Shown here in pieces: positions 1-64,000 of a stretch of DNA of 64,000 nucleotides. The stretch is from Alphaproteobacteria bacterium (GTDB lineage: Bacteria; Pseudomonadota; Alphaproteobacteria; Rs-D84). How positions within the stretch are numbered: position 1 is the stretch's first letter; each line of letters opens with the position of its first letter. The notes under the pieces are model-generated. The model was given only the letters and a program-made list of their open reading frames with translations, was not told where the DNA came from and did no database searches. The position numbers were made by a program, and so were the translations under genes. The stretch is taken from contig JAFVFD010000005.1 in assembly GCA_017475605.1 (NCBI GenBank), forward strand, positions 75,833 through 139,832. Reading direction: 5' to 3'.

Positions 1-298
1 CAAGGTAATCGCGCACCGCCTTGACACGTTTTTTAGACAATTCAACATTATATGATTCAGGCCCGATTTCATCGGCATAACCGTCAAGATATATTTTCTT
101 GAACCTGTGTCCATGGATATAAATTAACCCCTGGTCCAGTTGTTGCGTAAATTCTGGCCGCACCACATATGACCCCAATTCAAAATAAATCGGTGTTTCC
201 GCCATTGTTCGATTTGTTGCGCACAAATCTGCCGCATCATTATTATGGCATGCCGCCAATGCGAACGCCCCAAATATAACGAACAAATATTTTTTCAT
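1..298 (-). CDS. OmpA-family lipoprotein, partial (C-terminus runs off the window start)
   Basis: Reverse-strand ATG at 296-298 followed by MKKYLFVIFGAFALAAC, i.e. a lipobox with Cys. Then an OmpA C-terminal-like segment YFELGSYVVRPEF...IYLDGYADEIGPESYNVELSKKRVKAVRDYL, which matches the GHTD-x-G-x-x-YN-x-x-LS-x-x-RA-x-V pattern. The reading frame stays open to position 1. Confidence 0.6.
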   Translation of the reverse strand, partial: MKKYLFVIFGAFALAACHNNDAADLCATNRTMAETPIYFELGSYVVRPEFTQQLDQGLIYIHGHRFKKIYLDGYADEIGPESYNVELSKKRVKAVRDYL

Positions 299-362
299 AG
301 AAACACCCTTTTTACCCATTGGCAAAACTAAATCGTGGGCGAAACCGCCCACGATTATTTCA

Positions 363-3300
363 TTACAGACCGAAAGTGATACCTGCGCGGAATGCCCAAT
401 CACTTGTTCCGCCGTATGATGCACCAGCATTCAACAACACATGGTCATTAAAGTAATGGAATGCACCAACCGCGACACCTGCACGATCGGCATACGCACC
501 CGTACCGATTGATATCTGGGTATCACCGCAATCACGCGCATTTGGAACCAACGCCGTCAAAGCAGCCATTGATGCCATACCGCTGTTGACTTTCTTTTCC
601 AACTTTTCAACCTTGTGATCGACTTTCGCTATGTTGGAATCCAGGACACGTACCGCTTCGGACAAATCGGTAACAGATGCCAGGTAATTTGTTCCATCAA
701 ATGTCATATTACCAATCAAATTACCCGTTGTTTCCAATGCGGTTGCGACATCTGTTTTCGCCGCGTTATTGATAGCGGTATTAAGCGATGCCAAACTGCT
801 GCGGTCGCCGATTGCGGAATCAATCGCAGTCAGGTGTTCTTCAACCGTTGTCCCGGTGGCAAGGTTACCCTTGTATGTGCCGGCACTTTCCAACTTGGTC
901 TTTAACCCATGGATTGTCCCCAGGGTTGCGTCAATGTTATTCAATGCCGCGACAACTGTTGTTGGTGTTGTTGTACCGCCATTAGCCAGCGCATTACCGA
1001 CCGAGTTCGCATCGTCGCGCGCGTTCAACCCGCTCATATCGCCTATTGTCGCATCCAGGTTGGCAATCGCCGCGTTCAATGTTGCGCCGGATACATTACT
1101 GCCACTTGTGATGGTGTTGGTATAGGTCGCATCTTCGGCCTGATTCTTGATGGTTGCGACCACACTTGATGTTGTGGCCAACGCGGAATCAGAACCCGCC
1201 ACATTACGTGCCAGACCCGCCGTATCAATCGATGTTATGGTGCTGGTCCCCAATGTGATTGAATCGGTTGCGGTCAATGTTTTGCCGGATACACCGTTTG
1301 TTGCAGACAAAGAATCTGCTGATACTGCGCCGGTAAATGTCGCGGTTGAACCAGACAGCGCGCCGGTTACACCCAATGTGCCACCAACCGTCGCATTACC
1401 CGCAATTGTCGCCGCCGCCGCGGTCAGACCAGTCGACGTCAATGTGTTGTTCGCATCAACTGTAAATCCGTTCGCCGCCGTTACAGATGCCAATGTTGCA
1501 GCACCGTTTTCGTCAATACTGTAATCAGAGCCAAACTTTACACCCTTTTCGGCAACAATTTGTTTTTCAAATGTGTTGGTTCCTGTAAAGGTGTTGTCCG
1601 TATCTGTTCCGACCGCTGTTGTCGCGATTGTATTAACCGCATCAACCAACGACACAGTATCACCGATTTTTTCACCACTTAAGATACCGGTTGTTGCAGC
1701 GGTGGTTTGCGCGTCGCCAACAACGTTCTGTAACGCATCAACCCCTGCATCCAAATTGCTTAACGCGCCCGCGATAGTAGTTGTCGACCCGATAACCTCT
1801 TTTGATGTCAATGCATTTTGTAATTGGTTATTTACATTTTCATCAACATCAACCCCCAGCAAGTTTTCCGCCCAATCGTGTGCCTGGTTATATACCGCGG
1901 TTACACCGGCTTCAACTGTGCTTAAGGCACCGGCAATCTTGTAATCGACAGAACCGACCGTTGACGCATCGCCGTTCAAGACATCAATTGCGTCTTTGTT
2001 TGCAGCAATGTTTGTTGCATTTGTCGCAATGGCATCGGCATTTGTTTTGGCCTGGCCATCCAATGTCTTCAAAGCACCGCTAAACGATGTATCACCCCCA
2101 AGGTAATTTGTCGTTCCCAAAGCGGCCTGTAACGCATCATCTGCATCATTTGCAGTGGAATCAATACCCAACGCGGTATTCATCCATGCTTCTGCTTGAT
2201 TCCATGCGGTCGTTGCGGTCGTTGCGATATTTGCAATTGCCGCCGTATTCGCATTGATTGCCCCGGCGACAGTTTTATCCGTTACCGAAGCATCATTCAA
2301 GACATCAATTTTCATCTTGCCGGCAACCAGGTCATGTGGAAGACCGGTATTCAAATCCCAACCAAAGTCATATTGGGACATAACATCCGCACTAAGTTTC
2401 ATATACTCTGCAACTGCTTCGGCTGTGGATGCCGCCGTCAATGTTTTGCCGGCGTTCGCCCCCGTTGTCAACAGTGCGCCCAGTGCATTTCTTTTATCCT
2501 TGGCTTCGACGGATGAACCGTCAATGGTTAAAATCGCCGTGTGCAAATCTGCGGCATCGACGGTGCTTGCCACAATGCGAGCATCCGCCATGGCATTTAC
2601 CTGGTCTATCAGTCCGACACCCGTCGCCGCGCCCAACGCATGTGCAATGGAACTTGCATTATCGCCCGCCGCCATAAGGTCAGATTGAACGTTCATCAAT
2701 TTCTTGCTTAACACATCAAATGTTGTTCCAACGGTTGCAACATTTGTCGCATTATCTGCCGCCCAAGTTGCGATTTCCGCATCGGTTGGGGTAGCAGCGT
2801 CCAGATTGGCCGCCAAGTTTGTTGCGGCGGTTGTGCCCAATGTGACTTCGCCCGATTGTGCGGCACCGGTTCCGATTTTGATTCCGGTTACCGCCGTGAT
2901 ATCAACCGCCTTGGCTGCATCAGGTGTCAATGCCGTGCCATTAACCTTGACAGATTGTATCGCGCTGTCTGCCTTTGTGCCCTGGGCCGCGGATGCGAAT
3001 TCCGCCGCGTCATGTGTCACAACATCGCCATATGTACCCAATGTTGTGTTGATTGCTGCGACGTTGGTTGCGTTTTCATCAATTGCACCCTGCAATGTCG
3101 TAGCCGTCAAACCAGACGTTGTGTTATCATAATCTGCCAAACGTGCATTTGCCTTCATCCCGGATGCATTTACCAATTTATCACTAAATACCAAATTCGT
3201 TCCGTCTTTTTCAACCTTGGTATAGTAATTCATTGCACCGGTAATTTGTAAATCATCCGACAACGTGGCATCGCCCACCGCCAGTGTTATTGAATCCGCC

Positions 3301-6300
3301 GTTCCATATTCAGACGATGTAAGGTTAATCGACTTAATCGTTGAACCGGTTGTTCCCGCGAACGAATCTATTGCCGGTGTTGCACCCTTCAGGTTTGCAT
3401 CGACATACAGATTTGCATTTTGCACCGTTCCCAGCCCGGTATCGATATTGTTATTGCGCGTATCCAAAGACCCACCAATCAGCGAACCGCTGAACCCTGC
3501 GCCATTTGCCACGAATACATTGTTTGTATTTGCGGTATCGTTAAACACCGTTGTCCCGGACACCAGGTTCATTACACCCGCGCCAGTGATTGATGCACCC
3601 GATGCAAATTTAACACCGTTTTTCAAATCAACCGTTCCGGCATTTGCCAATGTCGCGGTTGCGCCAAATGTATCGTTATCAAATTCGGCGGTTGCGCCGG
3701 CGACATTATTAACCGTTCCCGCATATGTAGTCGGGTCAGATTTCAACACACCAAAGTTATTAACATTTACACCGATAAATGAATCTTTGATGTTAAGGGT
3801 TGCGCCCGCCTTGTTCACGATATCGGACGAACCAGTAAATTTAACATCGTTCAACGACAACATGGCATTTTCAGAAACGTTCAAATCTTTCTGTAATTCG
3901 ATTGCAAAACCGTCGGCACCGGTTCCAGTAATTCTGAAATCAGAATTATCGATTGAATCATCTGAATCGAACACTTCATTTTCTGTAACGGTATAGTTCA
4001 ATGCCAAACGCGCACCGTCTGCATCGGTTGTTTCGACCGCGGTGTTAATACCGCCGGCGAAACCACGAACAATCATTTGACCGTCCGCCACACCCGATGA
4101 GTTGAATGTCACACCGGTATCAGATGTAAATATTGCCTCGGCAATATCAACGGTTGTGCCGTCGGACACGACCTGGAATGCCTTTTCGCCCGTGCCAATA
4201 TCACCGTTCAGCAGATTTCCAACATAGTATTTAACCGTTCCAGCGGCGGACGCATATTTATCGGCGGTTCCGTTATTCCAGTCAATATCGCCCTTGATTC
4301 CCGCGCCATCGGCCAGGGTAATATTGGACGACAAATCTTGGATAGCATCGTCAATAGTGTTAATAATCGCACCCGACGCGACATTGATGGTTGAACCTGT
4401 CAAATCGGCATTTGTCAAATGCAGTTCACCGGAATTCACATCGACGGTGTGCTTCTTTAATGTATTTGCGATATTGGTGGTTCCTGCACCATTGATATAT
4501 AACTTTGAACCTGCAACACCATCAAATCCACCAGCAAAGGTGTTTGTTTCACCCGCGCCAGAGATAATATTTATTGTTCCCATATTATTGTAAATATCAT
4601 TTGCAGTGGATGCGGTTATATTACCATTTTCTTCATCCCACGTTACATCAGATTTGTTTCCACTGAATGTGTTTGAACCATCAAATGTAATTGTTTTGCT
4701 TGCAGCATTAAAGATTGCACCACCCTTTTCCTTTGCAATATTGTTGGTAAATGTCGCATCTTTGATATTCAACGTATCAAGATTACGAATTGCACCACCA
4801 CCAATAACTGATGATGTTTTCGAAACCCCTGATGCTACGTTTCCGTTAAAGGTTGTGCCATCTATATTAAGGGTCCCTTTGTTGTTATATATTGCACCAC
4901 CAGTCGCTGCCACGTTCTGCGAAATACTACCACCGGTTATGGTTGAGGTTTTTCCACTAGTGCTGTTATAAATCGCACCACCATTACCGGTCGCACCTGT
5001 TCCTGCCGGCACAAGACCTAAACCTTCAACAACATAAATCGGTGCATCATTTTTAATACCACTGTTATTATCTATTGTTGCGTTGTTTATTGTAAATCCA
5101 TTACCACCATTAACCCAAATAACACCAGAACCACCGGTTGATGCATTACCGGTAATTTCAGTTCCGTCAATACTCAAACTGCCTGATGCTACATAGATAG
5201 CACCGGCTTTATTTGCCATATTGTCGGTAATGGAACCACCGCTGATTTCCAATGTTCCGCTATTGTTATAAATCGCACCGCCGGTACCCGTTTTCATAGT
5301 TTCAGTATTACCATCAACAAGCTTACCGTTGCCGGTAAACGTATTGTTTGTTAACGTCAATTTACCAGAACCGTTATAAATCGCACCACCCGATCCACCT
5401 GTGGAAGATTTTCCGGTATAGTTACCCGAAAATGTTGTATTTGATATTTCGGCATCAACAGTTGCATTGTTTTGAATTGCACCACCATTTGTTGCCACTG
5501 TATTACCAGTAAATATCGAATTATCAATGGTTAATTCACTGGTACCAAGATTTGTAATTGCACCACCATTTGTTGCGGTATTATTTTCAAATTTTGCATA
5601 ATCAATGTCCAAACTGCCGCCGGTTGCAGCGAAAATAGCACCACCGGCGCCACTAAACTCACTGCCTTTAAACGATGCACCTTTTGTTGCATTGACTGTC
5701 AACCCAGCACCCGATGCAATATTTGTCCGACCGGTTGATTTTAAACTCTCGCTGACGGTCATATCACCACTGTTAATTGTCAAGCCACCCGCACCAACAG
5801 CCAGGTTTTCAACCTCTATACCGTTTGCACGATTAACAACAACATTACCACTGTTAACATCCAGATTCTTTAATGCTGTATAATAGCGTCCATTTGTTGC
5901 AACGCCTGGTTCCGCCGATTCTGCGACTTCTGTTGCGGTCCATGTTGCACCATCCGTCATCTTAATCGTTGCACCGTGATTGATTTGCAATTTATCATCA
6001 CTTGGTTTATCCTCATAACTTAGCACCGTGTTTCCGGTCCAGTAAGATTCCGCACCATTCAATGTCACATTAACCGTTGCATCAACAGGTGCCCCCGAGT
6101 TTGGCCCTTGTCTAAAATCTATATCGCCGTCCATTTTGACAGTTTTATCACCGGCGGCATTGATATTGGTTACAGAAAGACCAGATGCATAAATGGCATC
6201 TTTGCCCTTGATGGTTGCATTACCGTTAATATTTACGCGCCCCTCGCTAAGAGCAGCAATTGCAGACGCATTCAAATTCGTTAAATTGATTTGATTCGCA

Positions 6301-6827
6301 GTTAAATTAACCGTTGCATAGGTATCTGTTTGCCCTGGATCAGAGCTGTTTTGAACCCACAACGCACCATACCCAACACCACCATCATAAGCTGGGTCAT
6401 TAACAGTTGATGTAATGGAAATTGTGTCATTCGCACGCACATCAACAACACTTTTTGTCCGAACAAGAATACCATCACCACCCGTGTTGATATTAATGGT
6501 GTTTGTGTTATCGCCCCCCAAATGCAACAGTGTCGGTTCAGTGGCACTATACACGGCATTTTTACCGATTTCAATTGCACGTCCATCACCAGGTTCCGTA
6601 ACACTTATATTTTCCGCCAACCATGTAACATTTTGATTACCAGTATATTTAAAAGAACCCGCTGTCCCTGTTGGATATAATTCATCCAATGACACATTTG
6701 TGTATTCAGCCATTGCGGGCGCGGTTGCGATTAAACCCAGTGCGATTGCGTTACACAAAATGCCATGACGTAAAACTGCGCGATACATAGCGGTCAATTC
6801 TTTCAGTACGGTTCTGGTTTGTTTCAT
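363..6827 (-). CDS. Trimeric autotransporter adhesin (YadA-like C-terminal anchor) with many GGAI(Y/F)N repeat modules
   Basis: Single 2154-aa ORF. RBS AAAGGAGAG lies 5 nt upstream of the ATG. The N-terminus MKQTRTVLKELTAMYRAVLRHGILCNAIALGLIATAPAMA looks like an extended signal peptide region. The passenger carries more than 12 GGAIYN/GGAIFN/GGAIQN repeats (Pmp/pectate-lyase-like beta-helix motif) plus a long Ala/Thr-rich stalk. The C-terminus has a coiled-coil (KVDHKVEKLEKK) and ends ...ISIGTGAYADRAGVAVGAFHYFNDHVLLNAGASYGGTSDWAFRAGITFGL, typical of a YadA-type 4-strand membrane anchor. Confidence 0.75.
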   Translation of the reverse strand: MKQTRTVLKELTAMYRAVLRHGILCNAIALGLIATAPAMAEYTNVSLDELYPTGTAGSFKYTGNQNVTWLAENISVTEPGDGRAIEIGKNAVYSATEPTLLHLGGDNTNTININTGGDGILVRTKSVVDVRANDTISITSTVNDPAYDGGVGYGALWVQNSSDPGQTDTYATVNLTANQINLTNLNASAIAALSEGRVNINGNATIKGKDAIYASGLSVTNINAAGDKTVKMDGDIDFRQGPNSGAPVDATVNVTLNGAESYWTGNTVLSYEDKPSDDKLQINHGATIKMTDGATWTATEVAESAEPGVATNGRYYTALKNLDVNSGNVVVNRANGIEVENLAVGAGGLTINSGDMTVSESLKSTGRTNIASGAGLTVNATKGASFKGSEFSGAGGAIFAATGGSLDIDYAKFENNTATNGGAITNLGTSELTIDNSIFTGNTVATNGGAIQNNATVDAEISNTTFSGNYTGKSSTGGSGGAIYNGSGKLTLTNNTFTGNGKLVDGNTETMKTGTGGAIYNNSGTLEISGGSITDNMANKAGAIYVASGSLSIDGTEITGNASTGGSGVIWVNGGNGFTINNATIDNNSGIKNDAPIYVVEGLGLVPAGTGATGNGGAIYNSTSGKTSTITGGSISQNVAATGGAIYNNKGTLNIDGTTFNGNVASGVSKTSSVIGGGAIRNLDTLNIKDATFTNNIAKEKGGAIFNAASKTITFDGSNTFSGNKSDVTWDEENGNITASTANDIYNNMGTINIISGAGETNTFAGGFDGVAGSKLYINGAGTTNIANTLKKHTVDVNSGELHLTNADLTGSTINVASGAIINTIDDAIQDLSSNITLADGAGIKGDIDWNNGTADKYASAAGTVKYYVGNLLNGDIGTGEKAFQVVSDGTTVDIAEAIFTSDTGVTFNSSGVADGQMIVRGFAGGINTAVETTDADGARLALNYTVTENEVFDSDDSIDNSDFRITGTGADGFAIELQKDLNVSENAMLSLNDVKFTGSSDIVNKAGATLNIKDSFIGVNVNNFGVLKSDPTTYAGTVNNVAGATAEFDNDTFGATATLANAGTVDLKNGVKFASGASITGAGVMNLVSGTTVFNDTANTNNVFVANGAGFSGSLIGGSLDTRNNNIDTGLGTVQNANLYVDANLKGATPAIDSFAGTTGSTIKSINLTSSEYGTADSITLAVGDATLSDDLQITGAMNYYTKVEKDGTNLVFSDKLVNASGMKANARLADYDNTTSGLTATTLQGAIDENATNVAAINTTLGTYGDVVTHDAAEFASAAQGTKADSAIQSVKVNGTALTPDAAKAVDITAVTGIKIGTGAAQSGEVTLGTTAATNLAANLDAATPTDAEIATWAADNATNVATVGTTFDVLSKKLMNVQSDLMAAGDNASSIAHALGAATGVGLIDQVNAMADARIVASTVDAADLHTAILTIDGSSVEAKDKRNALGALLTTGANAGKTLTAASTAEAVAEYMKLSADVMSQYDFGWDLNTGLPHDLVAGKMKIDVLNDASVTDKTVAGAINANTAAIANIATTATTAWNQAEAWMNTALGIDSTANDADDALQAALGTTNYLGGDTSFSGALKTLDGQAKTNADAIATNATNIAANKDAIDVLNGDASTVGSVDYKIAGALSTVEAGVTAVYNQAHDWAENLLGVDVDENVNNQLQNALTSKEVIGSTTTIAGALSNLDAGVDALQNVVGDAQTTAATTGILSGEKIGDTVSLVDAVNTIATTAVGTDTDNTFTGTNTFEKQIVAEKGVKFGSDYSIDENGAATLASVTAANGFTVDANNTLTSTGLTAAAATIAGNATVGGTLGVTGALSGSTATFTGAVSADSLSATNGVSGKTLTATDSITLGTSTITSIDTAGLARNVAGSDSALATTSSVVATIKNQAEDATYTNTITSGSNVSGATLNAAIANLDATIGDMSGLNARDDANSVGNALANGGTTTPTTVVAALNNIDATLGTIHGLKTKLESAGTYKGNLATGTTVEEHLTAIDSAIGDRSSLASLNTAINNAAKTDVATALETTGNLIGNMTFDGTNYLASVTDLSEAVRVLDSNIAKVDHKVEKLEKKVNSGMASMAALTALVPNARDCGDTQISIGTGAYADRAGVAVGAFHYFNDHVLLNAGASYGGTSDWAFRAGITFGL

Positions 6828-6862
6828 TGGGACTCTCCTTTCTTCACCTTGACGAATATTTT

Positions 6863-7186
6863 TTATTTTTTGTTATTGGTTGGTTGTGCCGGCTCGGTCT
6901 GAACACGACAGAGTGATATTGCCGACGAAATTGTTTGTGCAGATGCCTCGTCCACAAATTCCATTATGTTGGTTGTGGGACGCGTCTTCATTGAATTTAA
7001 AAACTTGTTAAATGCGCGAACCTGGTCATTGCTAAGGCGGTTATCAACAATGTTCGCAAAACATGCGCAATCCATTCCCGCGCCACATTGTTTCTTTAAA
7101 CTGCTGCGCGCACGCGAATCGGTTGTTGCAACGAAAAACACCGCGCCCAAAACGCATATACCCCCCAGGATATAAGCCCCGCGCAG
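6863..7186 (-). CDS. Hypothetical small membrane protein (start uncertain; may instead be 5' leader of the adhesin gene)
   Basis: Open frame with a plausible TM segment ILGGICVLGAVFFVATT and codon-like composition. The N-terminal third of the tool ORF (7300-7417) is encoded by a palindromic repeat element and is probably not coding. No convincing RBS was found. Confidence 0.2.
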   Translation of the reverse strand: MRGAYILGGICVLGAVFFVATTDSRARSSLKKQCGAGMDCACFANIVDNRLSNDQVRAFNKFLNSMKTRPTTNIMEFVDEASAQTISSAISLCRVQTEPAQPTNNKK

Positions 7187-7340
7187 CAATATTTTATTAT
7201 CTATTTGCAATTGCTTTCCCCCATGTAATAAGAATTCTTTCGATGATTTAAGATAGCACACAAAAAACCCGGTGCAACATTTTTTGTGTCTATACAACGC
7301 ATTTTTGGGGGACTTAGGAAAACAAACCCAGGTTTTGTCC

Positions 7341-7499
7341 ATACCACCAAAAACCGCTACCCCGTCGGCATTCGCCGACACCCCTTCGCCAGACGAAGGG
7401 GATTTAATCCCCTTCACATCGTGAATGGGTGGATTGCGAACAATGTGAGCAAGACGGGGTAGTTACCTGCCCCCGTACGCAGTTATGATACCACCAAAA
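7341..7499. repeat. Palindromic dispersed repeat element, copy 1, flanked by the 12-bp direct repeat ATACCACCAAAA
   Basis: Direct repeats at 7341-7352 and 7488-7499. Inverted repeat CTACCCCGTC (7357-7366) pairs with GACGGGGTAG (7453-7462). Inner hairpin CCCCTTCGCCAGACGAAGGGG at 7381-7401. The core CTACCCCG...CGCC(A)CCCCTT-N6-8-CGAAGGGGA recurs at 22919-22964. Confidence 0.5.
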
Positions 7500-7564
7500 G
7501 GTTCCTATTAAAAATCGCACGCCTTGTACGCATAATAAAAATATAACAATTGGGGGGAAATAAT

Positions 7565-8644
7565 ATGAATATGAAATACTTTGCCGCAACAATTGTCGGC
7601 ATTTTGGGAATCGCACATTACGCAGATGCATGTACGGGTATTACCCTGCGCGCGAAAAACAATGATATGGTTGTCGCACGAACTGTCGATTGGCATGGCG
7701 ACGAAATGAATAACATGTATGTAATTGCGCCACGCGGACACACACAAAAATCTTTGACCCCGGACGGCAAAATGGACGGCCACGAATTCACATCGGTATA
7801 TGGCTATGTTGGTATTGCGGTCCAGACACCAGATTTTGTAATCGATGGCACGAACGAGGCCGGACTTTCCGCAGGGTTATTCTATTTCCCTGAATATGGT
7901 GAATACCCCTGGTATAATAAAAATGATAAAGAAAACAGCATTGCGGACTTTGAATTGGTGGCGTGGATGCTGTCGCGGTTTTCAACCATCGACCAAATCA
8001 AAGAAGCCATCAAAGATATTACCGTTACCAATATCGACCCGTCTGCTTCAACGGTGCATTGGCGCATCACCGACGCGACCGGCAAACAGGTTATCCTTGA
8101 ATTCATTGATGGCGAGGCGCATTTTTACGACAGCAAGGTCGGCGCGATTTCGAATTCGCCGGGCTATCCATGGCACATTACAAACCTTAATAACTATATA
8201 AACCTGGAACCCGGGACCAGCAATCCAAAAAAACTGGGCGATTTTACATTGCGACCATTTGGCTCTGACAGCAAGATGCTGGGCCTGCCCGGCGACTTTA
8301 CACCGCCATCGCGATTTATTCGTGCCGCGCTGTTAAGCAACTATTCCATACCGCAAAAGGACGGTTATGAATCTGCGATGAAGGCGTTTCATATCTTGAA
8401 CAACCTGGACGTGCCGTTGGGGGTTGAATTTGATTCCGGCCGCGCAACAAACAATATGCCGTCCGCAACACAATGGACAATCGCAACCGATTTGGGCAAC
8501 CGGGTTATTTACTATCACACGATGTATAACCGCACAATCCGTTCTATCGATATGAAGAATATTGACTTTGCGAATGTCCGGTTCCAATACGCGCCCCTGG
8601 ACACAGCCAAGGTACAAACGATTATTCCAATAAAAGTAAAATAA
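7565..8644 (+). CDS. Secreted choloylglycine-hydrolase / linear-amide C-N hydrolase (Ntn-hydrolase) family protein
   Basis: Signal peptide MNMKYFAATIVGILGIAHYADA is followed directly by Cys (CTGITLRAKNND...ARTVDW...YVIAPRG), the N-terminal nucleophile arrangement of bile-salt hydrolase / penicillin V acylase. RBS GGGGGGAAA lies before ATG 7565. The tool start at 7550 is a TTG. Confidence 0.65.
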   Translation: MNMKYFAATIVGILGIAHYADACTGITLRAKNNDMVVARTVDWHGDEMNNMYVIAPRGHTQKSLTPDGKMDGHEFTSVYGYVGIAVQTPDFVIDGTNEAGLSAGLFYFPEYGEYPWYNKNDKENSIADFELVAWMLSRFSTIDQIKEAIKDITVTNIDPSASTVHWRITDATGKQVILEFIDGEAHFYDSKVGAISNSPGYPWHITNLNNYINLEPGTSNPKKLGDFTLRPFGSDSKMLGLPGDFTPPSRFIRAALLSNYSIPQKDGYESAMKAFHILNNLDVPLGVEFDSGRATNNMPSATQWTIATDLGNRVIYYHTMYNRTIRSIDMKNIDFANVRFQYAPLDTAKVQTIIPIKVK

Positions 8645-8648
8645 ATCG

Positions 8649-8679
8649 ATTTACCTTTCATTTTTTCGTGTATATAATC
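8649..8679 (+). promoter_or_regulatory. Putative sigma70 promoter for the DUF1015 gene
   Basis: TTTACC (8650-8655), 17-nt spacer, TATAAT (8673-8678). RBS AAAGGAG at 8691-8697, ATG at 8704. Confidence 0.35.
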
Positions 8680-8703
8680 GCCATACTATCAAAAGGAGAT
8701 TAT

Positions 8704-9942
8704 ATGAAAATTAAACCATTTCGGGGTATTCGCCCACCACGCGAACTGGCAGAAGAAGTCGCATCGCGTCCGTATGATGTTCTGAACTCTGCCGAAGCAA
8801 AAGCCGAGGCCGGCGAAAAATCATTACTGCACATTATAAAACCAGAAATCGACTTTGACCCAATTGCCGGTGAACACGAACAGCGCACCTATGACAAGGC
8901 CGTTGAAAACTTCAAGAAATGGCAGGACAATGGTTGGCTGGTCGCGGATGACCGGGAAATGTATTATATCTATGCCCAAACAATGAACGGCCGCACACAA
9001 TATGGCCTGGTTGCCGCCGCGAATGTTGACGACTATATGACCGGCAAAATTAAAAAGCACGAATTGACACGCAAAGAAAAAGAAGATGACCGCATGATTC
9101 ACGTGCGTATTCAAAACGCGAATTTGGAACCTGTGTTCTTTGCGTATCCAGATGTAGATGAAATGAATAAAATTGTTGCGGACTTTGTTGCGAACAACGC
9201 GCCCGAATACGACTTTGTTGCGCCGGACGGTTTCGGACACACATTCTGGGCAATTCGCGACGATGCAATAAATGCACGCATAACCGAAATCTTTAAAAAC
9301 ATTCCGGCAATGTATGTCGCCGATGGCCACCATCGTACCGCCGCCGCCGCACGTGTTGGCGCGGAAAAGCGCGAACAAAACCCGAACCACACCGGAAATG
9401 AAGAATACAATTATTTCTTGGCTGTGATTTTCCCATCGTCGCAATTGCACGTTATCGACTATAACCGCGTTGTGCGCGATTTGAACGGTTTAACAAAAGA
9501 AGAGTTCTTGAACAAGCTGTCTGAATCATTCGACGTTACCGAAATGGGTGCCGATATTTACAAACCAAACAAATTACATAACTTTGGAATGTATCTGGGC
9601 GGGAAATGGTATTCGTTAACCGCGAAACCCGGCACATATAATGACAGCGACCCGATTGGTGTTCTGGACGTAACAGTGTTATCGAACCTGGTGTTTGATA
9701 AAATCTTGAACCTGGGTGATTTGCGCACCAGCGCCCGCATCGACTTTGTCGGTGGTATTCGCGGCCTTGGCGAATTACAGAAACGTGTTGATTCCGGTGA
9801 AATGGTGGCGACATTTGCGCTGTACCCTGTTACAATGCAGCAAATTATCGATATCGCCGACACCGGCAACATTATGCCACCAAAAACAACATGGTTTGAA
9901 CCAAAATTGCGCAGTGGTTTGGTTATCCACAAATTGTCATAA
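8704..9942 (+). CDS. DUF1015-family protein
   Basis: N-terminus MKIKPFRGIRPPRELAEEVASRPYDVLNSAEAK matches the M-x-I-x-PF-x-G-x-RP...PYDV signature I recall for DUF1015. Strong RBS AAAGGAG. 413 aa. Confidence 0.55.
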   Translation: MKIKPFRGIRPPRELAEEVASRPYDVLNSAEAKAEAGEKSLLHIIKPEIDFDPIAGEHEQRTYDKAVENFKKWQDNGWLVADDREMYYIYAQTMNGRTQYGLVAAANVDDYMTGKIKKHELTRKEKEDDRMIHVRIQNANLEPVFFAYPDVDEMNKIVADFVANNAPEYDFVAPDGFGHTFWAIRDDAINARITEIFKNIPAMYVADGHHRTAAAARVGAEKREQNPNHTGNEEYNYFLAVIFPSSQLHVIDYNRVVRDLNGLTKEEFLNKLSESFDVTEMGADIYKPNKLHNFGMYLGGKWYSLTAKPGTYNDSDPIGVLDVTVLSNLVFDKILNLGDLRTSARIDFVGGIRGLGELQKRVDSGEMVATFALYPVTMQQIIDIADTGNIMPPKTTWFEPKLRSGLVIHKLS

Positions 9943-9945
9943 AAG

Positions 9946-9972
9946 AAACCGCCCAAACGGGCGGTTTTTATT
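9946..9972. terminator. Bidirectional rho-independent terminator
   Basis: ACCGCCC-AAAC-GGGCGGT hairpin (9948-9965) followed by TTTTTATTTTGTTTTT on the + strand and preceded by an A-run. It sits between the convergent genes ending at 9942 (+) and 9968 (-). Confidence 0.6.
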
Positions 9973-10375
9973 TTGTTTTTGCCTTATAGTTTTCAATATA
10001 TTTACGATAGTTTGGATCTTCTGTATATTTGGTTATATTGAATTTATCCATTTTGTGTAATCTGTTTGCGATTTGTCGCGCAGATGACGACACACCATGC
10101 CCTATGTGCGCACGAAAAATAATTTGCGCTGGAACATATTTATGACTTTTGTGCATACGTGGTTCAAAACCCATGGCACGCACAATCTCGAACGACTTGG
10201 CATCCATTTGTTCAAAGTAAACATACGGCTGTCCGTTGCGCGCACGCACAACTTCTGGAACCATGTCAAAAATATCGACCAACAATGCCGCATCAAAGTC
10301 CGCATTGTGCCGAAAATTATTTGGCAATTTTATCTCTGGTTTAATAATACTTTTTAAGCATTCTTTTATTGTCAT
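9968..10375 (-). CDS. Hypothetical protein (about 135 aa)
   Basis: ORF with internal start MTIKECLKSIIKPE at 10375, preceded by AAGGTG. No recognisable family. Confidence 0.4.
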   Translation of the reverse strand: MTIKECLKSIIKPEIKLPNNFRHNADFDAALLVDIFDMVPEVVRARNGQPYVYFEQMDAKSFEIVRAMGFEPRMHKSHKYVPAQIIFRAHIGHGVSSSARQIANRLHKMDKFNITKYTEDPNYRKYIENYKAKTK

Positions 10376-10444
10376 AAAAACACCTTTATTCTTGCAACAC
10401 AAGAATACACGAAAAACACTTTTTGTCAATATAATTATTATTTG

Positions 10445-13400
10445 CTAGATTCCCACCCGATGTGTCAATTTCATCATAAAGATGGACTCATTACCAAATT
10501 CATCTGTATTATTTGGATTTACCCGATAAATGAAGCCCAACGCGCCGTCTGTAAACGCGCCAAAGTTATGGCGATATTCCGCATTGAATCGCAATTCCCG
10601 TTTATCCGCACTTAAATCTAGTTCCGCGATATGTGCATTCGCAATATCAAGTGCAAAATTACCATCATCGGTATCAACAATATGATAGTCGGCATACGCA
10701 TATTGCAGCGCACCATGCCGCACCGCCAATGGTTGCGCAACACTTAACCGGAAATTACCAATTTCGGCACCAATTCCAAATGCGTTTGATTCAAGTTCTG
10801 ATACCCCCAGGACAAAGTCCCCCGCCCCATCGGTTGTTGTGCGCGCAAATGTCGCACGCGCGGTAAGTGTAAAATTATCAAATGGACGAACACGCAATTC
10901 ATTATCAACATATATCGTTTCACCCGCACCCATATCAAGCAAACCATTCGTATATGCCCCCAAAACAGTATCCGTTTCGTTCACCGCACCAACGGTTGTA
11001 TCAAACCCAAAATATTTACCACGCCATGCAACATTTGCACCCGCACCACGTACCAGGCCCAACCGCGCCGGCGCATAATTTGCCGCTATTGTTGGGTCAT
11101 GTTCCAACAAAGATTCATCAGTTACCGCACCTGAAAACGCGCGCGCACCAAACGACCATTTACCGAAATTATATTCAGCATCCGAAATAACTGCATTTGA
11201 CGCAAGGTTCAAAATCGGATTGCTCATCCCTGAAAAACGCGACACCCCGTCGGTAAGATGCCGCTGATACCCCGCTGCCATATTCCAATTACCCGTTGTC
11301 CAATCTAATTTCATATTATCCAATCCGCCCATATTGTCATTATAGGCACGCGGTGATACCGCCATTGAAAAACCAAGTTTCCCCATCTGAATCCGATTTT
11401 CATCCGCATCATGCGTTTTCAATTCGCCCAACACATCGCCCATATAAAGTCCATGCCTTGAATTCGTCCCCAGTGCGAATTCATTTGTCCAAACACGTGG
11501 CAACGACAATTCACCATCAACACTGGTCAACACATCAAATGCCGATGTCCGTAATGTTGCATTACGCGCACCAAATGCCGACGACGACATAAATGCTGTA
11601 TTAGATGCCGCCCGCCAATACGCATTACCGGCATCTGACACAATATCGGTTCCATTATAATAGAAAATATTTTTCCCCGGTGTTGTTGCGCGTTCAACAT
11701 TGATTAACCCGTAACCAAATACTTCCTTGAACGCATCAAGATAATCAAGATTTCCAGCATTCACCATATACTGATATTCATTTGGCAATTCATACATACC
11801 CTGTAGATACGATTTCAAGTCATCTTTTGTAAATGTGGTACCCGATTCATTTGTTCCCAAGTACGCACCATCGGCGGTCAATGCCACCAGCGCAAATATT
11901 TGTTGATTTGTCAGATACGGAAAGGCCGACTTTACCGCCCCAAATGCACCTGCGGCACTTGCCACCGCTAATTCATCGGTAACACCCGCCGCGGCAAAGC
12001 ACCATGGGTCAATTCCGTTTGCCCCCATACCCCCAACACCACACATACGCGCCCGATAATATGTATCATCGGTTGTGTCCGGCGTATTATTTGTATTTTG
12101 CCATTGTGCCAAAATATATTTATTATTCGGCGAATAACCGGAAACAGTTGATGTTCCATTGGTCCCTGTCCCCTTTTGTCCAACGGCAACAATGGACGCA
12201 AATAAATGTTCCATATTCGCACCGTATACCAGCGGTGCCGCATTTTCAAAAGTCGCAACCCGCGCCACCCCAGAATATGCCGCATCCGTTGTTACCCCAC
12301 CGGTTGAAAACAGGACCAATGGTGAATAAGACGAACCCAGCCCACTGAAAAACTGTTTTGCTATCGCCCCCTGGGTACTGGCTGTTGAATCGGCATTATA
12401 ATATTTATTCACATATAAAGAAAATTGGTTTTGATAATCTTCTGATGTTGTTGCGGATATAGACAACAAATCGTCAATGGTCGCTGTGTCCGTCGCATAC
12501 AAAGGTGTAATCACCGATGCATTTGCTAATATGTTTGGACGCGACCGCCCCATTGTAACATCACCCGCGGTGTACAATGCCGCCCCCGCCAACAATGCCC
12601 GATAATTATAATAGTCAATAGTATTTCCGTTATTATCAACGCCTCCACCCGTTCTAAAAATTGTCATTTGTCCGTTTGGCATAAATCCCATAAAGTCGGC
12701 AGTAGACCCTGTTGTAACGGAACCCGCCACCACCTTGGCCAGCAAATTATCCATATCGGTTGCCGATGTATTGTTTATCGCGGTGCCATTACCCGATAAA
12801 TCAAACGACGCGACCAACGTCGAATCTTCCGATGTAGTATCATCGGTCAATGTTCCGGTGTCTGTGCCATAGGTTATCTTGTTATTATAATATTTGCTGG
12901 AAATCATATTGTTGGACGCGGCATTCACTTCTGTTCCGTTGTTATTAAGTGTTGTCCATGGCATCAATTTATCCGCCAATGAAGTATCATCCGCGGCATT
13001 GATACCATTTGCGGTAATTAACGCAACATTTATCGGTCGGCCCCCCAACACAGGTTCTGTTCCCAAATTATTTCCACCGATATTCAACGGTGCATCGGTT
13101 GATTTATTGCGTAATGTTGACATACCCATATATCCGCGTGCGAATGCCGAATAGCCACGCATCATAAGCAGGTAATTTTGCCCATATGTATTTGTCATTA
13201 AATTAAAGTTTTTATATAAAATACTGTCTGTATCAGATGGGCTGTATAAATCCAGCGCATTTGTATAATTATAATCTTCCGCCAATGATGCCGGGCCATC
13301 TGGCAAAGTAAATGCCGCGGTTGCATTTGTCGAACCACCGCCACCATTGTTGCCACCACCATGTGATCCAGACGAAGAAGAAGATTTATTATCGTTTCCC

Positions 13401-13825
13401 GGATCCAACCAATCGGTTAACAAAAACAGCCCCCCAACGATAACGGCGGCCCCCGCCGCCGTTAATGTTATGCTTTGGGCAGAAGATAACCCGCCGAATA
13501 ACCCACCACTGCTGCCGGTTGGTTTATTCCTGGAATTATACTGCTTAATCTGACGGTCGCACTTTGATGCATCGGCACCATACATTTGTAATATTTGCGC
13601 GGCCCGAACATCGTTATTCATTAACGCGGTACACACCAACGACAGCCCAGTTGAATCAACATAATTTACGTTTGCGCCATTGTTGATAAGTGCCTGCACC
13701 TGCTGAATATCGGCATTTTTAGCCGCAGACAACAACTGTGCCGCAACCATAAATTCATTTGTTGCACCAAACGAAACCGCCGGTATCAAGAACAATAAAA
13801 AGCCGAAAACTCGCATAAATCTCAT
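10445..13825 (-). CDS. Secreted ankyrin-repeat / subtilase-like (S8-fold, probably catalytically degenerate) protein with an autotransporter-like C-terminal beta domain
   Basis: Signal peptide MRFMRVFGFLLFLIPAVSFGA. Ankyrin repeats (AAKNADIQQVQALINNGANVNYVDSTGLSLVCTALMNNDVRAAQIL). The segment ...AGAFGAVKSAFPYLTNQQIFALVALTADGAYLG...GYGLINVERA resembles the subtilisin Ser-motif region and C-terminal GYGL(I/V)N, but the GTSMA, HGTH and DTG catalytic motifs are not recognisable. The last ~300 aa show alternating amphipathic beta-strand character. Confidence 0.55.
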   Translation of the reverse strand: MRFMRVFGFLLFLIPAVSFGATNEFMVAAQLLSAAKNADIQQVQALINNGANVNYVDSTGLSLVCTALMNNDVRAAQILQMYGADASKCDRQIKQYNSRNKPTGSSGGLFGGLSSAQSITLTAAGAAVIVGGLFLLTDWLDPGNDNKSSSSSGSHGGGNNGGGGSTNATAAFTLPDGPASLAEDYNYTNALDLYSPSDTDSILYKNFNLMTNTYGQNYLLMMRGYSAFARGYMGMSTLRNKSTDAPLNIGGNNLGTEPVLGGRPINVALITANGINAADDTSLADKLMPWTTLNNNGTEVNAASNNMISSKYYNNKITYGTDTGTLTDDTTSEDSTLVASFDLSGNGTAINNTSATDMDNLLAKVVAGSVTTGSTADFMGFMPNGQMTIFRTGGGVDNNGNTIDYYNYRALLAGAALYTAGDVTMGRSRPNILANASVITPLYATDTATIDDLLSISATTSEDYQNQFSLYVNKYYNADSTASTQGAIAKQFFSGLGSSYSPLVLFSTGGVTTDAAYSGVARVATFENAAPLVYGANMEHLFASIVAVGQKGTGTNGTSTVSGYSPNNKYILAQWQNTNNTPDTTDDTYYRARMCGVGGMGANGIDPWCFAAAGVTDELAVASAAGAFGAVKSAFPYLTNQQIFALVALTADGAYLGTNESGTTFTKDDLKSYLQGMYELPNEYQYMVNAGNLDYLDAFKEVFGYGLINVERATTPGKNIFYYNGTDIVSDAGNAYWRAASNTAFMSSSAFGARNATLRTSAFDVLTSVDGELSLPRVWTNEFALGTNSRHGLYMGDVLGELKTHDADENRIQMGKLGFSMAVSPRAYNDNMGGLDNMKLDWTTGNWNMAAGYQRHLTDGVSRFSGMSNPILNLASNAVISDAEYNFGKWSFGARAFSGAVTDESLLEHDPTIAANYAPARLGLVRGAGANVAWRGKYFGFDTTVGAVNETDTVLGAYTNGLLDMGAGETIYVDNELRVRPFDNFTLTARATFARTTTDGAGDFVLGVSELESNAFGIGAEIGNFRLSVAQPLAVRHGALQYAYADYHIVDTDDGNFALDIANAHIAELDLSADKRELRFNAEYRHNFGAFTDGALGFIYRVNPNNTDEFGNESIFMMKLTHRVGI

Positions 13826-13888
13826 GAATTTCTCTCTGTGTACATAATCTTAACACAGATTTAACAATTCTGTCTAGCAAAAAATAAT

Positions 13889-13915
13889 ATCCCCATGCGA
13901 ACATGGGGATATATT
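13889..13915 (-). terminator. Rho-independent terminator for the 13941-14741 gene
   Basis: Minus-strand hairpin ATATCCCCATG-TTCG-CATGGGGATAT followed by TATTTTTT. Confidence 0.5.
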
Positions 13916-13940
13916 TACATCAACACATATATAATATGTA

Positions 13941-14741
13941 TTAATAACATTTAGAACGAGAACCCAAAACAACGGTCGTTGTTGTACGGCACGCGTTTTG
14001 ATACAGACGTTTCTTTTTCTGTGGTTCTGTTGTGTTCACATTATTATCATGGCCGTTAACATTACCATTTGCGTTAACAACACCATTTGCATTAACAATC
14101 ACATTACCATTGTTATCGCCAGTGATAACAACTGTTTGTGTTGGTGTGTGTGCATTTGTACGAACAACAACAGTATCCGGTGTGGCAACAATTTCTGTTT
14201 TCTGTTCCGGACATGGAGTTGGTTTCACCGGTGCCGACTTCGCTGGCTGCGCTGGTTTAACAGGTGCTGGTTTTGCCGGTTTCACAGGCTGTGCTGGTTT
14301 TGCCGGTTTTGCAGGCTTTTTGGCTGGCTTGGCCGGCTTTTTAGCCTGTTTCGCTGGTTTTTCACATTTGCAGCAATCACATTTGTTTTTCGCATCCTTG
14401 CAATCACAACCTGTCTTATTACCTTGGCATGCGCAAGCCTTGGCTTCACGACAAACCGCCAAAGAATCACGCAAATCTGCTATTGTGGAATCACGTACGA
14501 CAATTGTATCGCGCAAAGCGGAATTTTCATCATTCAATTCACTAATGCGCCCATTTGCCGCTTCGACTGCGTTGCTGGCATCTGTCAATGCTGTATTGTT
14601 CTTTGAAACAAGTGTATGCCATTCCTGTGCTTCATCACGTGCAGCACGTTTATCGCTGCACTGTTTAACACCGAAAACAATAGCGATAACCGCAACCGTT
14701 CCCAGTGCGATATTTGCCCAAGTTCTTTTATCCATAGCCAT
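13941..14741 (-). CDS. Membrane-anchored coiled-coil, Cys-rich protein with (PAKPAK)n proline/lysine-rich tandem repeats
   Basis: N-terminal TM WANIALGTVAVIAIVFGV. A coiled-coil segment. Cys cluster CACQGNKTGCDCKDAKNKCDCCKCE. Then KPAKQAKKPAKPAKKPAKPAKPAQPVKPAKPAPVKPAQPAKSAPVKP, encoded by imperfect tandem DNA repeats at about 14235-14345. RBS AAGGGA. Confidence 0.5.
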   Translation of the reverse strand: MAMDKRTWANIALGTVAVIAIVFGVKQCSDKRAARDEAQEWHTLVSKNNTALTDASNAVEAANGRISELNDENSALRDTIVVRDSTIADLRDSLAVCREAKACACQGNKTGCDCKDAKNKCDCCKCEKPAKQAKKPAKPAKKPAKPAKPAQPVKPAKPAPVKPAQPAKSAPVKPTPCPEQKTEIVATPDTVVVRTNAHTPTQTVVITGDNNGNVIVNANGVVNANGNVNGHDNNVNTTEPQKKKRLYQNACRTTTTVVLGSRSKCY

Positions 14742-14773
14742 TTTTTATCCCTTTGGTTATACTTGATGACTAA

Positions 14774-14802
14774 AATATAGACAAAATATTATGTTTTGTC
14801 AA
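14774..14802 (-). promoter_or_regulatory. Putative sigma70 promoter for the 13941-14741 gene
   Basis: Minus-strand TTGACA (revcomp of 14797-14802), 17-nt spacer, TATATT (revcomp of 14774-14779). Confidence 0.45.
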
Positions 14803-14887
14803 GTATAAATTTCATTTTTATTATTTTATCTTGTTTTTCCCTTTGCGCCCCACACCGTTTTTTGATATAATTAGGCATCAGAGAGAA

Positions 14888-15748
14888 ATGATAAAAAAAC
14901 TTGCTTTTGTAATACTATCTTGTGCGCTGGTGCCTGTGGTTGGGCATTCGGCGTGTTCACGCGCGAATTTAACACGTTGTTTGGATTCTGCGTGTGCGGT
15001 TAACATATCGTCAAATCCGGCGGCACGTTGTCAATATTGTGGTACTGCGGATGCCGGCGAACCGAACGACGCGGGGTTGCGTGCCGTATCCGTTGGAACA
15101 TCTGCGAAATACAATATTTCGGCGCGCGATTTGAAAAGCGCCCCAACCGATCCCGGCGAACGCTATGTTTGGGCATCAAAAAAATGTATTTCTATTGTTG
15201 ATGGCTGTACCGCGGACGATGTGTCGGATGTGTACGATAAATTAATTGAACAATCTTGTACCGCCGCGGGAATAAGTGCACAAATGGCCGTACTATTCGA
15301 AAATGCGCGCAAGGTTAAGACAGAATCTGCATGTAAATCTGAAATAACGGCGTGTATGGTTGGCGAAGCAAAATGTACTTCTAAATACAGCGGCTGTGCC
15401 GAAGATGCCGATTTTGATAAATATTTTTCGGAATGTTCCATCGCATCTGTTGGTTGTGATGCGTATTTGTCGGACATCCGTTCAACACTTGCCACCGCAC
15501 GCGATCGCGCAATTAAAAACGCCGAGGAAACACTTTTGGCCATTGTCCAATCGTACAGGGATGCGCGTGCAAAACGTTTGGCTGCAATTACCAAATCGTG
15601 CGATGATAACTCTGCGCGCGACGCGTGTATAACATCTGTATGTAACCGCAGTATGCCGAACAAGTGCGATGCGGCATATCCATCTGAAAAATCTATGGCA
15701 ACACAGTTGTGCAAGTTTTATGACATAGCGTGTTCGACATTAAAATAA
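14888..15748 (+). CDS. Secreted cysteine-rich protein, C-x6-C module family, paralog 1
   Basis: Signal peptide MIKKLAFVILSCALVPVVGHSA. Repeated modules ACSRANLTRCLDSAC, CKSEITACMVGEAKCTSKYSGC, CSIASVGC, CDDNSARDACITSVCNRSMPNKC. The tool ORF start at 14831 precedes the signal peptide and is unlikely. Confidence 0.55.
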   Translation: MIKKLAFVILSCALVPVVGHSACSRANLTRCLDSACAVNISSNPAARCQYCGTADAGEPNDAGLRAVSVGTSAKYNISARDLKSAPTDPGERYVWASKKCISIVDGCTADDVSDVYDKLIEQSCTAAGISAQMAVLFENARKVKTESACKSEITACMVGEAKCTSKYSGCAEDADFDKYFSECSIASVGCDAYLSDIRSTLATARDRAIKNAEETLLAIVQSYRDARAKRLAAITKSCDDNSARDACITSVCNRSMPNKCDAAYPSEKSMATQLCKFYDIACSTLK

Positions 15749-15755
15749 ACGGAAT

Positions 15756-17792
15756 ATGTTGAAAATGAATACGAACAGAACCGGAATCTTTGGCAGAAAA
15801 ATTTGTAGTGTGGCCTTTATTATTTTGGCGGTCGTTGCCGATGCGTCGGCTGCAAATGTGGTCCAGCGAAATACGGTATCTTCAACAAATCGGGTTTCGG
15901 CCACACGTCCATCCGCCGCGGCATCTCGTATGCCAACAATGATGGTTAATGTTGGCGCAACATCACAAAGCACAACACCGGCAGTATCGGACACACCCGC
16001 CACGACAACAACGAAAACCACAACTACAAACACCCCGGAACCAACACCAAACATTGAAAACAAATCATCACAATTTGGTACGGGCCTTACATCTAAATCA
16101 GAAACCCAGATTGACACCGCGGCAACAAACCTGGCTGAATTGGTCCGCGCACAACGTGCTGCACTGGATGCGGCGGATGCGACCGCGGCAATAACTGCGG
16201 CGGCACAAACCGTTACAATCAACGGGGAAAACTCCTGTGATACCGCGTTGCGTGAATGTATGATTGGCAAATGTGGTTCTAATTTTGCAAAATGCGTTTC
16301 CGATACAGATACTACATTTTTCGATAAAATGGACACATGCCGTCGCACAACGAATTGTACCGGCCATGAATATCAATTGTTTTCCGTTGAAATCAAGGCC
16401 GATCGTGATTTAAACGCAATGCTGGCAAATTATAACGCGACAATCGATTGCGGTAATAATTACGATTCTTGTATTATCGCACAGTGTGGGGCTAATTATT
16501 CCAAATGTATTGGTAAAAGTGCCGGCGACACCGCAATTGCAAAATGCGAATCAATCGCGAAATCATGTATTGAACGCGATTCCGGTTTGGCAATGCGAAC
16601 AATGGGTGTATTTGGCGAACTACGCCAGGATGCCGAACGCCAGATAGCAACCGACGAACAAAAATTGTATGCCCTGCGGGATAGAATGCGCACCCTTTGT
16701 ACGCGTTTGGGTGCAATGTTTGACGAACGCAGTTTGGATTGTGTTTATACGGTTAATTTTTATGCTGGCAAGGACAACACGCTTTTCGCATCCAAAAAAT
16801 TATATGCTGGTTCAACATTTGATTGCACACAAAATTGGTTCGGTATTGATGTAACAACATACCGCGAAAACGCACTCCGCGAAACACGCGCACAAACCGC
16901 GGCATCATCTGCGATGCTGGGGTCCGGTCTGGGCCAGGCCGTTGGTGCATTCACATCGGGCGCAATTGGTCGTGCCGTTGACCGGTTCCGCGCCGACAAT
17001 GCCCTGGAAGATAAAATCAATGAATGTATGGAAACCCACAACATGACGGAATCAGAATGTCGCGCCAAGATTAGTCCATCATCTGAAAAAACGGACAAGA
17101 CGGGAAATGCCAGCGAAACATTAAAGGCCGCCAAAGCACAATTTGATGATATTAAGAACAAGTTGGGTACAGACGGTGAAGGAAGTTTTTCAACGGGCAC
17201 TGTTTCATCTGCGGCCACAGCGGCAGCCGGTGCTGCAACATCCCAAGAAGATGGTTCGACTAAAGAAGAAGTTGTTGAAGAACAACCTGAAGACGAAGAG
17301 GTTTCAATGTCCACCCCAGATAATATAGACAAACCAGTAATCGACAAGAAACAAACAGATGACGTGTATGATGTTAATTTGCCAACCTCTTTATCAACTG
17401 AACCAATAGCTATCATCAACGGAAAACTTAAGGTAAATGTTGACAATAAGTACGCAGATGCCATTAGAAACTTTGTGAAAGACGAACGCTGGAAAGGTTC
17501 TGAAAAGAAACCACAGATATATAAAAATGTCCCCAACCAAACAATAGAGATAAGTTTATATAATAAGGCCTGGACTATAAACAAAGACTTGCATGACAAA
17601 TGGTTGAAAACTACAAAAGTCGATTCAAACAATTATCCTAATGATGAAATGTTTTCAGTTTGTTCAACACTAGAAAGCCAGTATTGTAATGGTTTAGACA
17701 ACTGTGGCATAAGTTATGTCGGTCGTCATAGTGGCACAGAAGCCAACTATTACTATGGTTGCTACATCTCTGTGCCATACAGCGAACAATAA
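15756..17792 (+). CDS. Secreted cysteine-rich protein, C-x6-C module family, paralog 2, with a compositionally distinct C-terminal domain
   Basis: Signal peptide; Thr-rich linker. Perfect C-x6-C-x4-C-x6-C modules (CDTALRECMIGKCGSNFAKC and CGNNYDSCIIAQCGANYSKC), plus CESIAKSC. Acidic linker. The last ~165 aa (17290-17792) are visibly more A/T-rich. Confidence 0.6.
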   Translation: MLKMNTNRTGIFGRKICSVAFIILAVVADASAANVVQRNTVSSTNRVSATRPSAAASRMPTMMVNVGATSQSTTPAVSDTPATTTTKTTTTNTPEPTPNIENKSSQFGTGLTSKSETQIDTAATNLAELVRAQRAALDAADATAAITAAAQTVTINGENSCDTALRECMIGKCGSNFAKCVSDTDTTFFDKMDTCRRTTNCTGHEYQLFSVEIKADRDLNAMLANYNATIDCGNNYDSCIIAQCGANYSKCIGKSAGDTAIAKCESIAKSCIERDSGLAMRTMGVFGELRQDAERQIATDEQKLYALRDRMRTLCTRLGAMFDERSLDCVYTVNFYAGKDNTLFASKKLYAGSTFDCTQNWFGIDVTTYRENALRETRAQTAASSAMLGSGLGQAVGAFTSGAIGRAVDRFRADNALEDKINECMETHNMTESECRAKISPSSEKTDKTGNASETLKAAKAQFDDIKNKLGTDGEGSFSTGTVSSAATAAAGAATSQEDGSTKEEVVEEQPEDEEVSMSTPDNIDKPVIDKKQTDDVYDVNLPTSLSTEPIAIINGKLKVNVDNKYADAIRNFVKDERWKGSEKKPQIYKNVPNQTIEISLYNKAWTINKDLHDKWLKTTKVDSNNYPNDEMFSVCSTLESQYCNGLDNCGISYVGRHSGTEANYYYGCYISVPYSEQ

Positions 17793-17820
17793 AGTAAACG
17801 AATAAGAATTACAAAAGACA

Positions 17821-20800
17821 ATGAAAAAATTATTGATTGCTTTTTTATTTATCGTATCTGTAATACCGGCGGCATTTTCCGCACAGTCTGATGTGTATTC
17901 ATGTGGTATTGCGTCATCCGCTTCTGCACCGAATATAGTTCCCGCAGACAATTGTATTCCCCAGGATATTTTACGGGACTATCGTGTTATCAAGGGAACC
18001 GTTGTCAAGGCAAAAACAGATTCCAGGGAAAAGGTCGAACTTGTTTCCATACGTTTTACCCCGAAAGATAAATCTCAATCAAAAGAATTAATGTTCATCG
18101 CCAGCCCACATTTCGCATTTTATATCAAGAAAGGTATAGATGGTGATATTTCTTTTACTGCCGATGGATATCAAACACTTATATTACACCCACGTGATTT
18201 TGATGAAACCATGGGACGTTATGTTGAAATGGTACCCCAAAGTGCAGCCCCAACCACTACAGCACATGCTGTTGAAAGTCCAACAACACCAACATCTACC
18301 CCTGAAGCAAATAAAGCTGCAACCAGCACAACGCGCACACGTGCATCTACGCGTTCAGGTTCTACGCCACCAACAAATGGCGGTTCTGCCACTACCGCAA
18401 CAGTACATAAAAAAATTAACGGCAAGATTATCGAAGGTGACACAAAATTACCCGCTATTGGCGCATACGTTACCCCACGTGGTGTCAAATCGTCCCCGTC
18501 TAATTCGGGTATAGCCGATGAAACAGGTGCTTTTCATATTGAAATGTTCCCTGCAAACACCGACGCAGAGGTGTCGTATATGGGGTACACAACAAGAATA
18601 GTTTCCGCATCACAAATGAATGATGGGATGAATATTACACTTCAGCCATCTACAGAAACTTTGGACAAGGCGGTCCTTTCCATTGTTGATTGTGGCAAAG
18701 AAAAGCGTGCAGAATTACACGCACTTACAGCCGAAGTATTAAACAACACAACGTGTATTCCAACATCTTGTGAAAATGGTTATATTTTGGAAAAACCTAA
18801 AAACATTGATGCAAAATGTACATCTTGTACAGGTCGTGTTCCCCTGGCCCGCACAGTAACAGTTGAAAACAACCAATGTGTTCCTGACAGATGCGAAACA
18901 AACCTGGTACGCGTTGGCAATCAATGCTTGGTCGATTGTGATAAATTCAAATCTAAATTAAATGCCAAGACGGTAACACGAAAGACCCCCGGGCCAACAA
19001 CTATTGCCCCAAACAATGACTATTCTTCATTTTGTAACATAGAAAGTTGTATAAACCATTCTTTCAAAAAAATTGATAATCAGTGTGTCTTACAAACAGA
19101 CAAAGAATGTGATGATGTCGCCAAAAACATTAAATATGCATCGCCAAAAGGTAAATATATATACGATCGCAAGACCGATACTCTTATCTGCATTCCGGAC
19201 TCTTGTACAGCAACGGGATATGTTGTTAATAAGACTACTGGTCAATGCGAATTAAAAGATAACAATTGCCCTGCTGAAATCTTGGAAAAGATGGATCCAA
19301 ATGCATCGGCGGGCAGTATAAAAGAACGTGACCCCATCACAGGTGTTGCCAAAACATGCGAAATTACAGGGTGTAATAATTCCATGACCCCTAATTCCAA
19401 CGGCACCAAATGCGTCAATTCGCAATGTGGCTGCGGTCAAACTTGGGATTCAACAAAAGATGAATGTGTGTCAAAAACCGAAAGAACATGCAGTGTAAAA
19501 AATGTAAAACACGCAAAGCCGTCTGGAAAATTACAATGCCAAAACACAACAAGCATGGCATTGTCTGACGCATGCGACAAGAATACTAGTTGTAAAGAAA
19601 TCTGTGCTGTTACAGAATGTGAAGACGATTACAAATTAAACCAACAAAACAATTCTTGTGATGTTCCAACCGGTGAATGCGATTTTACTGGCGACAAACA
19701 ATTCGCCAAAGACAAAGGTATTTGGAAAGAAAAATCAGGTGTGTTGGTTTGTGAACCCATCTGTAATGGCACAAACTATGAACTTGACTGGAACCCCCAA
19801 GAAAAGAAGTATAACGGTTGCAAAGTTAAATATTGTCCATGTGGTTCAATCTTGGATGACTCGACAAAGTCTTGTAAAACATGGGCCGAACTTGGTAAAT
19901 CTAACTGCGACCCGATGCCGACTGGCGCAACAGCGGCCACCCGCAGTTGTCGCGATAATTCCAGTGGTGTCGAAACCACCAACTGTGCCGACGGTACATG
20001 TACAGAATTCTGTAAGATAACCGCGTGTGATACGGCCGCCGGATATATATTAAAGGATGGCACATGTGAATCTCAGGTTGGCAAACCATGTACCGCCGAG
20101 CAATTGCCAGAAAACGCGGTGGCGGGAACACAACGCGAAAACAATGGCAAGATAGAATGTGTTATCAGCAAATGCGCCAACGGATTTGAGGTTCGCCCTG
20201 ATGAATTGTCCTGTGCACCCAAAATGGTATTAAGTCCGGAACAATACCAAGATGAAATCGCCGAACTGGCCGACAACGCACAAAAAATGCATGAACGTGA
20301 AACATCGTTGGAAAATCGTATATTGGGCGCGGCGGGAATTGGCGCAACGGGTATTGGTGGTACAATGATTGGCGGCGCATTGGCCGAACGTCGTGCGGAC
20401 GATGATGCGGAACGCGCAATGCGTGCATATCTGGAAACATTCCATTGCGATTATGGTAATGGTACGAATGTAAAGGGTGGCGAAACAAATGTCGAATTAC
20501 CGGGCGGTAACGATATGATTGGCCTTTACACCGAATACGCACAACTTGCCAATGATTTAAAGATTCGCAAGGAAGCCCTGGGCCTTCGTCCCGGCATTGA
20601 ATCCGAGGTTGTTATTGACAAGGCCGAAACAGGTTTATACGAATACAGCAATAACGGTATTACCGGTGGAACGTACGCATCTATCGCACGTGCCCTGCTG
20701 AACCCAGACGGCGAAGATGCAAAGATGTGGGCCGCGCAACGCGCCGCCACCGACAGCAAATTAAAAACAGGTGCAATTGTCGCCGGTGTTGGTACGGTGG

Positions 20801-21810
20801 GTTCCCTGGTCGGCAACATCGCAATCAATCATGGCAAGGGAAATAATGCAAAAGAGATTATAGCAAGATATGAAAAATTACGCGCACCACTTGCCGTGGC
20901 CGCTGAACATGCCAACACACCGTATACCCCGGGTGATAATTCGCTTGATTGTTCTAGATTTACCGGAACCACAGGTGTTGGTAAATCACCAAACTGCGTA
21001 TGCGCAGACCCAACAAACACAAGATTTAACTATGACCGTGGTGGTTGTGTTCCATGCGAAAGCAACAAGGTATATAATCAAAACGACGAATGTGTGTGCC
21101 CAAGTGCAACACCACGTTGGAACGATGCGACAAATCGTTGCGAGTCAGAACCAACCGTTTGTCCATTGGCAAATAAATTAAAACACGCCACAAAATGTGA
21201 ATGTGTTGAAAACGCAAGTGCGCCAGACGGCAAAAATTGCCAATGCAAAACAGACGAAGGTTTCGAAGAAAAAGACGGTCAATGCGTTCAGAAAGAAGTA
21301 CCACCAGAACACGAATCTGGATCAGAAATTGGAAAATTCTCGTTCTCGGCAGATGCCCTTTTCGCGTCAAGTCGCTGGGAAATCAAATCTGACAAGCTTA
21401 CTCAACTGCGCAGCGATTTGGCAAATGCAAAACAAACTGCGACAACCGAAAAAATTGATTTGAACGCGGACGATTATTGTGTCGTCGTCGTTGGAAAAAC
21501 CGACCGCACACAATATCCTAAAAACAGTTCTATGAACAATACAAAACTGTCTTTGTATCGCGCAAATGCCATCAAAAACGAATTAAAAACTGTATTCAAA
21601 GAATCTAATATACTTACCTATGGCATCGCAGCGAAAGACTGTCCGAAAACAAAATATCCCAGGGCAAATACCGCCGATTGCCGTCGTGTAGATGTTACTT
21701 GGTTGGCAGGATCATGCGAAGACAATAAAAATAATACAACAAATTGGATTAGCAATGTCGCAGAAGCAACAGATGCTATATCAGAATTACAGAGTTTATT
21801 AAAAAAATAA
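17821..21810 (+). CDS. Large secreted multidomain protein: CarboxypepD_reg-like domain, EGF-like Cys-rich repeats, glycine zipper, OmpA-like C-terminal domain
   Basis: Signal peptide MKKLLIAFLFIVSVIPAAFSA. Pro/Thr-rich linker. KINGKIIEGDTKLPAIGAYVTPRGVKSS...GAFHIEMFPANTDAEVSYMGYTTRIV resembles the carboxypeptidase-regulatory-like domain. Over 60 Cys in C...C..C repeats. Gly-zipper ILGAAGIGATGIGGTMIGGALA. The C-terminus FSFSADALF...VVVGKTDRTQYPKNSSMNNTKLSLYRANAIKNEL...CRRVDV fits the OmpA C-terminal domain pattern. Confidence 0.6.
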   Translation: MKKLLIAFLFIVSVIPAAFSAQSDVYSCGIASSASAPNIVPADNCIPQDILRDYRVIKGTVVKAKTDSREKVELVSIRFTPKDKSQSKELMFIASPHFAFYIKKGIDGDISFTADGYQTLILHPRDFDETMGRYVEMVPQSAAPTTTAHAVESPTTPTSTPEANKAATSTTRTRASTRSGSTPPTNGGSATTATVHKKINGKIIEGDTKLPAIGAYVTPRGVKSSPSNSGIADETGAFHIEMFPANTDAEVSYMGYTTRIVSASQMNDGMNITLQPSTETLDKAVLSIVDCGKEKRAELHALTAEVLNNTTCIPTSCENGYILEKPKNIDAKCTSCTGRVPLARTVTVENNQCVPDRCETNLVRVGNQCLVDCDKFKSKLNAKTVTRKTPGPTTIAPNNDYSSFCNIESCINHSFKKIDNQCVLQTDKECDDVAKNIKYASPKGKYIYDRKTDTLICIPDSCTATGYVVNKTTGQCELKDNNCPAEILEKMDPNASAGSIKERDPITGVAKTCEITGCNNSMTPNSNGTKCVNSQCGCGQTWDSTKDECVSKTERTCSVKNVKHAKPSGKLQCQNTTSMALSDACDKNTSCKEICAVTECEDDYKLNQQNNSCDVPTGECDFTGDKQFAKDKGIWKEKSGVLVCEPICNGTNYELDWNPQEKKYNGCKVKYCPCGSILDDSTKSCKTWAELGKSNCDPMPTGATAATRSCRDNSSGVETTNCADGTCTEFCKITACDTAAGYILKDGTCESQVGKPCTAEQLPENAVAGTQRENNGKIECVISKCANGFEVRPDELSCAPKMVLSPEQYQDEIAELADNAQKMHERETSLENRILGAAGIGATGIGGTMIGGALAERRADDDAERAMRAYLETFHCDYGNGTNVKGGETNVELPGGNDMIGLYTEYAQLANDLKIRKEALGLRPGIESEVVIDKAETGLYEYSNNGITGGTYASIARALLNPDGEDAKMWAAQRAATDSKLKTGAIVAGVGTVGSLVGNIAINHGKGNNAKEIIARYEKLRAPLAVAAEHANTPYTPGDNSLDCSRFTGTTGVGKSPNCVCADPTNTRFNYDRGGCVPCESNKVYNQNDECVCPSATPRWNDATNRCESEPTVCPLANKLKHATKCECVENASAPDGKNCQCKTDEGFEEKDGQCVQKEVPPEHESGSEIGKFSFSADALFASSRWEIKSDKLTQLRSDLANAKQTATTEKIDLNADDYCVVVVGKTDRTQYPKNSSMNNTKLSLYRANAIKNELKTVFKESNILTYGIAAKDCPKTKYPRANTADCRRVDVTWLAGSCEDNKNNTTNWISNVAEATDAISELQSLLKK

Positions 21811-21828
21811 TATGATTGTTATTTGATA

Positions 21829-21857
21829 CCCCCGCCCATTTGGGCGGGGGTATTTTA
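21829..21857. terminator. Bidirectional rho-independent terminator
   Basis: CCCCCGCCC-ATTT-GGGCGGGGG followed by TATTTTAT, between the convergent genes ending at 21810 (+) and 21855 (-). Confidence 0.6.
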
Positions 21858-22610
21858 TGGGTTGTAATAACAACTGCTTGTAAATTGAAAATTACCAATA
21901 TTATCGTGCAGTGTATAGTTCCCTGGTATATAACACTCATTTATGGCAGAGGCCCCTGCCCCTATTGTTGTTCCAACCGCTGCATCAGTGCCACTTGTTC
22001 CAGCATAAAATGTTGAAGATATCGGACATCGACTGCAAGAATTATTATTTAAATAATATCCTTGTACACACACAAAATTCGGCCCACCTGGACAACCAGC
22101 ATTATCAGGACACGCATTACACCGCGGGTCGTCCATTGAACTGGCTATTCCGTAATACCCAGATGCACATCTAAACTCTACTATTGTATTACATGTGCCA
22201 CAAATACATGTTTTTCTTTGTCTCATTTGAATGTGATACGAATTAGCCGGTGTCCAGTCTGAATCGGAACAATTTGTACAAGATGCCGAAGGGCACCCGC
22301 AGGTTTTATAAATATTCGTTGACGAATATTCACATCCATCATCTGTATAAGTTACATCCGTTAACACTTGACCTGTATTACATGATGTGCAACTTTGTAC
22401 AGGACGAAAAGCCACGCTACCACTGCCATCGTAATTTGGATTAACAATAAAGTATATTGTTTCCGATGTTTTACAATTACTGCCAGTTATTATTGTTGAA
22501 AGTACATAAGAAGAATCGGGCCTGGTTTTTGTATTTGTACATGTTTGTCCATAAGCGTTAGTAAGTGTAACAAATATTATACTAGATGTGATTAAACAGT
22601 TCCTCTTCAT
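21855..22610 (-). CDS. Secreted cysteine-rich protein with eukaryote-like furin/EGF-type Cys repeats (C..GYY..C..CP)
   Basis: Signal peptide MKRNCLITSSIIFVTLTNAYG. 30 Cys in 230 aa. Motifs CASGYYGIASSMDDPRCNACPDNAGCPGGPNFVCVQGYYLNNNSCSRCP. Confidence 0.5.
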   Translation of the reverse strand: MKRNCLITSSIIFVTLTNAYGQTCTNTKTRPDSSYVLSTIITGSNCKTSETIYFIVNPNYDGSGSVAFRPVQSCTSCNTGQVLTDVTYTDDGCEYSSTNIYKTCGCPSASCTNCSDSDWTPANSYHIQMRQRKTCICGTCNTIVEFRCASGYYGIASSMDDPRCNACPDNAGCPGGPNFVCVQGYYLNNNSCSRCPISSTFYAGTSGTDAAVGTTIGAGASAINECYIPGNYTLHDNIGNFQFTSSCYYNP

Positions 22611-22647
22611 TGTGTTTCCCCTTCCCTTTGTGTTTCCAAGCGACCGA

Positions 22648-22760
22648 TTTAAAACGGTGGTTTTGATTCGGCTATTTTTGCCGTTGACAAAGTCCCGGAA
22701 AACCGAATAAAATAGGAATAATTAAGAGGCCGATTTTAAACCACCGTTTTAAATCGGCAA
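22648..22760. repeat. About 110-bp palindromic (MITE-like) element with an embedded promoter-like and terminator-like arrangement
   Basis: 20-bp inverted repeat CGACCGATTTAAAACGGTGGTTT (22650-22672) pairs with AAACCACCGTTTTAAATCGG (22738-22757). Inner TTGACA-17-ATAAAA (22685-22713) on the + strand is followed by hairpin GCCGATTT...AAATCGGC and a T-run. Confidence 0.35.
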
Positions 22761-22914
22761 CTTTTATTTTATGCAACACATTGTGTTTACGGCATAATCC
22801 GCCGATTTTTTGTTTTTAATTTTTTGTGTTTTTTCTTTGTCATTGCAAGCCTGCGAAGCAATCCACAAACCCGTTAGATTGCCACGGTCGCTATGCTCCA
22901 TCGCAATGACAAAC

Positions 22915-22995
22915 ACCACTACCCCGGCTCGTTTCACTCGCCACCCCTTAGCATGCGAAGGGGAATTACTGAACTCTGCCCCCCATCGCCCCACC
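22915..22995. repeat. Palindromic dispersed repeat element, copy 2 (homologous to 7353-7470)
   Basis: CTACCCCGG (22919-22927) and CGCCACCCCTTAGCATGCGAAGGGGAATTA (22939-22967) align with copy 1. It is preceded by the inverted repeat TGTCATTGC (22839-22847) / GCAATGACA (22905-22913). Confidence 0.45.
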
Positions 22996-23032
22996 ATATT
23001 ATGTTGACAGGAAACACGACATTGCTTGTACT

Positions 23033-23062
23033 AAAAAACCGCCCGTATGGGCGGTTTTTATC
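23033..23062 (-). terminator. Rho-independent terminator for the autotransporter gene
   Basis: AACCGCCC-GTAT-GGGCGGTT hairpin with flanking A-run and T-run. The gene's stop is at 23070. Confidence 0.6.
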
Positions 23063-23069
23063 AAGAACA

Positions 23070-26000
23070 TTAGAATCTGTACGACCCAGACAATCTGAAC
23101 TTGTGGAACTGAATATCGTTGTTATATTGATAACGATAATCAAGACCCATTTGGAATCCCTTGGCCGACAACAATTCCACACCACCACCAATATTTGCCC
23201 ACAATGGATCAATATCTACACTGTACTTGCTGTAAGTTTTCGCCGGACCAAACTTAAAGTTAATTGAATCTGGAACCCCCAGGACATCATATTCGATTCC
23301 CGCCGATGCATATGGACGAACCTGGAACCAGGATGTTGGGTATATACGTTTTTGTACAATCAACGAATAGCCCGGTGTGAATATCAGATAACCATCCGAA
23401 TCCATTTGCATATAATCGGAACCTGCGGCCTTTTCTTTGACCGAGAAGCCAAAGTTATATCCAACACGCGCATACGCGTTACCGACCAGATATTGATTCA
23501 ACCAATCATGTAACAGGCCCCATTCGGAAATCAAACTAAATGCCGTACCGGAACCACTTATGCTTGAAACATAGTTCTGTTCACGCGAAATATCCAGCAA
23601 GTGTAAATCAAAGAACCCGTTTCCATACAGACGTGTTTTCGTACCCAAAATCTTCATCATGTATGCACCCAAACCAATATTCGTGTCTGCAACATCAAAA
23701 CTGACGCGGCCATTGATGGTTTCATTTGGTCTGTAACTTAAATCTATTGTATCAGCATCATCAGATGACATGTGCGAAACATGGCCAACAAATCCCAAAA
23801 GTAATGTTGAAGAATGTTGCCAATCATAACCGCCCATTATGCTGAATCTGTCGCCGTTCGCATGTTTTCCATCATCTGTATTTTGATAGAATAAACCATA
23901 GTCAACATCAACCCATGCTTTTTTCAAACTGCGATGACGATTCCAAATAAATTCATCCAACATGTGATCTTCGAAATCGCGGAATGTGGTATGTTCATTT
24001 AACACAACATCGCCCGCAACCAATTCTGCTTCACGTGGCTGGACCAGGCGACTAAACCGCGCCAATGCTGTACCATCCGGATTCAACACATATTGTTCCA
24101 TACGGTTGTACAATTCATTTGCCAATTCTTCTAAATTAGTTCCGGCAAATGCTACTGGTATCGCCTCGATTGGTGTAGTGTTATTAAACTTCTTATCCTT
24201 TAACCCACCCGCAATCATTTCGTCCAATGCGCCGGCGGCATCATGTTCACCATCGGTATGATTATCTACACGATCCACAATTGGTTGAATTTTGAAGACT
24301 TCAACCGGACCACCAAAGCGGGAATCAAACACGATATAGATACTGTCGGTTACACCATCTTCGTCTATATCACGCACCGTCAGATATGCCGGTAATTGTG
24401 TTTGCGTTTGGTTCGCGTTTGCATTTTCAGCAATAGAATTGTCGAAATACTTGAAACACAAACTGCCATCGGCATTACAGAAATTGACATTCAGGTTACG
24501 AATCTTGTTTGCCAATTCATCCAAGCCTTCACTGCTGGCGGAATGTAACAACCAAATGGCGGTACCACTGTCCACCATATCGAATATATCAATTCCGATT
24601 TGTGGCGCGACCAATTCATCGCCCGACAATTCAGAACCAACATTCGTTGCCTTGTTGATAAAACGACCCGCAACAGAAATCAATGGTGCCGCATTACCAT
24701 CTGTGGCATTTGTGATTTGACCCAATGTATTATCATCAGCCAATGATACCGTCGACCAATAATTGTATGTTGTTGAATTAATTTCCACACCCGGATATCC
24801 TAAAATCGCGGCATGTATCATGCTGTTATTATCAAATGTATAATTACCGCCAACATCCATGTGTTCAAGGCCAACAAATTGTACCCCGCCAGAAACATTA
24901 CCACCCACATCAACATCCAGCCAGTTATTTGCTGGATCCGCCTGGATACGCAAATTGGTTGCATCAATATTATTCGTAATCGCAACATCACTGCTTTTAA
25001 TCGTCATTGAACCAGATTCCTGTTTGATTCCCTTGACGGTTAAATTAGATGTTGTTAATACATGATTGTCGGACATTATGTTAACATCGCCCGTTCCCAA
25101 CCCAGATGTATAATTTTGACGCAACATTCCACCAATCGTAAACGCATTACCCAATGTCAAGGTATTTGCGGTTATTGTTGCCGTCCCAGTGTTATTTTTG
25201 AACGATGCGGCATTAACGGCACCTGATGTTGTCTTTAATGACAAAGTACCAGTATTTTCCACAACCCCCAATGACAAATCATCAGTTGTATTCAATGTCA
25301 ACGTGCCCGCGTTTTTGGTCTTTGCGTTGTTCCCCGTTATCGCGACAGATTCCGCATTGATTATTGCCGTACCCGCTGCAACAACATCAATACCATTTGC
25401 AAATGTCGCATTATTTGTAATGTTATAAGTTACTGTATTGGCATTAACCAACAATGCACCACCTGAAACATTCAAATTATCTGCCTTCAATGTGCCGCCA
25501 TTATTCAAGACCAACACACCACCGGTTGTGCCACCCTGGCTCATATCGCCATTGGATACAGATATATCGCCATCAACATCTATCGCCCCAGATGCCAACT
25601 TGGTTGTTCCGCCCGACAATGTCATACTATCTGAATTAACAGATGCACCCGACAAAGTAACATCGCCCCCCGATACAACCACAGAATCTATGCCCAGCGC
25701 ATTTGTTGCCGCCACCGTCGTTGTCCCGGCCGATGAATCCAACCCGGACATTGTTATGGCCTTGGCATTTATATCCAATGTACCTTTGTTCGTTACAGTA
25801 CCCGTATTAACCGAATCGGTGGTGTTCGTGGTTCCCAATGAAACCGTACCAGATGTCCCATTGTTAATCGCCGCTGTTTTAACGGTTGTACCGGTTGCCG
25901 TAACCGTACCACCATTTGTTGTTGTTATTGCATCATTAAACTTAACCACATTAGATGCAGTAACATTTAACACACCATTCGCTGTATCTGCCACAATTGC

Positions 26001-28265
26001 ACCACCCAACGTTGCATCGTTTCCGGACACAATATTCAATGTTCCATTTTTAATCGATGCACCACCATCTACCAATACATCGCCGGTATTCGTTTTTAAT
26101 GTAATTGCGGATGGGCCACTTATAACCACACCCTTGGTTTGACCGGTTGTACCGTCAAAGAATATTCCATTATCAATATCAATGTCGCCACTTGTTGCGG
26201 TTACACCATTCCCATGCAGAAGGAACAATCCAGCCCCCGACAAAGATTTTAATGTTGTTGCACCAGAATATATTTCAACCGTTCCACCATTGTTTGCCGT
26301 AACATCACCAGTAATATCTAATGTTGTTTGCGTTGTTGATGTTGGTGCGTTACCGAACGCAATATTCCCCTTGCCACCAACGGTTACATCGCCACCAACC
26401 TCTATTACATTGGCCGCCAATGTTCCAGTACGCGCCACAGACGAATCGGTTGCGGTAACATCACCATCAATATTTATTTGTCCAGTGGACGCAAGTGTAA
26501 ATCTGTTAACACCACTGTTTGCAACATTAACATCGCCCGCCGCGGTTGCATTAGTTCCACTAAATGTTAAATTGCCATTGATTTGCGTTCCGCCACCAAC
26601 AGTTAAATTATATGTATTCGCCCCAACGTTAAACGCACCCGTCGTTACCAAAAGGTCGTTAGTTATTGTTGCGCCACCAATCCGCGCATCCAGGTTTGTT
26701 ACACCACCCTGGGCATCAATACCACCGATAACAACACTGGCCCCTGCCAAATCGGAGCCCTCGATTGTCGTTGTTCCTGCGGTTGTTAACACAACGCCAT
26801 CAATTGCGATTTGACGCGCACTAACATCAGTTGTTCCACCGGAATTGCTAACCCCACCAGACAAATGAATTTTTCCAGTCGGATCGGTTTGCGCCGCAAC
26901 GGTCAAAACACCATTACCAGTATTGGATACACTGGTTAATTCTATGATATCGCCATTCAATGTCATCACACCGGCATTAGATACCGCCCCGGTCGCGGTT
27001 AATGTGCCATCCGCAGAAACCGTCGTTTTTGACCCGGCGGCACCATAAATACTTGTCCCAGATGGTGTAGTAATTGTGATATTACCGGCGGTGTCTTCTA
27101 TTGTAGAAACTGTTAATTGATAACCGCGGTTTTGAATTGTGTTGGCTGTTATGCCGCCGGCCCCCGCGGTCAAAGTCATATTTGCCGCCGCGTTTTCTGA
27201 ACCGTTGGAAATATTGTTCGCAGCAATTGAACCGCCACTTACCACCAATTCAAAGTTTGTTAATTTATTATTTTCAAAAACCTGGGACAGACTGTCTGCA
27301 CCGCCACCCAAATTCAATGTACCTGTTTTAAGGCTGAAAGTATTGGTGGCCTCCATATCGCTTAAATCAAAACCATATGCCAAACTAGTTTCACCCGTAA
27401 CAACAATTGATAAATTACCCTTGTTCACGAACGATGCCTGGGTCCCCGAACCACCATTAATTTCCAATGAATCAACCGCAATATTCATGATACTGCCGGT
27501 GTTATCATTCTTCATTGTTCCATCAACAGTCATATCCGTACCGGTTATACGCATAAGGGTTCCACTGTTTTCGACACTGCCACTTGTTGTAATTTCATCA
27601 CCCGATTCAACAAGCATAGAACCACTGTTGTTTTGGATATTACGCGCAGAAATACTGCCCGCTGTGATTTGCGTTTCCGCATTACCATTTGCGATAAAAT
27701 CGTTAGTAATCGCTAAACCATTTGTAACATTGATTGTTGTGTTTCCGGACACAGAATCAATCGTTCCGGTTATATTTGCGGCATTCGCGGTTATTTCAAG
27801 GTTATCCTTGCTGGTAATATTACCGGTATTAAGTGTACCGATATTTTCCATTACCAACCCACCATCCGCACTTATCGTACCAATATTAACAGACGAAATT
27901 GTTGTGCCCTGGGTTTTAGATTTAATCCCCAACGAATAACCAGACAAAACTTCTAATACACTTGTAATAGAAACATTACCATCACTTGCAATTGTATACG
28001 GATTCAATGCGGTTGGTTCAACAAAAATCTGACCACTGGCAACCCCGGAACCAGCCTGTCCAACATACAAATTACTTGCCGACAAACCGCCGGTTCCCAA
28101 CGATAAACCGTTACCTGAAATAACACGCACAAAATTATCAGACGGCACCGCCAGCCCATCCATAACATTTGAATTCGGGGCCGTCGCCGGATCAATAACA
28201 ATCGGTTCCGCGACCGCCGCGCTAAACGGCACAACACATGACATAAATGCTAAAAATTTTTTCAT
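23070..28265 (-). CDS. Classical (type Va) autotransporter with a long beta-helical passenger
   Basis: 1731 aa. Signal peptide MKKFLAFMSCVVPFSAAVA. Highly repetitive Gly/Thr/Asn/Ser-rich passenger. The C-terminal ~280 aa have alternating hydrophobic beta-strand pattern and end ...QFHKFRLSGSYRF, the terminal aromatic of an autotransporter beta-barrel. Confidence 0.8.
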   Translation of the reverse strand: MKKFLAFMSCVVPFSAAVAEPIVIDPATAPNSNVMDGLAVPSDNFVRVISGNGLSLGTGGLSASNLYVGQAGSGVASGQIFVEPTALNPYTIASDGNVSITSVLEVLSGYSLGIKSKTQGTTISSVNIGTISADGGLVMENIGTLNTGNITSKDNLEITANAANITGTIDSVSGNTTINVTNGLAITNDFIANGNAETQITAGSISARNIQNNSGSMLVESGDEITTSGSVENSGTLMRITGTDMTVDGTMKNDNTGSIMNIAVDSLEINGGSGTQASFVNKGNLSIVVTGETSLAYGFDLSDMEATNTFSLKTGTLNLGGGADSLSQVFENNKLTNFELVVSGGSIAANNISNGSENAAANMTLTAGAGGITANTIQNRGYQLTVSTIEDTAGNITITTPSGTSIYGAAGSKTTVSADGTLTATGAVSNAGVMTLNGDIIELTSVSNTGNGVLTVAAQTDPTGKIHLSGGVSNSGGTTDVSARQIAIDGVVLTTAGTTTIEGSDLAGASVVIGGIDAQGGVTNLDARIGGATITNDLLVTTGAFNVGANTYNLTVGGGTQINGNLTFSGTNATAAGDVNVANSGVNRFTLASTGQINIDGDVTATDSSVARTGTLAANVIEVGGDVTVGGKGNIAFGNAPTSTTQTTLDITGDVTANNGGTVEIYSGATTLKSLSGAGLFLLHGNGVTATSGDIDIDNGIFFDGTTGQTKGVVISGPSAITLKTNTGDVLVDGGASIKNGTLNIVSGNDATLGGAIVADTANGVLNVTASNVVKFNDAITTTNGGTVTATGTTVKTAAINNGTSGTVSLGTTNTTDSVNTGTVTNKGTLDINAKAITMSGLDSSAGTTTVAATNALGIDSVVVSGGDVTLSGASVNSDSMTLSGGTTKLASGAIDVDGDISVSNGDMSQGGTTGGVLVLNNGGTLKADNLNVSGGALLVNANTVTYNITNNATFANGIDVVAAGTAIINAESVAITGNNAKTKNAGTLTLNTTDDLSLGVVENTGTLSLKTTSGAVNAASFKNNTGTATITANTLTLGNAFTIGGMLRQNYTSGLGTGDVNIMSDNHVLTTSNLTVKGIKQESGSMTIKSSDVAITNNIDATNLRIQADPANNWLDVDVGGNVSGGVQFVGLEHMDVGGNYTFDNNSMIHAAILGYPGVEINSTTYNYWSTVSLADDNTLGQITNATDGNAAPLISVAGRFINKATNVGSELSGDELVAPQIGIDIFDMVDSGTAIWLLHSASSEGLDELANKIRNLNVNFCNADGSLCFKYFDNSIAENANANQTQTQLPAYLTVRDIDEDGVTDSIYIVFDSRFGGPVEVFKIQPIVDRVDNHTDGEHDAAGALDEMIAGGLKDKKFNNTTPIEAIPVAFAGTNLEELANELYNRMEQYVLNPDGTALARFSRLVQPREAELVAGDVVLNEHTTFRDFEDHMLDEFIWNRHRSLKKAWVDVDYGLFYQNTDDGKHANGDRFSIMGGYDWQHSSTLLLGFVGHVSHMSSDDADTIDLSYRPNETINGRVSFDVADTNIGLGAYMMKILGTKTRLYGNGFFDLHLLDISREQNYVSSISGSGTAFSLISEWGLLHDWLNQYLVGNAYARVGYNFGFSVKEKAAGSDYMQMDSDGYLIFTPGYSLIVQKRIYPTSWFQVRPYASAGIEYDVLGVPDSINFKFGPAKTYSKYSVDIDPLWANIGGGVELLSAKGFQMGLDYRYQYNNDIQFHKFRLSGSYRF

Positions 28266-28376
28266 TGTATTTTTTCGTTTTATTATGGTTAATTTTATGC
28301 TTGTATTTTATCATAATTTAGCAATCATAACAAGACAGAAAAATAACTTATCGTTACGTAAAGAAGGAGAAAAAGT

Positions 28377-29639
28377 ATGTACAAAATAAAACGTATCCAC
28401 GCACGTCAAATCATGGACAGCCGCGGAAATCCAACCGTTGAATGCGATGTCGTATTGTCCGGTGGCGCGTTTGGGCGCGCGGCGGTACCGTCCGGCGCAT
28501 CTACCGGTGCAGCCGAGGCGCTTGAACTGCGTGATGGTGGAACGAAATACATGGGACGTGGGGTATTGACGGCGGTAAAAAATGTTAACGATATTATCGC
28601 ACCGGCAATTATTGGAATGGATGCCACACACCAGATTGAAATTGATGAAAAAATGTTGGAATTGGATGGCACAGACAACAAATCAAAATTGGGGGCGAAC
28701 GCAATATTGGCCGTATCTTTGGCGGTGGCACATGCGGCGGCATGCGCAAAACAAATGCCACTATACAAATATATCGCTGAAATATTTGGCGAAGAAAACC
28801 CATGCGTTTTACCACGTCCAATGATGAACATTATTAACGGTGGCGCACATGCGGACAACGGCCTGGATGCCCAGGAATTTATGATTATCCCTGTTGGTGC
28901 GAAATCTGAATTTGAAGCTATCCGTATGGGGTCCGAGGTTTTCCATCACCTTAAAACAATTCTGAAACGCGGTGGCAATTCAACAAATGTTGGTGACGAA
29001 GGTGGCTTTGCACCAAACTTTCAATCAACCCGCGCGGCATTGGATACCATTATGACCGCAATAACCGATGCGGGATACACCCCCGGTACCGATATTGCAA
29101 TTGGCCTTGATGTTGCATCATCTGAATTTTACAAGGATGGCAAATATTTATTCGAAGGCCACGAAATGTCCGCCGATGATATGATTGCGTTTTATGAAAA
29201 ATTAATTTCTGATTATCCAATCATTTCTATTGAAGATGCACTGGCCGAAGAAGATTGGGATGCATGGAAAACATTGACCGCGCGCATTGGCAACAAATGC
29301 CAATTGGTTGGCGATGATTTATTTGTAACGAATCCTGCACGCCTTGAACGCGGTATAAATATGGGGGCGGCAAATGCCATCTTAATCAAAGTAAATCAGA
29401 TTGGCAGTCTTACCGAAACCCTGCGCGCAATTAAAATGGCCCAGGATGCAAAATATGGTGTAATCGTTTCACACCGCAGTGGCGAAACCGAAGATACCAC
29501 GATTGCCGACCTGGCGGTTGGAACAAACGCTGGCCAAATAAAAACTGGTTCCATGTCGCGTACCGACCGTATGGCAAAATATAACCAGTTGGTCCGCATA
29601 GAAGAAGAACTGGACAAACGCGCAAAATATGGTATATAA
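28377..29639 (+). CDS. eno: Enolase (phosphopyruvate hydratase)
   Basis: [55 protein letters not shown]... Full-length enolase, 420 aa. RBS AAGGAGAAA. Confidence 0.93.
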
Positions 29640-29651
29640 ATATACAACAAA

Positions 29652-29685
29652 GGAAACGGGGAATAGCATTATTCCCCGTTTAGTT
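29652..29685 (+). terminator. Rho-independent terminator after eno
   Basis: AAACGGGGAATA-GCAT-TATTCCCCGTTT followed by AGTTT. Confidence 0.55.
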
Positions 29686-29691
29686 TAACAA

Positions 29692-29895
29692 ATGAATGTA
29701 TCTAATTTGATTATTTATATCAAATACATTGTCGCAATTATTCTGGTTGTGGCGGTTTTCTGTGCGCCGGCATATCTGGCGGGCCAAACCGGTCGCGATA
29801 AAACAGATATGACAAAAATACGTGTTGGATCATGGCTGCTGGGGTGGTCAATTATCGGTTGGCTTTGGGCATTATTCAAAGCATCCAAGAAATAA
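29692..29895 (+). CDS. Small membrane protein, superinfection-immunity-like (Imm_superinfect-type LLGW..IGW..AL motif)
   Basis: 67 aa with two TM segments. The C-terminal motif SWLLGWSIIGWLWALFKA resembles NLLLGWTGIGWIAALIWA of the Imm superinfection immunity family. Confidence 0.4.
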   Translation: MNVSNLIIYIKYIVAIILVVAVFCAPAYLAGQTGRDKTDMTKIRVGSWLLGWSIIGWLWALFKASKK

Positions 29896-29916
29896 ATTAT
29901 AAAAAACAATAAAAAA

Positions 29917-29946
29917 AGACGGGGCATGAAAAGCCCCGTCATTTAA
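29917..29946. terminator. Bidirectional rho-independent terminator
   Basis: GACGGGGC-ATGAAAA-GCCCCGTC flanked by AAAAAAA and TTTTTTTT. Confidence 0.6.
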
Positions 29947-29975
29947 TTGTTTTTTTTCAGATGTTTGAACAAATA

Positions 29976-30107
29976 CTATCTTTCGATTTCTTCGGGCAGT
30001 TTTCCCAGGCGCGCCGACAGTTCTGCGCGGATATCAACCTTCGCAGCCGCCTTTTTAAAGCCAACTTTACGCCCTGCCTGTTCAAACTTTTTTACGTTAT
30101 CAGTCAT
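29976..30107 (-). CDS. Small basic protein, 43 aa (MTDNVKKFEQAGRKVGFKKAAAKVDIRAELSARLGKLPEEIER)
   Basis: Below the ORF-track cut-off. ATG 30105-30107 is preceded by AAAGGTAG. A consensus-like promoter lies upstream and the bidirectional terminator immediately downstream. Confidence 0.35.
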   Translation of the reverse strand: MTDNVKKFEQAGRKVGFKKAAAKVDIRAELSARLGKLPEEIER

Positions 30108-30145
30108 GTTTCTACCTTTATTCAAAACATCTCTCTGACAAACCA

Positions 30146-30173
30146 ACTATATACACATAAATATTTTTGTCAA
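30146..30173 (-). promoter_or_regulatory. Putative sigma70 promoter for the 43-aa ORF
   Basis: Minus-strand TTGACA (revcomp of 30168-30173), 16-nt spacer, TATAGT (revcomp of 30146-30151). Confidence 0.4.
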
Positions 30174-30213
30174 GTATTTTGTTGTTTGTCAAATTTTATC
30201 CCAAACACCCCTT

Positions 30214-31770
30214 TTATTCGTCGCAACCGTATTCGCCACACGTGCCATCGGAATATTCGCCAACTTCTATCGCGACAGGATTGCCTGCCGGCTCATTAGT
30301 TGTATAATGCGTTTCCTTGACTACGCGGACACGACGATTTGCCGCATTCGGTGTATTGTCTGGTGTCGGAACAGCCAAATCTTCTTCACCACTGGATACG
30401 GCGACAATCTGACTTGCCGGGATACCGTATTGAATCAGCATTTTCTGGACCGCTTCGGCACGACGACCCCCCAGGGCATAGTTGTAACTTTTTGACCCGG
30501 CGGTATCGGTATGTCCGACCACAGAAACCTTGATATTCTTGTTTGATTGTGTCGCATCGGCCAATTTTTCAATCAAATCACGATATTCAGGTTTAATAAT
30601 CGCCTTGTTGAAATCAAAACGAACTTCAAAGACTTCTTCCATGACATGCTGTTTTGGTTCCAATGGAATCTGTTGAACCTTAATCATTGTCTTTTCGCCA
30701 GCGGCCGCCTGTAATTTATCCAAACGTGCGTTAATTGCCGCCAATTCTTCACGCATAGCCATCATCATATCGATAAATTCTGCGCGGGTTACGACATCGT
30801 CATTTACGACTGGAACAACAACTGGTTCTGGGTCTGGACAATTACATGATTCCTGGACAACAGGTTCTGGTTGTGGGCATGGCTTAACCTTGCACACAGT
30901 TTTTGCGCATGTGCAGTTTGATCCGGCCTGTAAACTGTTACCATTGTTGGACATGTTTTTGCTGACTGTTTTATCACCACCATAAATGTTTTGATTAAAT
31001 ACCATTGGTTGTACAGGTACCGGGTTAATAAGGTGTTCCGGCACATTCACATTGTTAACAATAATAACACCTTCGCGGGCGCGAGACGAATTGCTCATTG
31101 CGCGCATATTGCGTGTTTCCGGGTAATATTCACCGGCACTGCGCTGAACATCATTAACTGCGATTTCTGTTTTAACTGTTTGTGTTGTCTGGGTCTGGAC
31201 AGGTGTTTTTGCGATTACCTTGCCCCCCTTGCAATCACGCAGGGCAACCAAAGCCTTTTGGAAACGGTCGCGACATTGACGCGCGGTTGCTTCTTGGCCA
31301 CTGGCGGTGGCGGACAACCAACAATCGTATTTAGCCTGAACTTCGGCCGCCAATTCAGGATGTAAATCGGATGCATCGTTTTTCAATTGTTCCATCAATT
31401 CATTGTATGCGGTATATAATTCAAACGATGTTTGTTCATCATCAACCGGCCAATTTTCCATTGTTTCCGGGAACGGCAATTCACCAGAAAATGCGGCAAC
31501 CGCCTTCTGTGCGAACAATTCGCCCATTTCAGGATAGCCTGATGTACGCGCATTGTATATAGCATACGAACGATAGTTCATCGCCAATTGATTCAAAAAG
31601 GAATCTTTATGTGGTGCAGAATACACATCCAACCGTTCAACATAATCGACAGTTGGTGTTGAAACATCATATGCGACATCGCCCGCATTATCACGCGCAC
31701 ACGCGCCCAATGCCAGTATCAACAGGCCTGTCAATATTTGTACTTTGCACTTTGAACTTTGATTTTTCAT
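30214..31770 (-). CDS. OmpA-family lipoprotein
   Basis: Lipobox LILALGAC. C-terminal FDFNKAIIKPEYRDLIEKLA...VVGHTDTAGSKSYNYALGGRRAEAVQKML...NRRVRVV is a canonical OmpA C-terminal domain. The middle carries a Cys/Pro-rich segment CTCAKTVCKVKPCPQPEPVVQESCNCPDPEP. Confidence 0.75.
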   Translation of the reverse strand: MKNQSSKCKVQILTGLLILALGACARDNAGDVAYDVSTPTVDYVERLDVYSAPHKDSFLNQLAMNYRSYAIYNARTSGYPEMGELFAQKAVAAFSGELPFPETMENWPVDDEQTSFELYTAYNELMEQLKNDASDLHPELAAEVQAKYDCWLSATASGQEATARQCRDRFQKALVALRDCKGGKVIAKTPVQTQTTQTVKTEIAVNDVQRSAGEYYPETRNMRAMSNSSRAREGVIIVNNVNVPEHLINPVPVQPMVFNQNIYGGDKTVSKNMSNNGNSLQAGSNCTCAKTVCKVKPCPQPEPVVQESCNCPDPEPVVVPVVNDDVVTRAEFIDMMMAMREELAAINARLDKLQAAAGEKTMIKVQQIPLEPKQHVMEEVFEVRFDFNKAIIKPEYRDLIEKLADATQSNKNIKVSVVGHTDTAGSKSYNYALGGRRAEAVQKMLIQYGIPASQIVAVSSGEEDLAVPTPDNTPNAANRRVRVVKETHYTTNEPAGNPVAIEVGEYSDGTCGEYGCDE

Positions 31771-31797
31771 AAAGTATCCCCTTTCCTAATTGTCTGT

Positions 31798-31826
31798 ATT
31801 ATACGATTTTTCGCAAAATTAGTAAA
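31798..31826 (-). promoter_or_regulatory. Putative sigma70 promoter for the OmpA-family lipoprotein gene
   Basis: Minus-strand TTTACT, 17-nt spacer, TATAAT (revcomp of 31798-31803). RBS AGGAAAGGGGA before the ATG at 31770. Confidence 0.4.
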
Positions 31827-31863
31827 GCATAAAAACACAGAACCCAACAATTATTACAGGTTT

Positions 31864-32679
31864 TTATTTATCCATAAACTGTGATGCGATTGATCCCAAC
31901 GAAGACAGCCCACCATTAAGGCTTGCGCCACTTTGCGTGATACTTCCAACCGTCTGCATAATTTGTGATGTGCTGGTGTTTTTCCCAACATTACCCATAG
32001 CAGTGGTAAGGAAGTCCCCCCACATTTCTTTTTTCTTTTTACTGATTCTAGTGTCGGAACAATCTTCTACACGCGCCAACAATTTTCCAGCCATTGTTAA
32101 ATTATCACGTGTGGTATAATCGGCCATACCGAAATCAACTAAATCAAAAATCTCATAAATATTAGAAACTGTTTTTTGGTCTTTTGTACTGCATGTCGGT
32201 GAACCATCTGGACAATATGTCGCCTTGCTGGCCTTTGGAAAACCATTCCAGACCATTTCTGCATCCGCAGCAGATGCAAAATTATCATAGCAAATATTTG
32301 CCATATCGGTTCCCGCGGAATAACGCACCGAAGCCTCGTACCCCACACCACCGGGACAACGCGTTTTATTTAATTTACGTTCAACTTCTTCTGCCGTCAT
32401 TGTTCCAGTTTTTGCCCATTCCTTGATTGTGTTATTTACGAATTCGATTTCTGCACTTGATGGAATACAATATGTATCAAGTTCGCGTTGCTTTGCATTA
32501 AGGTTTTGAACATCGGAAACCAAACTTAAAACAGATGGCACCAAACTTGTTGCGGTGTTTGTTGCGCTTGCTTCCTGGGTCGCGACCGGTGCCGCTTTTT
32601 TAATAGTAACAGCCGCACCCACCACATTTGTGGTCGCGCACAAAACCAACGCAATAAACAATGTCAGATTTTTCTTCAT
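31864..32679 (-). CDS. Secreted hypothetical protein
   Basis: Signal peptide MKKNLTLFIALVLCATTNVVGAA. 271 aa with a Gly/Ser-rich C-terminus. Confidence 0.45.
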   Translation of the reverse strand: MKKNLTLFIALVLCATTNVVGAAVTIKKAAPVATQEASATNTATSLVPSVLSLVSDVQNLNAKQRELDTYCIPSSAEIEFVNNTIKEWAKTGTMTAEEVERKLNKTRCPGGVGYEASVRYSAGTDMANICYDNFASAADAEMVWNGFPKASKATYCPDGSPTCSTKDQKTVSNIYEIFDLVDFGMADYTTRDNLTMAGKLLARVEDCSDTRISKKKKEMWGDFLTTAMGNVGKNTSTSQIMQTVGSITQSGASLNGGLSSLGSIASQFMDK

Positions 32680-32770
32680 CTCTCTGTGGTAAATATTATA
32701 TCATAAAAAATGTTGCTCTCAAATATAAAAATTGCTTTTTATTAACGGGCGCGCTAAAGTGTTTCTTGAT

Positions 32771-33247
32771 ATGACAGACAACAGAACATTTCTTATCTTT
32801 TCTAAACACCGCCGTCTTCAACGTCTGTGGCAGTTTTTTTTCACAGGCTGGGGACTGGTGATGGTTGCGGCATTGGTTGCGGGCACGCTGTTCACGCGCC
32901 AATTATTATGGACGCCTATTGCCGCGATAAATATGCGCGACATCGCAACAAATCAGTTCAAGATGACGGACGCATCTTTTTCCGGGCTTGATCGCGATGG
33001 CAACCCATTTCACATCAATGCAAAAACAGCGCGCCAGGAATACGACCAACCAGACATTGTTTTTCTGGATACAATACGTGGCAACATAACACGTAAAATT
33101 GATGGAAAAATGGAAACGAATAATGTTTCCGCCGACCATGGTCAGTATCATATAAAACAGAAACGCGTTACTTTAAGTGGTAATGTATATTTACATTCGA
33201 CAACTGGGGACAAGGTATTAACAGACGAAATGGTGATAAAACTATGA
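32771..33247 (+). CDS. lptC: LptC-like LPS export protein (membrane-anchored, OstA-fold)
   Basis: N-terminal TM anchor FFFTGWGLVMVAALVAGTLF. It lies immediately upstream of, and overlaps by 4 nt with, lptB. The tool start at 32732 is a TTG; ATG at 32771. Confidence 0.4.
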   Translation: MTDNRTFLIFSKHRRLQRLWQFFFTGWGLVMVAALVAGTLFTRQLLWTPIAAINMRDIATNQFKMTDASFSGLDRDGNPFHINAKTARQEYDQPDIVFLDTIRGNITRKIDGKMETNNVSADHGQYHIKQKRVTLSGNVYLHSTTGDKVLTDEMVIKL

Positions 33248-33972
33248 AACAATCTGTATTACGTGTTGAACATTTATCAAAATCATATGGAAAACGCATG
33301 GTTATACGCGACATATCACTGGTCGCGCGCCAGGGCGAATCGGTTGGCCTGCTGGGACCGAACGGTGCGGGAAAAACAACTGCGTTCTATTGTATAACGG
33401 GCCAATTAAATGCCACCGGCGGACAAATCTTTTTGAATTCCCAGGATATAACCCACCTGCCGTTTTATCAACGGGCAAGATTACACATCGGCTATTTACC
33501 CCAGGAAAACAGCGTGTTCCGCGGTCTTACCGTTGAACAAAATATTATGGCTATATTAGAGGTTGTCGAACCCAGCAAAAAGAAACGTCAACAAAAATTG
33601 GATGCTTTACTTGATGAATTTGCGATTTCGTCCCTGCGACGCAGCCCGGCAACCGCACTTTCCGGTGGTGAACGTCGCCGCGTAGAAATTGCGCGCGCGT
33701 TGGCGAACGATCCAAAGTTCATTTTGCTGGACGAACCATTTGCGGGTATTGACCCGATTGCTGTTAATGAAATTCGTTCATTGGTATCGCAATTAAAAAA
33801 TCGTGGTTTGGGGGTAATTATTACCGACCACAATGTTCGTGAAACATTGGGCATTACCGACCACAGTTATGTTTTACACGACGGCAAGATTTTAAAGCAT
33901 GGCACGACTGATGAAATTATTGCCGATGAAATGGTTAAAAAAGTCTATCTTGGCGAAGATTTTGTGATGTAA
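33244..33972 (+). CDS. lptB: LPS export ABC transporter ATP-binding protein LptB
   Basis: Walker A GPNGAGKTT. Signature LSGGERRRVEIARAL. LLDEPFAGIDPIAV. 242 aa, the typical LptB length and motifs. Confidence 0.85.
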   Translation: MKQSVLRVEHLSKSYGKRMVIRDISLVARQGESVGLLGPNGAGKTTAFYCITGQLNATGGQIFLNSQDITHLPFYQRARLHIGYLPQENSVFRGLTVEQNIMAILEVVEPSKKKRQQKLDALLDEFAISSLRRSPATALSGGERRRVEIARALANDPKFILLDEPFAGIDPIAVNEIRSLVSQLKNRGLGVIITDHNVRETLGITDHSYVLHDGKILKHGTTDEIIADEMVKKVYLGEDFVM

Positions 33973-33973
33973 A

Positions 33974-34030
33974 AAACCGCCCCAGTTTTCACGCGACAAG
34001 GATTAACGTGAAAACTTTTTTCGGGGCGGC
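33974..34030. terminator. Bidirectional terminator (long compound hairpin)
   Basis: CCGCCCC-AGTTTTCACG...CGTGAAAACT-TTTTTC-GGGGCGG between the convergent genes lptB and 34065-36161. Confidence 0.5.
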
Positions 34031-34064
34031 ACTTTAGGGACACACCTAAAGAAACTTTTACCCG

Positions 34065-36161
34065 TTATTCACATGCACCATACGATGCGGCAACGGTCGC
34101 ATTTTCGATACACACACTGCCCGATACCGCGCATGCGGAGCGAACCAAAGTGATTGTACCATCAATGCTTGATTTGTAATTCAGGGCCGCGGCCTTACAC
34201 TGATTCAAATCAGTATATTCCGCACATGACAATTTCCAAGACTTACAATCAACCGCGGTTGCTGTTGGGCTAACCGTATCTGGCAAACGCAGATTCCATT
34301 TCACATAAAAATCTTTCAATGTGCCAATCGAATGTGATTTACCAAAACCAACCGTATTCAAACCATCACCAACACGACAGTTAATATTGTTGCGTTCAAC
34401 AAATGCGGTAATAGCGGTCGCCAAACCACCGGTTCCCGCACCAATCGCCGCGCCGGTTGCAATACTCTTGCCCATATTAGACTTTTCGCCATTCAACACA
34501 TCAAGGCCACCGAACACACCATCTAATTCGGCAATTTCAACCTCGGTTTCATCCTTGTTAACACAGCCGATACCCAGGTTTGTACATTTCAAACCACCTG
34601 CCAAATTGTCCGGATTGCGTAATGACTTGAAACGGCAACCAACTGTATCTTTGGCACACGAAGATGCCTCAACATTCAAATCACCAGATTCAATCGAACC
34701 AACCGAAACCAAGTAATCTATACAAGGTTTAGTATCCAATTTCCCGGCACCCGCACACGTTGTTGCCAGCAAGTTATCAATACAGGCTATTTTAGCACCA
34801 TCATCTTCACAACCCGCTGGTAATTCATATCCATTCGGATCAAACGAATCATTATAGACAAATGTACAATTCAACACATCATTACCAAAGCAACGGCTAA
34901 TATCTTGCTTTACGGTTTGATAGTTTGTGTACAAATCGACAATCGCACGACATTGACGCGCCGTCAAATCATTCGTTGTGATTTTATCGCCTTCGGGTAA
35001 ATATCTGTTAAGAGAATAGATATTCACACTTTTACGCAATTGGTCGCTTAATGTTTTGACCGCAGATTTATTATCGCAATCAAATGCGCGTTTGCCATGG
35101 CCCGCCAATGCACCAATTCCGGCACCGGCCAATGTTCCGCCACCAATACCCACAACCGCGGCAGTGCTTGTATCGTTCATCAACGAAAAACCGAACAAAT
35201 CTTTGTTACAAGTGAATGTATCGCCGGCGGCACGCCAAACCTCGGCTGGCTGGTCATTGCCCAGTGCACCGAACAACCAGTTGTTTTTGATTTGAGTGTC
35301 TTTGTTATATGCGGCCACGCGCAGATAGCAGGTTGCAGTTGTTGCATCCCAACGCGCATAGTGTCCACGCGCCCCATCAACACCCGGGTTGCCATAATTT
35401 AATTCTGCGCCCATCGGATTAGTCTTGATTAACACCCCGCCCTGTTGATTATTATAGGCACCAACGCGGTTATTATATTCACTTGTTGTACCACCATTGT
35501 TTTCGACGGCTGCAAACGATGGCCCATATGTATTCACATCCAACAACAGACATGTGTTTTCAGCCTGGTTTGGTGTCAAACCCGTTTTGCGCAAAACAAA
35601 GTTGTAATATTCCGGCTGAATCTTGCGCGAATTAAAGTCAACCCAAACATCTGCGATTGCGCGATATACAGGCTTGCAATCACGACGAACATCCGTCATA
35701 CATTTTTCCACCTGAATCGAGCAAAGCCCCATGCCATTCATAATCGCATTACGCATATCTTCGTTGAACAAATCATTCAAACCACCCGGCAAGGCACCGT
35801 TATTTATACACGCCAAAACATCGTTCATACAGTTTTGAACAGTATATTCAGAATTACGCACACCACCATCTGGACATTCCGGGGTTGGTTGTGGATCTGG
35901 CTGTGGATCATCTGGTTTTGGGTCCGGCTGTGGTTGTGGTTGTGGTTGCGGTTGTTGTGCAACATTTGTTGATATATTTGCCGGATTAATTGTCATTGTC
36001 GGCATAGACGGCATACGAAACGATTGTGCACCCGCACGATTACCCGCACGAACATTTGCCGCCGCACGCGGTGTTGCATCCGCCGCAAATGCCGCACAAA
36101 CAAAGGATATTACACCGAAACAGGCAACCAGGCCGCCGAATAATTTTGATGATTTTGTCAT
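34065..36161 (-). CDS. Secreted cysteine-rich protein, C-x6-C module family, paralog 3, with two glycine-zipper segments
   Basis: Signal peptide MTKSSKLFGGLVACFGVISFVCAAFAADA, RBS GGGGGA. (PQ)n low-complexity encoded by the tandem DNA repeat 35885-35960. Modules CMNDVLAC, CSIQVEKCMTDVRRDC, CAKDTVGC, CKSWKLSC, CAVSGSVC. Gly-zippers VVGIGGGTLAGAGIGALAG and IATGAAIGAGTGGLATAI. Confidence 0.55.
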   Translation of the reverse strand: MTKSSKLFGGLVACFGVISFVCAAFAADATPRAAANVRAGNRAGAQSFRMPSMPTMTINPANISTNVAQQPQPQPQPQPDPKPDDPQPDPQPTPECPDGGVRNSEYTVQNCMNDVLACINNGALPGGLNDLFNEDMRNAIMNGMGLCSIQVEKCMTDVRRDCKPVYRAIADVWVDFNSRKIQPEYYNFVLRKTGLTPNQAENTCLLLDVNTYGPSFAAVENNGGTTSEYNNRVGAYNNQQGGVLIKTNPMGAELNYGNPGVDGARGHYARWDATTATCYLRVAAYNKDTQIKNNWLFGALGNDQPAEVWRAAGDTFTCNKDLFGFSLMNDTSTAAVVGIGGGTLAGAGIGALAGHGKRAFDCDNKSAVKTLSDQLRKSVNIYSLNRYLPEGDKITTNDLTARQCRAIVDLYTNYQTVKQDISRCFGNDVLNCTFVYNDSFDPNGYELPAGCEDDGAKIACIDNLLATTCAGAGKLDTKPCIDYLVSVGSIESGDLNVEASSCAKDTVGCRFKSLRNPDNLAGGLKCTNLGIGCVNKDETEVEIAELDGVFGGLDVLNGEKSNMGKSIATGAAIGAGTGGLATAITAFVERNNINCRVGDGLNTVGFGKSHSIGTLKDFYVKWNLRLPDTVSPTATAVDCKSWKLSCAEYTDLNQCKAAALNYKSSIDGTITLVRSACAVSGSVCIENATVAASYGACE

Positions 36162-36280
36162 AGAAAATCCCCCCATGATAGTTGTTCTAATTATACCATA
36201 AAAAAGCCTTAAAAAAAGTTTTTTTACCGTAATTTTTGCTTTTTATTGAAAAAACTTAAAACATTGACAAAAACAATATC

Positions 36281-37381
36281 TTGTCTATAATAGAATTGAT
36301 GTGGAATAAAGTACAAGATTTTTATAACAATAACAAACATGCGATTATTTGGACCGCATGCTATATCTTTGCGTCATGGGCCATTATGCGCTATATGTTT
36401 AATTTCAATATCTTTTCCGCAACCCGTTGGCACCAACTGTTTCATTCGCATCTGTATGGCTTTGCGGGTTTCGTATTCAGTATTTTGATTTTGGCGATGG
36501 TGCCACTTTACATTGCAACGACCGTTATTATCGCACGAACCAAAACGCCACTTTTTAATATAAACATAACAATACCTGAATTTATCAAGACTTTTATTAA
36601 GAACGCATTTATTCAAACACCAATGCCGGACGAAGAACCACTTGCCACCACAGTTCAGGAAAACGAATCGGGACAAGAAAACCCAACCGAACAAACACCA
36701 GGCAACGAAAATACGGAAACACCGACCGAAACCACATCGCCCAACCCCGTACCAGACACCGTCCCGGCGGAATTACGCGTTGCATATATGCGCGCCCGCG
36801 ACAATGTTTTACACACACAGAAATCTGTATTTGACCTTGCTAATACCACCCGGACACCCGCCCCGGCACCAATCGCCGAACCGGCAAGTGCGGATGCCAC
36901 CCCAATGGAAGATTTTTCTATTCCAACAGATTTTGATATTACCGACACAGACAGCATTATGGGGAACGTGCCAACATTTACCGATATTGACCTGGATGCC
37001 GATATTGATGACGATACCGATGAACAAACACCCGAAATTACAGACATAAAAACCCAAAACAATGAAAACCAAGATGTAATAAACTATCTGAACAAAAAAT
37101 CTGTTCCATGTGAAATTATTGACGACATTGTTGTAACTGACAAATTCGCAATTGCATCGCACACAGATTCTGATTTCTGGGTTGCGGACAATGAATCATG
37201 GTTTGCCGCCGGAAAAATAAGAAAATCACCAATTGTATCTGTGTTAAATGTTGCAAAGCAACGCAACGTCCAACCGGTGTTATATTTGACATACGATAAC
37301 ATAATGGACATTGATGAATTGCGTACTGGGTGGCAAGATGCCGGCATTCGTGTGATAAACAACTTGGACGAATTAAAATAA
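36281..37381 (+). CDS. Membrane protein with acidic disordered linker (hypothetical)
   Basis: Two N-terminal TM helices; strongly acidic Thr/Pro/Asp/Glu-rich middle; a C-terminal globular region with no recognisable family. Confidence 0.45.
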   Translation: MSIIELMWNKVQDFYNNNKHAIIWTACYIFASWAIMRYMFNFNIFSATRWHQLFHSHLYGFAGFVFSILILAMVPLYIATTVIIARTKTPLFNINITIPEFIKTFIKNAFIQTPMPDEEPLATTVQENESGQENPTEQTPGNENTETPTETTSPNPVPDTVPAELRVAYMRARDNVLHTQKSVFDLANTTRTPAPAPIAEPASADATPMEDFSIPTDFDITDTDSIMGNVPTFTDIDLDADIDDDTDEQTPEITDIKTQNNENQDVINYLNKKSVPCEIIDDIVVTDKFAIASHTDSDFWVADNESWFAAGKIRKSPIVSVLNVAKQRNVQPVLYLTYDNIMDIDELRTGWQDAGIRVINNLDELK

Positions 37382-37408
37382 AAAACCGCCCGTTTGGGCG
37401 GTTTTTAT
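37381..37408. terminator. Bidirectional rho-independent terminator
   Basis: AACCGCCC-GTTT-GGGCGGTT with flanking A-run and T-run. Confidence 0.6.
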
Positions 37409-40368
37409 TAGAATTGGGTATCAGTACATGTTTCTTTTTCTTCGCCCCAATCTTTACAATACTTATTACCAAACAGCGGGTTCTTGGTATTTTCACAACT
37501 TTGTGAACGGACACATTTATGACAATTCAACGTTTCCCATTCAAATGTCGATGTAATCGTTTCTTTGTAATTCCACTGGTTTAACTGGGCCGAAGCAACC
37601 AACTCACGTTCTGTAATGTTGTCCACACCATTTGCAGAACCAGATCCGACATTACCCAACAACCCCATGCCGGCAACAGCAGTCGCGCCCACAGCCACAC
37701 CATTCACTGTCACCCCCGCAACCGTTATTGCTGTTGCAGAAAGTGCGGCAGGCCCCATAAGCGGCACCGCAACACAGGCACCGGTTATTGCAACCGCGGC
37801 CAATATTTTACCAAACGCATTTTTCGGGGGATTTGGTGATTTTGGCAATGTGGATGATGACGGCAATCCTAAACACGACAAACGTGCAATTTCACGACGT
37901 GCATCCAGGACATTTTTACCCTGAATTTCTGCCATACGTTCCCCAATTGTTGCATAATCTTGTAATAATTTTTCGTTTAATTCATCGTATTTTGTATAGT
38001 AATTTGATTTCGCCTGTTTCAGGGCCGCACTTGCAATCAATGACCGCATTTGCTTTGTTAATTCTGGGAAGCGCGGATTTTCCTTGGATCCGATTGTTGT
38101 GCGGGTTGAACGTGTACCATTCGCCGTTACAACATTTTTATTCATACCCTGAACTTCGCGACCATACATACAGAACTGAACTGTTGGGTCTGATTCAATC
38201 GTATTAATTGCATTATTAATACTATTCTGTAATTGCGCCAATTCAGATTTGACTTTTTCTTTCTGTTCGGGACTGATGCTTTTTGCTTCATCAACTTTCG
38301 TTAAATAGTCTTCAACTGATGATAATTTACCATCGGAACCAACCTCTACACTTTCCCAATAAATTGTCCCATCGATTACACCGGCCAATGGTGTTATAGG
38401 CCCCAATTGAGTACTGGTTGAACCTTCAACACGTCCCAATTCAACGTCTTGAATTTGCGCAACATCGGTACGACATGAATAGAAATCTATATCCGTAAGA
38501 TTTCCATTTTCATCCGTCTTGTAGCCACAAATTTTATAATCCAACGAATGCGCCCCTATTCCATTATCAATGGCTAATCCATTACAATTTTCGGTATCAC
38601 CACAAACTTTGATCATGGCTTCGTCGGCGGCCTTTTGGCACATGGTCAACATATTGTTGTCAATATTCAGCATAATACCTTGGACCATATTGGCGATTTC
38701 ATCGTAAACCTTGTTGCCACGAATATCCTGGCCTTCATAAACCTTTTGACAACCGACCAGTTTATCATACGGACACATACGCATAATGGTATCCGTATCC
38801 AGACCAACACATTGTGTATAGTCCGAACCACAGCGATCTTCTGACTGCAGACAGGATTTAACTTCCTTTGTACAGGAATCAACACGCATAGATGCCAAAC
38901 GCGCGACCACGAAATCCCAAATTTGTGATTTTTGCGCTTTGGATGCACTTGATGCATCAATACCACACGCATTAAGTGGAATCTTACATACATTAAGCAT
39001 CGTTTCTGGACGTGTCAAACACATATCATACGAACCGTCGGGGTCGTTTGGATCGATATTATCACGACAGGCCTTTTGGAAACAGGACGATATATTCCCG
39101 ATACAATTTTGACGGGCATTATCTTCAGCAATCAATTCAGCCGACTTGATTTGCGGTGCAATTTCTTTAAGGAATGTATCCCAAACCTTGTCCGCGACCG
39201 CAACGCATTGTTTTGTAACCGTTTCGCACAACGGTTTCTTAGACAGCAGTGTATCATACGATGATGCCGCTATTTCTATCGTTGTGGCCGAACCCTTGAC
39301 AGAATAACTTTTGGCTTTTCTGGACGTACTTTGGGTTGTGTTTGTATTATCCATCGCAGAAATCATCGCACATGCCGCGAAATCATTACCACAACCACCA
39401 GTTGTCTGCATACACTTTTTGAATTCTATTGTACACTGGCCCAAATCATAACGATTTTCCGCACGCAATTGTTCCAATGCCGCATCGCGCAGTGCGCGTT
39501 CCGCAGTCGCTAATTTAGTTTGACTGGCACTTTTCTGCTGTTTCAAACTGTTTTCATACGCATTACAATCAGATTTGATTTTTTGCGCATATAACAATTT
39601 CAGCATTGACATATCAGCCGCACATTCTGGTATCTGCGCCGCACATAAATCAGATGCCGCCCGTTGTAAAGCGTCCCCTGTTTTACCATCTATTGACGAC
39701 ACTTCACCGAAAATATCAAACACATCGTCTTCTTCGAACATGGCGCTGTTGTCCCAAATCGACAAATCAAGTTTCCGACGACCCTTTTCATCCCGGTCCA
39801 CAGAATCTATCGCATCTTTTGCCGCGGCATTTGCCTTGGCTATCGCCGCATCGGCATCCAATCCCATTTCGATTTTTTCAACACCATATGTTGCCATTTG
39901 ATATGATTGCTGATCCAGTTTTTCGATTTCGGCTAAAACCTCGTCTAATTCGGCATTACGATTACTGCAAACACACCGACCACCACTGGTATTGTCCAGC
40001 ATACAAAACGCATCCATACAGCCATAATATTTATTTTGGCATTGTTCATTAACCGCGGTGTTGGCAACGGCACCCGCAACCTTGGTTCCAGAATTGATAA
40101 CCTTTTGTGATGTAACCGCCGCACGTGCAGCCACAGTTTTGGGTTGTGTTGTGGCACTGCGTACAGATGTATTTCGCACCGCATTCGTTGACCGAACGGC
40201 ATTGCCACGCACCGCACTGCGTGCCGTCGTCGCCGCCCCAGATGTCGCACTTTGCGTCGCAACCGGTGTCCCCGAACCGCGTCCACGCGTTACAGGCGCC
40301 GCCGCATTTGCGTTTATAACCGCACCCAAAATCAACAGGATAGAAATAAATAATTTTCTCATCCACAA
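37408..40368 (-). CDS. Secreted cysteine-rich protein, C-x6-C module family, paralog 4 (986 aa), with a C-terminal Gly/Ala-rich hydrophobic segment
   Basis: Signal peptide MWMRKLFISILLILGAVINANA. Modules CQNKYYGCMDAFCMLDNTSGGRC, CTIEFKKCMQTTGGCGNDFAAC, CETVTKQC, CIGNISSCFQKAC, CTKEVKSCLQSEDRCGSDYTQC. A coiled-coil-like region. ILAAVAITGACVAVPLMGPAALSATAITVAGVTVNGVAVGATAVAGMGLLG. Confidence 0.55.
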   Translation of the reverse strand: MWMRKLFISILLILGAVINANAAAPVTRGRGSGTPVATQSATSGAATTARSAVRGNAVRSTNAVRNTSVRSATTQPKTVAARAAVTSQKVINSGTKVAGAVANTAVNEQCQNKYYGCMDAFCMLDNTSGGRCVCSNRNAELDEVLAEIEKLDQQSYQMATYGVEKIEMGLDADAAIAKANAAAKDAIDSVDRDEKGRRKLDLSIWDNSAMFEEDDVFDIFGEVSSIDGKTGDALQRAASDLCAAQIPECAADMSMLKLLYAQKIKSDCNAYENSLKQQKSASQTKLATAERALRDAALEQLRAENRYDLGQCTIEFKKCMQTTGGCGNDFAACAMISAMDNTNTTQSTSRKAKSYSVKGSATTIEIAASSYDTLLSKKPLCETVTKQCVAVADKVWDTFLKEIAPQIKSAELIAEDNARQNCIGNISSCFQKACRDNIDPNDPDGSYDMCLTRPETMLNVCKIPLNACGIDASSASKAQKSQIWDFVVARLASMRVDSCTKEVKSCLQSEDRCGSDYTQCVGLDTDTIMRMCPYDKLVGCQKVYEGQDIRGNKVYDEIANMVQGIMLNIDNNMLTMCQKAADEAMIKVCGDTENCNGLAIDNGIGAHSLDYKICGYKTDENGNLTDIDFYSCRTDVAQIQDVELGRVEGSTSTQLGPITPLAGVIDGTIYWESVEVGSDGKLSSVEDYLTKVDEAKSISPEQKEKVKSELAQLQNSINNAINTIESDPTVQFCMYGREVQGMNKNVVTANGTRSTRTTIGSKENPRFPELTKQMRSLIASAALKQAKSNYYTKYDELNEKLLQDYATIGERMAEIQGKNVLDARREIARLSCLGLPSSSTLPKSPNPPKNAFGKILAAVAITGACVAVPLMGPAALSATAITVAGVTVNGVAVGATAVAGMGLLGNVGSGSANGVDNITERELVASAQLNQWNYKETITSTFEWETLNCHKCVRSQSCENTKNPLFGNKYCKDWGEEKETCTDTQF

Positions 40369-40509
40369 CCCCCTATTATCTGTATTATTTTATCATATTA
40401 ATCCCTTTATTAAAAACACTTTTTCAAACAAATTTATCCCCTTTCACACAAAATATTGACAATTATTGTTTTTGTATTATATTATACATGTAAACCAGTG
40501 GGGGATTTT

Positions 40510-41292
40510 ATGTCAAACAACATTGACATTTTTGGCGAATTTGCACCGGCTTATACAATAAGCAACGAAAATCAGCGATGGGCAACCAGCGCAGTTCCAA
40601 ACATATCGCGGGTTTTAACCGTTGCGGGTTCTGGCGACCAGGCTTTGTTTTATCACATAAACGGCGCAAAACGAATCGATACATTCGATAAAACTCAAAA
40701 TGCCCGCGTTATCCAGGACATAAAGTTTACCGCCATACAACATGTTTCATACCACGAATATTCTAATTTATTGATAGATTTATTCCATGTCAAAGATATC
40801 AGATGTATCCCAACAATGAAAAAGCTTATGCCTTTATTGCCACGCGAAACAATAAGAATCATTAACACACCGGGCAATAATTATTTATTTGGGGCCGGAC
40901 TGGATGCGCGGTATTATCCTGAAAACATCCCCACGCCCGCGGAATATGATTATTTAAAACACACACTTAAAAAGCCGTTTAATTTTATATGCACCGACCT
41001 GTATGATTTAAGTGCTAAAATAACCGGTAAATATGATTTGATAAACATTTCAAATATTTTTGATTATTGCTATAACGCGCAACAACAAGGTGACATTTTG
41101 AGAAAACTTTCGCGCCATCTTGTACCCGGCGGACATATTGTATATTTACCCCAGGCGGAAAAATTTTCGTATAACAAAATACATATTCCATTACAAAACA
41201 GCGAATTAAATTATCTGCAAAAATTACAACAAAAACAAACAAAAATGATTTTGTTTAGATATACACAATTAGCAAAAATGAAACAGAAATAA
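40510..41292 (+). CDS. Probable class I SAM-dependent methyltransferase-like protein
   Basis: RBS GGGGGA before ATG 40510. VLTVAGSGDQALFY resembles SAM-binding motif I. 260 aa. Low certainty on function. Confidence 0.35.
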   Translation: MSNNIDIFGEFAPAYTISNENQRWATSAVPNISRVLTVAGSGDQALFYHINGAKRIDTFDKTQNARVIQDIKFTAIQHVSYHEYSNLLIDLFHVKDIRCIPTMKKLMPLLPRETIRIINTPGNNYLFGAGLDARYYPENIPTPAEYDYLKHTLKKPFNFICTDLYDLSAKITGKYDLINISNIFDYCYNAQQQGDILRKLSRHLVPGGHIVYLPQAEKFSYNKIHIPLQNSELNYLQKLQQKQTKMILFRYTQLAKMKQK

Positions 41293-41304
41293 AAAACAAA
41301 ATAA

Positions 41305-41328
41305 AAAACGGGGCAAATGCCCCGTTTA
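41305..41328. terminator. Bidirectional rho-independent terminator
   Basis: AACGGGGC-AAAT-GCCCCGTT between 41292 (+ gene end) and the rplQ stop at 41330. Confidence 0.55.
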
Positions 41329-41329
41329 A

Positions 41330-41899
41330 TTATTTGCCGGTTGCACGACGTTTAACAGCAACTTCTTTCTTGGCTGTTGTCGCCTTGGCTGCCTTTGGTG
41401 CCGCCTTTTCTACCTTGGCTGCTGGTGCCTTTGGCGATGCTTTCTTGGCTGCTGGCTTTTCGGCTGTTGCTTCACTTGCAACTTCTGCTGGTGCCGCTGC
41501 TGCCGCTGCCTTTGGTGCAGACTTTTTCGCATTTTCGTCGCGATCAACCAATTCAATAATCGCCATTGGTGCCGCGTCGCCATAACGGAAACCCGCCTTT
41601 AATACGCGTGTATAACCGCCGTTGCGTTTAGCATAACGTGGGCCCAAAACCGCGAACAGTTTTTTAACTGTTGCTTCTGCCCCATTACCCAATTCAGACG
41701 CAATCAAACGACGATTTGCAACGGTATCAACCTTGGCGCGAGTAATCATTTTTTCGACCACACTGCGCAGGTCTTTTGCCTTTGGCAAAGTTGTTTTAAT
41801 TTGTTCACGTTCAATCAAGTTTTTCGCCAAGCCGATAAATAATGCTTTGCGTGCATTTGTGTCGCGATTAAATGTGCGACCTGCTTTCATATGTCTCAT
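41330..41899 (-). CDS. rplQ: 50S ribosomal protein L17 with Ala/Lys/Pro-rich C-terminal extension
   Basis: [45 protein letters not shown]... matches L17. The tail ~[45 protein letters not shown] is low-complexity. Confidence 0.9.
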
Positions 41900-42000
41900 C
41901 GATTACTCCTTTATTTTGTTTCAGCCCCGGACCACCCGGGGATTTGTTGAGACACCCGCAACCAAAGTTTCCCCTGAATTGCGGGTTTTGTTTTTATCCC

Positions 42001-43029
42001 TTATTTATAAGGATCTTCATATTTCTTGGCCAATTCTGCGATATTTTCCGGTGGCCAACCTGGTACTTCCATACCCAATCCCAAACCCATGGCTTCCAAT
42101 TGAGCCTTGATTTCATTCAAAGACTTGCGGCCAAAGTTTGGTGTTTTCAACATGTCTGCTTCGGTTTTCTGGACCAATTCGCCCAACCAATTGATTTTGT
42201 CGTTCTTCAAGCAGTTATTTGCACGAACAGACAATTCCAATTCATCAACATGTTTCAACAATTTCGGATCAAATGGCAACGCATCTTTTGCCTTATCATC
42301 TTCGGATGGTGCATTGATTTGTGCAGGATCTTCAAAGTTGATAAAGACAACCAGTTGGTCTGTCAAGATACGTGCGGCATATGCGATTGCATCTTCTGGT
42401 GCAACACTGCCATTTGTTTTAACTGTCAATTCCAATTTATCATAGTCTGTAGATTGACCAACACGTGTTTGTGTAACTGTGCTGGCTACATTCAAAACTG
42501 GCGAATAAATTGAATCGACCGGAATAACCCCCAATGGTAAATCGGCGGCATTTTGTGATGCAGGCACATAGCCACGTCCGGTTCCCAATGTGATTTCCAT
42601 ATCAAAATTTGCGCCCTTGTCCAAAGTGCAGATTTCGACATCTTTGTTCATAACTTCGACACCACCCGATGTTTCAATCATACCGGCGGTAACGACTGCT
42701 GGACCTTTAACTTTCAGGTATGCTTTGTGCTGGCCTTCGGTCAAGGCTTTGAAATAAACACCCTTTAAGTTAAGGATAATGTCGGTAACATCTTCGCGGC
42801 AACCTGGGACGCTGCTGAATTCATGCTGGACACCATCAATTTTAATATAAATTGGCGCACAGCCCTGAAGTGAAGACAACAATACGCGACGTAATGCCGT
42901 CCCCAGTGTTAAACCGAACCCCTTTTCCAATGGTTCGGCGACCAAAGTTGCGATATTTGAATCATGTTCATCGACCACGACATTAAGTTTTTTTGGCTTA
43001 ATAAGGGTCATCCAGTTCTTTTCAATCAT
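42001..43029 (-). CDS. rpoA: DNA-directed RNA polymerase subunit alpha
   Basis: [18 protein letters not shown]...[34 protein letters not shown]... plus the C-terminal domain ...[12 protein letters not shown]. 342 aa. Confidence 0.93.
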
Positions 43030-43099
43030 ATGTTTTTTCCTTATGGCTTAGTTTATTATTTTCACCAAATTGCGCCCAAACCCGTTGTGCGCGTGCGTT

Positions 43100-43128
43100 A
43101 TTTTATACTGACAAAAGCCAATTGTCAA
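43100..43128 (-). promoter_or_regulatory. Putative sigma70 promoter for rpoA-rplQ, downstream of the inserted island
   Basis: Minus-strand TTGACA (revcomp of 43123-43128), 17-nt spacer, TAAAAT (revcomp of 43100-43105). Confidence 0.4.
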
Positions 43129-43208
43129 CATATTATTCATTGTTTCCACCCCCAAAAGCCCAAGAAAACACCTGAAACATTTGACAAAAATTATTTTTAT
43201 CTAAAAAC

Positions 43209-43237
43209 TTGACAATCGGCATTTTGTGTCCTAATAT
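43209..43237 (+). promoter_or_regulatory. Near-consensus sigma70 promoter for the 43268-43633 gene
   Basis: TTGACA (43209-43214), 17-nt spacer, TAATAT (43232-43237). RBS AAAAGGAA at 43253-43260. ATG at 43268. Confidence 0.55.
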
Positions 43238-43267
43238 CGTATCAGTCCAACCAAAAGGAATACAAAT

Positions 43268-43633
43268 ATGAAAAAAACAATTTTGTCTGGCATCGTCGCA
43301 TGTGTTATCTGCGCACCGGTTTATGCGTCTGACGGTGGTGTCTATGGTGATTACAACACCGAAATGAAAACCACAGCCGAAGATTTCGTTCGTGTCGAAC
43401 GCGTTGCACAACCAGTTGCTGTGAAAACAGTTGCCGCGAAACCAGCATGCACAAAATGCAACAAATGCGCTGCCAAAGTTTGTGGCGAACCATTTGAAAA
43501 GGTTGTAAATCGTGAATATTTCGTTCGCGAAACAGTACAACAGTATCGTCCGGTTGTTTCCTATGTACCGGCTGGTTCATACACAACCGTTCGTGCGGTT
43601 GCAACACCAAAATGCAACAAATGCGGTTTCTAA
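43268..43633 (+). CDS. Small secreted (possibly lipo-)protein with two KCNKC-containing internal repeats
   Basis: MKKTILSGIVACVICAPVYA signal peptide (IVAC is lipobox-like). The repeats ...KPACTKCNKCAAKVCG... and ...TPKCNKCGF end with the same Cys motif. 121 aa. Confidence 0.45.
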   Translation: MKKTILSGIVACVICAPVYASDGGVYGDYNTEMKTTAEDFVRVERVAQPVAVKTVAAKPACTKCNKCAAKVCGEPFEKVVNREYFVRETVQQYRPVVSYVPAGSYTTVRAVATPKCNKCGF

Positions 43634-43660
43634 TAATCGTATAAAAAGTTTGCGCTAAGA

Positions 43661-43695
43661 AAAAAACCACCCAAACGGGTGGTTTTTATTTTTGA
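43661..43695. terminator. Bidirectional rho-independent terminator
   Basis: AACCACCC-AAAC-GGGTGGTT followed by TTTATTTTTG, between 43633 (+) and 43686 (-). Confidence 0.6.
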
Positions 43696-44633
43696 TTTTT
43701 TGCCGCCTGAACATATTGCGACCGCATGACACGCAAAATAGCCACCCAATCTTCGTGTTGATGCATGAACGAATGACGACTTTCTGGAAATTCAACGAAT
43801 CGCATTTTTTCCTTTGGTGAATATTCATTAACCTGGTTATAAATTGAACGAATATATTCAATTGGTGATTTTTGATCTTTGCCGCCCGCAACCATTGTAA
43901 CAGGTATATTATATTGCGCCATCAAATCGGGTCGCGGTTGCAATGCGACAACTTCATCATAAAACTTGGTGAACAATGAAACATACCGGTTTTGTCTGAC
44001 CAGCATAACATCGTGCGGACTCATAAGGCCCATAGGCACTTTTTCAAATTCATCATCAGATAAATCTGGATATTGATGATGATGCATAAACTTTTTTGAA
44101 AAATCGAACCATTCTTTTGTAACATATGGCGCAAACAATATTGCCCCCGAAAAGCCAACCGGACGATTTTGTAAAACACGACGATTAAAAACTTCCAAAA
44201 CCCCCGTTCCACCCAGCGAATGACCAACCACACAGGTCCACTTGCCCATTGACATTTTTGAAACGATTTCCAAACCTGCATCCATCAAATCTATAAATTC
44301 AGGAAACGTATTTTTCTTGGCTAATTCCGCGGATATTTCCGGTTTAAAATTCCCCAGGAAAGTATCCAGCGCATAAATATTATATTTGTGTTTAAGGGAC
44401 CAATAACTTAATGCCCCCATCAATGGTTCTATTTGTGTATTACTGGCCAGGCCCGGCACCAAAACAAAATTACCACGCGCCACATCACCCACCGAATAGT
44501 GTGTAATCTGACCGATTGTTCCCAAATCTGTCCTTGACGAAAAATGCATCTGCCACGTAAAATACTTGCCCTTTAATTCGGGCAACGCATCGGCATAATT
44601 TTTTGGAATAAAAACATCTTTTAGTGGTTTCAT
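43686..44633 (-). CDS. Alpha/beta-hydrolase fold protein (esterase/lipase-like)
   Basis: GHSLGG nucleophile elbow (G-x-S-x-G). About 315 aa. Start taken at MKPLKDV. Confidence 0.55.
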   Translation of the reverse strand: MKPLKDVFIPKNYADALPELKGKYFTWQMHFSSRTDLGTIGQITHYSVGDVARGNFVLVPGLASNTQIEPLMGALSYWSLKHKYNIYALDTFLGNFKPEISAELAKKNTFPEFIDLMDAGLEIVSKMSMGKWTCVVGHSLGGTGVLEVFNRRVLQNRPVGFSGAILFAPYVTKEWFDFSKKFMHHHQYPDLSDDEFEKVPMGLMSPHDVMLVRQNRYVSLFTKFYDEVVALQPRPDLMAQYNIPVTMVAGGKDQKSPIEYIRSIYNQVNEYSPKEKMRFVEFPESRHSFMHQHEDWVAILRVMRSQYVQAAKNQK

Positions 44634-44685
44634 AACAAAACAAACATAACACAAAAACCAAAAATGTCAACAAAACTAAATAAAT

Positions 44686-44712
44686 AAAAACCGCCCGTCT
44701 GGGCGGCTTCTT
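44686..44712 (-). terminator. Rho-independent terminator after the specificity-subunit gene
   Basis: Minus-strand CCGCCC-AGAC-GGGCGG followed by TTTTTATTTATTT. Confidence 0.5.
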
Positions 44713-44715
44713 GCT

Positions 44716-45642
44716 TTAAATTAAATCCGAATACGGCAAAGATTTGATATAATTTTCCATATAATCCCAATCTGGATTGCCATTTTTATCAACAGGCAAT
44801 TTTATGACAGTGTTACGAATTTTTGTCTGATTAAACTTTCGACCATAACTATATCTATATCTTTCTTTATTTATAATAGTCGCAAGATACGCACCGATAT
44901 AACTGTTCAATCTAAATTTTGGTGTCAATTTTTCTACATGGTCACTGGCAGAAAAATTGAATGCCTGATACGAACAAAAACCGGCGACAGCACTATCTAT
45001 AACAAGAACATTTCCTTTTTCTGTAAAATAATTATAAAAACCAGCGACGCCATTATTAGTTGCTTGGGTGGTCACATATGGATATTTACCACTACCGTAA
45101 CTTTCTAATTCATCTAATTTTGTTGTTTTCGTTCCAGATATATCAAATAAATCAGATAACTTAAAACTTTGCCACGATGTCGTATCAAACGGTAATTCTT
45201 TGTGTTTTATTTTTGTGTTAATTGGACTGTAATCGATTTTATATTTTTTCAACCAATCTGGTAATGGTGGTAAATTGATGTTTTTTAACGTTCTGTTTGC
45301 TTGACGACCATAACTATAACGATACGCATTCATTTTTATCGCATGACAATAAAACAACTTTTCTTCCAACGACATTTCTTTTTTAGGTTTCAGCACCAAC
45401 ACATGAAAGCCAGTATAAAAAGGTTTGTCTTGAACAAAAGATGATAAAACACTGCCACCAACAGCAACCGTTATTAAACCCGCTTGAAAGGGTTCTTTAT
45501 CTGTTTTGACAACTCTTGCGACAACGCCATTGTTTTCACCTGTTCTGGCAACAAAATTTATGTCAGCCCCCTTATCAATTTCCATATTGATAAGTTCAAA
45601 ACCATTTCCCTGATAAATATCAAATAATTCTGATACTAACAT
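44716..45642 (-). CDS. Restriction-modification specificity subunit (HsdS / BcgIB-like, two target-recognition domains)
   Basis: Two repeated halves, each ending in the conserved S-subunit spacer motif: ...NAYRYSYGRQANRTLKNINLPPLP and ...ERYRYSYGRKFNQTKIRNTVIKLP. 308 aa. Separated by 2 nt from the upstream nuclease-methyltransferase gene. Confidence 0.7.
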   Translation of the reverse strand: MLVSELFDIYQGNGFELINMEIDKGADINFVARTGENNGVVARVVKTDKEPFQAGLITVAVGGSVLSSFVQDKPFYTGFHVLVLKPKKEMSLEEKLFYCHAIKMNAYRYSYGRQANRTLKNINLPPLPDWLKKYKIDYSPINTKIKHKELPFDTTSWQSFKLSDLFDISGTKTTKLDELESYGSGKYPYVTTQATNNGVAGFYNYFTEKGNVLVIDSAVAGFCSYQAFNFSASDHVEKLTPKFRLNSYIGAYLATIINKERYRYSYGRKFNQTKIRNTVIKLPVDKNGNPDWDYMENYIKSLPYSDLI

Positions 45643-45644
45643 TG

Positions 45645-47507
45645 TTATTCACTCGTTTTTGTCAGATATGCCAGATAATTTTTTACTGTCTGTTCAAAAT
45701 CAGATTGGGCCAGTTTTGAATAATCGGTTTCCATATATGCTTCACACAACCACTCATCATTCCATTTAACAGGTTTTTTTGCGGTAAAACCATCTCTAAC
45801 ATCCAAATTTTCATATAAATCTAACCATTCTTTTTTGATTTTTTCCCAACGATTGAATTTATCAATACGACCTAGTTTTTTTGCCTTTACAAAACCATCA
45901 TCTTTGTAATATCCAAAGAACGTTTGCTTGGTTGAATCGTGTGGTTTATGTGCAGTCCAAACCATTACACAGACATTGGTACTAGCATTATTTGAATAAA
46001 ATATATCATCTGGCATTGAAAACACCGCTTTTAATGTGTGGTCCTTGAACAATCTTTCTCGCTCGGTTTTGAATTTTGTCCCTATAGCACATGACATAGG
46101 CACAACCACAACACCTGTTCCACCAGGTACCAACAAATCCAACATGTTTTGAACAAATTCTAATTCGGTATGCCCCTTCTGTGAATACGGTGGATTAATC
46201 AGACCAACGGTTAATTGTTTTTCTTGTAACCAATCTCTTGTTTCTGCCTTAAAACAATCGCCATATTTAATATTTGACTTACCATCACCACGAACAATCA
46301 TATTCGCAATTGCTAATGTATAAATATCATCATCAGATTCCACACCATATAATTGTTCACGCTTAATTCTCTCTATTTCTTTTTGGTTTGCATTCTTAAA
46401 CATTTTTGACATGGCAGTAACCAAGAAAGCCCCAGAGCCGCAACAAATATCTACCACACGACTATTTTTATTCACCCCAGCCAAATCACACATAAATTCT
46501 GTTAAATGTTGTGGTGTCAATACTATTCCCAGACCCTTACCATCACCACCACTATATTTTACAAATTCATGATAAAATATTCCCAATGCATCAATTGCGC
46601 TGTCGGCATAATCCATCATAGGCTTTATTTTCCTATCAAGTTCAGATATAAACCAAAGCAAAGAATTATCACTGTTTAATGGAATATCTTTTATTGCATC
46701 ATTGCGACCTATTTTTTCAAAATGACCTTTAATATCATTGATTTTATCTTGTCTAATATCACTCTTTTCCAGAACCGTTTTTATTGCATCTTGCAACAAA
46801 GTATGCAATGCCCTGAATGAATTTTGATTTACATAATTATTCACAAAATCATCATCTTTCAACGCAATTAAAATACCAGCAATAAAAACAGGTTTTTCCT
46901 TTTCTGGCATTCTTAAAGCCCGCAAAGAATCATGCATAACCAAAGCCAGTTTTCGAATTTCATCAATAGATACTTTTTTGCTAATTTTTTCACCCTTTAC
47001 CATATGTAAATAATTTTCCGGGTCAAATAAAACGTCCCTTCCTCTCCTTAATTCCTGCGGTTCTTCCTGCCCTTTGCGCCAATCAAACGTGCTAATTTTG
47101 CAATTATCTATCGTTGTCCCAGATACCGCAATTGCAACAACATTAAAATAATCTTTGATAAACTTTGCGTAATACAATACACCATCAACAGCAAATGCAT
47201 CTGGCTGATTTCTTTTTTCGGACTCATGTTTTTTCACTGATGCCTTACATTCTATCACAAGCACTGTATCACGTGATTTATCAAAAGTTATTACAAACTC
47301 CGGTTTACCAATTCCTTTGCCACCGCAGTCATATTGATTTAAATCACAAATCTTGGGTTTACCACCGGCACGTTCCAATGCTTCACGCAAATCGCCGTTA
47401 ATTTTTGACGCATCAGATTGCGGATAAACAACACCCCATGGATTTTTACCAAGTACAAAATCCATTTCTCTTTGTGTTAAACTTTCCGTCATTCTTTCGC
47501 TAGCCAT
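45645..47507 (-). CDS. Type IIB (BcgI-like) restriction-modification enzyme subunit A: N-terminal PD-(D/E)xK nuclease fused to a gamma-class N6-adenine DNA methyltransferase
   Basis: N-terminal KPEFVITFDKSRDTVLVIECKAS fits PD...ExK. SAM motif I VDICCGSGAFL, then motif IV NPPY. 620 aa, close to BcgIA (about 637 aa). No HsdR-type helicase in the vicinity. Confidence 0.7.
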   Translation of the reverse strand: MASERMTESLTQREMDFVLGKNPWGVVYPQSDASKINGDLREALERAGGKPKICDLNQYDCGGKGIGKPEFVITFDKSRDTVLVIECKASVKKHESEKRNQPDAFAVDGVLYYAKFIKDYFNVVAIAVSGTTIDNCKISTFDWRKGQEEPQELRRGRDVLFDPENYLHMVKGEKISKKVSIDEIRKLALVMHDSLRALRMPEKEKPVFIAGILIALKDDDFVNNYVNQNSFRALHTLLQDAIKTVLEKSDIRQDKINDIKGHFEKIGRNDAIKDIPLNSDNSLLWFISELDRKIKPMMDYADSAIDALGIFYHEFVKYSGGDGKGLGIVLTPQHLTEFMCDLAGVNKNSRVVDICCGSGAFLVTAMSKMFKNANQKEIERIKREQLYGVESDDDIYTLAIANMIVRGDGKSNIKYGDCFKAETRDWLQEKQLTVGLINPPYSQKGHTELEFVQNMLDLLVPGGTGVVVVPMSCAIGTKFKTERERLFKDHTLKAVFSMPDDIFYSNNASTNVCVMVWTAHKPHDSTKQTFFGYYKDDGFVKAKKLGRIDKFNRWEKIKKEWLDLYENLDVRDGFTAKKPVKWNDEWLCEAYMETDYSKLAQSDFEQTVKNYLAYLTKTSE

Positions 47508-47596
47508 TTTGTCCTTCCTTTTATAAAAACTATAGACAAAGTTACATATCCCCTACAAGCAATATTTTATCATAAAATGCTTTTTTATAAAACATT

Positions 47597-47626
47597 AAAA
47601 CACCACCGCAATTGCGGTGGTGTTTT
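47597..47626 (-). terminator. Rho-independent terminator immediately after rpsK
   Basis: Perfect 15+15 palindrome AAAACACCACCGCAA|TTGCGGTGGTGTTTT, with a T-run on the minus strand. The rpsK stop is at 47649. Confidence 0.6.
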
Positions 47627-47648
47627 AATAACGGCTAATCAATAATGA

Positions 47649-48032
47649 TTACACGCGGCGCACTTTCTTTGGACGGCAACCGTTGTGCGGAATGCGTGTT
47701 GTATCGGTAATAGATTGGACAATTAAACCCGCGTTTGCCAAACCACGCACTGCGGATTCACGACCCTGACCAATACCGCGCATCAAAACATCAACTGTTT
47801 TCATACCCATTTCGGCGACTTTCTTGCCAACCGCATCGGCTACAACCGTTGCCGCATATGGTGTGGACTTTTTCGCGCCCTTAAAATTATTAGCACCCGC
47901 GGTTGCCCATGTTAACACCGCACCCGACGGATCTGTGATTGTGATACGTGTATTGTTATTTGTCGCGACGACATGCGCAATGCCATGCGATACTTTTTTA
48001 ACTACTTTCTTTTTAGCTTTTGTAACTGCCAT
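47649..48032 (-). CDS. rpsK: 30S ribosomal protein S11
   Basis: ...GIAHVVATNNNTRITITDPSGAVLTWATAGANNFKGAKKSTPYAA... 127 aa. Confidence 0.93.
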   Translation of the reverse strand: MAVTKAKKKVVKKVSHGIAHVVATNNNTRITITDPSGAVLTWATAGANNFKGAKKSTPYAATVVADAVGKKVAEMGMKTVDVLMRGIGQGRESAVRGLANAGLIVQSITDTTRIPHNGCRPKKVRRV

Positions 48033-48093
48033 TATTTTTACCTTTTATTTAGATGTCTTCAATTAACTTTCGTGTTAATCTCTACCCAAAATG

Positions 48094-48471
48094 TTATTTA
48101 CCCTTGACCGCGGAACCTGCGACCACAACACGTTTACCCTTACGCGTACGGGCATTGGTTTGTGTACGTTGTCCACGAACCGGCAAACGATTACGGTGGC
48201 GAATACCACGATATGTTTTAAGGTCTTGTAAACGTTTGATGTTCATTGCGACTTCACGACGAACATCACCTTCGACCTTGAAGTTTTGTTCAATATAATT
48301 CGAAATTTTGATAACATCAGCGTCTGTCAAATCTTTCGCGCGCAAACCGTCTTTCAATTTCAACGCTTCACAAATCTTGGCGGCGCGGGCCGGACCAATA
48401 CCATGAATATAGCGCAACGCGATTTCAATGCGTTTTTCTGCTGGAATGTTAACACCTGCTATACGTGCCAT
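48094..48471 (-). CDS. rpsM: 30S ribosomal protein S13
   Basis: [37 protein letters not shown]... 125 aa. Confidence 0.93.
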
Positions 48472-48611
48472 TTTTCATTTTCCTTTTTTATTGTCTTTGA
48501 CGCGAAAACGCGCCGTCCTTTTTCACCCATAAAATCTGCCGTCCAGATTTACGAGTTATTCTATTTTGCCGAATTATTCTATATTAAATCCGGCAAAAGT
48601 CAAATCTTGTT

Positions 48612-49931
48612 TTAGTTGCGGAACCGCCCATGACGCTGTGCGTGTCCAACAACACCTGTATATTGCTTTGCCACCAAATACGATTGAACCTGGTTCCACG
48701 TGTCCAGAATAACCCCGGCAACGATTAAAACACTTGTTCCACCGATGGTAAGTGGCATACCCGCGTGTGTATTCAAAATAATTGGCAACACACACACCAC
48801 AATCAAATACAGAACACCTATTGCCGTTGTGCGCGATACAACATCATCCAAATATTTGATTGTCTGTTCACCCGGACGAACACCTGGGATATATCCACCC
48901 ATATTTTTAAGGTTCGTACTTGTTTCTTCGGAATTAAATACAACAGCGGTCTGGAAATACGCAAAGAACGCAATTAAAACCGTATACAAAATAATATACG
49001 ACCATGCCCCGTATGTAAAGAATCCCAACACCTGCTGAACGAACAAGTTTTCACTTTGAACGAAACGTTGTACAAATGCCGGTAACATCATAATAGATGC
49101 CGCAAACACAGGCCCCATAACACCTGACATATTAACCTTAATCGGCAAATAAGATGCGTTCGTATTCATAACGCCGTTGGACATAACCTGGCGCGGATAC
49201 AAAATTTGAATACGACGTTGTGCCTGTTCAAAGAATGCGATTAATGCGATAATACCAACAACGAATACAACCGTAAGTGCAATCATCGCAGGCGACATCT
49301 GACCAACGGAACCCAAACTAAATAACTTGCCAACACCACTTGGAATCTGGGCAACGATACCAGCAAAGATAAGAAGTGATGCACCCTGACCCACACCACG
49401 TGCGGTAATCTGTTCCGCCAACCACATAACGAATACGGTACCACCAACCAACGCAATAATAGCCGATAATTCAAATGCGAACCCTGGGTTCACAACCGCG
49501 GCAACACCATTGACCGGCGCCATAGATTCCAAACCACGAACAACCGCCCAACCCTGAACGACCGCTAAAAACACCGCCAAATAACGTGTATATTGGTTGA
49601 TTTTGATACGACCAGATTCACCTTCTTTGCGCAAATCATTCAGGTTTTTACTTGTTGCGGTTAACAACTGTAAAACGATAGATGCTGAAATATATGGGAA
49701 AATATTTAATGCCAAAACCGACATACGCGACAGTGAACCGCCACTGAACATATCGAACATTCCCATCATGCCACTGCCTTCACCATTGAAAAGGTGCAAA
49801 ATCGCAGATGCATTTACCCCCGGTAATGGAATAAAAGAACCGATACGATACACAATCAATGCCCCCAATGTGAACATGATGCGTTTTTGTAAATCAGTCA
49901 AATTTCCAAAATATTTTTTCAAGAGTTTCAT
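48612..49931 (-). CDS. secY: Preprotein translocase subunit SecY
   Basis: 439 aa polytopic membrane protein, ...RIMFTLGALIVYRIGSFIPLPGV..., in the conserved position after rplO. Confidence 0.9.
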   Translation of the reverse strand: MKLLKKYFGNLTDLQKRIMFTLGALIVYRIGSFIPLPGVNASAILHLFNGEGSGMMGMFDMFSGGSLSRMSVLALNIFPYISASIVLQLLTATSKNLNDLRKEGESGRIKINQYTRYLAVFLAVVQGWAVVRGLESMAPVNGVAAVVNPGFAFELSAIIALVGGTVFVMWLAEQITARGVGQGASLLIFAGIVAQIPSGVGKLFSLGSVGQMSPAMIALTVVFVVGIIALIAFFEQAQRRIQILYPRQVMSNGVMNTNASYLPIKVNMSGVMGPVFAASIMMLPAFVQRFVQSENLFVQQVLGFFTYGAWSYIILYTVLIAFFAYFQTAVVFNSEETSTNLKNMGGYIPGVRPGEQTIKYLDDVVSRTTAIGVLYLIVVCVLPIILNTHAGMPLTIGGTSVLIVAGVILDTWNQVQSYLVAKQYTGVVGHAQRHGRFRN

Positions 49932-49987
49932 TGCGCTAAGATTTTAACCAGTTATGCGCATCCGGTTTCCCGAATGCGCAAGTTAGA

Positions 49988-50446
49988 TTATTTGTTTTTA
50001 ATAGAACCGCCGGCTTTTACAATTGCGGCTTCGGCTGCCTTGGACCATTTGTCCGCAACAACGTTAATCGCAGATTTGATTTCGCCCTTGGCCAAAATCT
50101 TCAAACCATCCATTTCACGATTGATGATTTTTGCAGCCATCAATGATTCCATTGTGATTGCTTTGCCTGCATCAATTTTACCCGATGCGATAAACTTTTC
50201 AATATCGCCAAGGTTGATTGTTGCATATTCCTTGTGGAATGGATTTTGGAATCCAAACTTTGGGAAACGACGCAAAATCGGCATCTGACCACCCTGGAAA
50301 GTGGCTTGTTTGCGGGAACCCGCACGTGCCTTTTGACCCTTGGTACCACGACCGGCTGTTTTTCCATAGCCCGATGCCATACCACGACCAACGCGTTTGA
50401 CATCGCTGCGTGCACCAAAATTATCCATCAATGCATTTAATTTCAT
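49988..50446 (-). CDS. rplO: 50S ribosomal protein L15
   Basis: MKLNALMDNFGARSDVKRVGRGMASGYGKTAGRGTKGQKARAG... Confidence 0.9.
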   Translation of the reverse strand: MKLNALMDNFGARSDVKRVGRGMASGYGKTAGRGTKGQKARAGSRKQATFQGGQMPILRRFPKFGFQNPFHKEYATINLGDIEKFIASGKIDAGKAITMESLMAAKIINREMDGLKILAKGEIKSAINVVADKWSKAAEAAIVKAGGSIKNK

Positions 50447-50528
50447 TTCTTTTTCCTTTTAGTCCTACGAACCTTATATAGTTCTTTGTCGCACATAAAC
50501 AAGAGTTTACGTACTCGGTTTTACTTTA

Positions 50529-50709
50529 TTTATTTTTCAACGATTTCGACCAAGTGTGCAACGCGTGCGACCATGCCACGCACTGCTGGTGTGTCGTTGA
50601 TTTCACGTGTTTTGCCAATGCGGCCCAAGCCCAATGCTAAAACAATTTTGCGTTGTGCTTCTGGACGATGAATCAAACCACGTGTTTGTTTTACGATAAT
50701 CTTTGCCAT
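50529..50709 (-). CDS. rpmD: 50S ribosomal protein L30; reading frame disrupted by an apparent 1-nt insertion near 50580-50581 (as sequenced)
   Basis: The minus-strand ATG at 50707-50709 gives MAKIIVKQTRGLIHRPEAQRKIVLALGLGRIGKTREINDTPAV, a strong match to L30. After that the frame shifts. Deleting one C in CCACGCCACTGC (50577-50588) restores RGMVARVAHLVEIVEK* (E. coli [20 protein letters not shown]). As given, the ORF terminates at TGA 50536-50538 with an aberrant 14-aa tail. Not in the ORF track (under 60 aa). Confidence 0.6.
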
Positions 50710-50729
50710 CTGAACACCTCTGCGTCTTA

Positions 50730-51287
50730 TTATTCTGCGGCTTCTGCGTTTTCTTCAAACTTTTTACCGTCGCGACCGGCGATAATTTCAGAAACAGATT
50801 TACCACGACGCGCGGCAACTGTCTTTGGCGAATTCATTTTAGAAAAAGCCAAGAATGCTGCACGAACCATGTTGTTTGGATTGTTGGAACCCTGGGACTT
50901 AACAACAACGTCCTGGACACCCAAGCATTCAAACACCGCACGCAACGCACCACCGGCAATAATACCAGTACCTGGAACAGCACTGCGTACAACCAAGCGA
51001 GATGCACCATATCTGGATTCGATATCGTGATGTAATGTGCGTCCTTCTTTCAATGGAACGCGAATCATTTTCGCTTTTGCGGCCTTGGTTGCCTTCTGCA
51101 CAGCAGCCTGGACTTCCAATGCTTTACCTTTGCCGAAACCAACACGACCAGCCTTGTCCCCGACCACAACCAGGGCCGAGAAAGACATATTTTTACCACC
51201 TTTAACAGTCTTGGATACGCGGTTGATAGAAACCAATTTATCTACCAAGTTATCCGTCTGTAATTTTTTATCATCAAAACGTGCCAT
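50730..51287 (-). CDS. rpsE: 30S ribosomal protein S5
   Basis: ...[38 protein letters not shown]... Confidence 0.93.
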
Positions 51288-51310
51288 TTATATACTCCGT
51301 TTAATTTGAA

Positions 51311-51667
51311 TTAGATTCTAACGCCACCGGCGCGGATTGCTTCGCACAGTGCTTTTACACGACCATGATAGCGATAACCGCCACGATCGAAATAACAATT
51401 ATCAGCCAATTTAGCCTTTACCAAACGTTCAGCAAATGCTTTACCGACCAATTCTGCGCCTGCAACATTCCAGCCTTTTCCTGCGAAGCCTTTTTCCTTG
51501 CTTGATGCCGCACACAGTGTATGACCATGCACATCATCAATCGCCTGGATTTCAATATGACGACCAGAACGGAAGACTGACAAACGAATCTTGCCAGGAT
51601 TTTTTCTTTTTAACGCACCGCGATTTGCGATTGTGCGTCTTTCTTCAGTAGACAAATGTTTTAACAT
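51311..51667 (-). CDS. rplR: 50S ribosomal protein L18
   Basis: 118 aa, ...RLSVFRSGRHIEIQAIDDVHGHTLCAASS..., in the conserved spc-operon position. Confidence 0.9.
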   Translation of the reverse strand: MLKHLSTEERRTIANRGALKRKNPGKIRLSVFRSGRHIEIQAIDDVHGHTLCAASSKEKGFAGKGWNVAGAELVGKAFAERLVKAKLADNCYFDRGGYRYHGRVKALCEAIRAGGVRI

Positions 51668-51714
51668 TTCGTTTCCTTTTTTCCCATCCCCGTAACAGCG
51701 GAGAAGATTATTTA

Positions 51715-52266
51715 TTATTTCTTTTTACCTTCTTTGTGGCGGATTGTTTCGCCCTTATAGAAGATGCCCTTGCCCTTGTACGGGTCTGCTTTACGAACTT
51801 TGTGAATCTTGTCAGCAAACAAACCAACCGCACATTTATCGATTCCACGAATTGTGAATTCTGTTGGTGTGCCACCGATTTCAACGGTCAGGCCAGCCGG
51901 TATTTCCATAACAACATCATGGGAATAACCAGCAACCAAAACCAATTTATTGCCAGATACAGATGCCTTGTAACCAACACCTTTCATGTACATTTCTTTG
52001 GCAAAACCGTTTGTAACACCCAATGCCGCATTACGAATATTGCGTGTCATTGTGCCCCACATAGCGCGGGATGTTTTGTCTGCATCATCTTTTGGTGTAA
52101 CAACAACCTGCCCTGCTTCGACCTTGATATCGACCAGGCTGGCATTTTTTGTATCAACTGGAACCTTCAATTCACCCTTTGGGCCCTTGATAACAATTGC
52201 GTTATCGACAACAGCCGCTGTAACGCCATCCGTTAATTTTACTGGATATTTTCCTGCACGAGACAT
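51715..52266 (-). CDS. rplF: 50S ribosomal protein L6
   Basis: MSRAGKYPVKLTDGVTAAVVDNAIVIKGPKGEL... Confidence 0.93.
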   Translation of the reverse strand: MSRAGKYPVKLTDGVTAAVVDNAIVIKGPKGELKVPVDTKNASLVDIKVEAGQVVVTPKDDADKTSRAMWGTMTRNIRNAALGVTNGFAKEMYMKGVGYKASVSGNKLVLVAGYSHDVVMEIPAGLTVEIGGTPTEFTIRGIDKCAVGLFADKIHKVRKADPYKGKGIFYKGETIRHKEGKKK

Positions 52267-52288
52267 AACTTAATCCTTCTGCTTTTAA

Positions 52289-52687
52289 TTATATAACCTT
52301 GCACAATACTTCGCCGCCAACATTCATAAGGCGCGCTTTGTGATCAGTCATGACACCGTTTGGCGTTGAAACAATCGCGATACCCAGGCCATTTAAAACC
52401 TTTGGCATTTTCGCGCTGCCGGAATATACACGACGGCCCGGTTTTGACACGACAGAAATTTCTTGGATTGCACCGTTGCCATTAACATATTTCAATTCAA
52501 TGACCAAATTTGAACGGTGTTCATCAATTTTTTCTTGACGGAAATCGGTAATAAAACCTTCTTCCTTTAATACATTCAGAACTGCTGCACGCAGTTTGCT
52601 GTTTGGAACGGTGACTGTTTCTTTACCCGCAACTTGACCATTACGGATGCGTGTTAACATGTCTCCGATTGGGTGTGATAATGACAT
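52289..52687 (-). CDS. rpsH: 30S ribosomal protein S8
   Basis: MSLSHPIGDMLTRIRNGQVAGKETVTVPNSKL... Confidence 0.93.
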   Translation of the reverse strand: MSLSHPIGDMLTRIRNGQVAGKETVTVPNSKLRAAVLNVLKEEGFITDFRQEKIDEHRSNLVIELKYVNGNGAIQEISVVSKPGRRVYSGSAKMPKVLNGLGIAIVSTPNGVMTDHKARLMNVGGEVLCKVI

Positions 52688-52773
52688 CTTTTGTTACTCC
52701 TTCTCTGTGGGCAAGCCCACATTTCTGGCCCAGCTGCATTGTCCACAACTGGGGTTTATGTTATCAGTTGATT

Positions 52774-53076
52774 TTACCAACTGGATTTACGAACACCTGG
52801 CAATTTCCCTTCGGATGCCTGGGTGCGAACTTGCTGGCGGCAAAGACCGAACATACGGGAATACCCGCGTGAACGTCCCGTTACCGAACAACGATTGCGC
52901 AAACGTGTTGGGTTCGCGTTACGTGGCAACTTCGCCAATTTTTTCATCGCGTCCATGCGTTCATCTGGTGTTGCATTGACGGACATTTTTTCCTTGATCG
53001 CTTCGCGCTTTTTTGCATATTTTGCGACCAATACTTCACGTCTTTTTTGTTTGTTTATCAACGCTAATTTAGCCAT
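52774..53076 (-). CDS. rpsN: 30S ribosomal protein S14
   Basis: MAKLALINKQKRREVLVAKYAKKR...RNRCSVTGRSRGYSRMFGLCRQ... Confidence 0.93.
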   Translation of the reverse strand: MAKLALINKQKRREVLVAKYAKKREAIKEKMSVNATPDERMDAMKKLAKLPRNANPTRLRNRCSVTGRSRGYSRMFGLCRQQVRTQASEGKLPGVRKSSW

Positions 53077-53092
53077 TTTTATACCTTTTTAA

Positions 53093-53638
53093 TTATTTCA
53101 AAACCAAAGGCAAGCCGATTTTGGTCAGCAATGCACGTGCTTCATCATCTGTTTTCGCAGTTGTCGCGATAACGATATCCATACCGCGAATTGCGTCAAT
53201 TTTATCCACAGAAATTTCTGGGAAAATCAGATGTTCTTTGATACCAAACGCATAGTTTCCACGTCCGTCAAATTTAGATTTTGACAAACCACGAAAGTCC
53301 TTTACACGCGGTAACGCGACTGTGATTAATTTATCCAAGAAATCATACATTCTTTTGCCGCGCAATGTAACCTTGGTACCAATGGCCTGACCTTCGCGCA
53401 GACGATATGTCGCAATTGACTTTTTCGCATGTGTGATAACCGACTTTTGTGCAGCAATAGCGGTCAAATCAGCCGCCGCCGCATCCAATTTCTTTTTATC
53501 AGAAACCGCTTCGCCGACACCCATGTTCAAAACAATCTTTGACAATTTTGGCACGGCCAGCGCATTTGTGTACCCGAATTCTTTAACTAATTCAGGAACA
53601 ATCTGTTTTTCATATATTTCACGCAATCTGCTTTGCAT
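53093..53638 (-). CDS. rplE: 50S ribosomal protein L5
   Basis: [44 protein letters not shown]... Confidence 0.93.
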
Positions 53639-53686
53639 TTTTTTATTCCTTAACGTTTTGTTTCCGTAACAGCGGAAACCGATTTA

Positions 53687-53989
53687 TTATAATTCCGCCC
53701 CAGACTTCTTGGCGATACGAACCTTTTTATCACCCGAAACCTTGTATCCAACGCGCGTTGCCTTCTTGGTCTTTGGATCAACCAATGCAACATTAGATAC
53801 ATGTACAGGTGCTTCGCGATCAACAATATGACCCGGTGTATCCTGGGTTGGTTTCACATGCCATTTATGACGGTTTACACCTTCTACAACAACACGTGAT
53901 TCAGATGGGCGCGCTTCCAGCACTTTGCCTTTGACGCCCTTGTATTTTCCTGAAATAACTACGACTTCATCGCCTTTCTTAATTTTCAT
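53687..53989 (-). CDS. rplX: 50S ribosomal protein L24
   Basis: [24 protein letters not shown]... Confidence 0.93.
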
Positions 53990-54019
53990 TTTGTAGCCTT
54001 TTATTTATTCTGGACGCCA

Positions 54020-54394
54020 TTACAAAACTTCTGGTGCCAAAGACACGATTTTCTGAACATCGTATTTACGACGAACTTCACGTGCGATTGGGCCAAAGAT
54101 ACGTGTTCCAATTGGTTCAAAGTTGTTTTTGTTAATCAAAACAACTGCGTTATCATCAAAACGGATGATAGAACCATCTGGACGTTTGATTGGGAATTTT
54201 GTACGAACGATAATAGCACGTTGTACAGTCCCCTTTTGAACCTTGCCACGTGGAATGGCTTCTTTGATGGCGACGACGATTTTGTCGCCGACTGTTGCGT
54301 AACGACGATGAGAACCGCCCAACACCTTGATGCACATTGCTTTACGTGCACCGCTGTTGTCTGCAACTGTCATAACTGTTTCATTTTGAATCAT
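54020..54394 (-). CDS. rplN: 50S ribosomal protein L14
   Basis: [40 protein letters not shown]... Start taken at MIQ rather than the upstream tool start at 54424. Confidence 0.93.
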
Positions 54395-54491
54395 TTTTTT
54401 ACCCTTTTCCTGCGAATGGGGCAATCCCCCACCGCTTTGTTTCTGGGTTCCGACTGGGTTTTACCCCCTCAAAGAACCCGATTACACAATC

Positions 54492-54761
54492 TTAGTCAAT
54501 AACTTCGACTTCACCGTCTTTTGAAACACCAACGCGTCCCTTTACAACCCAAGTTTTTGTCTTGGAAATTGGACGATGTTCTTCGATTGCGACGATTTCA
54601 CCAACTTTGTATTCGTTGTTTTCATCGTGTGCTTTATACTTTTTGTTCTGCTTCACGAACTTACCATACAGCGGATGACGGAAACGACGTTCCACTTCGA
54701 CAACGACAGTTTTGTCGTTTGCTGTACTTTTTACGGTTCCTTGCAGTATACGTTTTGGCAT
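54492..54761 (-). CDS. rpsQ: 30S ribosomal protein S17
   Basis: [35 protein letters not shown]... Confidence 0.93.
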
Positions 54762-54855
54762 AACTATTGTCCCTTAACTTGTTACTTGTTTTTCTAACCG
54801 ATTTTCGCCTATGATACCTTATTTTTTAGAAATCTCAACAAAAATCGGTATGTTC

Positions 54856-55047
54856 TTATTTTGCAGCGTTCAATTTTGTTTTAACGCGCGCAATTTCCCG
54901 ACGAGTTTGACGCATAACATGCGTTTTCGGCAATTGGCCTGCTTCGTGTTGGAAACGTTGGTTCATTTGTTCTTTTTTCAAATCAACCAATTTGCTTTCC
55001 AAAGCTTCCTTGGTCAATGCTGCTTTTTCTTGTTTCTTTTCTGCCAT
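54856..55047 (-). CDS. rpmC: 50S ribosomal protein L29
   Basis: 63 aa, [33 protein letters not shown]... Confidence 0.9.
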
Positions 55048-55075
55048 CTTTTTTACCTTTTGCTTTGGATTTTAA

Positions 55076-55489
55076 TTAGTTAACTTTACGTTCAACAACT
55101 TTGGTTTTAACTGGCAATTTCGCCGATGCCAACGCGAATGCTTCATATGCGATTTCTGGTTTAACACCGTCAATTTCGAACATGATGCGACCCGGTTTTA
55201 CGCGGCAAATCCAGTATTCAACCGCACCTTTACCTTTACCCATACGAACCTGGGCAGGCTTGGTTGTAACAGGAACATCTGGGAAAATACGAATCCATAA
55301 TTTACCCATACGTTTCATATGACGAGTAATCGCACGACGCGCGGCTTCGATTTGACGCGCTGTGATGCGTTCTGGTGTCATGGCTTTCAGTCCAAACGAA
55401 CCGAACGCCAATTCGCTGCCGCCCTTGGCTGCGCCATGGATACGGCCTTTCTGCTGTTTGCGAAACTTTGTTTTATTTGGCATTAACAT
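55076..55489 (-). CDS. rplP: 50S ribosomal protein L16
   Basis: [36 protein letters not shown]... Confidence 0.93.
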
Positions 55490-55520
55490 GGTACAAATCC
55501 TCTATTCTGTTTGTTTAGAC

Positions 55521-56222
55521 TTATTTGCTTTTTCTTTCGCTGCTGCCGGCATATTCGGTGGGTCTCGCCATTTCCGAAGCCAACTTTTCTTTATTCACGA
55601 CATCACCTGTGTAAATCCAAACTTTAACCCCAACAACACCATATGTTGTTTTTGCCTGGATTGCTGCATAGTCAATGTCCGCACGCAATGTGTGCAATGG
55701 AATACGGCCTTCGCGAATCTGTTCGCTACGTGCAATTTCGGCACCATTCAAACGACCGCTGCACATAACTTTGATACCTTGGGCCCCTGCTTTCTGGGCA
55801 TTTTGAATTGCTTTCTTCATTGCGCGTTTGAACGAAACACGACCTTCGATTTGTTGCGCGATGCCCTGGGCAACCAATTGCGCGTTCAAATCAGGACGGC
55901 GAACTTCGTAAATATTAACGACAACTTGGTCATTTTTAACCAATTTTTTGATGTCGTTACGCAATGTTTCAATATCTGCACCGTTTTTACCGATAATCAT
56001 ACCCGGACGCGATGTGTGAACGGTTACAACTACCTTCTTGGCAAAGCGTTCAATAACAACCTTGGCCAAACCGGCTTTCTTTAATTTTTTAGTAATGAAT
56101 GCGCGGATTTCGTTATCTTCTGCTAACAATTTAGCATAGTCTTTCTTACCGGCAATCCAACGGGAATCTGTTACTTTGTTAATTCCCAGACGCTGTGAAA
56201 TTGGCGATACTTTCTGTCCCAT
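55521..56222 (-). CDS. rpsC: 30S ribosomal protein S3
   Basis: MGQKVSPISQRLGINKVTDSRWIAGKKDYAKLL... Confidence 0.93.
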   Translation of the reverse strand: MGQKVSPISQRLGINKVTDSRWIAGKKDYAKLLAEDNEIRAFITKKLKKAGLAKVVIERFAKKVVVTVHTSRPGMIIGKNGADIETLRNDIKKLVKNDQVVVNIYEVRRPDLNAQLVAQGIAQQIEGRVSFKRAMKKAIQNAQKAGAQGIKVMCSGRLNGAEIARSEQIREGRIPLHTLRADIDYAAIQAKTTYGVVGVKVWIYTGDVVNKEKLASEMARPTEYAGSSERKSK

Positions 56223-56307
56223 TTCTTATTTCCTTGGTTTGTGGTTCGTGTTCTTGAAGCGTTCGCTTTATTCAGGGTTGCCCCTTACCACGTTCCACTG
56301 TTCTTTT

Positions 56308-56733
56308 TTATTTTGTTGTTTTTTTAGTTTCTTTTTTTGTTTCCGTTTTTTTGGCCTTTTTAGAAGGAGCCACGCCCGATTCCAACACGATGGTCAGATT
56401 CGAAAATGGTTTCAAAATTGGACGTGCGCTGCCGCGTGGTCCGGCCATAATACGTTTCATGGTCAATGCCTTGCCGCACCAGATTTCTTTGACGAACAAA
56501 GAATCTGCTGGCAAATTTTTATTGTTTTCTGCATTTGCAATTGCAGACAACAATGTTTTCAGCACTTCATCAGAAACGCGTTTTTTCGAAAACTTTAATA
56601 CATCAATCGCACGATCAACCGGCAATCCGCGAACCATATCGCACACCAGGTTTAATTTCTGATGGCTTACGCGAATCATTTTGTTAAACGCGCGAACTTG
56701 ATTTTCTTTGATTCCATATCTTGTCGTTGTCAT
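56308..56733 (-). CDS. rplV: 50S ribosomal protein L22 (Lys-rich C-terminal tail)
   Basis: ...ARPILKPFSNLTIVLESG... followed by the tail PSKKAKKTETKKETKKTTK. Confidence 0.9.
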   Translation of the reverse strand: MTTTRYGIKENQVRAFNKMIRVSHQKLNLVCDMVRGLPVDRAIDVLKFSKKRVSDEVLKTLLSAIANAENNKNLPADSLFVKEIWCGKALTMKRIMAGPRGSARPILKPFSNLTIVLESGVAPSKKAKKTETKKETKKTTK

Positions 56734-56760
56734 AACTGTACCTACCTTTATATGAAATTA

Positions 56761-57048
56761 TTATTTCTTAGCCGCTGCGGCTTTCTTGTTCGCTGCGTGC
56801 CCTTTGAAGGTGCGAGTTGGTGCAAATTCACCCAATTTGTGTCCAATCATATCTTCTACGATTGCAACAGGAATGAATTTGTTACCATTGTGAACTTCAA
56901 AAGTCAATCCCACCATTGGCGGCACGATTGTGCTGCCACGGGACCATGTTTTAATTGGTTTACGGTCATCATTTGCATTCGCAGCCGCAGTCTTTTTCAA
57001 GACAGACGGATGAACATAAGGACCTTTCCATACTGAACGAGACATCAT
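56761..57048 (-). CDS. rpsS: 30S ribosomal protein S19
   Basis: [19 protein letters not shown]...[16 protein letters not shown]... Confidence 0.93.
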
Positions 57049-57070
57049 TTACTCCGTTTTTTATTTCTTA

Positions 57071-57904
57071 TTATTTTTTCTTTGCCAAATGTCTGCTACG
57101 GATAATCATCTTAGCAGTACGTTTATTGCTACGGGTACGATATCCCTTGGCCGGAATACCTGTACGTGATACCGGTTCGTGGCCCTTAGAATGACCATTA
57201 CCACCACCCATCGGGTGATCGTTCGGGTTCATTGCCATACCGCGGACAGATGGACGGATACCCAACCAACGTGCGCGACCAGCCTTGCCCAAATTGACGT
57301 TGCGTTGATCCGGGTTGGAAACGCTGCCAACTGTGGCAAAACAATCGGAATGAACTTTACGCAACTCGCCGCTGTTCATTTTAATCTGTGCATAAACGCC
57401 GTCTTTACCCATCAATTGAGCATAGCAACCTGCACTACGGGCCAATTGACCACCAGCGCCCGGTTTCAATTCAACGTTATGAACGATTGTACCGATTGGC
57501 ATATTTTTCAATGGCATCGCATTACCTGGTTTGATGTCTTCACGTTCGCCGGAAATAACGACATCACCGACCTTTAAATCACGTGGTGCCAAAATGTACG
57601 AACGAATACCATCTTTGTATTCAATCAATGCGATGAATGCTGTACGATTAGGATCGTATTCCAAACGCAACACAGTTGCTGGAACATCCATTTTTTTACG
57701 TTTAAAATCAATCAAACGATATGTACGTTTGTGGCCACCACCCTGATGCATAACGGTTACATGACCAAAATTATTGCGCCCACCATGGGACTTGATACCG
57801 ACTGTCAAAGCCTTTTCTGGCGCGCCGCGATAAAGTTCACTGCGATCGACCTGGGTCAAACCACGTGTACCTGCGGTTGTCGGTTTGTAATGCTTTAATG
57901 CCAT
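57071..57904 (-). CDS. rplB: 50S ribosomal protein L2
   Basis: 277 aa, ...[28 protein letters not shown]... Confidence 0.93.
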
Positions 57905-57975
57905 TTTTTACTACCTTTGTTTGCCATAACAATAACGTCCAAAAATATGGATTCTCTGTTATGGCGGTTAATTAA

Positions 57976-58311
57976 TTATTGTACGTTTGCAGACAGATCC
58001 AATTTCGCATCTGCTGGCAATGTAACATACGCTTTTTTAACAGTGCGCTGTGTACCGCTGCTGCGACCACGGAAAGATTTTACTTTGCCTTTCACAACAA
58101 CAATGTTAATCTTTGTGGGCTTAACATTATATATCGCTTCGACGGCTTGTGCAACATCTTCTTTTGTCGCTTTTGCTGCAACTTCGAACGCAACACCATT
58201 CATTTCAGACAGTTTTGCTGCCTTTTCCGAGATTATCGGGCGACGCAGTACATCAAAAGCACCGGCGGTCGCAACGATTTTCTTTTCTGAATTAACTTTC
58301 TTTTCTGCCAT
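57976..58311 (-). CDS. rplW: 50S ribosomal protein L23
   Basis: ...DVLRRPIISEKAAKLSEMNGVAFEVAAKATKEDVAQAVEAIYNVKP... Confidence 0.9.
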   Translation of the reverse strand: MAEKKVNSEKKIVATAGAFDVLRRPIISEKAAKLSEMNGVAFEVAAKATKEDVAQAVEAIYNVKPTKINIVVVKGKVKSFRGRSSGTQRTVKKAYVTLPADAKLDLSANVQ

Positions 58312-58328
58312 TTTATTGACCCTCTAGA

Positions 58329-58949
58329 TTATGCCAATCTTGCTTCCACTGCTTTGACTGCATCTGCTGTCAAAACCAATTTTTCATGTTTCAAGATATC
58401 CAAAACATTCAAACCAATTGTCGGCAACACATCAATGTTTTCGATATTGGCTGCTGATTTCTTGAAGTTTTCATCCAAATTGTCCGCACCAACGAACAAA
58501 GCAGATGCGATATTCAATTTTTTCAATTGCTTCGCAAAAGCACCTGTCTTGGCTGCTTTCAATTTTTCAGAATCAATCACAATCAATGAACCATCTTTGA
58601 CCTTGGAAGACAAAGCCATTTTCAAGCCCAAACTGCGAATCTTTTTTGGTAAATCAATCGCATGATCGCGAACAACTGGTCCATGAACGACACCACCGCC
58701 ACGCATGTGAACATTGTATTTTTCACCCTGACGTGCGTTACCAGTCTTTTTCTGTTTGAATGCTTTTTTACCACTGCCCGCAACATCGGAAACGGTTTTA
58801 ACCGCATGTGTACCGGCGCGGGATTTTGCGCGTTGCCATGTAACAACACGATGCAAAATGTCTGCACGTGGTTCTAAACCAAAAACGCTGTCCTGCAATT
58901 CTGCTTTGCCGACCGCTTTACCATCAAAATTAATAATGTCTATTTGCAT
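58329..58949 (-). CDS. rplD: 50S ribosomal protein L4
   Basis: MQIDIINFDGKAVGKAELQDSVFGLEPRADILHRVVTWQRAK... RBS GAAGGTGA before the ATG at 58949. The tool ORF begins 10 codons earlier at 58979, overlapping the rplC stop. Confidence 0.9.
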   Translation of the reverse strand: MQIDIINFDGKAVGKAELQDSVFGLEPRADILHRVVTWQRAKSRAGTHAVKTVSDVAGSGKKAFKQKKTGNARQGEKYNVHMRGGGVVHGPVVRDHAIDLPKKIRSLGLKMALSSKVKDGSLIVIDSEKLKAAKTGAFAKQLKKLNIASALFVGADNLDENFKKSAANIENIDVLPTIGLNVLDILKHEKLVLTADAVKAVEARLA

Positions 58950-58978
58950 TTTATTCACCTTCACTTCTGTCGTCGCCA

Positions 58979-59689
58979 TTATTCCGCAACTGTTTCTGTT
59001 GTGGTGTCAGCCCCGGCATTGTTTAATTTGGTTGGGACCGGTAAATCTTTCTGTTCTTTTTTAACTGCATCGGTCACCAATACGAATGTGCCGTTTGCAC
59101 CTGGAACAGCGCCTTCAACGAAGATTAAGTTTTCTGCTTCGTCCATACCAAATACTTTCAGGTTTTGAACCGTTACAGTTTCATTACCCATCTGGCCTGC
59201 CATCTTTTTACCTTTCAAAACACGACCTGGCCATTCGCGCATACCTGTACCACCGATTGAACGATGTGCTTTTAAAACACCATGGGATGCTTCCTTACCG
59301 CCAAAGTTATGACGTTTCATCGCACCCTGGAATCCTTTACCCTTGCTTGTTGCCTGAACATCAATAAATTGTCCAACAACAAAATGAGACGCTGACATTG
59401 CAGTCCCTGCTGGGATAACGCAATCGTCAGATACGCGGAATTCCGCAACCTTACGAAATGGCTTAATGCCTGCTTTTTCTGCCGCAACCGCTTGTGGTTT
59501 TGCAACATGTTTTGCCTTGGCTTCGCGCAAACCCAAAATATTTGCGACGTAACCATTCTTTTCCATCGTCCGATTCCCAATGACTGTGCAGTCGCCAACC
59601 GATAACACTGTTACTGGATGTGCCACACCCGCATCGTCATACAGACGAGTCATACCTATTTTTGTTGTTATTAATCCGCTACGTTTCAT
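58979..59689 (-). CDS. rplC: 50S ribosomal protein L3
   Basis: MKRSGLITTKIGMTRLYDDAGVAHPVTVL... Confidence 0.93.
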   Translation of the reverse strand: MKRSGLITTKIGMTRLYDDAGVAHPVTVLSVGDCTVIGNRTMEKNGYVANILGLREAKAKHVAKPQAVAAEKAGIKPFRKVAEFRVSDDCVIPAGTAMSASHFVVGQFIDVQATSKGKGFQGAMKRHNFGGKEASHGVLKAHRSIGGTGMREWPGRVLKGKKMAGQMGNETVTVQNLKVFGMDEAENLIFVEGAVPGANGTFVLVTDAVKKEQKDLPVPTKLNNAGADTTTETVAE

Positions 59690-59758
59690 TTTTTTGCCTT
59701 TTTTTAGTCAGAGGTTGGTGCGTTTTATTTTTTGCATCCCACACCAACACTAACAGTT

Positions 59759-60070
59759 TTACAATTTAATTTTTACATCGACACCGGATGTCAAATCCAA
59801 CTTCATCAACGCATCAACTGTCTGAGGGGTTGGATTAACAATATCTACGACCGCCTTGTGATTGCGGATTTCGAATTGTTCACGTGATTTTTTATCAACG
59901 TGTGGCGAACGGTTCACTGTAAATTTTTGAACCAATGTCGGCAAGCGAACGGGTCCAACGACATCTGCGCCAGTGCGCTTCGCTGTCTTAACAATTTCAT
60001 CAACAGATTCCATCAAGTTACGATGGTCAAATGCTGTTAATTTAATACGAATTTTTGATGCTGGTACCAT
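59759..60070 (-). CDS. rpsJ: 30S ribosomal protein S10
   Basis: [45 protein letters not shown]... Start taken at the internal Met rather than the tool start at 60109. Confidence 0.9.
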
Positions 60071-60148
60071 TTGTTCGTTTTCCTTATCGTTATTCGGGCC
60101 GGTAATCATTGGAGCTTTAATCCAATTACACCGACCCGTTTGTTACCA

Positions 60149-61336
60149 TTATTTAATAATCTTCGATACAACACCTGCGCCAACTGTGCGTCCGCCTTCA
60201 CGGATAGCAAAGCGACGACCTTCGTCCATAGCAATAGGTGCAATCAATTGCACTGTGATACGAACGTTATCGCCCGGCAAGACCATTTCTTTGTCTGCTG
60301 GCAATGTGATTGTACCAGTTACGTCTGTTGTGCTGAAGTAGAACTGTGGACGATAGTTGCTAAAGAACGCTGTATGACGGCCACCTTCTTCTTTTGTCAA
60401 GATATAAACTTCAGCTTCAAAGTCTGTGTGTGGAGTGATGGAACCTGGTTTGCAGATTATCTGACCACGTTCTACTTCTTCCTTCTTGGTTCCACGCAAC
60501 AACAAACCTACGTTATCACCGGCTTCACCTTGATCCAACATTTTGCGGAACATTTCGACACCGGTAACAACTGTTTTCTGTGTTGGACGCAAACCAACGA
60601 TTTCACATTCATCACCAACTTTGACAACGCCAGATTCAACACGGCCTGTAACCACTGTACCACGACCTGTGATTGAAAATACGTCTTCAATTGGCATCAA
60701 GAATGGTTTATCAACTGGACGTTCTGGCATTGGGATGTATTCATCGCATGCTTTCAACAAAGCGTCAATTGATTCTTTACCAAAACCATCATTTTTGCCT
60801 TCCAAAGCGGAAATAGCAGAACCGCGGATGATTGGAGCATTATCGCCATCGAAGTCATTTGCAGACAACAATTCACGAATTTCCATTTCAACCAATTCCA
60901 ACAATTCTGGATCGTTTGCCAAATCGCATTTGTTCAAATAAACAACGATTTTTGGAATACCAACCTGACGTGCCAACAAGATGTGTTCACGTGTCTGAGG
61001 CATAGGACCATCAGTTGCAGCAACAACCAAGATAGCACCATCCATCTGGGCAGCACCGGTAATCATGTTTTTAACATAGTCCGCGTGTCCTGGGCAGTCA
61101 ACGTGCGCATAGTGGCGATTTGCTGTTTCATATTCAACGTGTGCGGTGTTAATTGTAATACCACGTGCGCGTTCTTCTGGGGCGTTATCGATTTGATCAA
61201 CACCTTTCTGCGCATCGGTTCCAACACCATAGTAGTGAACGATAGCGGCTGTCAAAGTCGTTTTACCGTGGTCAACGTGACCAATGGTACCGATGTTAAC
61301 ATGCGGCTTGGTTCTTACATATTTTTCTTTTGCCAT
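60149..61336 (-). CDS. tuf: Elongation factor Tu
   Basis: [32 protein letters not shown]...[28 protein letters not shown]... 395 aa. Confidence 0.95.
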
Positions 61337-61447
61337 AGTTTTTCTCCTTAAGGCTTCTGTTTTGTTAATCTGATTTTCGATTTCCGGGTTATGGATTTCT
61401 GAACCTAATCATAACCCAGAAATTTTAAATCACAATCTTTTTTTTGT

Positions 61448-63529
61448 TTATTTTGTCAGTTTCTTTATAACTTCGTCTGCAACATTCTGCGGCACTTCGG
61501 CATAGTGCGACAATTCCATATATGGATTTGCACGCCCCTGCGACAAAGAACGCAATGTCTTGACATATCCGAACAGGTTTGCCAACGGCACAAACGCAGA
61601 AATCAATTGATTTCCGAATTGTGTTTCAATCCCGTTGATTTGGCCACGACGGCTGTTCAAGTCACCGATGATGTCCCCGACGTATTCTTCCGGTGTGTTA
61701 ACCGAAAGTTTCATAATCGGTTCCAACAACTTTGGCGCCGCTTTCTTCATCGCTTCGCGGAAGCACGCACGCGCCGCTATTTCAAAGCATAATACATTAG
61801 AGTCAACTTCGTGATACTTACCATCTACCAATGTAGCCTTGAAATCCACAGTCGGATAGCCAATCAAGACACCTGTCTGTTGCGCTATCTTCAAACCCTT
61901 TTCAACACCTGGGATATATTCTTTTGGAATAGCCCCACCAACAATCTTGTTTTCGAATTCATAGCCTGCACCCGGTTCCAACGGTTCAAATTCAATCTTA
62001 ACCTGGGCATACTGACCAGAACCACCTGACTGTTTCTTGTGTGTATATTCTTCGGTAACAGGTTTGCGGAATGTTTCGCGATACGCAATACGTGGTTCGC
62101 CAACATTAACGTCAACCTTGAATTCACGAGACAAACGATCAACCAAAATTTCCAAGTGTAATTCACCAACACCAGCCAAAATTGTCTGACCTGATTCTTC
62201 GTCCACAGATACGCGGAACGACGGGTCTTCTTTGGCCAATGCCTGTAAACCCAACGCCATTTTTTCAACGTCGGCCTTGGTCTTTGGTTCAACTGCGATG
62301 GAAATAACCGGTTCTGGAATATGGATGTTTTCCAAAATAATCGGGTTTGCTTCATCGCACAGTGTATCGCCTGTAATTGTTTCTTTCATACCAACCAATG
62401 TGATAATATCACCGGCCGATGCTTCCTTGATTTCTTCACGCTGATTAGAATGCATCAACAACATACGACCAACGCGTTCACGTTTGTCGCGGTTGGAATT
62501 ATAAATGTAAGACCCGGAAACCAATTTACCAGAATAAATACGAATGAACATCAAGTTTCCAACGAATGGATCGTTCGCAACCTTAAATGCCAACGCGCTG
62601 AACGGTTCGTTTGGACTTGGGTGACGTTCAATAACGGTTTCCTTATCCAACTTTGTTCCCTTAATAGCCGGAACATCCAACGGACTTGGCAAATAATCAA
62701 CAATAGCATCCAACAATGGTTGAACACCTTTGTTCTTAAATGCGGTACCGCACAAAATTGGGTTAAAGTTCTGGTTAATTGTACCCTTGCGGATTAATTT
62801 TTTGATGGTTGCTGTATCTGGAATCTTGCCTTCCATATAGGCTTCCATAATATCATCATCCAGAGTTACAACTTCTTCAATCAATTTGTTGTGTAATTCT
62901 TCTGCTTTCGCTTTCAAATCTTCTGGAATATCGATTGTAACAGGATGGGAACCCATTTCATCTTCCCAGATTAAGCCCTTCATTTCAACGACATCGACAA
63001 CGCCTTTGAAATCAGATTCTGCACCAATTGGGAAATTGATGACCAATGGATTTGCACCCAAACGTTCACGAATCATATCAACACAGCGGAAGAAGTTTCC
63101 ACCGATACGGTCCATCTTGTTAATAAAGCAAATACGTGGAACATTGTAACGATCCGCCTGACGCCAAACGGTTTCAGTTTGTGGCTGAACCCCCGACACA
63201 GATTCAAAAACAGCGACCGCACCGTCCAAAACACGCAATGAACGTTCCACTTCCATGGTAAAGTCCACGTGTCCCGGGGTATCAATCAAATTGATACGGT
63301 GATCGCGCCAAAAACATGTCGTTGCCGCAGATGTAATTGTAATACCACGTTCCTGTTCCTGTTCCATCCAGTCCATTGTCGCGGCACCATCGTGCACTTC
63401 GCCAATCTTATATGTTTTACCGGTATAGAACAAAATACGTTCAGAAGTTGTTGTTTTCCCCGCGTCAATATGCGCCATAATACCGATATTGCGGTACATA
63501 TGTAAAGGGGCGGTTTTTCCAACAGACAT
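61448..63529 (-). CDS. fusA: Elongation factor G
   Basis: ...[25 protein letters not shown]...[23 protein letters not shown]... 693 aa. Confidence 0.95.
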
Positions 63530-63559
63530 TGTATGTTTCCTTTTTTTCTTTCGTTAAAA

Positions 63560-64000
63560 TTACCAACGGAAATGTGCAAACGCCTTGTTCGCTTCTGCCA
63601 TCTTGTGGGTATCAATCTTTTTCTTAAATGCGCCACCATTGCCCGCCAATGCATCACGCAATTCCGCGAACAATCTTTCTTCCATGCTGCGTTCGCCGCG
63701 TTTACGTGCGAACATAACCAACCAACGCAAAGCCAATGTTTGTTGACGTTCCGGGCGGACTTCAACCGGAACCTGATAAGTTGCACCGCCAACACGACGA
63801 CCCTTGACTTCTACACTTGGTTTAAGGGCATCGACCGCTTCCAAAAATGCGGCCAATTCATTACCGTCTTTTGCAACTTTTTTCAGTTTATCTAATGCAC
63901 CATAAACGATGTTTTCGGCAACTTCTTTTTTGCCGTCCCACATAACTACATTAATACATTTCGCAACAACCAGATTGTTATATTTAGAATCTGGCAAGAT
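63560..64000 (-). CDS. rpsG: 30S ribosomal protein S7, partial (N-terminus beyond window end)
   Basis: ...[15 protein letters not shown]...[32 protein letters not shown]...KAFAHFRW. Alignment to S7 implies about 9 further N-terminal codons beyond position 64000. Confidence 0.85.

Follow-up and report, generated by a model that had tools for sequence, protein, structure and literature searches.

One close comparison for the proteins analysed here is with the outer-membrane 2TM glycine-zipper lipoproteins (SlyB/Pcp, YfgH, OsmB and YiaD; Pfam Gly-zipper clan, including Rick_17kDa_Anti), among which SlyB, YfgH, OsmB and YiaD are described from E. coli (bioRxiv 10.64898/2025.12.22.696046). Like these lipoproteins, the protein that we call R is a diderm envelope protein with two uncharged, highly conserved GxxxG-ladder helices. 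Unlike all characterised outer-membrane glycine-zipper proteins, neither R nor its neighbour T is a lipoprotein, and no Gly-zipper HMM reaches threshold on either. Moreover, the two helices of R are separated by a hypervariable Cys-rich domain of 146–225 aa rather than by the short turn of SlyB-type proteins and are flanked by large Cys-rich domains, whereas the corresponding segment of T lacks the strict motif.

A second comparison is with twin CX9C/CX3C helix-hairpin (CHCH) proteins of the mitochondrial intermembrane space, in which CXnC pairs on antiparallel helices form nested disulfides. T resembles these in the nested pairs C422/C468 and C434/C450 on predicted helices, with a connectivity that we infer, although its spacing is 6 rather than 9 or 3, there is no homology, and R and T are bacterial, Sec-exported proteins of 70–100 kDa with many staples. 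The chlamydial cysteine-rich outer membrane complex consists of OmcA, OmcB and MOMP. It shares with the present locus an exported Cys-rich set, a host-associated reduced genome and plausibly structural disulfides. It differs in that there is no sequence similarity (no Pfam match), T is predicted to be helical, and the lineage studied here keeps its peptidoglycan synthesis genes (PMC12306168).

That lineage is Candidatus Enterousia (order Rs-D84), and the best matches of T are from Alphaproteobacteria and Candidatus Enterousia MAGs. The source bacterium is uncultured, gut-dwelling and has a tiny genome; genomes of the lineage are smaller than 1 Mb, lack respiration and presumably belong to partner-dependent cells (PMC12306168). 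The window, by which we mean the whole 64,000-nucleotide stretch analysed, contains the following features, of which R, S and T carry the NCBI locus tags IKW57_01580, IKW57_01585 and IKW57_01590, respectively.

10445–13825, minus strand: F, a signal-peptide protein of 1126 aa with an ankyrin repeat and a Gly-rich hydrophobic segment; conserved cluster neighbour
13941–14741, minus strand: G, a coiled-coil protein anchored at its N-terminus, which has a CxC cluster and a Pro-rich tail of the PAKPAK type; conserved cluster neighbour
14831–15748, plus strand: H, exported, 305 aa, with a four-Cys module at residues 168–189
15756–17792, plus strand: I, exported, 678 aa, with an RMPTM motif (nucleotides 15927–15941), a GxxxGxxxG segment at residues 389–405 and a pair of four-Cys modules akin to the T modules
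17821–21810, plus strand: J, exported, 1329 aa, 69 Cys, with a CarboxypepD_reg-like domain, C-x4-C repeats, an OmpA-like C-terminus and two Gly-rich hydrophobic helices about 125 aa apart; directly beside R in relatives
21855–33972, no strand: lineage-specific insertion of about 12 kb that splits the cluster between R and J
34065–36176, minus strand: R, exported, 703 aa, probable start at Met6 (nucleotide 36161)
36281–37381, plus strand: S, a 2-TM membrane protein between R and T, whose acidic linker is disordered and whose C-terminal domain (about 100 aa) is conserved
37381–37406, minus strand: intrinsic-terminator-like hairpin, a stem of 11 bp and then a T run, immediately 3′ of the T stop codon
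37408–40368, minus strand: T, exported, 986 aa, probable start at Met3 (nucleotide 40362)

The start of R is placed at Met6, where the first-pass annotation of the window also put it, because this fits the 698-aa ortholog P0121, and that of T at Met3 because the NCBI ortholog has 984 aa. The terminator-like hairpin would be shared, on the other strand, with the end of S. R has 762 homologs and T more than 1010, all of them hypothetical and, for T, without a Pfam match; the S family is lineage-specific and unannotated, and none of R, S and T matched a known family, solved structure or fold.

The gene order T-S-R-J-I-H-G-F recurs across Candidatus Enterousia, with U-T-S-R-J-I-H-G-F found in L001 and many of the 77 related loci, and the cluster is confined to this lineage. 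T, S and R are adjacent in 39 of the 77 loci, and R is next to J or I in 22 and to lptB in only 2. A first-pass annotation had described the Cys-rich genes as two arms that belong together, and this is borne out, as T-S-R lies directly beside J-I-H-G-F in most related genomes; judged by gene order, the ‘first arm’ and the ‘second arm’ are one cluster. In the window the two are separated by the genes of the 12-kb block, a housekeeping insert:

21855–22610: K
23070–28265: L, autotransporter-like
28377–29639: eno
30214–31770, minus strand: N, an OmpA lipoprotein with lipobox LALGAC and an OmpA domain
31864–32679, minus strand: O, a secreted protein
32732–33247: lptC, between O and R
33244–33972: lptB, between O and R

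This block occurs in only 2 of the 77 related loci (L025 and L057). By this distribution it is a derived insertion outside the conserved system, and N, O and lptC/lptB are bystanders; their interleaving with the Cys-rich genes, to which the annotation had given weight, does not speak for their membership of the system. The genes themselves had been correctly recognized. The minus-strand frames N, O, R and T lie where they had been placed, with that of R extending to 36176, and lptC and lptB are present, lptB firmly (TIGR04406, 352.9 bits against a cut-off of 240) and lptC above its Pfam cut-off (33.2 versus 21) but below that of NCBIfam (30 versus 38). N resembles OmpA/Pal-type lipoproteins in its lipobox and its C-terminal OmpA domain, which exceeds the Pfam threshold (PF00691, 3.4e-19, 69.5 bits), but it falls below the Pal equivalog cut-off (84.3 versus 125.35 bits) and its N-terminal region, 360 aa long, includes a conserved CxC/Pro-rich insert.

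The annotation had further proposed that R and T are paralogs of one C-x6-C family and that, together with N, O and lptC/lptB, they form a two-arm envelope-scaffold system. Part of the basis for this proposal is sound: N is a genuine OmpA-domain lipoprotein with its conserved insert, several proteins carry recurring Gly-rich helices, and the C-x6-C character of R and T exceeds chance in shuffle tests. Adjacent C-x6-C spacings number 11 in T versus 1.2 expected, a count reached by 0 of 20,000 shuffles, and 6 in R versus 0.88 expected (P=3e-4); the spacing is also enriched in H and I, with no enrichment in J, K, N, O or G. Against it, N, O and lptCB sit in the insertion while R elsewhere abuts J, N lacks a glycine zipper (its OmpA half is all that the YiaD_Gzip_OmpA model matches), and R and T share no likeness of sequence, profile or module. 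Their best BLASTP E value is 0.88, hhalign gives no match of at least 50% probability, and the C-x6-C segments of R match any T, H or I segment at 12% probability or less; a lack of pairwise similarity is what the annotation itself had named as telling against paralogy. These similarity searches, together with synteny, largely refute both the paralogy of R and T and the inclusion of N, O and lptCB in the system, and we regard the proposal as very unlikely. What survives of the supposed five-protein family is a 25-residue four-Cys module common only to T, H and I, whose first copy in T matches the second at 97% hhalign probability and matches H 168–189 and I 161–180 at 95–96%; R stands apart, with no detectable homology to T.

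R comprises a signal peptide, an RMPSMP motif, a Pro-rich linker, a conserved N-domain with 9 Cys, a first glycine zipper, a head, a second zipper and a conserved C-domain with 7 Cys. Its principal features are as follows.

36003–36017, minus strand: R-M-P-S-M motif, 20–30 residues past the signal-peptide cleavage site
35091–35159, minus strand: glycine zipper 1, residues 340–362, G343xxxG347xxxG351xxxG355xxxG359
34491–35090, minus strand: hypervariable head, residues 363–562, between the two zippers
34392–34490, minus strand: glycine zipper 2, residues 563–595, G575xxxG579xxxG583xxxT587xxxA591

Of 120 R orthologs, 112 carry the R-M-P-S-M motif, which also occurs in I orthologs and Tp2 paralogs of T; some 1300 other locus ORFs lack it. 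Region by region in order, mean identity among R orthologs is 79%, 84% (pairwise, for zipper 1, which has a fixed length), 29% (the head, 146–225 aa long), 75% (zipper 2) and 71%; residues 426–562 are only 22–31% identical between orthologs whose N-domains are 92% identical. On these sequence grounds, R is mosaic in structure: its base is conserved, its two GxxxG helices are near-invariant and its head is hypervariable. Conserved ends of fixed length around a hypervariable centre recall, by analogy only, surface proteins of the flagellin/pilin type, but R has no filament or export apparatus, and its best Foldseek match, to flagellin, is not significant (E=0.39). The AF2 model is poor (mean pLDDT 53.9), with the head as its only confidently modelled part and the zipper segments below 50. 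A ‘scaffold’ function may be ascribed to the system, and the variability of the middle of R points at least as much towards a surface-exposed, diversifying role as towards a scaffold.

R, J, I and T all contain Gly-rich hydrophobic helices, and the three Gly-rich strings singled out earlier were located at residues 341–359 and 572–589 of R and 859–902 of T. Their description as glycine zippers holds for R, in which the strict GxxxG ladder is present and conserved, and not for T, whose Gly/Ala-rich segment lacks the strict GxxxGxxxG pattern. Likewise, the suggested pairing of disulfide-rich modules with zippers or OmpA domains is upheld by the helices of these four proteins and by the OmpA-like domain of J, with no such domain in R or T. 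Membership of the Gly-zipper_Omp or Rickettsia 17-kDa-antigen families finds no support from the HMMs run against R and T, none of which reached threshold. When the zipper halves of R were spliced in silico, Gly-zipper_YMGG was the top match in 5 of 6 constructs, aligning over nearly the whole profile (positions 3–42 of 45, E 0.003–0.06), although all Gly-zipper HMM matches lie far below the gathering threshold and composition alone could explain them. The halves scanned separately gave no match, and 12 of 45 R orthologs weakly matched DUF1269.

These segments might instead be ordinary inner-membrane helices, in which case R and T would be inner-membrane-anchored periplasmic proteins, for example envelope spacers. 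In both proteins the segments lack charge, span about 20 aa and average 1.6–1.7 on the Kyte–Doolittle scale; in T, the two adjacent stretches would form a hairpin that leaves both Cys-rich domains periplasmic; and S, an inner-membrane protein, is always encoded alongside. On the translocon scale, however, the R zippers have Hessa-type sums of +3.3 to +4.2, compared with −4.2 to +1.5 for most real inner-membrane anchors in this window (+2.9 for the first TM of S), and being less hydrophobic than most such anchors of this genome they are unlikely to stop transfer there. Sums of +3.3 to +3.7, poorer than those of most real anchors, count against this reading. Two passes would also place the R head in the cytoplasm, yet this head is hypervariable and its Cys number is even, from 4 to 12. 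We therefore judge an inner-membrane anchorage of R and T to be unlikely. The parity of the Cys would also allow disulfides that bridge each zipper of R, such as C323–C367, so that each zipper would be a re-entrant or soluble loop with no membrane pass.

T begins with a signal peptide and an acid-free Ala/Thr/Ser/Arg tail of charge +11 (residues 23–104), continues as a helical core with 33 conserved Cys (residues 105–835) and ends with a Gly/Ala hairpin and a beta-rich domain.

39370–39435, minus strand: four-Cys module copy 1 (hhalign), residues 312–333, C-x6-C-x6-C-x6-C
38965–39105, minus strand: ‘twin C-x6-C’ helical hairpin (Cys co-loss), residues 422–468
38809–38874, minus strand: four-Cys module copy 2 (hhalign), residues 499–520
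37654–37821, minus strand: hydrophobic Gly/Ala-rich segment, residues 850–905, two uncharged stretches around a variable loop
37411–37608, minus strand: C-terminal beta-rich domain, residues 921–986, pLDDT 70–82

The Gly/Ala segment varies among orthologs in sequence and in length (19 to 64 aa). The C-terminal domain has 5 Cys and an invariant TQF at its end; within it C952/C981 (phi 0.95) and C958/C971 co-vary, and C949 has no partner. The AF2 model of the whole protein is poor (mean pLDDT 60.1). The paralogs Tp1–3 are genuine (99.7–100% probability), the family forms 888 clusters at 50% identity, and duplication and turnover are seen within it.

Cys makes up 4.0–4.3% of T and R, compared with 0.32% of the non-family proteins in the window. 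The Cys counts are as follows: 38 in 76 of 84 aligned T sequences, 20 in all 31 H orthologs, 9 in the R N-domain (81 of 86) and 7 in the R C-domain (86 of 86), and 4, 6, 8, 10 or 12, always even, in the R head (86 of 86 aligned sequences). All 18 Cys of the R base and junctions are invariant in 160 sequences. In the T superfamily, C422/C468 are lost jointly in 5 members and C434/C450 in 18, never singly (phi 1.0), C506/C532 are lost only together, and the three pairs are each lost in different sequence sets, although each co-lost pair may stand for one evolutionary event only. Pairwise loss together with even counts points to disulfides, and hence to an oxidising, extracytoplasmic location. 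Residues 422–468 of T probably carry a nested ladder of C422–C468 and C434–C450, with C429–C461 assigned by elimination.

DsbB is coupled to quinone, and oxidation by it is driven through the respiratory chain. A non-respiring anaerobe would have to oxidise 14–19 disulfides per protein, and no Dsb gene was seen within the window or its flanks, which counts against the disulfide reading. An anoxic habitat and the lack of a respiratory chain (PMC12306168) to drive DsbB, along with the high Cys density, would suit a different role for the Cys as ligands of Zn, Fe or Cu in periplasmic metal stores or redox proteins. We consider this highly improbable, given that Cys are lost strictly in pairs and never in threes or fours, that the even counts include 6 and 10, and that His/Cys cluster motifs, a Tat signal and cofactor-family matches are lacking.

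The conserved and hypervariable mosaic of R, typical of receptor-binding proteins, also invites the reading that R, possibly along with T, is a secreted effector or toxin acting on a partner or host cell. The zippers would then insert into membranes or form pores, as in VacA and the glycine-zipper toxins of T6SS/T7SS, the variable head would bind a receptor, and S would be a partner at the membrane for immunity or export. A parasitic or symbiotic life is presumed for the lineage (PMC12306168), glycine-zipper toxins have precedent (for example PMC12955049), and the T family undergoes the duplication and turnover noted above. Yet the cluster holds no secretion-system genes, toxin or immunity family match or polymorphic-toxin architecture, R occurs as one copy per locus at a fixed chromosomal site beside rpoA-rplQ, and the OmpA-like domain of J links the cluster to the producer’s own wall. 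An effector role thus seems quite unlikely.

The reading that we favour, at slightly better than even confidence, is that the unrelated R and T are both specific to the lineage, exported through Sec and disulfide-bonded, that they are proteins of the envelope or surface, and that a single conserved orphan cluster encodes them. An outer-membrane hairpin topology for R is a more tentative suggestion, possible but doubtful. According to this model, the N- and C-domains of R would together form one conserved base, and the zipper helices would run antiparallel to each other and pair into a SlyB/YfgH-type membrane hairpin of two helices, split by the 146–225-aa insert. The hairpin would lie in or across the outer membrane and show the disulfide-knotted head at the cell surface, where the head may diversify under phage, host-immunity or partner-recognition pressure. 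T would be a long, helical protein in which C-x6-C pairs staple the hairpins. A weaker hydrophobic hairpin would tether T, the small C-terminal domain would lie on that same side, and T would serve as a structural or contact element alongside the OmpA-like, peptidoglycan-binding J. The position of R’s head between two invariant zipper helices suggests a new mode of variable-domain display on the cell envelope.

The four minus-strand reading frames named in the first-pass annotation (N, O, R and T) all exist, as do lptC and lptB on the plus strand between O and R. A further gene between R and T, here called S, was absent from that annotation.

N, 30214–31770, minus strand, OmpA-domain lipoprotein, 518 aa
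O, 31864–32679, minus strand, secreted protein, 271 aa
R, 34065–36176, minus strand, large exported Cys-rich protein, 703 aa; the start annotated first, 36161 (Met6), agrees with a 698-aa orthologue (P0121)
S, 36281–37381, plus strand, membrane protein encoded between R and T
T, 37408–40368, minus strand, large exported Cys-rich protein, 986 aa; the NCBI orthologue has 984 aa

LptB scores 352.9 bits against TIGR04406 (cut-off 240), and LptC passes on its Pfam profile only (PF06835, 33.2 versus 21; TIGR04409, 30 versus 38). N is an OmpA-domain lipoprotein as first described, with a lipobox (LALGAC) whose Cys24 is kept in the orthologues of two related loci (L025 and L057) and a C-terminal PF00691 domain (3.4e-19; residues 384–479; 69.5 bits against a gathering score of 27.2). 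It scores below the cut-offs for Pal (TIGR02802, 84.3 versus 125.35) and for YiaD_Gzip_OmpA (NF053611, 77.5 versus 175), aligning with the latter over profile positions 102–204 only, which is the OmpA half. A CxC-rich cluster with a Pro-rich stretch after it is common to N (30840–30960, minus strand, residues about 271–311, CTCAKTVCKVKPCPQPEPVVQESCNCP, the core of which is kept in its two orthologues) and to G, a gene of the ‘first arm’ of the Cys-rich group (14360–14445, minus strand, residues about 100–128, CACQGNKTGCDCKDAKNKCDCCKCEKPAKQ...).

The Cys content of T and R is far from chance. Cysteine makes up 4.0–4.3% of these proteins versus 0.32% of the window's non-family proteins, and T has 11 adjacent C-x6-C spacings where 1.2 are expected, a number reached in none of 20,000 shuffles, while R has 6 where 0.88 are expected (P = 3e-4). 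The spacing is enriched to a similar degree in H and I, both from the first arm, and is not enriched in J, K, N, O and G.

The first-pass annotation had taken R and T for paralogues within one C-x6-C family. BLASTP aligns the two at E = 0.88, and family profiles built from 40 orthologues each give no hhalign match of at least 50% probability, whereas the same method joins T to its distant paralogues Tp1 (about 830 aa), Tp2 (about 750 aa) and Tp3 (about 830 aa) at 99.7–100%. The CX6C segments of R match any segment of T, H or I at 12% probability or less. Thus, R and T share no detectable similarity beyond their Cys content, the very outcome that the annotation had said would count against its proposal for this pair. 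What does stand is a module of about 25 residues, C-x6-C-x6-C-x6-C, that is found at T 312–333, T 499–520, H 168–189 and I 161–180 (hhalign 95–97%, E 1e-8 to 1e-10), with a weaker further copy at I 232–251. Profile comparison reveals a genuine but short relationship between T and the first-arm proteins H and I, and R lies outside it.

An alignment of 128 members of the T superfamily, consisting of 50%-identity representatives (the search gave 888 such clusters) and paralogues, reveals that the 38 conserved Cys residues of T are mostly invariant and that the variable ones are lost in pairs. Each of the three perfect pairs is missing from a different set of sequences.

Paired loss of Cys residues in the T superfamily alignment
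C422/C468: both lost in 5, one lost in 0, phi 1.0
C434/C450: both lost in 18, one lost in 0, phi 1.0
C506/C532: both lost in 6, one lost in 0, phi 1.0
C952/C981: both lost in 85, one lost in 3, phi 0.95
C614/C632: both lost in 62, one lost in 8, phi 0.88
C958/C971: both lost in 16, one lost in 11, phi 0.70

Total counts behave likewise. There are 38 Cys in 76 of 84 aligned T sequences and 20 in each of 31 H sequences, and the variable middle of R has 4, 6, 8, 10 or 12 in every one of 86 aligned sequences despite only 29% identity. Paired loss and even counts, 6 and 10 among them, favour disulfides over metal clusters; that the cysteines serve as metal ligands, a proposal at odds with their pairwise loss, strikes us as very improbable. 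Disulfides in turn point to an oxidising, extracytoplasmic location, in agreement with Sec-type signal peptides. Both R and T are exported, with type-I signal peptides and no conserved lipobox Cys. No thioredoxin- or Dsb-type CxxC protein is encoded in the window or in the flanks of the compared loci.

T consists, in order, of a signal peptide, an Ala/Thr/Ser/Arg tail (82 residues, net charge +11, zero acidic residues), a predicted-helical core with 33 conserved Cys, a two-part hydrophobic segment and a beta-rich C-terminal domain of roughly 65 residues with 5 Cys and an invariant TQF end. We considered this terminal TQF as an OMP beta-signal and rejected it, as hydrophobic residues do not alternate there and the domain ahead of it is a small beta unit rich in Cys. 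The division of the cysteines into 33 and 5 would imply a single disulfide spanning the hydrophobic segment, for which C832 and C949 are candidate partners without a clear co-variation signal. Within the core, co-loss fits the CHCH-like pairing C422–C468 with C434–C450 nested inside it, which leaves C429–C461 by elimination only. This pattern would give an antiparallel ‘twin CX6C’ hairpin, with C422/C429 opposing C461/C468 in a region predicted to be helical. In R, the mutual co-variation of C531 and C538 points to a local loop rather than a twin-CXnC hairpin. A strong terminator-like hairpin just past the T stop codon (37381–37406) makes T look monocistronic.

R is a mosaic of conserved and variable regions. 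It starts with a signal peptide, an RMPSMP motif and a variable Pro-rich linker, followed by the regions listed below with their mean pairwise identities among 45 orthologues.

Regions of R
Residues 100–339, N-domain, 79%, no indels
Residues 340–362, glycine zipper 1 (G343xxxG347xxxG351xxxG355xxxG359), 84%, fixed length
Residues 363–562, middle region or ‘head’, 29%, 146–225 aa
Residues 563–595, glycine zipper 2 (G575xxxG579xxxG583xxxT587xxxA591), 75%, 32–33 aa
Residues 596–703, C-domain, 71%, 107–108 aa

Orthologues that are 91–92% identical in the N-domain and 100% identical in zipper 1 retain only 22–31% identity over residues 426–562. This comparison indicates that the inter-zipper segment alone may be under diversifying selection or cassette exchange. 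Of 86 aligned sequences, 81 have 9 Cys in the N-domain and all have 7 in the C-domain, and the base and junction Cys are all invariant in 160 sequences. With odd counts, each domain must send one Cys outside itself, to a partner that could lie in its counterpart or in the middle region. Mature R starts with ADA, and a Brucella-type N-terminal Ala-Asp linkage to peptidoglycan was rejected as the motif is not conserved in orthologues.

The motif R-M-P-[ST]-M lies 20–30 residues past the signal peptide in 112 of 120 R orthologues (36003–36017, minus strand, in R itself) and recurs in I (15927–15941, plus strand) and in Tp2 paralogues (loci L003, L017, L020, L026, L038 and L048). Its carriers are three Cys-rich families that are otherwise unrelated or very distant, and it occurs in none of 120 T orthologues and in none of about 1300 other locus ORFs. 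Compared with known sorting and processing signals it has no match, and it may be a sorting, processing or anchoring signal.

The first-pass annotation had also likened Gly-rich segments of R and T to the Gly-zipper_Omp and Rickettsia 17-kDa-antigen families, and the three strings it quoted are all found in these proteins. A glycine zipper in the sense of Kim and colleagues (2005) is said to be a GxxxGxxxG (or small-xxx-small) ladder in an uncharged helix of about 20 residues. R carries this motif, with ladder residues invariant or nearly so in 45 orthologues, and so does I at residues 389–405. The hydrophobic stretch of T (residues 850–905) has no strict GxxxGxxxG and varies from 19 to 64 residues in length, so of R and T only R fits the zipper description. 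Membership of the families does not hold: neither Gly-zipper_Omp (PF13488), YMGG (PF13441) nor Rick_17kDa_Anti (PF05433) is matched at its gathering score. Against the glycine-zipper Pfam families, full-length R and T have no match at E ≤ 0.1, their isolated Gly-rich segments none at E ≤ 10, and 43 T orthologues none. Among 45 R orthologues there are weak matches to DUF1269 (12, best E 7e-4), Gly-zipper_Omp (3, 0.067) and YMGG (2, 0.037).

When the two zippers of R are spliced in silico with the head deleted, Gly-zipper_YMGG becomes the top match in 5 of 6 constructs (E 0.003–0.06), with an alignment that runs across both halves (profile positions 3–42 of 45) and scores 13–18 bits, which is 11–15 bits short of the 28.9 cut-off. 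This suggestive result fits a two-helix zipper split by insertion, although composition alone could yield it. We also applied a translocon hydrophobicity scale of the type of Hessa and colleagues (2005). The zippers of R, T and J give sums of +3.3 to +4.2, compared with −4.2 to +1.5 for SecY helices and the anchors of LptC, F and G (F being a further first-arm protein); the transmembrane segments of S give −0.7 and +2.9. Sums above those of the anchors would make the zippers poor stop-transfer signals that probably cross the inner membrane. Anchoring of R and T in the inner membrane is therefore unlikely in our judgement, and for R it also conflicts with the disulfide statistics of the head. 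Export followed by release, with R and perhaps T acting as secreted glycine-zipper effectors, appears quite unlikely.

S combines two N-terminal transmembrane helices with an acidic linker and a C-terminal domain that is conserved. A perfect sigma-70 consensus (36264–36291, plus strand; TTGACA, 16-nt spacer, TATAAT, 12 of 12 positions) lies upstream of and overlaps S, ending 7 nt ahead of the ATG at 36299 (Met7 of the listed ORF), about where S orthologues start; the S mRNA may thus be leaderless or nearly so.

Searches with Pfam and NCBIfam of all window proteins, and with Pfam of 45 R, 43 T and 26 S orthologues, recover only OmpA, LptB, LptC and context genes, and profile searches of the PDB, seeded with the alignments of T, R and S, give no significant match. 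AF2 models have a mean pLDDT of 53.9 for R, in which the head alone is confident, and 60.1 for T; Foldseek finds no PDB match below E = 0.39.

The proteins of the window were compared with those encoded at 77 related loci, many of them incomplete at contig ends. T, S and R are adjacent in 39 of the 77, and R lies directly beside J or I in 22. R lies beside lptB–lptC in only two loci (L025 and L057), which together with L074 are the three loci nearest to the window in RpoA sequence (96% identity). On a relative's 914-kb contig the order is rpoA, rplQ, a gene labelled U, T, S and R, then the orthologues of J, I, H and G. The window preserves the ancestral orientation, T(−) S(+) R(−) ... J(+) I(+) H(+) G(−) F(−), with about 12 kb between R and J (21855–33972) that hold K, L (1731 aa), eno, N, O, lptC and lptB. 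By gene order, the two ‘arms’ of the first-pass annotation are one conserved cluster split by insertion, and the rarity of the R–lptB adjacency, along with the 12-kb block, marks N, O and lptCB as passengers of a lineage-specific rearrangement. Their proposed place in the system is not conserved, and a single-family scaffold that includes them, refuted on both paralogy and synteny, has in our estimation little chance of being correct.

Within the inserted block, K (21855–22610, minus strand) encodes a 251-aa exported protein with 22 Cys, chiefly in CxxC pairs and not C-x6-C; its orthologues were seen only in L041 and L071, and it represents a separate Cys-rich family. L (23070–28265, minus strand; 1731 aa) is Cys-poor, with a C-terminus that is autotransporter-like by sequence and no Pfam or NCBIfam match.

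T is present as two full-length tandem copies in 17 of the 77 loci (L026, L028, L032, L036, L042, L046, L047 and others), and the three distant paralogues Tp1–3 occur together in 8 (including L003, L017, L020, L026, L038, L040 and L048). The similarities of T and RpoA are discordant, in that the closest genomes share 96% identity in RpoA and only 53–59% in T, which suggests turnover or exchange of paralogues.

Several neighbouring genes merit description in their own right. Type I restriction–modification genes (44716–47507, minus strand; hsdS, Methylase_S, 1.4e-29; hsdM, N6_Mtase, 3.3e-30) form a patch with a GC content of 0.35–0.38 versus about 0.43, which adjoins an alpha/beta hydrolase gene (43686–44654), lies between rpoA and secY/ribosomal-protein genes, and looks like an island within the ribosomal region. 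Ribosomal protein L17 (41330–41899, minus strand) extends about 70 residues past its Pfam domain (residues 24–118 of 189) in a C-terminal stretch rich in Ala, Lys and Pro. A choloylglycine (bile-salt) hydrolase family gene (CBAH, 8e-63) adjoins a DUF1015 gene (1.3e-114) at 7550–8644 and 8668–9942 (both plus strand), consistent with a gut lifestyle. A giant surface-type protein of 2154 aa (363–6827, minus strand) has a YadA-like anchor (5.4e-10) and a marginal match to the Chlamydia PMP repeat.

The best database match of T is a 100% identical hypothetical protein from an ‘Alphaproteobacteria bacterium’ MAG. Its homologues number more than 1000, all unnamed, devoid of Pfam domains and from gut and rumen assemblies; the 762 homologues of R follow the same pattern, and the 488 of S are without exception unannotated proteins of this lineage. 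Scanning a single genome for each species yields 380 stretches encoding a T relative. Titled records with T relatives belong to Candidatus Enterousia or unclassified gut Alphaproteobacteria, one being a circular genome of 958,618 bp, and the cluster members of 10 distant T relatives are metagenomic sequences only, none of them named. Within the reach of these searches, the families of R, S and T are orphans that lack annotation and occur only in the order Rs-D84. Two records carry other titles: L019 (CAVGNU010000007.1, ‘Bacteroides fragilis’) has T, U, rpoA and rplQ of Enterousia type, and L033 (CAZPLT010000001.1, ‘uncultured Muribaculaceae’) has T and H-I-J of that type; both contigs are probably mis-binned in public MAGs. 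Enterousia is a rod-shaped, peptidoglycan-making and fermentative organism that lacks a respiratory chain, has a genome below 1 Mb and probably requires a partner organism (PMC12306168). The literature on Enterousia and Rs-D84 makes no mention of these Cys-rich proteins.

We lean towards the interpretation that these genes form a lineage-specific cluster for an exported, disulfide-bonded envelope or surface structure. A specific outer-membrane hairpin topology for R is more tentative. In such a topology, the N- and C-domains of R would make up one conserved base, and the two zippers would pair as an antiparallel hairpin like those of SlyB, YfgH, OsmB and YiaD, outer-membrane lipoproteins that have been described as transmembrane 2TM glycine-zipper proteins (bioRxiv 10.64898/2025.12.22.696046). 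The hairpin loop would have been expanded into a disulfide-knotted, surface-exposed head, whose diversification might be driven by phage, host immunity or partner recognition. T, H and I could act as disulfide-stapled structural or contact elements, and the OmpA-like end of J could tie the assembly to peptidoglycan.

More speculatively still, R may be a new kind of variable-domain display. Its two-helix zipper hairpin would cross the outer membrane, split by the 146–225-aa hypervariable head, while the disulfide-linked, conserved N+C base would be periplasmic. R would then be one part of a lineage-specific, Cys-stapled envelope ‘exoskeleton’ (T, H, I, J and others) with RMP[ST]M as its own N-terminal sorting motif. 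We regard this fuller proposal as doubtful; with no respiratory chain, such an exoskeleton would need an unconventional oxidative-folding route.

The system functionally resembles outer-membrane glycine-zipper lipoproteins, the chlamydial Cys-rich complex, CHCH-type hairpins and ‘conserved ends, variable middle’ proteins, yet sequence and structure place it in none of these four kinds, the CHCH-like pairing in T being a candidate feature. The positive comparisons are those for the bare GxxxG motif of R and for the OmpA domain that N carries. Proteins of the SlyB/YfgH type carry a lipobox at the N-terminus, and only a short turn separates their two zipper helices, whereas R and T lack a lipobox and the helices of R are 146–225 aa apart. 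None of the ten Cys-rich proteins matches the OmcB or OmcA families in Pfam or NCBIfam. The architecture of R is possibly genuinely new. If the proposed topology is true, an alpha-helical zipper hairpin with a surface domain would join a very short list of outer-membrane-spanning designs other than beta-barrels.

The uncultured bacterium Candidatus Enterousia is widespread in the guts of humans, ruminants and birds, and is presumed to depend on a partner. About 24 kb of its genome (T, S, R, J, I, H, G and F; roughly 2–3%) encode large orphan exported proteins, mostly Cys-rich, and this share makes them prime candidates for building the envelope and for contact with partner, host and phages. 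Pervasive disulfides in a non-respiring anaerobe raise the question of how extracytoplasmic proteins are oxidised. The hypervariable head of R is likely to be a strain marker, antigen or receptor, and the conserved core of T could be a handle for antibody-based enrichment or imaging.

Follow-up and report, generated by a model that had tools for sequence, protein, structure and literature searches.

Type IIB restriction-modification systems, whose defining features are those set out in PMC4081073, have BcgI as their prototype, an A2B or (RM)2S enzyme that recognizes CGA N6 TGC and cuts 10/12 on both sides. By published description, BcgI-like systems have a separate specificity (S) subunit with two target-recognition domains (TRDs) and neither a separate methyltransferase nor a translocase, and the RM subunit of BcgI combines an N-terminal PD...EXK motif, in which E53 falls (PMC3592470), with a gamma-class NPPY methyltransferase (PMC4081073, PMC3592470). 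BsaXI is also a Type IIB (RM)2S enzyme (cryo-EM structures 8W0P, 8W2P and 8W2Q), and its RM subunit of 916 residues has an extra 'knob' and a long helix according to PMC11997821. Sau42I, encoded by Staphylococcus aureus phage phi-42 (GenBank X94423.1), is BcgI-like (Dempsey 2005, as cited in PMC2853133) and consists of an RM subunit of approximately 620–640 residues followed by an abutting or overlapping S subunit of approximately 310–340 residues. RM gene complexes have been described as mobile units that insert into operon-like structures (Furuta, Abe and Kobayashi 2010, PMC2853133).

We analyzed a 64,000-nt stretch of DNA (the window) that contains an RM and S pair with the layout of Sau42I, the architecture of BcgI, and the RM+S organization of BsaXI, although its RM subunit has only 620 residues. 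The host is a small-genome gut alphaproteobacterium, Candidatus Enterousia, and the source is an uncultured MAG. Sau42I is the nearest characterized enzyme identified for the pair, at a moderate overall identity of 35% between the RM subunits (588 residues, E = 8e-87), both of which carry PE...ExK, CCGSGxFL and NPPYSQ motifs; the S ORF of Sau42I is 48% identical to one TRD of the window protein (E = 3e-43). Sau42I is carried on a temperate phage of a Firmicute, whereas the window cassette is chromosomal, lies at an alphaproteobacterial ribosomal protein gene junction, and has no mobility genes. As in the cases described in PMC2853133, the unit sits between undisrupted housekeeping genes and is integrase-linked in other genomes; unlike them, it lacks a long target duplication or inverted repeats, and it has entered the alpha ribosomal protein cluster at the rpsK-rpoA boundary.

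The locus and its two-gene module

All of the features described in the original prediction are present where it placed them. The minus strand carries rpsM (48094–48471), rpsK (47649–48032), rpoA (42001–43029), and then rplQ (41330–41899). The rpsK gene, encoding ribosomal protein S11 (Pfam Ribosomal_S11, 129.9 bits; NCBIfam uS11, 162 bits), is the last gene of the upstream ribosomal protein transcription unit and shares 97–100% amino acid identity with its relatives, and rpoA encodes the RNA polymerase alpha subunit (NCBIfam rpoA, 484 bits). The two are separated by a spacer of 4,619 bp (43030–47648) that holds four ORFs: the 620-residue RM subunit, the 308-residue S subunit, an alpha/beta hydrolase, and a divergent ORF of 121 residues. 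The module therefore does lie between rpsK and rpoA, as had been proposed.

The RM subunit (45645–47507, minus strand) is composed of an N-terminal PD-(D/E)XK nuclease (approximately residues 1–175, P69-E70...E86-C87-K88) separated by a helical linker from a gamma-class N6-adenine methyltransferase domain (D353ICCGSG, within DICCGSGAFL, and N438PPY). The P69-E70...E86-x-K88, DICCGSG and NPPY motifs are invariant across 30 RM homologues. The S gene (44716–45642, minus strand) starts 2 nt past the RM stop codon, and its product matches Pfam Methylase_S in two stretches (103.9 bits), with internal direct repeats D4 and D6, 465–477 nt apart, marking the two conserved regions. Both proteins match PADLOC models over their full length, RM to REase_MTase_IIG (334 bits) and S to Specificity_II (155.6 bits). 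The predicted structure of RM aligns full-length with the BsaXI RM subunit over approximately 650 columns (Foldseek E = 1.7e-13), with a marginal match by sequence (E = 5.8e-5), and one phage homologue pair is annotated bcgIA/bcgIB. On the basis of the full-length PADLOC matches, the invariant motifs, the BsaXI structural alignment and the homology to the phi-42 system, we regard the pair as a genuine Type IIB module of the BcgI/Sau42I kind, without HsdR, in agreement with the class originally predicted.

A sister Candidatus Enterousia species (L081) carries the RM gene at this position too, and the junction there is homologous; the L081 contig ends within S, so that the downstream cassette junction lies beyond it. 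In a neighbor-joining tree of secY-rpsK (one 2.3-kb region), the window groups with L081 as its sister, dS between them is 0.86 for RM and 0.79 for secY, and dN/dS for RM is 0.06. Given the shared site, the host-like divergence and the low dN/dS, the insertion appears to be old and maintained, not recent, with the qualification that shared ancestry with L081 is argued from a one-region tree and similar dS values, and that a transfer by homologous recombination via the conserved flanks would leave much the same picture. The S subunit is more variable: the window protein is 85% identical to an island version (L083), 60% identical to that of L082, in which the second TRD differs, and 38% identical to that of L081.

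Long retention in a genus with reduced genomes of <1 Mb (PMC12306168), together with S or TRD exchange, which methylation systems of variable phase or specificity would show as well, might point to a domesticated methyltransferase-specificity module: an M+S 'orphan' or a regulator acting epigenetically, its nuclease no longer in use. We consider this unlikely, as the nuclease catalytic residues are among those invariant in the 30 homologues, the nuclease domain alone is as constrained as the methyltransferase (dN/dS 0.07 versus 0.06), and no simple-sequence tract is suggestive of phase variation.

Extent of the insertion and the rpsK-rpoA junction

Along the lines of the original prediction, the whole 4.6-kb block could be read as a single recent mobile defence islet that split a conserved rpsK-rpoA operon and for which a new promoter arose to drive rpoA-rplQ. 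The contiguity of the four ORFs, the AT-richness of RM and S, and the strong promoter-like site before rpoA agree with such an event, but the other evidence makes it very unlikely. Close relatives L001, L002 and L004 all lack RM and S but do have the hydrolase and small-protein genes; in L003 the spacer is just 709 nt. Synteny with L001, L002 and L004 ends at 47648 (the rpsK stop) and restarts at 44712–44671, upstream of the hydrolase promoter, and on this evidence the insertion comprises RM and S only, approximately 2.93 kb at 44713–47647. The proposed A/T enrichment holds for RM (GC 0.352, GC3 0.266) and S (GC 0.327, GC3 0.250), the two lowest-GC genes among the 46 ORFs of the window (mean GC 0.436, SD 0.033), and fails for the hydrolase (0.400) and the small ORF (0.457), where GC is unremarkable.

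Related cassettes with an RM protein 84–87% identical (80–82% at the nucleotide level) adjoin tyrosine integrases, a serine recombinase, DUF927 and Rep genes; one is found in a defence island with AAA_15, HEPN_AbiU2 and an integrase, and one adjoins tRNA-Ala. Nucleotide homology between copies is limited to the promoter and the two ORFs, and the GC of RM stays at 0.33–0.35 in every context regardless of host GC. RM and S are thus compositionally foreign and probably horizontally acquired. A promoter-like element belonging to the cassette, TTGTAG-18 nt-TATAGT (47529–47558, minus strand), contains CTTG and T.TA.A.T columns that are invariant across five genomic contexts (rpsK, tRNA-Ala/frr and integrase islands), from which we infer a promoter function.

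Upstream of the cassette, a perfect palindromic hairpin resembling an intrinsic terminator is positioned 3' of rpsK (47593–47630, minus strand). Its 18+18-nt arms (47594–47629) are 100% complementary, with a 17-bp stem in the terminator scan, and its fold of −26.4 kcal/mol (z = −6.8 versus shuffles) bears out the palindrome originally described. The U-tract of the 17-bp hairpin is broken (UUUUAAUGUUUU), and some read-through from the ribosomal protein operon into RM may occur. A second terminator hairpin lies 3' of S (44686–44711, minus strand; 11-bp stem by scan, −18 kcal/mol, z = −4.8) and is similar to the terminator that natively follows rpsK in L001 (GCCGCCCAGACGGGCGG versus GCCGCCCGATTGGGTGG in L001). 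In L081, a different hairpin occupies the position of the rpsK palindrome. The exact insertion point is ambiguous, with the L001-like terminator 3' of S in the window and a similar one between rpsK and RM in L081. The cassette is not flanked by an integrase, a transposase, a target-site duplication or terminal inverted repeats, and its mechanism of insertion is therefore inferred.

The hydrolase gene (43686–44633, or to 44654, minus strand) encodes a protein with a GHSLGG nucleophile elbow, 315 residues long when counted from the ATG, and its Pfam matches are weak, below the gathering score (Hydrolase_4, Abhydrolase_6). It is preceded by a promoter-like site, TTGACA-16 nt-TATGTT with an upstream TG (44643–44670, minus strand), and TTGAC...GTGTTA likewise precedes the gene in L001 and L002, directly 3' of their rpsK terminators. 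L001, L002 and L004 have orthologues at the corresponding position (58–70% amino acid identity), and the family is tiny, with 43 homologues in a collection of 5.8 billion proteins, the only source names being Alphaproteobacteria MAGs. The hydrolase is a lineage-specific, pre-existing resident, neither part of the cassette nor defence cargo. A bidirectional terminator (43662–43687, assigned to neither strand; 11-bp stem with T-runs on both sides) separates it from the convergent small-protein gene (43268–43633, plus strand), which is divergent from rpoA. The 121-residue product has two CNKC motifs and a signal peptide-like N-terminus, is probably secreted, and gave no match in a Pfam search. 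Members of its family (cluster 0) occur 34 times across the 80 related loci, usually on the opposite strand immediately upstream of rpoA; the protein is an old resident of the junction.

The rpoA gene has a dedicated promoter, TTGACA-17 nt-TAAAAT (43100–43128, minus strand), that matches 11/12 positions. Promoter-like matches across the whole region show no excess over shuffles (19 versus 18.3), and the site is credible solely through its conservation in relatives, TTGAC(A/T)-N17-TATAAAAT being kept in 11 of 12 aligned Enterousia-like loci. Two of them are L008 and L022, with rpsK-rpoA spacers of 208 and 138 nt, respectively, where a terminator also lies between the genes. The promoter originally noted is thus present as rpoA's own; it is not new, and is ancestral across Candidatus Enterousia. 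Since it is conserved even at spacers of 138–208 nt, the cassette did not rewire rpoA, and the consequences for rpoA transcription that had been anticipated do not follow. The most strongly conserved block of the rpoA-upstream alignment is a 5' leader motif, GGTGAAAATAATAAACTAAGCC (43045–43066, minus strand), with most columns invariant across relatives; it persists in L072 without the promoter hexamers, and no significant fold was predicted for it (z = −0.05).

Nor is the operon exceptionally conserved in this lineage. Across 80 related genomes, the rpsK-rpoA spacer is hypervariable, with a median length of 1,446 nt, and of the 49 genomes that keep gene order, 41 have a spacer longer than 300 nt. 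The neighboring spacers are short (secY-rpsM never >185 nt, rpsM-rpsK never >172 nt). At least 13 genomes with at least 5 kb of upstream sequence have lost the order, and four have it inverted. These patterns mark the spacer as a lineage-specific variable hotspot.

Class of the module and integrity of the assembly

The HsdM and HsdS subunits of Type I systems are homologous to the methyltransferase domain and S of the window, and TRD swapping takes place as in Type I S subunits. Pfam and NCBIfam accordingly name RM N6_Mtase/hsdM-like and S Methylase_S, and the best PDB sequence matches of RM are HsdM subunits. A Type I system with HsdR elsewhere or lost is nevertheless extremely unlikely: RM scores 64 bits against an hsdM model with a cut-off of 243, its best profile and that of S are the Type IIG RM fusion and the Type II specificity models, the pair is homologous to Sau42I, and the ORF list of the window contains no helicase-type gene adjoining it. 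Unlike in Type I systems, the 175-residue nuclease is fused N-terminally to the M subunit without an HsdR motor, and S is short, at 308 residues.

An assembly or binning artefact, for which the uncultured MAG source and the deviant GC of the cassette might speak, is scarcely conceivable, and the arrangement is not a misassembly, as it recurs in two other, independent assemblies, L086 and L087 (99.9–100% nucleotide identity), where the 5.1-kb segment spanning rpsM to rpoA is 99.98% identical on a 364-kb scaffold from another assembly and 99.93% identical on a third, and as the different species L081 has the same rpsK-RM junction.

Proposed origin and function

We consider it probable that the locus holds a self-contained two-gene Type IIB cassette (44713–47647) that was acquired horizontally and then inherited within a variable hotspot. 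By homology to BcgI and BsaXI, the RM and S subunits are predicted to assemble as (RM)2S, with S reading a bipartite target. The gamma-class methyltransferase would place m6A on each half-site, protecting host DNA, and incoming DNA that lacks this methylation would be cut by the N-terminal PD-(D/E)XK domains on either side of the site, at fixed distances from it.

The cassette, bringing its own promoter, would have come from a lower-GC gene pool, in which the module rides integrase-bearing islands, and would have landed in a spacer of approximately 80 nt after rpsK in the common ancestor of the host and its sister Candidatus Enterousia species. Vertical inheritance under strong purifying selection would have followed, with exchange of the S gene or its TRDs. 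The site may have been tolerant because rpsK and rpoA already belonged to different transcription units, with an rpsK terminator and a conserved, dedicated rpoA promoter. The rpsK-rpoA boundary has become a lineage-wide hotspot for the gain, loss and rearrangement of accessory genes, of which the hydrolase and the small secreted protein are earlier residents. The insertion is thus real but fairly ordinary, at a junction that was already uncoupled and is highly variable in the genus.

Gene content of the rpsK-rpoA spacer and extent of the foreign segment

The ribosomal-protein cluster around rpsK and rpoA is the most conserved gene cluster, and the rpsK-rpoA junction is usually taken as invariant and serves as a synteny anchor. 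In the window, secY (48612-49931), rpsM (48094-48471), rpsK (47649-48032), rpoA (42001-43029) and rplQ (41330-41899) all lie on the minus strand, with a spacer of 4,619 bp between rpsK and rpoA. This spacer holds a 620-aa RM ORF (45645-47507), a 308-aa S ORF (44716-45642) starting 2 nt past the RM stop, and an alpha/beta-hydrolase ORF (43686-44633), all on the minus strand, together with a small divergent ORF of 121 aa on the plus strand (43268-43633). A perfect palindrome of 18+18 nt (47594-47629; folding energy −26.4 kcal/mol, z = −6.8) forms a hairpin 3' of rpsK, a second hairpin (44686-44711) is located 3' of the S gene, a bidirectional hairpin is positioned between the hydrolase ORF and the small ORF, and a promoter-like site for rpoA, TTGACA-17-TAAAAT, lies at 43128-43100 on the minus strand; the ORFs, hairpins and promoter-like site of the original prediction are all found in the window. 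The locus is no chimera, since the region recurs at 99.9-100% identity in two further independent assemblies, L086 (on a 364-kb scaffold) and L087.

The spacer had been read as a single recent islet, by eye more A/T-rich than its flanks, and a comparison with related genomes showed an rpsK-rpoA junction lacking RM and S in three close relatives (L001, L002 and L004). The rpoA protein is 96% identical to those of L001-L004, placing the window in Candidatus Enterousia. Nucleotide homology to the three relatives ends at the rpsK stop codon (47648) and picks up again at 44712-44671, a short way upstream of the promoter for the hydrolase, so that the foreign piece is ~2.93 kb and comprises RM, S and the upstream region. 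About 80 nt past rpsK the relatives themselves have a terminator, and after it the hydrolase gene with a TTGAC promoter in front. The single recent islet thus does not hold, because the hydrolase and small protein are common to these relatives and the RM gene occurs at the same site in a sister species, L081. RM and S (GC 0.352 and 0.327; GC3 0.27 and 0.25) are the two lowest-GC ORFs among the 46 in the window (mean 0.436, sd 0.033), and the A/T-richness is therefore borne out for these two genes but not for the hydrolase and small ORF, which have ordinary GC (0.40 and 0.457). An integrative island or transposon was rejected because the insert consists of RM and S only, with no recombinase or transposase gene, unlike related cassettes in other genomes, which adjoin integrases. 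No flanking direct or inverted repeats, target-site duplication or terminal inverted repeats were found around the insert, nor was a phase-variation tract found.

The hydrolase is a lineage-specific gene rather than cassette cargo, given its tiny family (43 members in a 5.8-billion-protein collection), its source names, which are only Alphaproteobacteria MAGs, and its presence in L001, L002 and L004. The 121-aa protein (cluster 0, L001-L075) is probably secreted, with two CNKC motifs and no Pfam family, and 34 homologous ORFs, mostly divergent from rpoA, occur among 80 related loci; in L058, L061, L064, L065 and L075 the homologue comes right after rpsK and is followed by ORFans of 656 and 245 aa. 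Beyond rplQ, a DUF3419-like putative SAM methyltransferase gene (40456-41292, plus strand; GC 0.362, z = −2.3) is convergent with rplQ, and is found downstream of rplQ in many relatives at just 30-60% identity. At 37408-40368 (minus strand) lies an ORF of 986 aa that is Cys-rich and whose N-terminus resembles a signal peptide. Cys-rich proteins matching Ephrin_rec_like and TNFR-like models fill the rpsK-rpoA spacer in other species, and the Cys-rich ORFs may represent a fast-evolving surface-protein family of the genus.

Assignment of the RM and S proteins

The PADLOC Type IIG RM-fusion profile matches the 620-aa protein over its whole length (334 bits), and the PADLOC Specificity_II profile for Type II specificity matches the 308-aa S protein at profile positions 5-320 of 322 (156 bits). 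RM is composed of an N-terminal PD-(D/E)XK endonuclease domain and, distal to it in the same chain, a gamma-class N6-adenine methyltransferase domain (Pfam N6_Mtase, residues 305-612, E = 3e-30), with the motif DICCGSG at 353-358 followed by NPPY at 438-441. All 30 aligned homologues share P69-E70...E86-C87-K88, D353-ICCGSG and N438-PPY without variation, and Foldseek matches RM to HsdM, BsaXI, BpuSI and DrdV. S is a separate, adjacent subunit with two target-recognition domains (TRDs), matched by Pfam Methylase_S in two stretches; a PDB sequence search with S gave no matches.

Homology to a characterized member runs through the Staphylococcus aureus phage phi-42 rather than through BcgI itself. 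RM is 35% identical to the phi-42 RM ORF (E = 8e-87), both TRDs of S align to the phi-42 S protein, with one TRD 48% identical to the phi-42 S ORF (E = 3e-43), and a further phage homologue pair bears the annotation bcgIA/bcgIB. The phi-42 system, Sau42I, has been described as BcgI-like (Dempsey 2005, as cited in PMC2853133), and the sequence features found here are those defining the separate-S Type IIB systems BcgI, CspCI and BsaXI (PMC4081073, PMC3592470).

The module stands alone, with no extra methyltransferase, HsdR or translocase gene and with rpsK and the alpha/beta hydrolase as its neighbours, and in seven other contexts the conserved unit is promoter, RM and S only. A single-chain Type IIG/IIL enzyme (MmeI, AloI or DrdV-like) was rejected because the 620-aa chain stops after the methyltransferase domain and S is its own ORF; some homologues of 780-805 aa, unlike the window RM, carry a fused PF01420 domain. 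A Type I system was dismissed because no HsdR/SF2 translocase gene lies beside the pair and the nuclease is fused to M, and the TIGR00497 hsdM model scores 64 bits on RM against a cut-off of 243. The Type IIB, BcgI-like identity originally proposed is upheld by the full-length PADLOC matches and the phi-42 homology, and on these sequence features the assignment of the cassette to the family, as a further BcgI/Sau42I-like Type IIB system, is right. Type IIB enzymes recognize a bipartite sequence and make double-strand cuts at fixed distances on either side, excising a short fragment, and methylate one adenine per half-site to m6A. We infer that the cassette would likewise direct two-sided cleavage at a bipartite site and m6A methylation.

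No exact-sequence match to the 620-aa RM protein was found, and the deposited NCBI protein P0001 (606 aa) begins at M15, the coding region concerned being 47466-47507. Residues 1-14 (M1, E4, T7, E8) are conserved or invariant in 620-aa homologues, and because of this conserved N-terminus the true start is probably M1 rather than M15.

Distribution and age of the cassette

The RM family is large, with at least 4,773 homologues at E ≤ 1e-10 among 8,000 candidates scored, and homologues sharing 60-68% identity come from Clostridium perfringens and from MAGs assigned to Spirochaetes, Elusimicrobia, Planctomycetes and Fusobacteria. Closer copies are found in diverse contexts. In L082 (RM 87% aa identity) the neighbours are a tyrosine integrase and a protein with DUF927; in L083-L085 (84%) the cassette has a serine recombinase on one side and a tyrosine integrase on the other, along with a Rep-like gene; and L097 (86%) carries it within a defence island (320-11702) that is bounded by integrase and also holds AAA_15 ATPase, Hypoth_Ymh, HEPN_AbiU2, DUF4268 and DUF488. 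In L088-L090 it adjoins tRNA-Ala and frr, and in L093-L096 it has an unrelated chromosomal context. Between contexts, nucleotide homology covers only the two ORFs and ~70 nt upstream, a stretch that holds a conserved promoter-like TTGTNG-18-TATAAT. RM GC is 0.33-0.35 in every context and matches the low-GC islands (0.35-0.37), not the Enterousia flanks (0.43-0.45).

In L081, which belongs to another species, RM is 91% identical at the amino-acid level, sits at the same site and has a homologous rpsK-RM junction. L081 is the sister of the window in a neighbour-joining tree of secY-rpsK, with L001 and L002 branching outside the pair, and between window and L081 the dS of RM (0.86) is close to that of secY (0.79). 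The dN/dS of RM for this pair is 0.06, and 0.07 for the nuclease domain alone; values against L093, a copy in an unrelated context, were discarded because unaligned codons made them implausible. The simplest reading would be one insertion in the common ancestor of the window and L081 lineages, after which a functional system would have been inherited vertically, though the cassette could also have come to be shared with L081 through recombinational transfer across the conserved flanks. The S gene has been reshuffled: the window S is 85% identical to that of the island copy L083, 60% to L082, from which it differs in the second TRD, and 38% to the sister L081. It also has internal repeats at one-TRD spacing.

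The L081 locus has in addition a 139-aa ORF with no Pfam match (L081:2584-3003) between rpmD (L30) and rplO (L15) of the spc cluster, which may mark another, small insertion site among the r-protein genes.

The rpsK-rpoA junction across the lineage

Candidatus Enterousia, of order Rs-D84, is an uncultured gut alphaproteobacterial genus with genomes mostly <1 Mb (PMC12306168); the reduced genomes of Rs-D84/Candidatus Enterousia are about 0.75-1 Mb. We surveyed the junction in 80 species-level genomes. The secY-rpsM spacer is at most 185 nt and the rpsM-rpsK spacer at most 172 nt (n=44). For rpsK-rpoA the median is 1,446 nt and the maximum 4.3 kb, and 41 of 49 genomes have a spacer longer than 300 nt. 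In a further 13 genomes or more, rpsK is missing from the 5 kb or more of sequence that precedes rpoA, and in L069, L070, L074 and L080 the secY-rpsM-rpsK block is inverted, downstream of rpoA-rplQ on the opposite strand. Spacer contents vary by species and include the small secreted protein, ORFans of up to 964 aa, Cys-rich Ephrin_rec_like proteins and other hydrolases; L013 has rpsB, tsf and a family-2 glycosyltransferase in its spacer (3891-6848), and the order-broken genomes have various housekeeping genes at the junction. The exceptionally conserved operon of the original prediction is thus not what this lineage has: the spacer is hypervariable in the genus, and some genomes have lost or inverted the gene order.

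A genus-wide defence island at the spacer was rejected because representative proteins from the gaps, scanned against Pfam and PADLOC, include almost no recognizable defence genes (one DNA methylase match and two weak matches, to ZorA and to the candidate-system model PDC-M72A) and proved to be ORFans, Cys-rich secreted proteins, hydrolases and housekeeping proteins. Integrases and transposases were absent from the top 25 of the 47 Pfam families listed for the gaps. Rather than a defence island, the junction is a variable hotspot of a general sort and a breakpoint for rearrangements, with the RM cassette as one occupant. A broader reading, which we offer tentatively and consider somewhat doubtful, is that the rpsK/rpoA boundary acts as a lineage-wide landing pad, with the RM cassette one instance of a general accessory-compartment mechanism in streamlined genomes; near-identical essential flanks could serve as homology arms for exchange between species, and cargo lying directly behind the r-protein operon might be expressed by read-through at a level tied to growth rate. 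Nothing relevant was found in the literature on RM systems inserted at rpsK/rpoA.

In the canonical alpha r-protein operon, rpsM-rpsK-(rpsD)-rpoA-rplQ, rpsK and rpoA are contiguous without terminator or promoter, whereas even the shortest Enterousia spacers hold a terminator and a conserved promoter. The window does not conform to the canonical operon, with rpsK and rpoA separated by 4.6 kb, and no rpsD was seen between them in the window cluster. The rpoA promoter, TTGAC-N17-TATAAAAT, is conserved in Enterousia-like genomes and is kept in L008 and L022, with spacers of 208 and 138 nt; the L022 alignment shows both a terminator-like hairpin and the promoter. Because the promoter is conserved even with such short spacers, rpoA-rplQ was probably already an independent unit, and the cassette would have neither created nor needed the new promoter that had been proposed; the suggested impact on rpoA transcription is likewise unsupported.

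The rpoA 5' leader contains a motif, GGTGAAAATAATAAACTAAGCC (43045-43066, minus strand), that shows stronger conservation than the promoter and hardly varies among 12 Enterousia-like loci, one of them the distant L072, where the promoter hexamers are missing. The predicted fold of this conserved leader is no more stable than shuffles; the motif may act on rpoA translation as an operator or enhancer. Apart from terminator-like noise, an Rfam scan of 41000-49000 yielded just one match, below threshold, to Alpha_RBS (RF00140), the leader of the alpha operon to which S4 binds, at 48439-48537 (minus strand), covering the rpsM start and upstream (34.7 bits against a gathering threshold of 38, E = 3.7e-5).

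The restriction system is a routine addition to a large and widely transferred family. Of most interest is that a normally invariant junction, here with an ancestral terminator and promoter, is hypervariable throughout a lineage of reduced genomes, which is a caution for operon-based annotation; in Enterousia the locus should be handy for strain typing and for studies of accessory-gene turnover. It is also of note that an intact restriction system has persisted for so long at rpsK-rpoA: in a gut symbiont with a genome of <1 Mb, a complete Type IIB system appears to predate a species split and to have been retained ever since under strong purifying selection, and phage or plasmid pressure therefore appears relevant even in partner-dependent bacteria.
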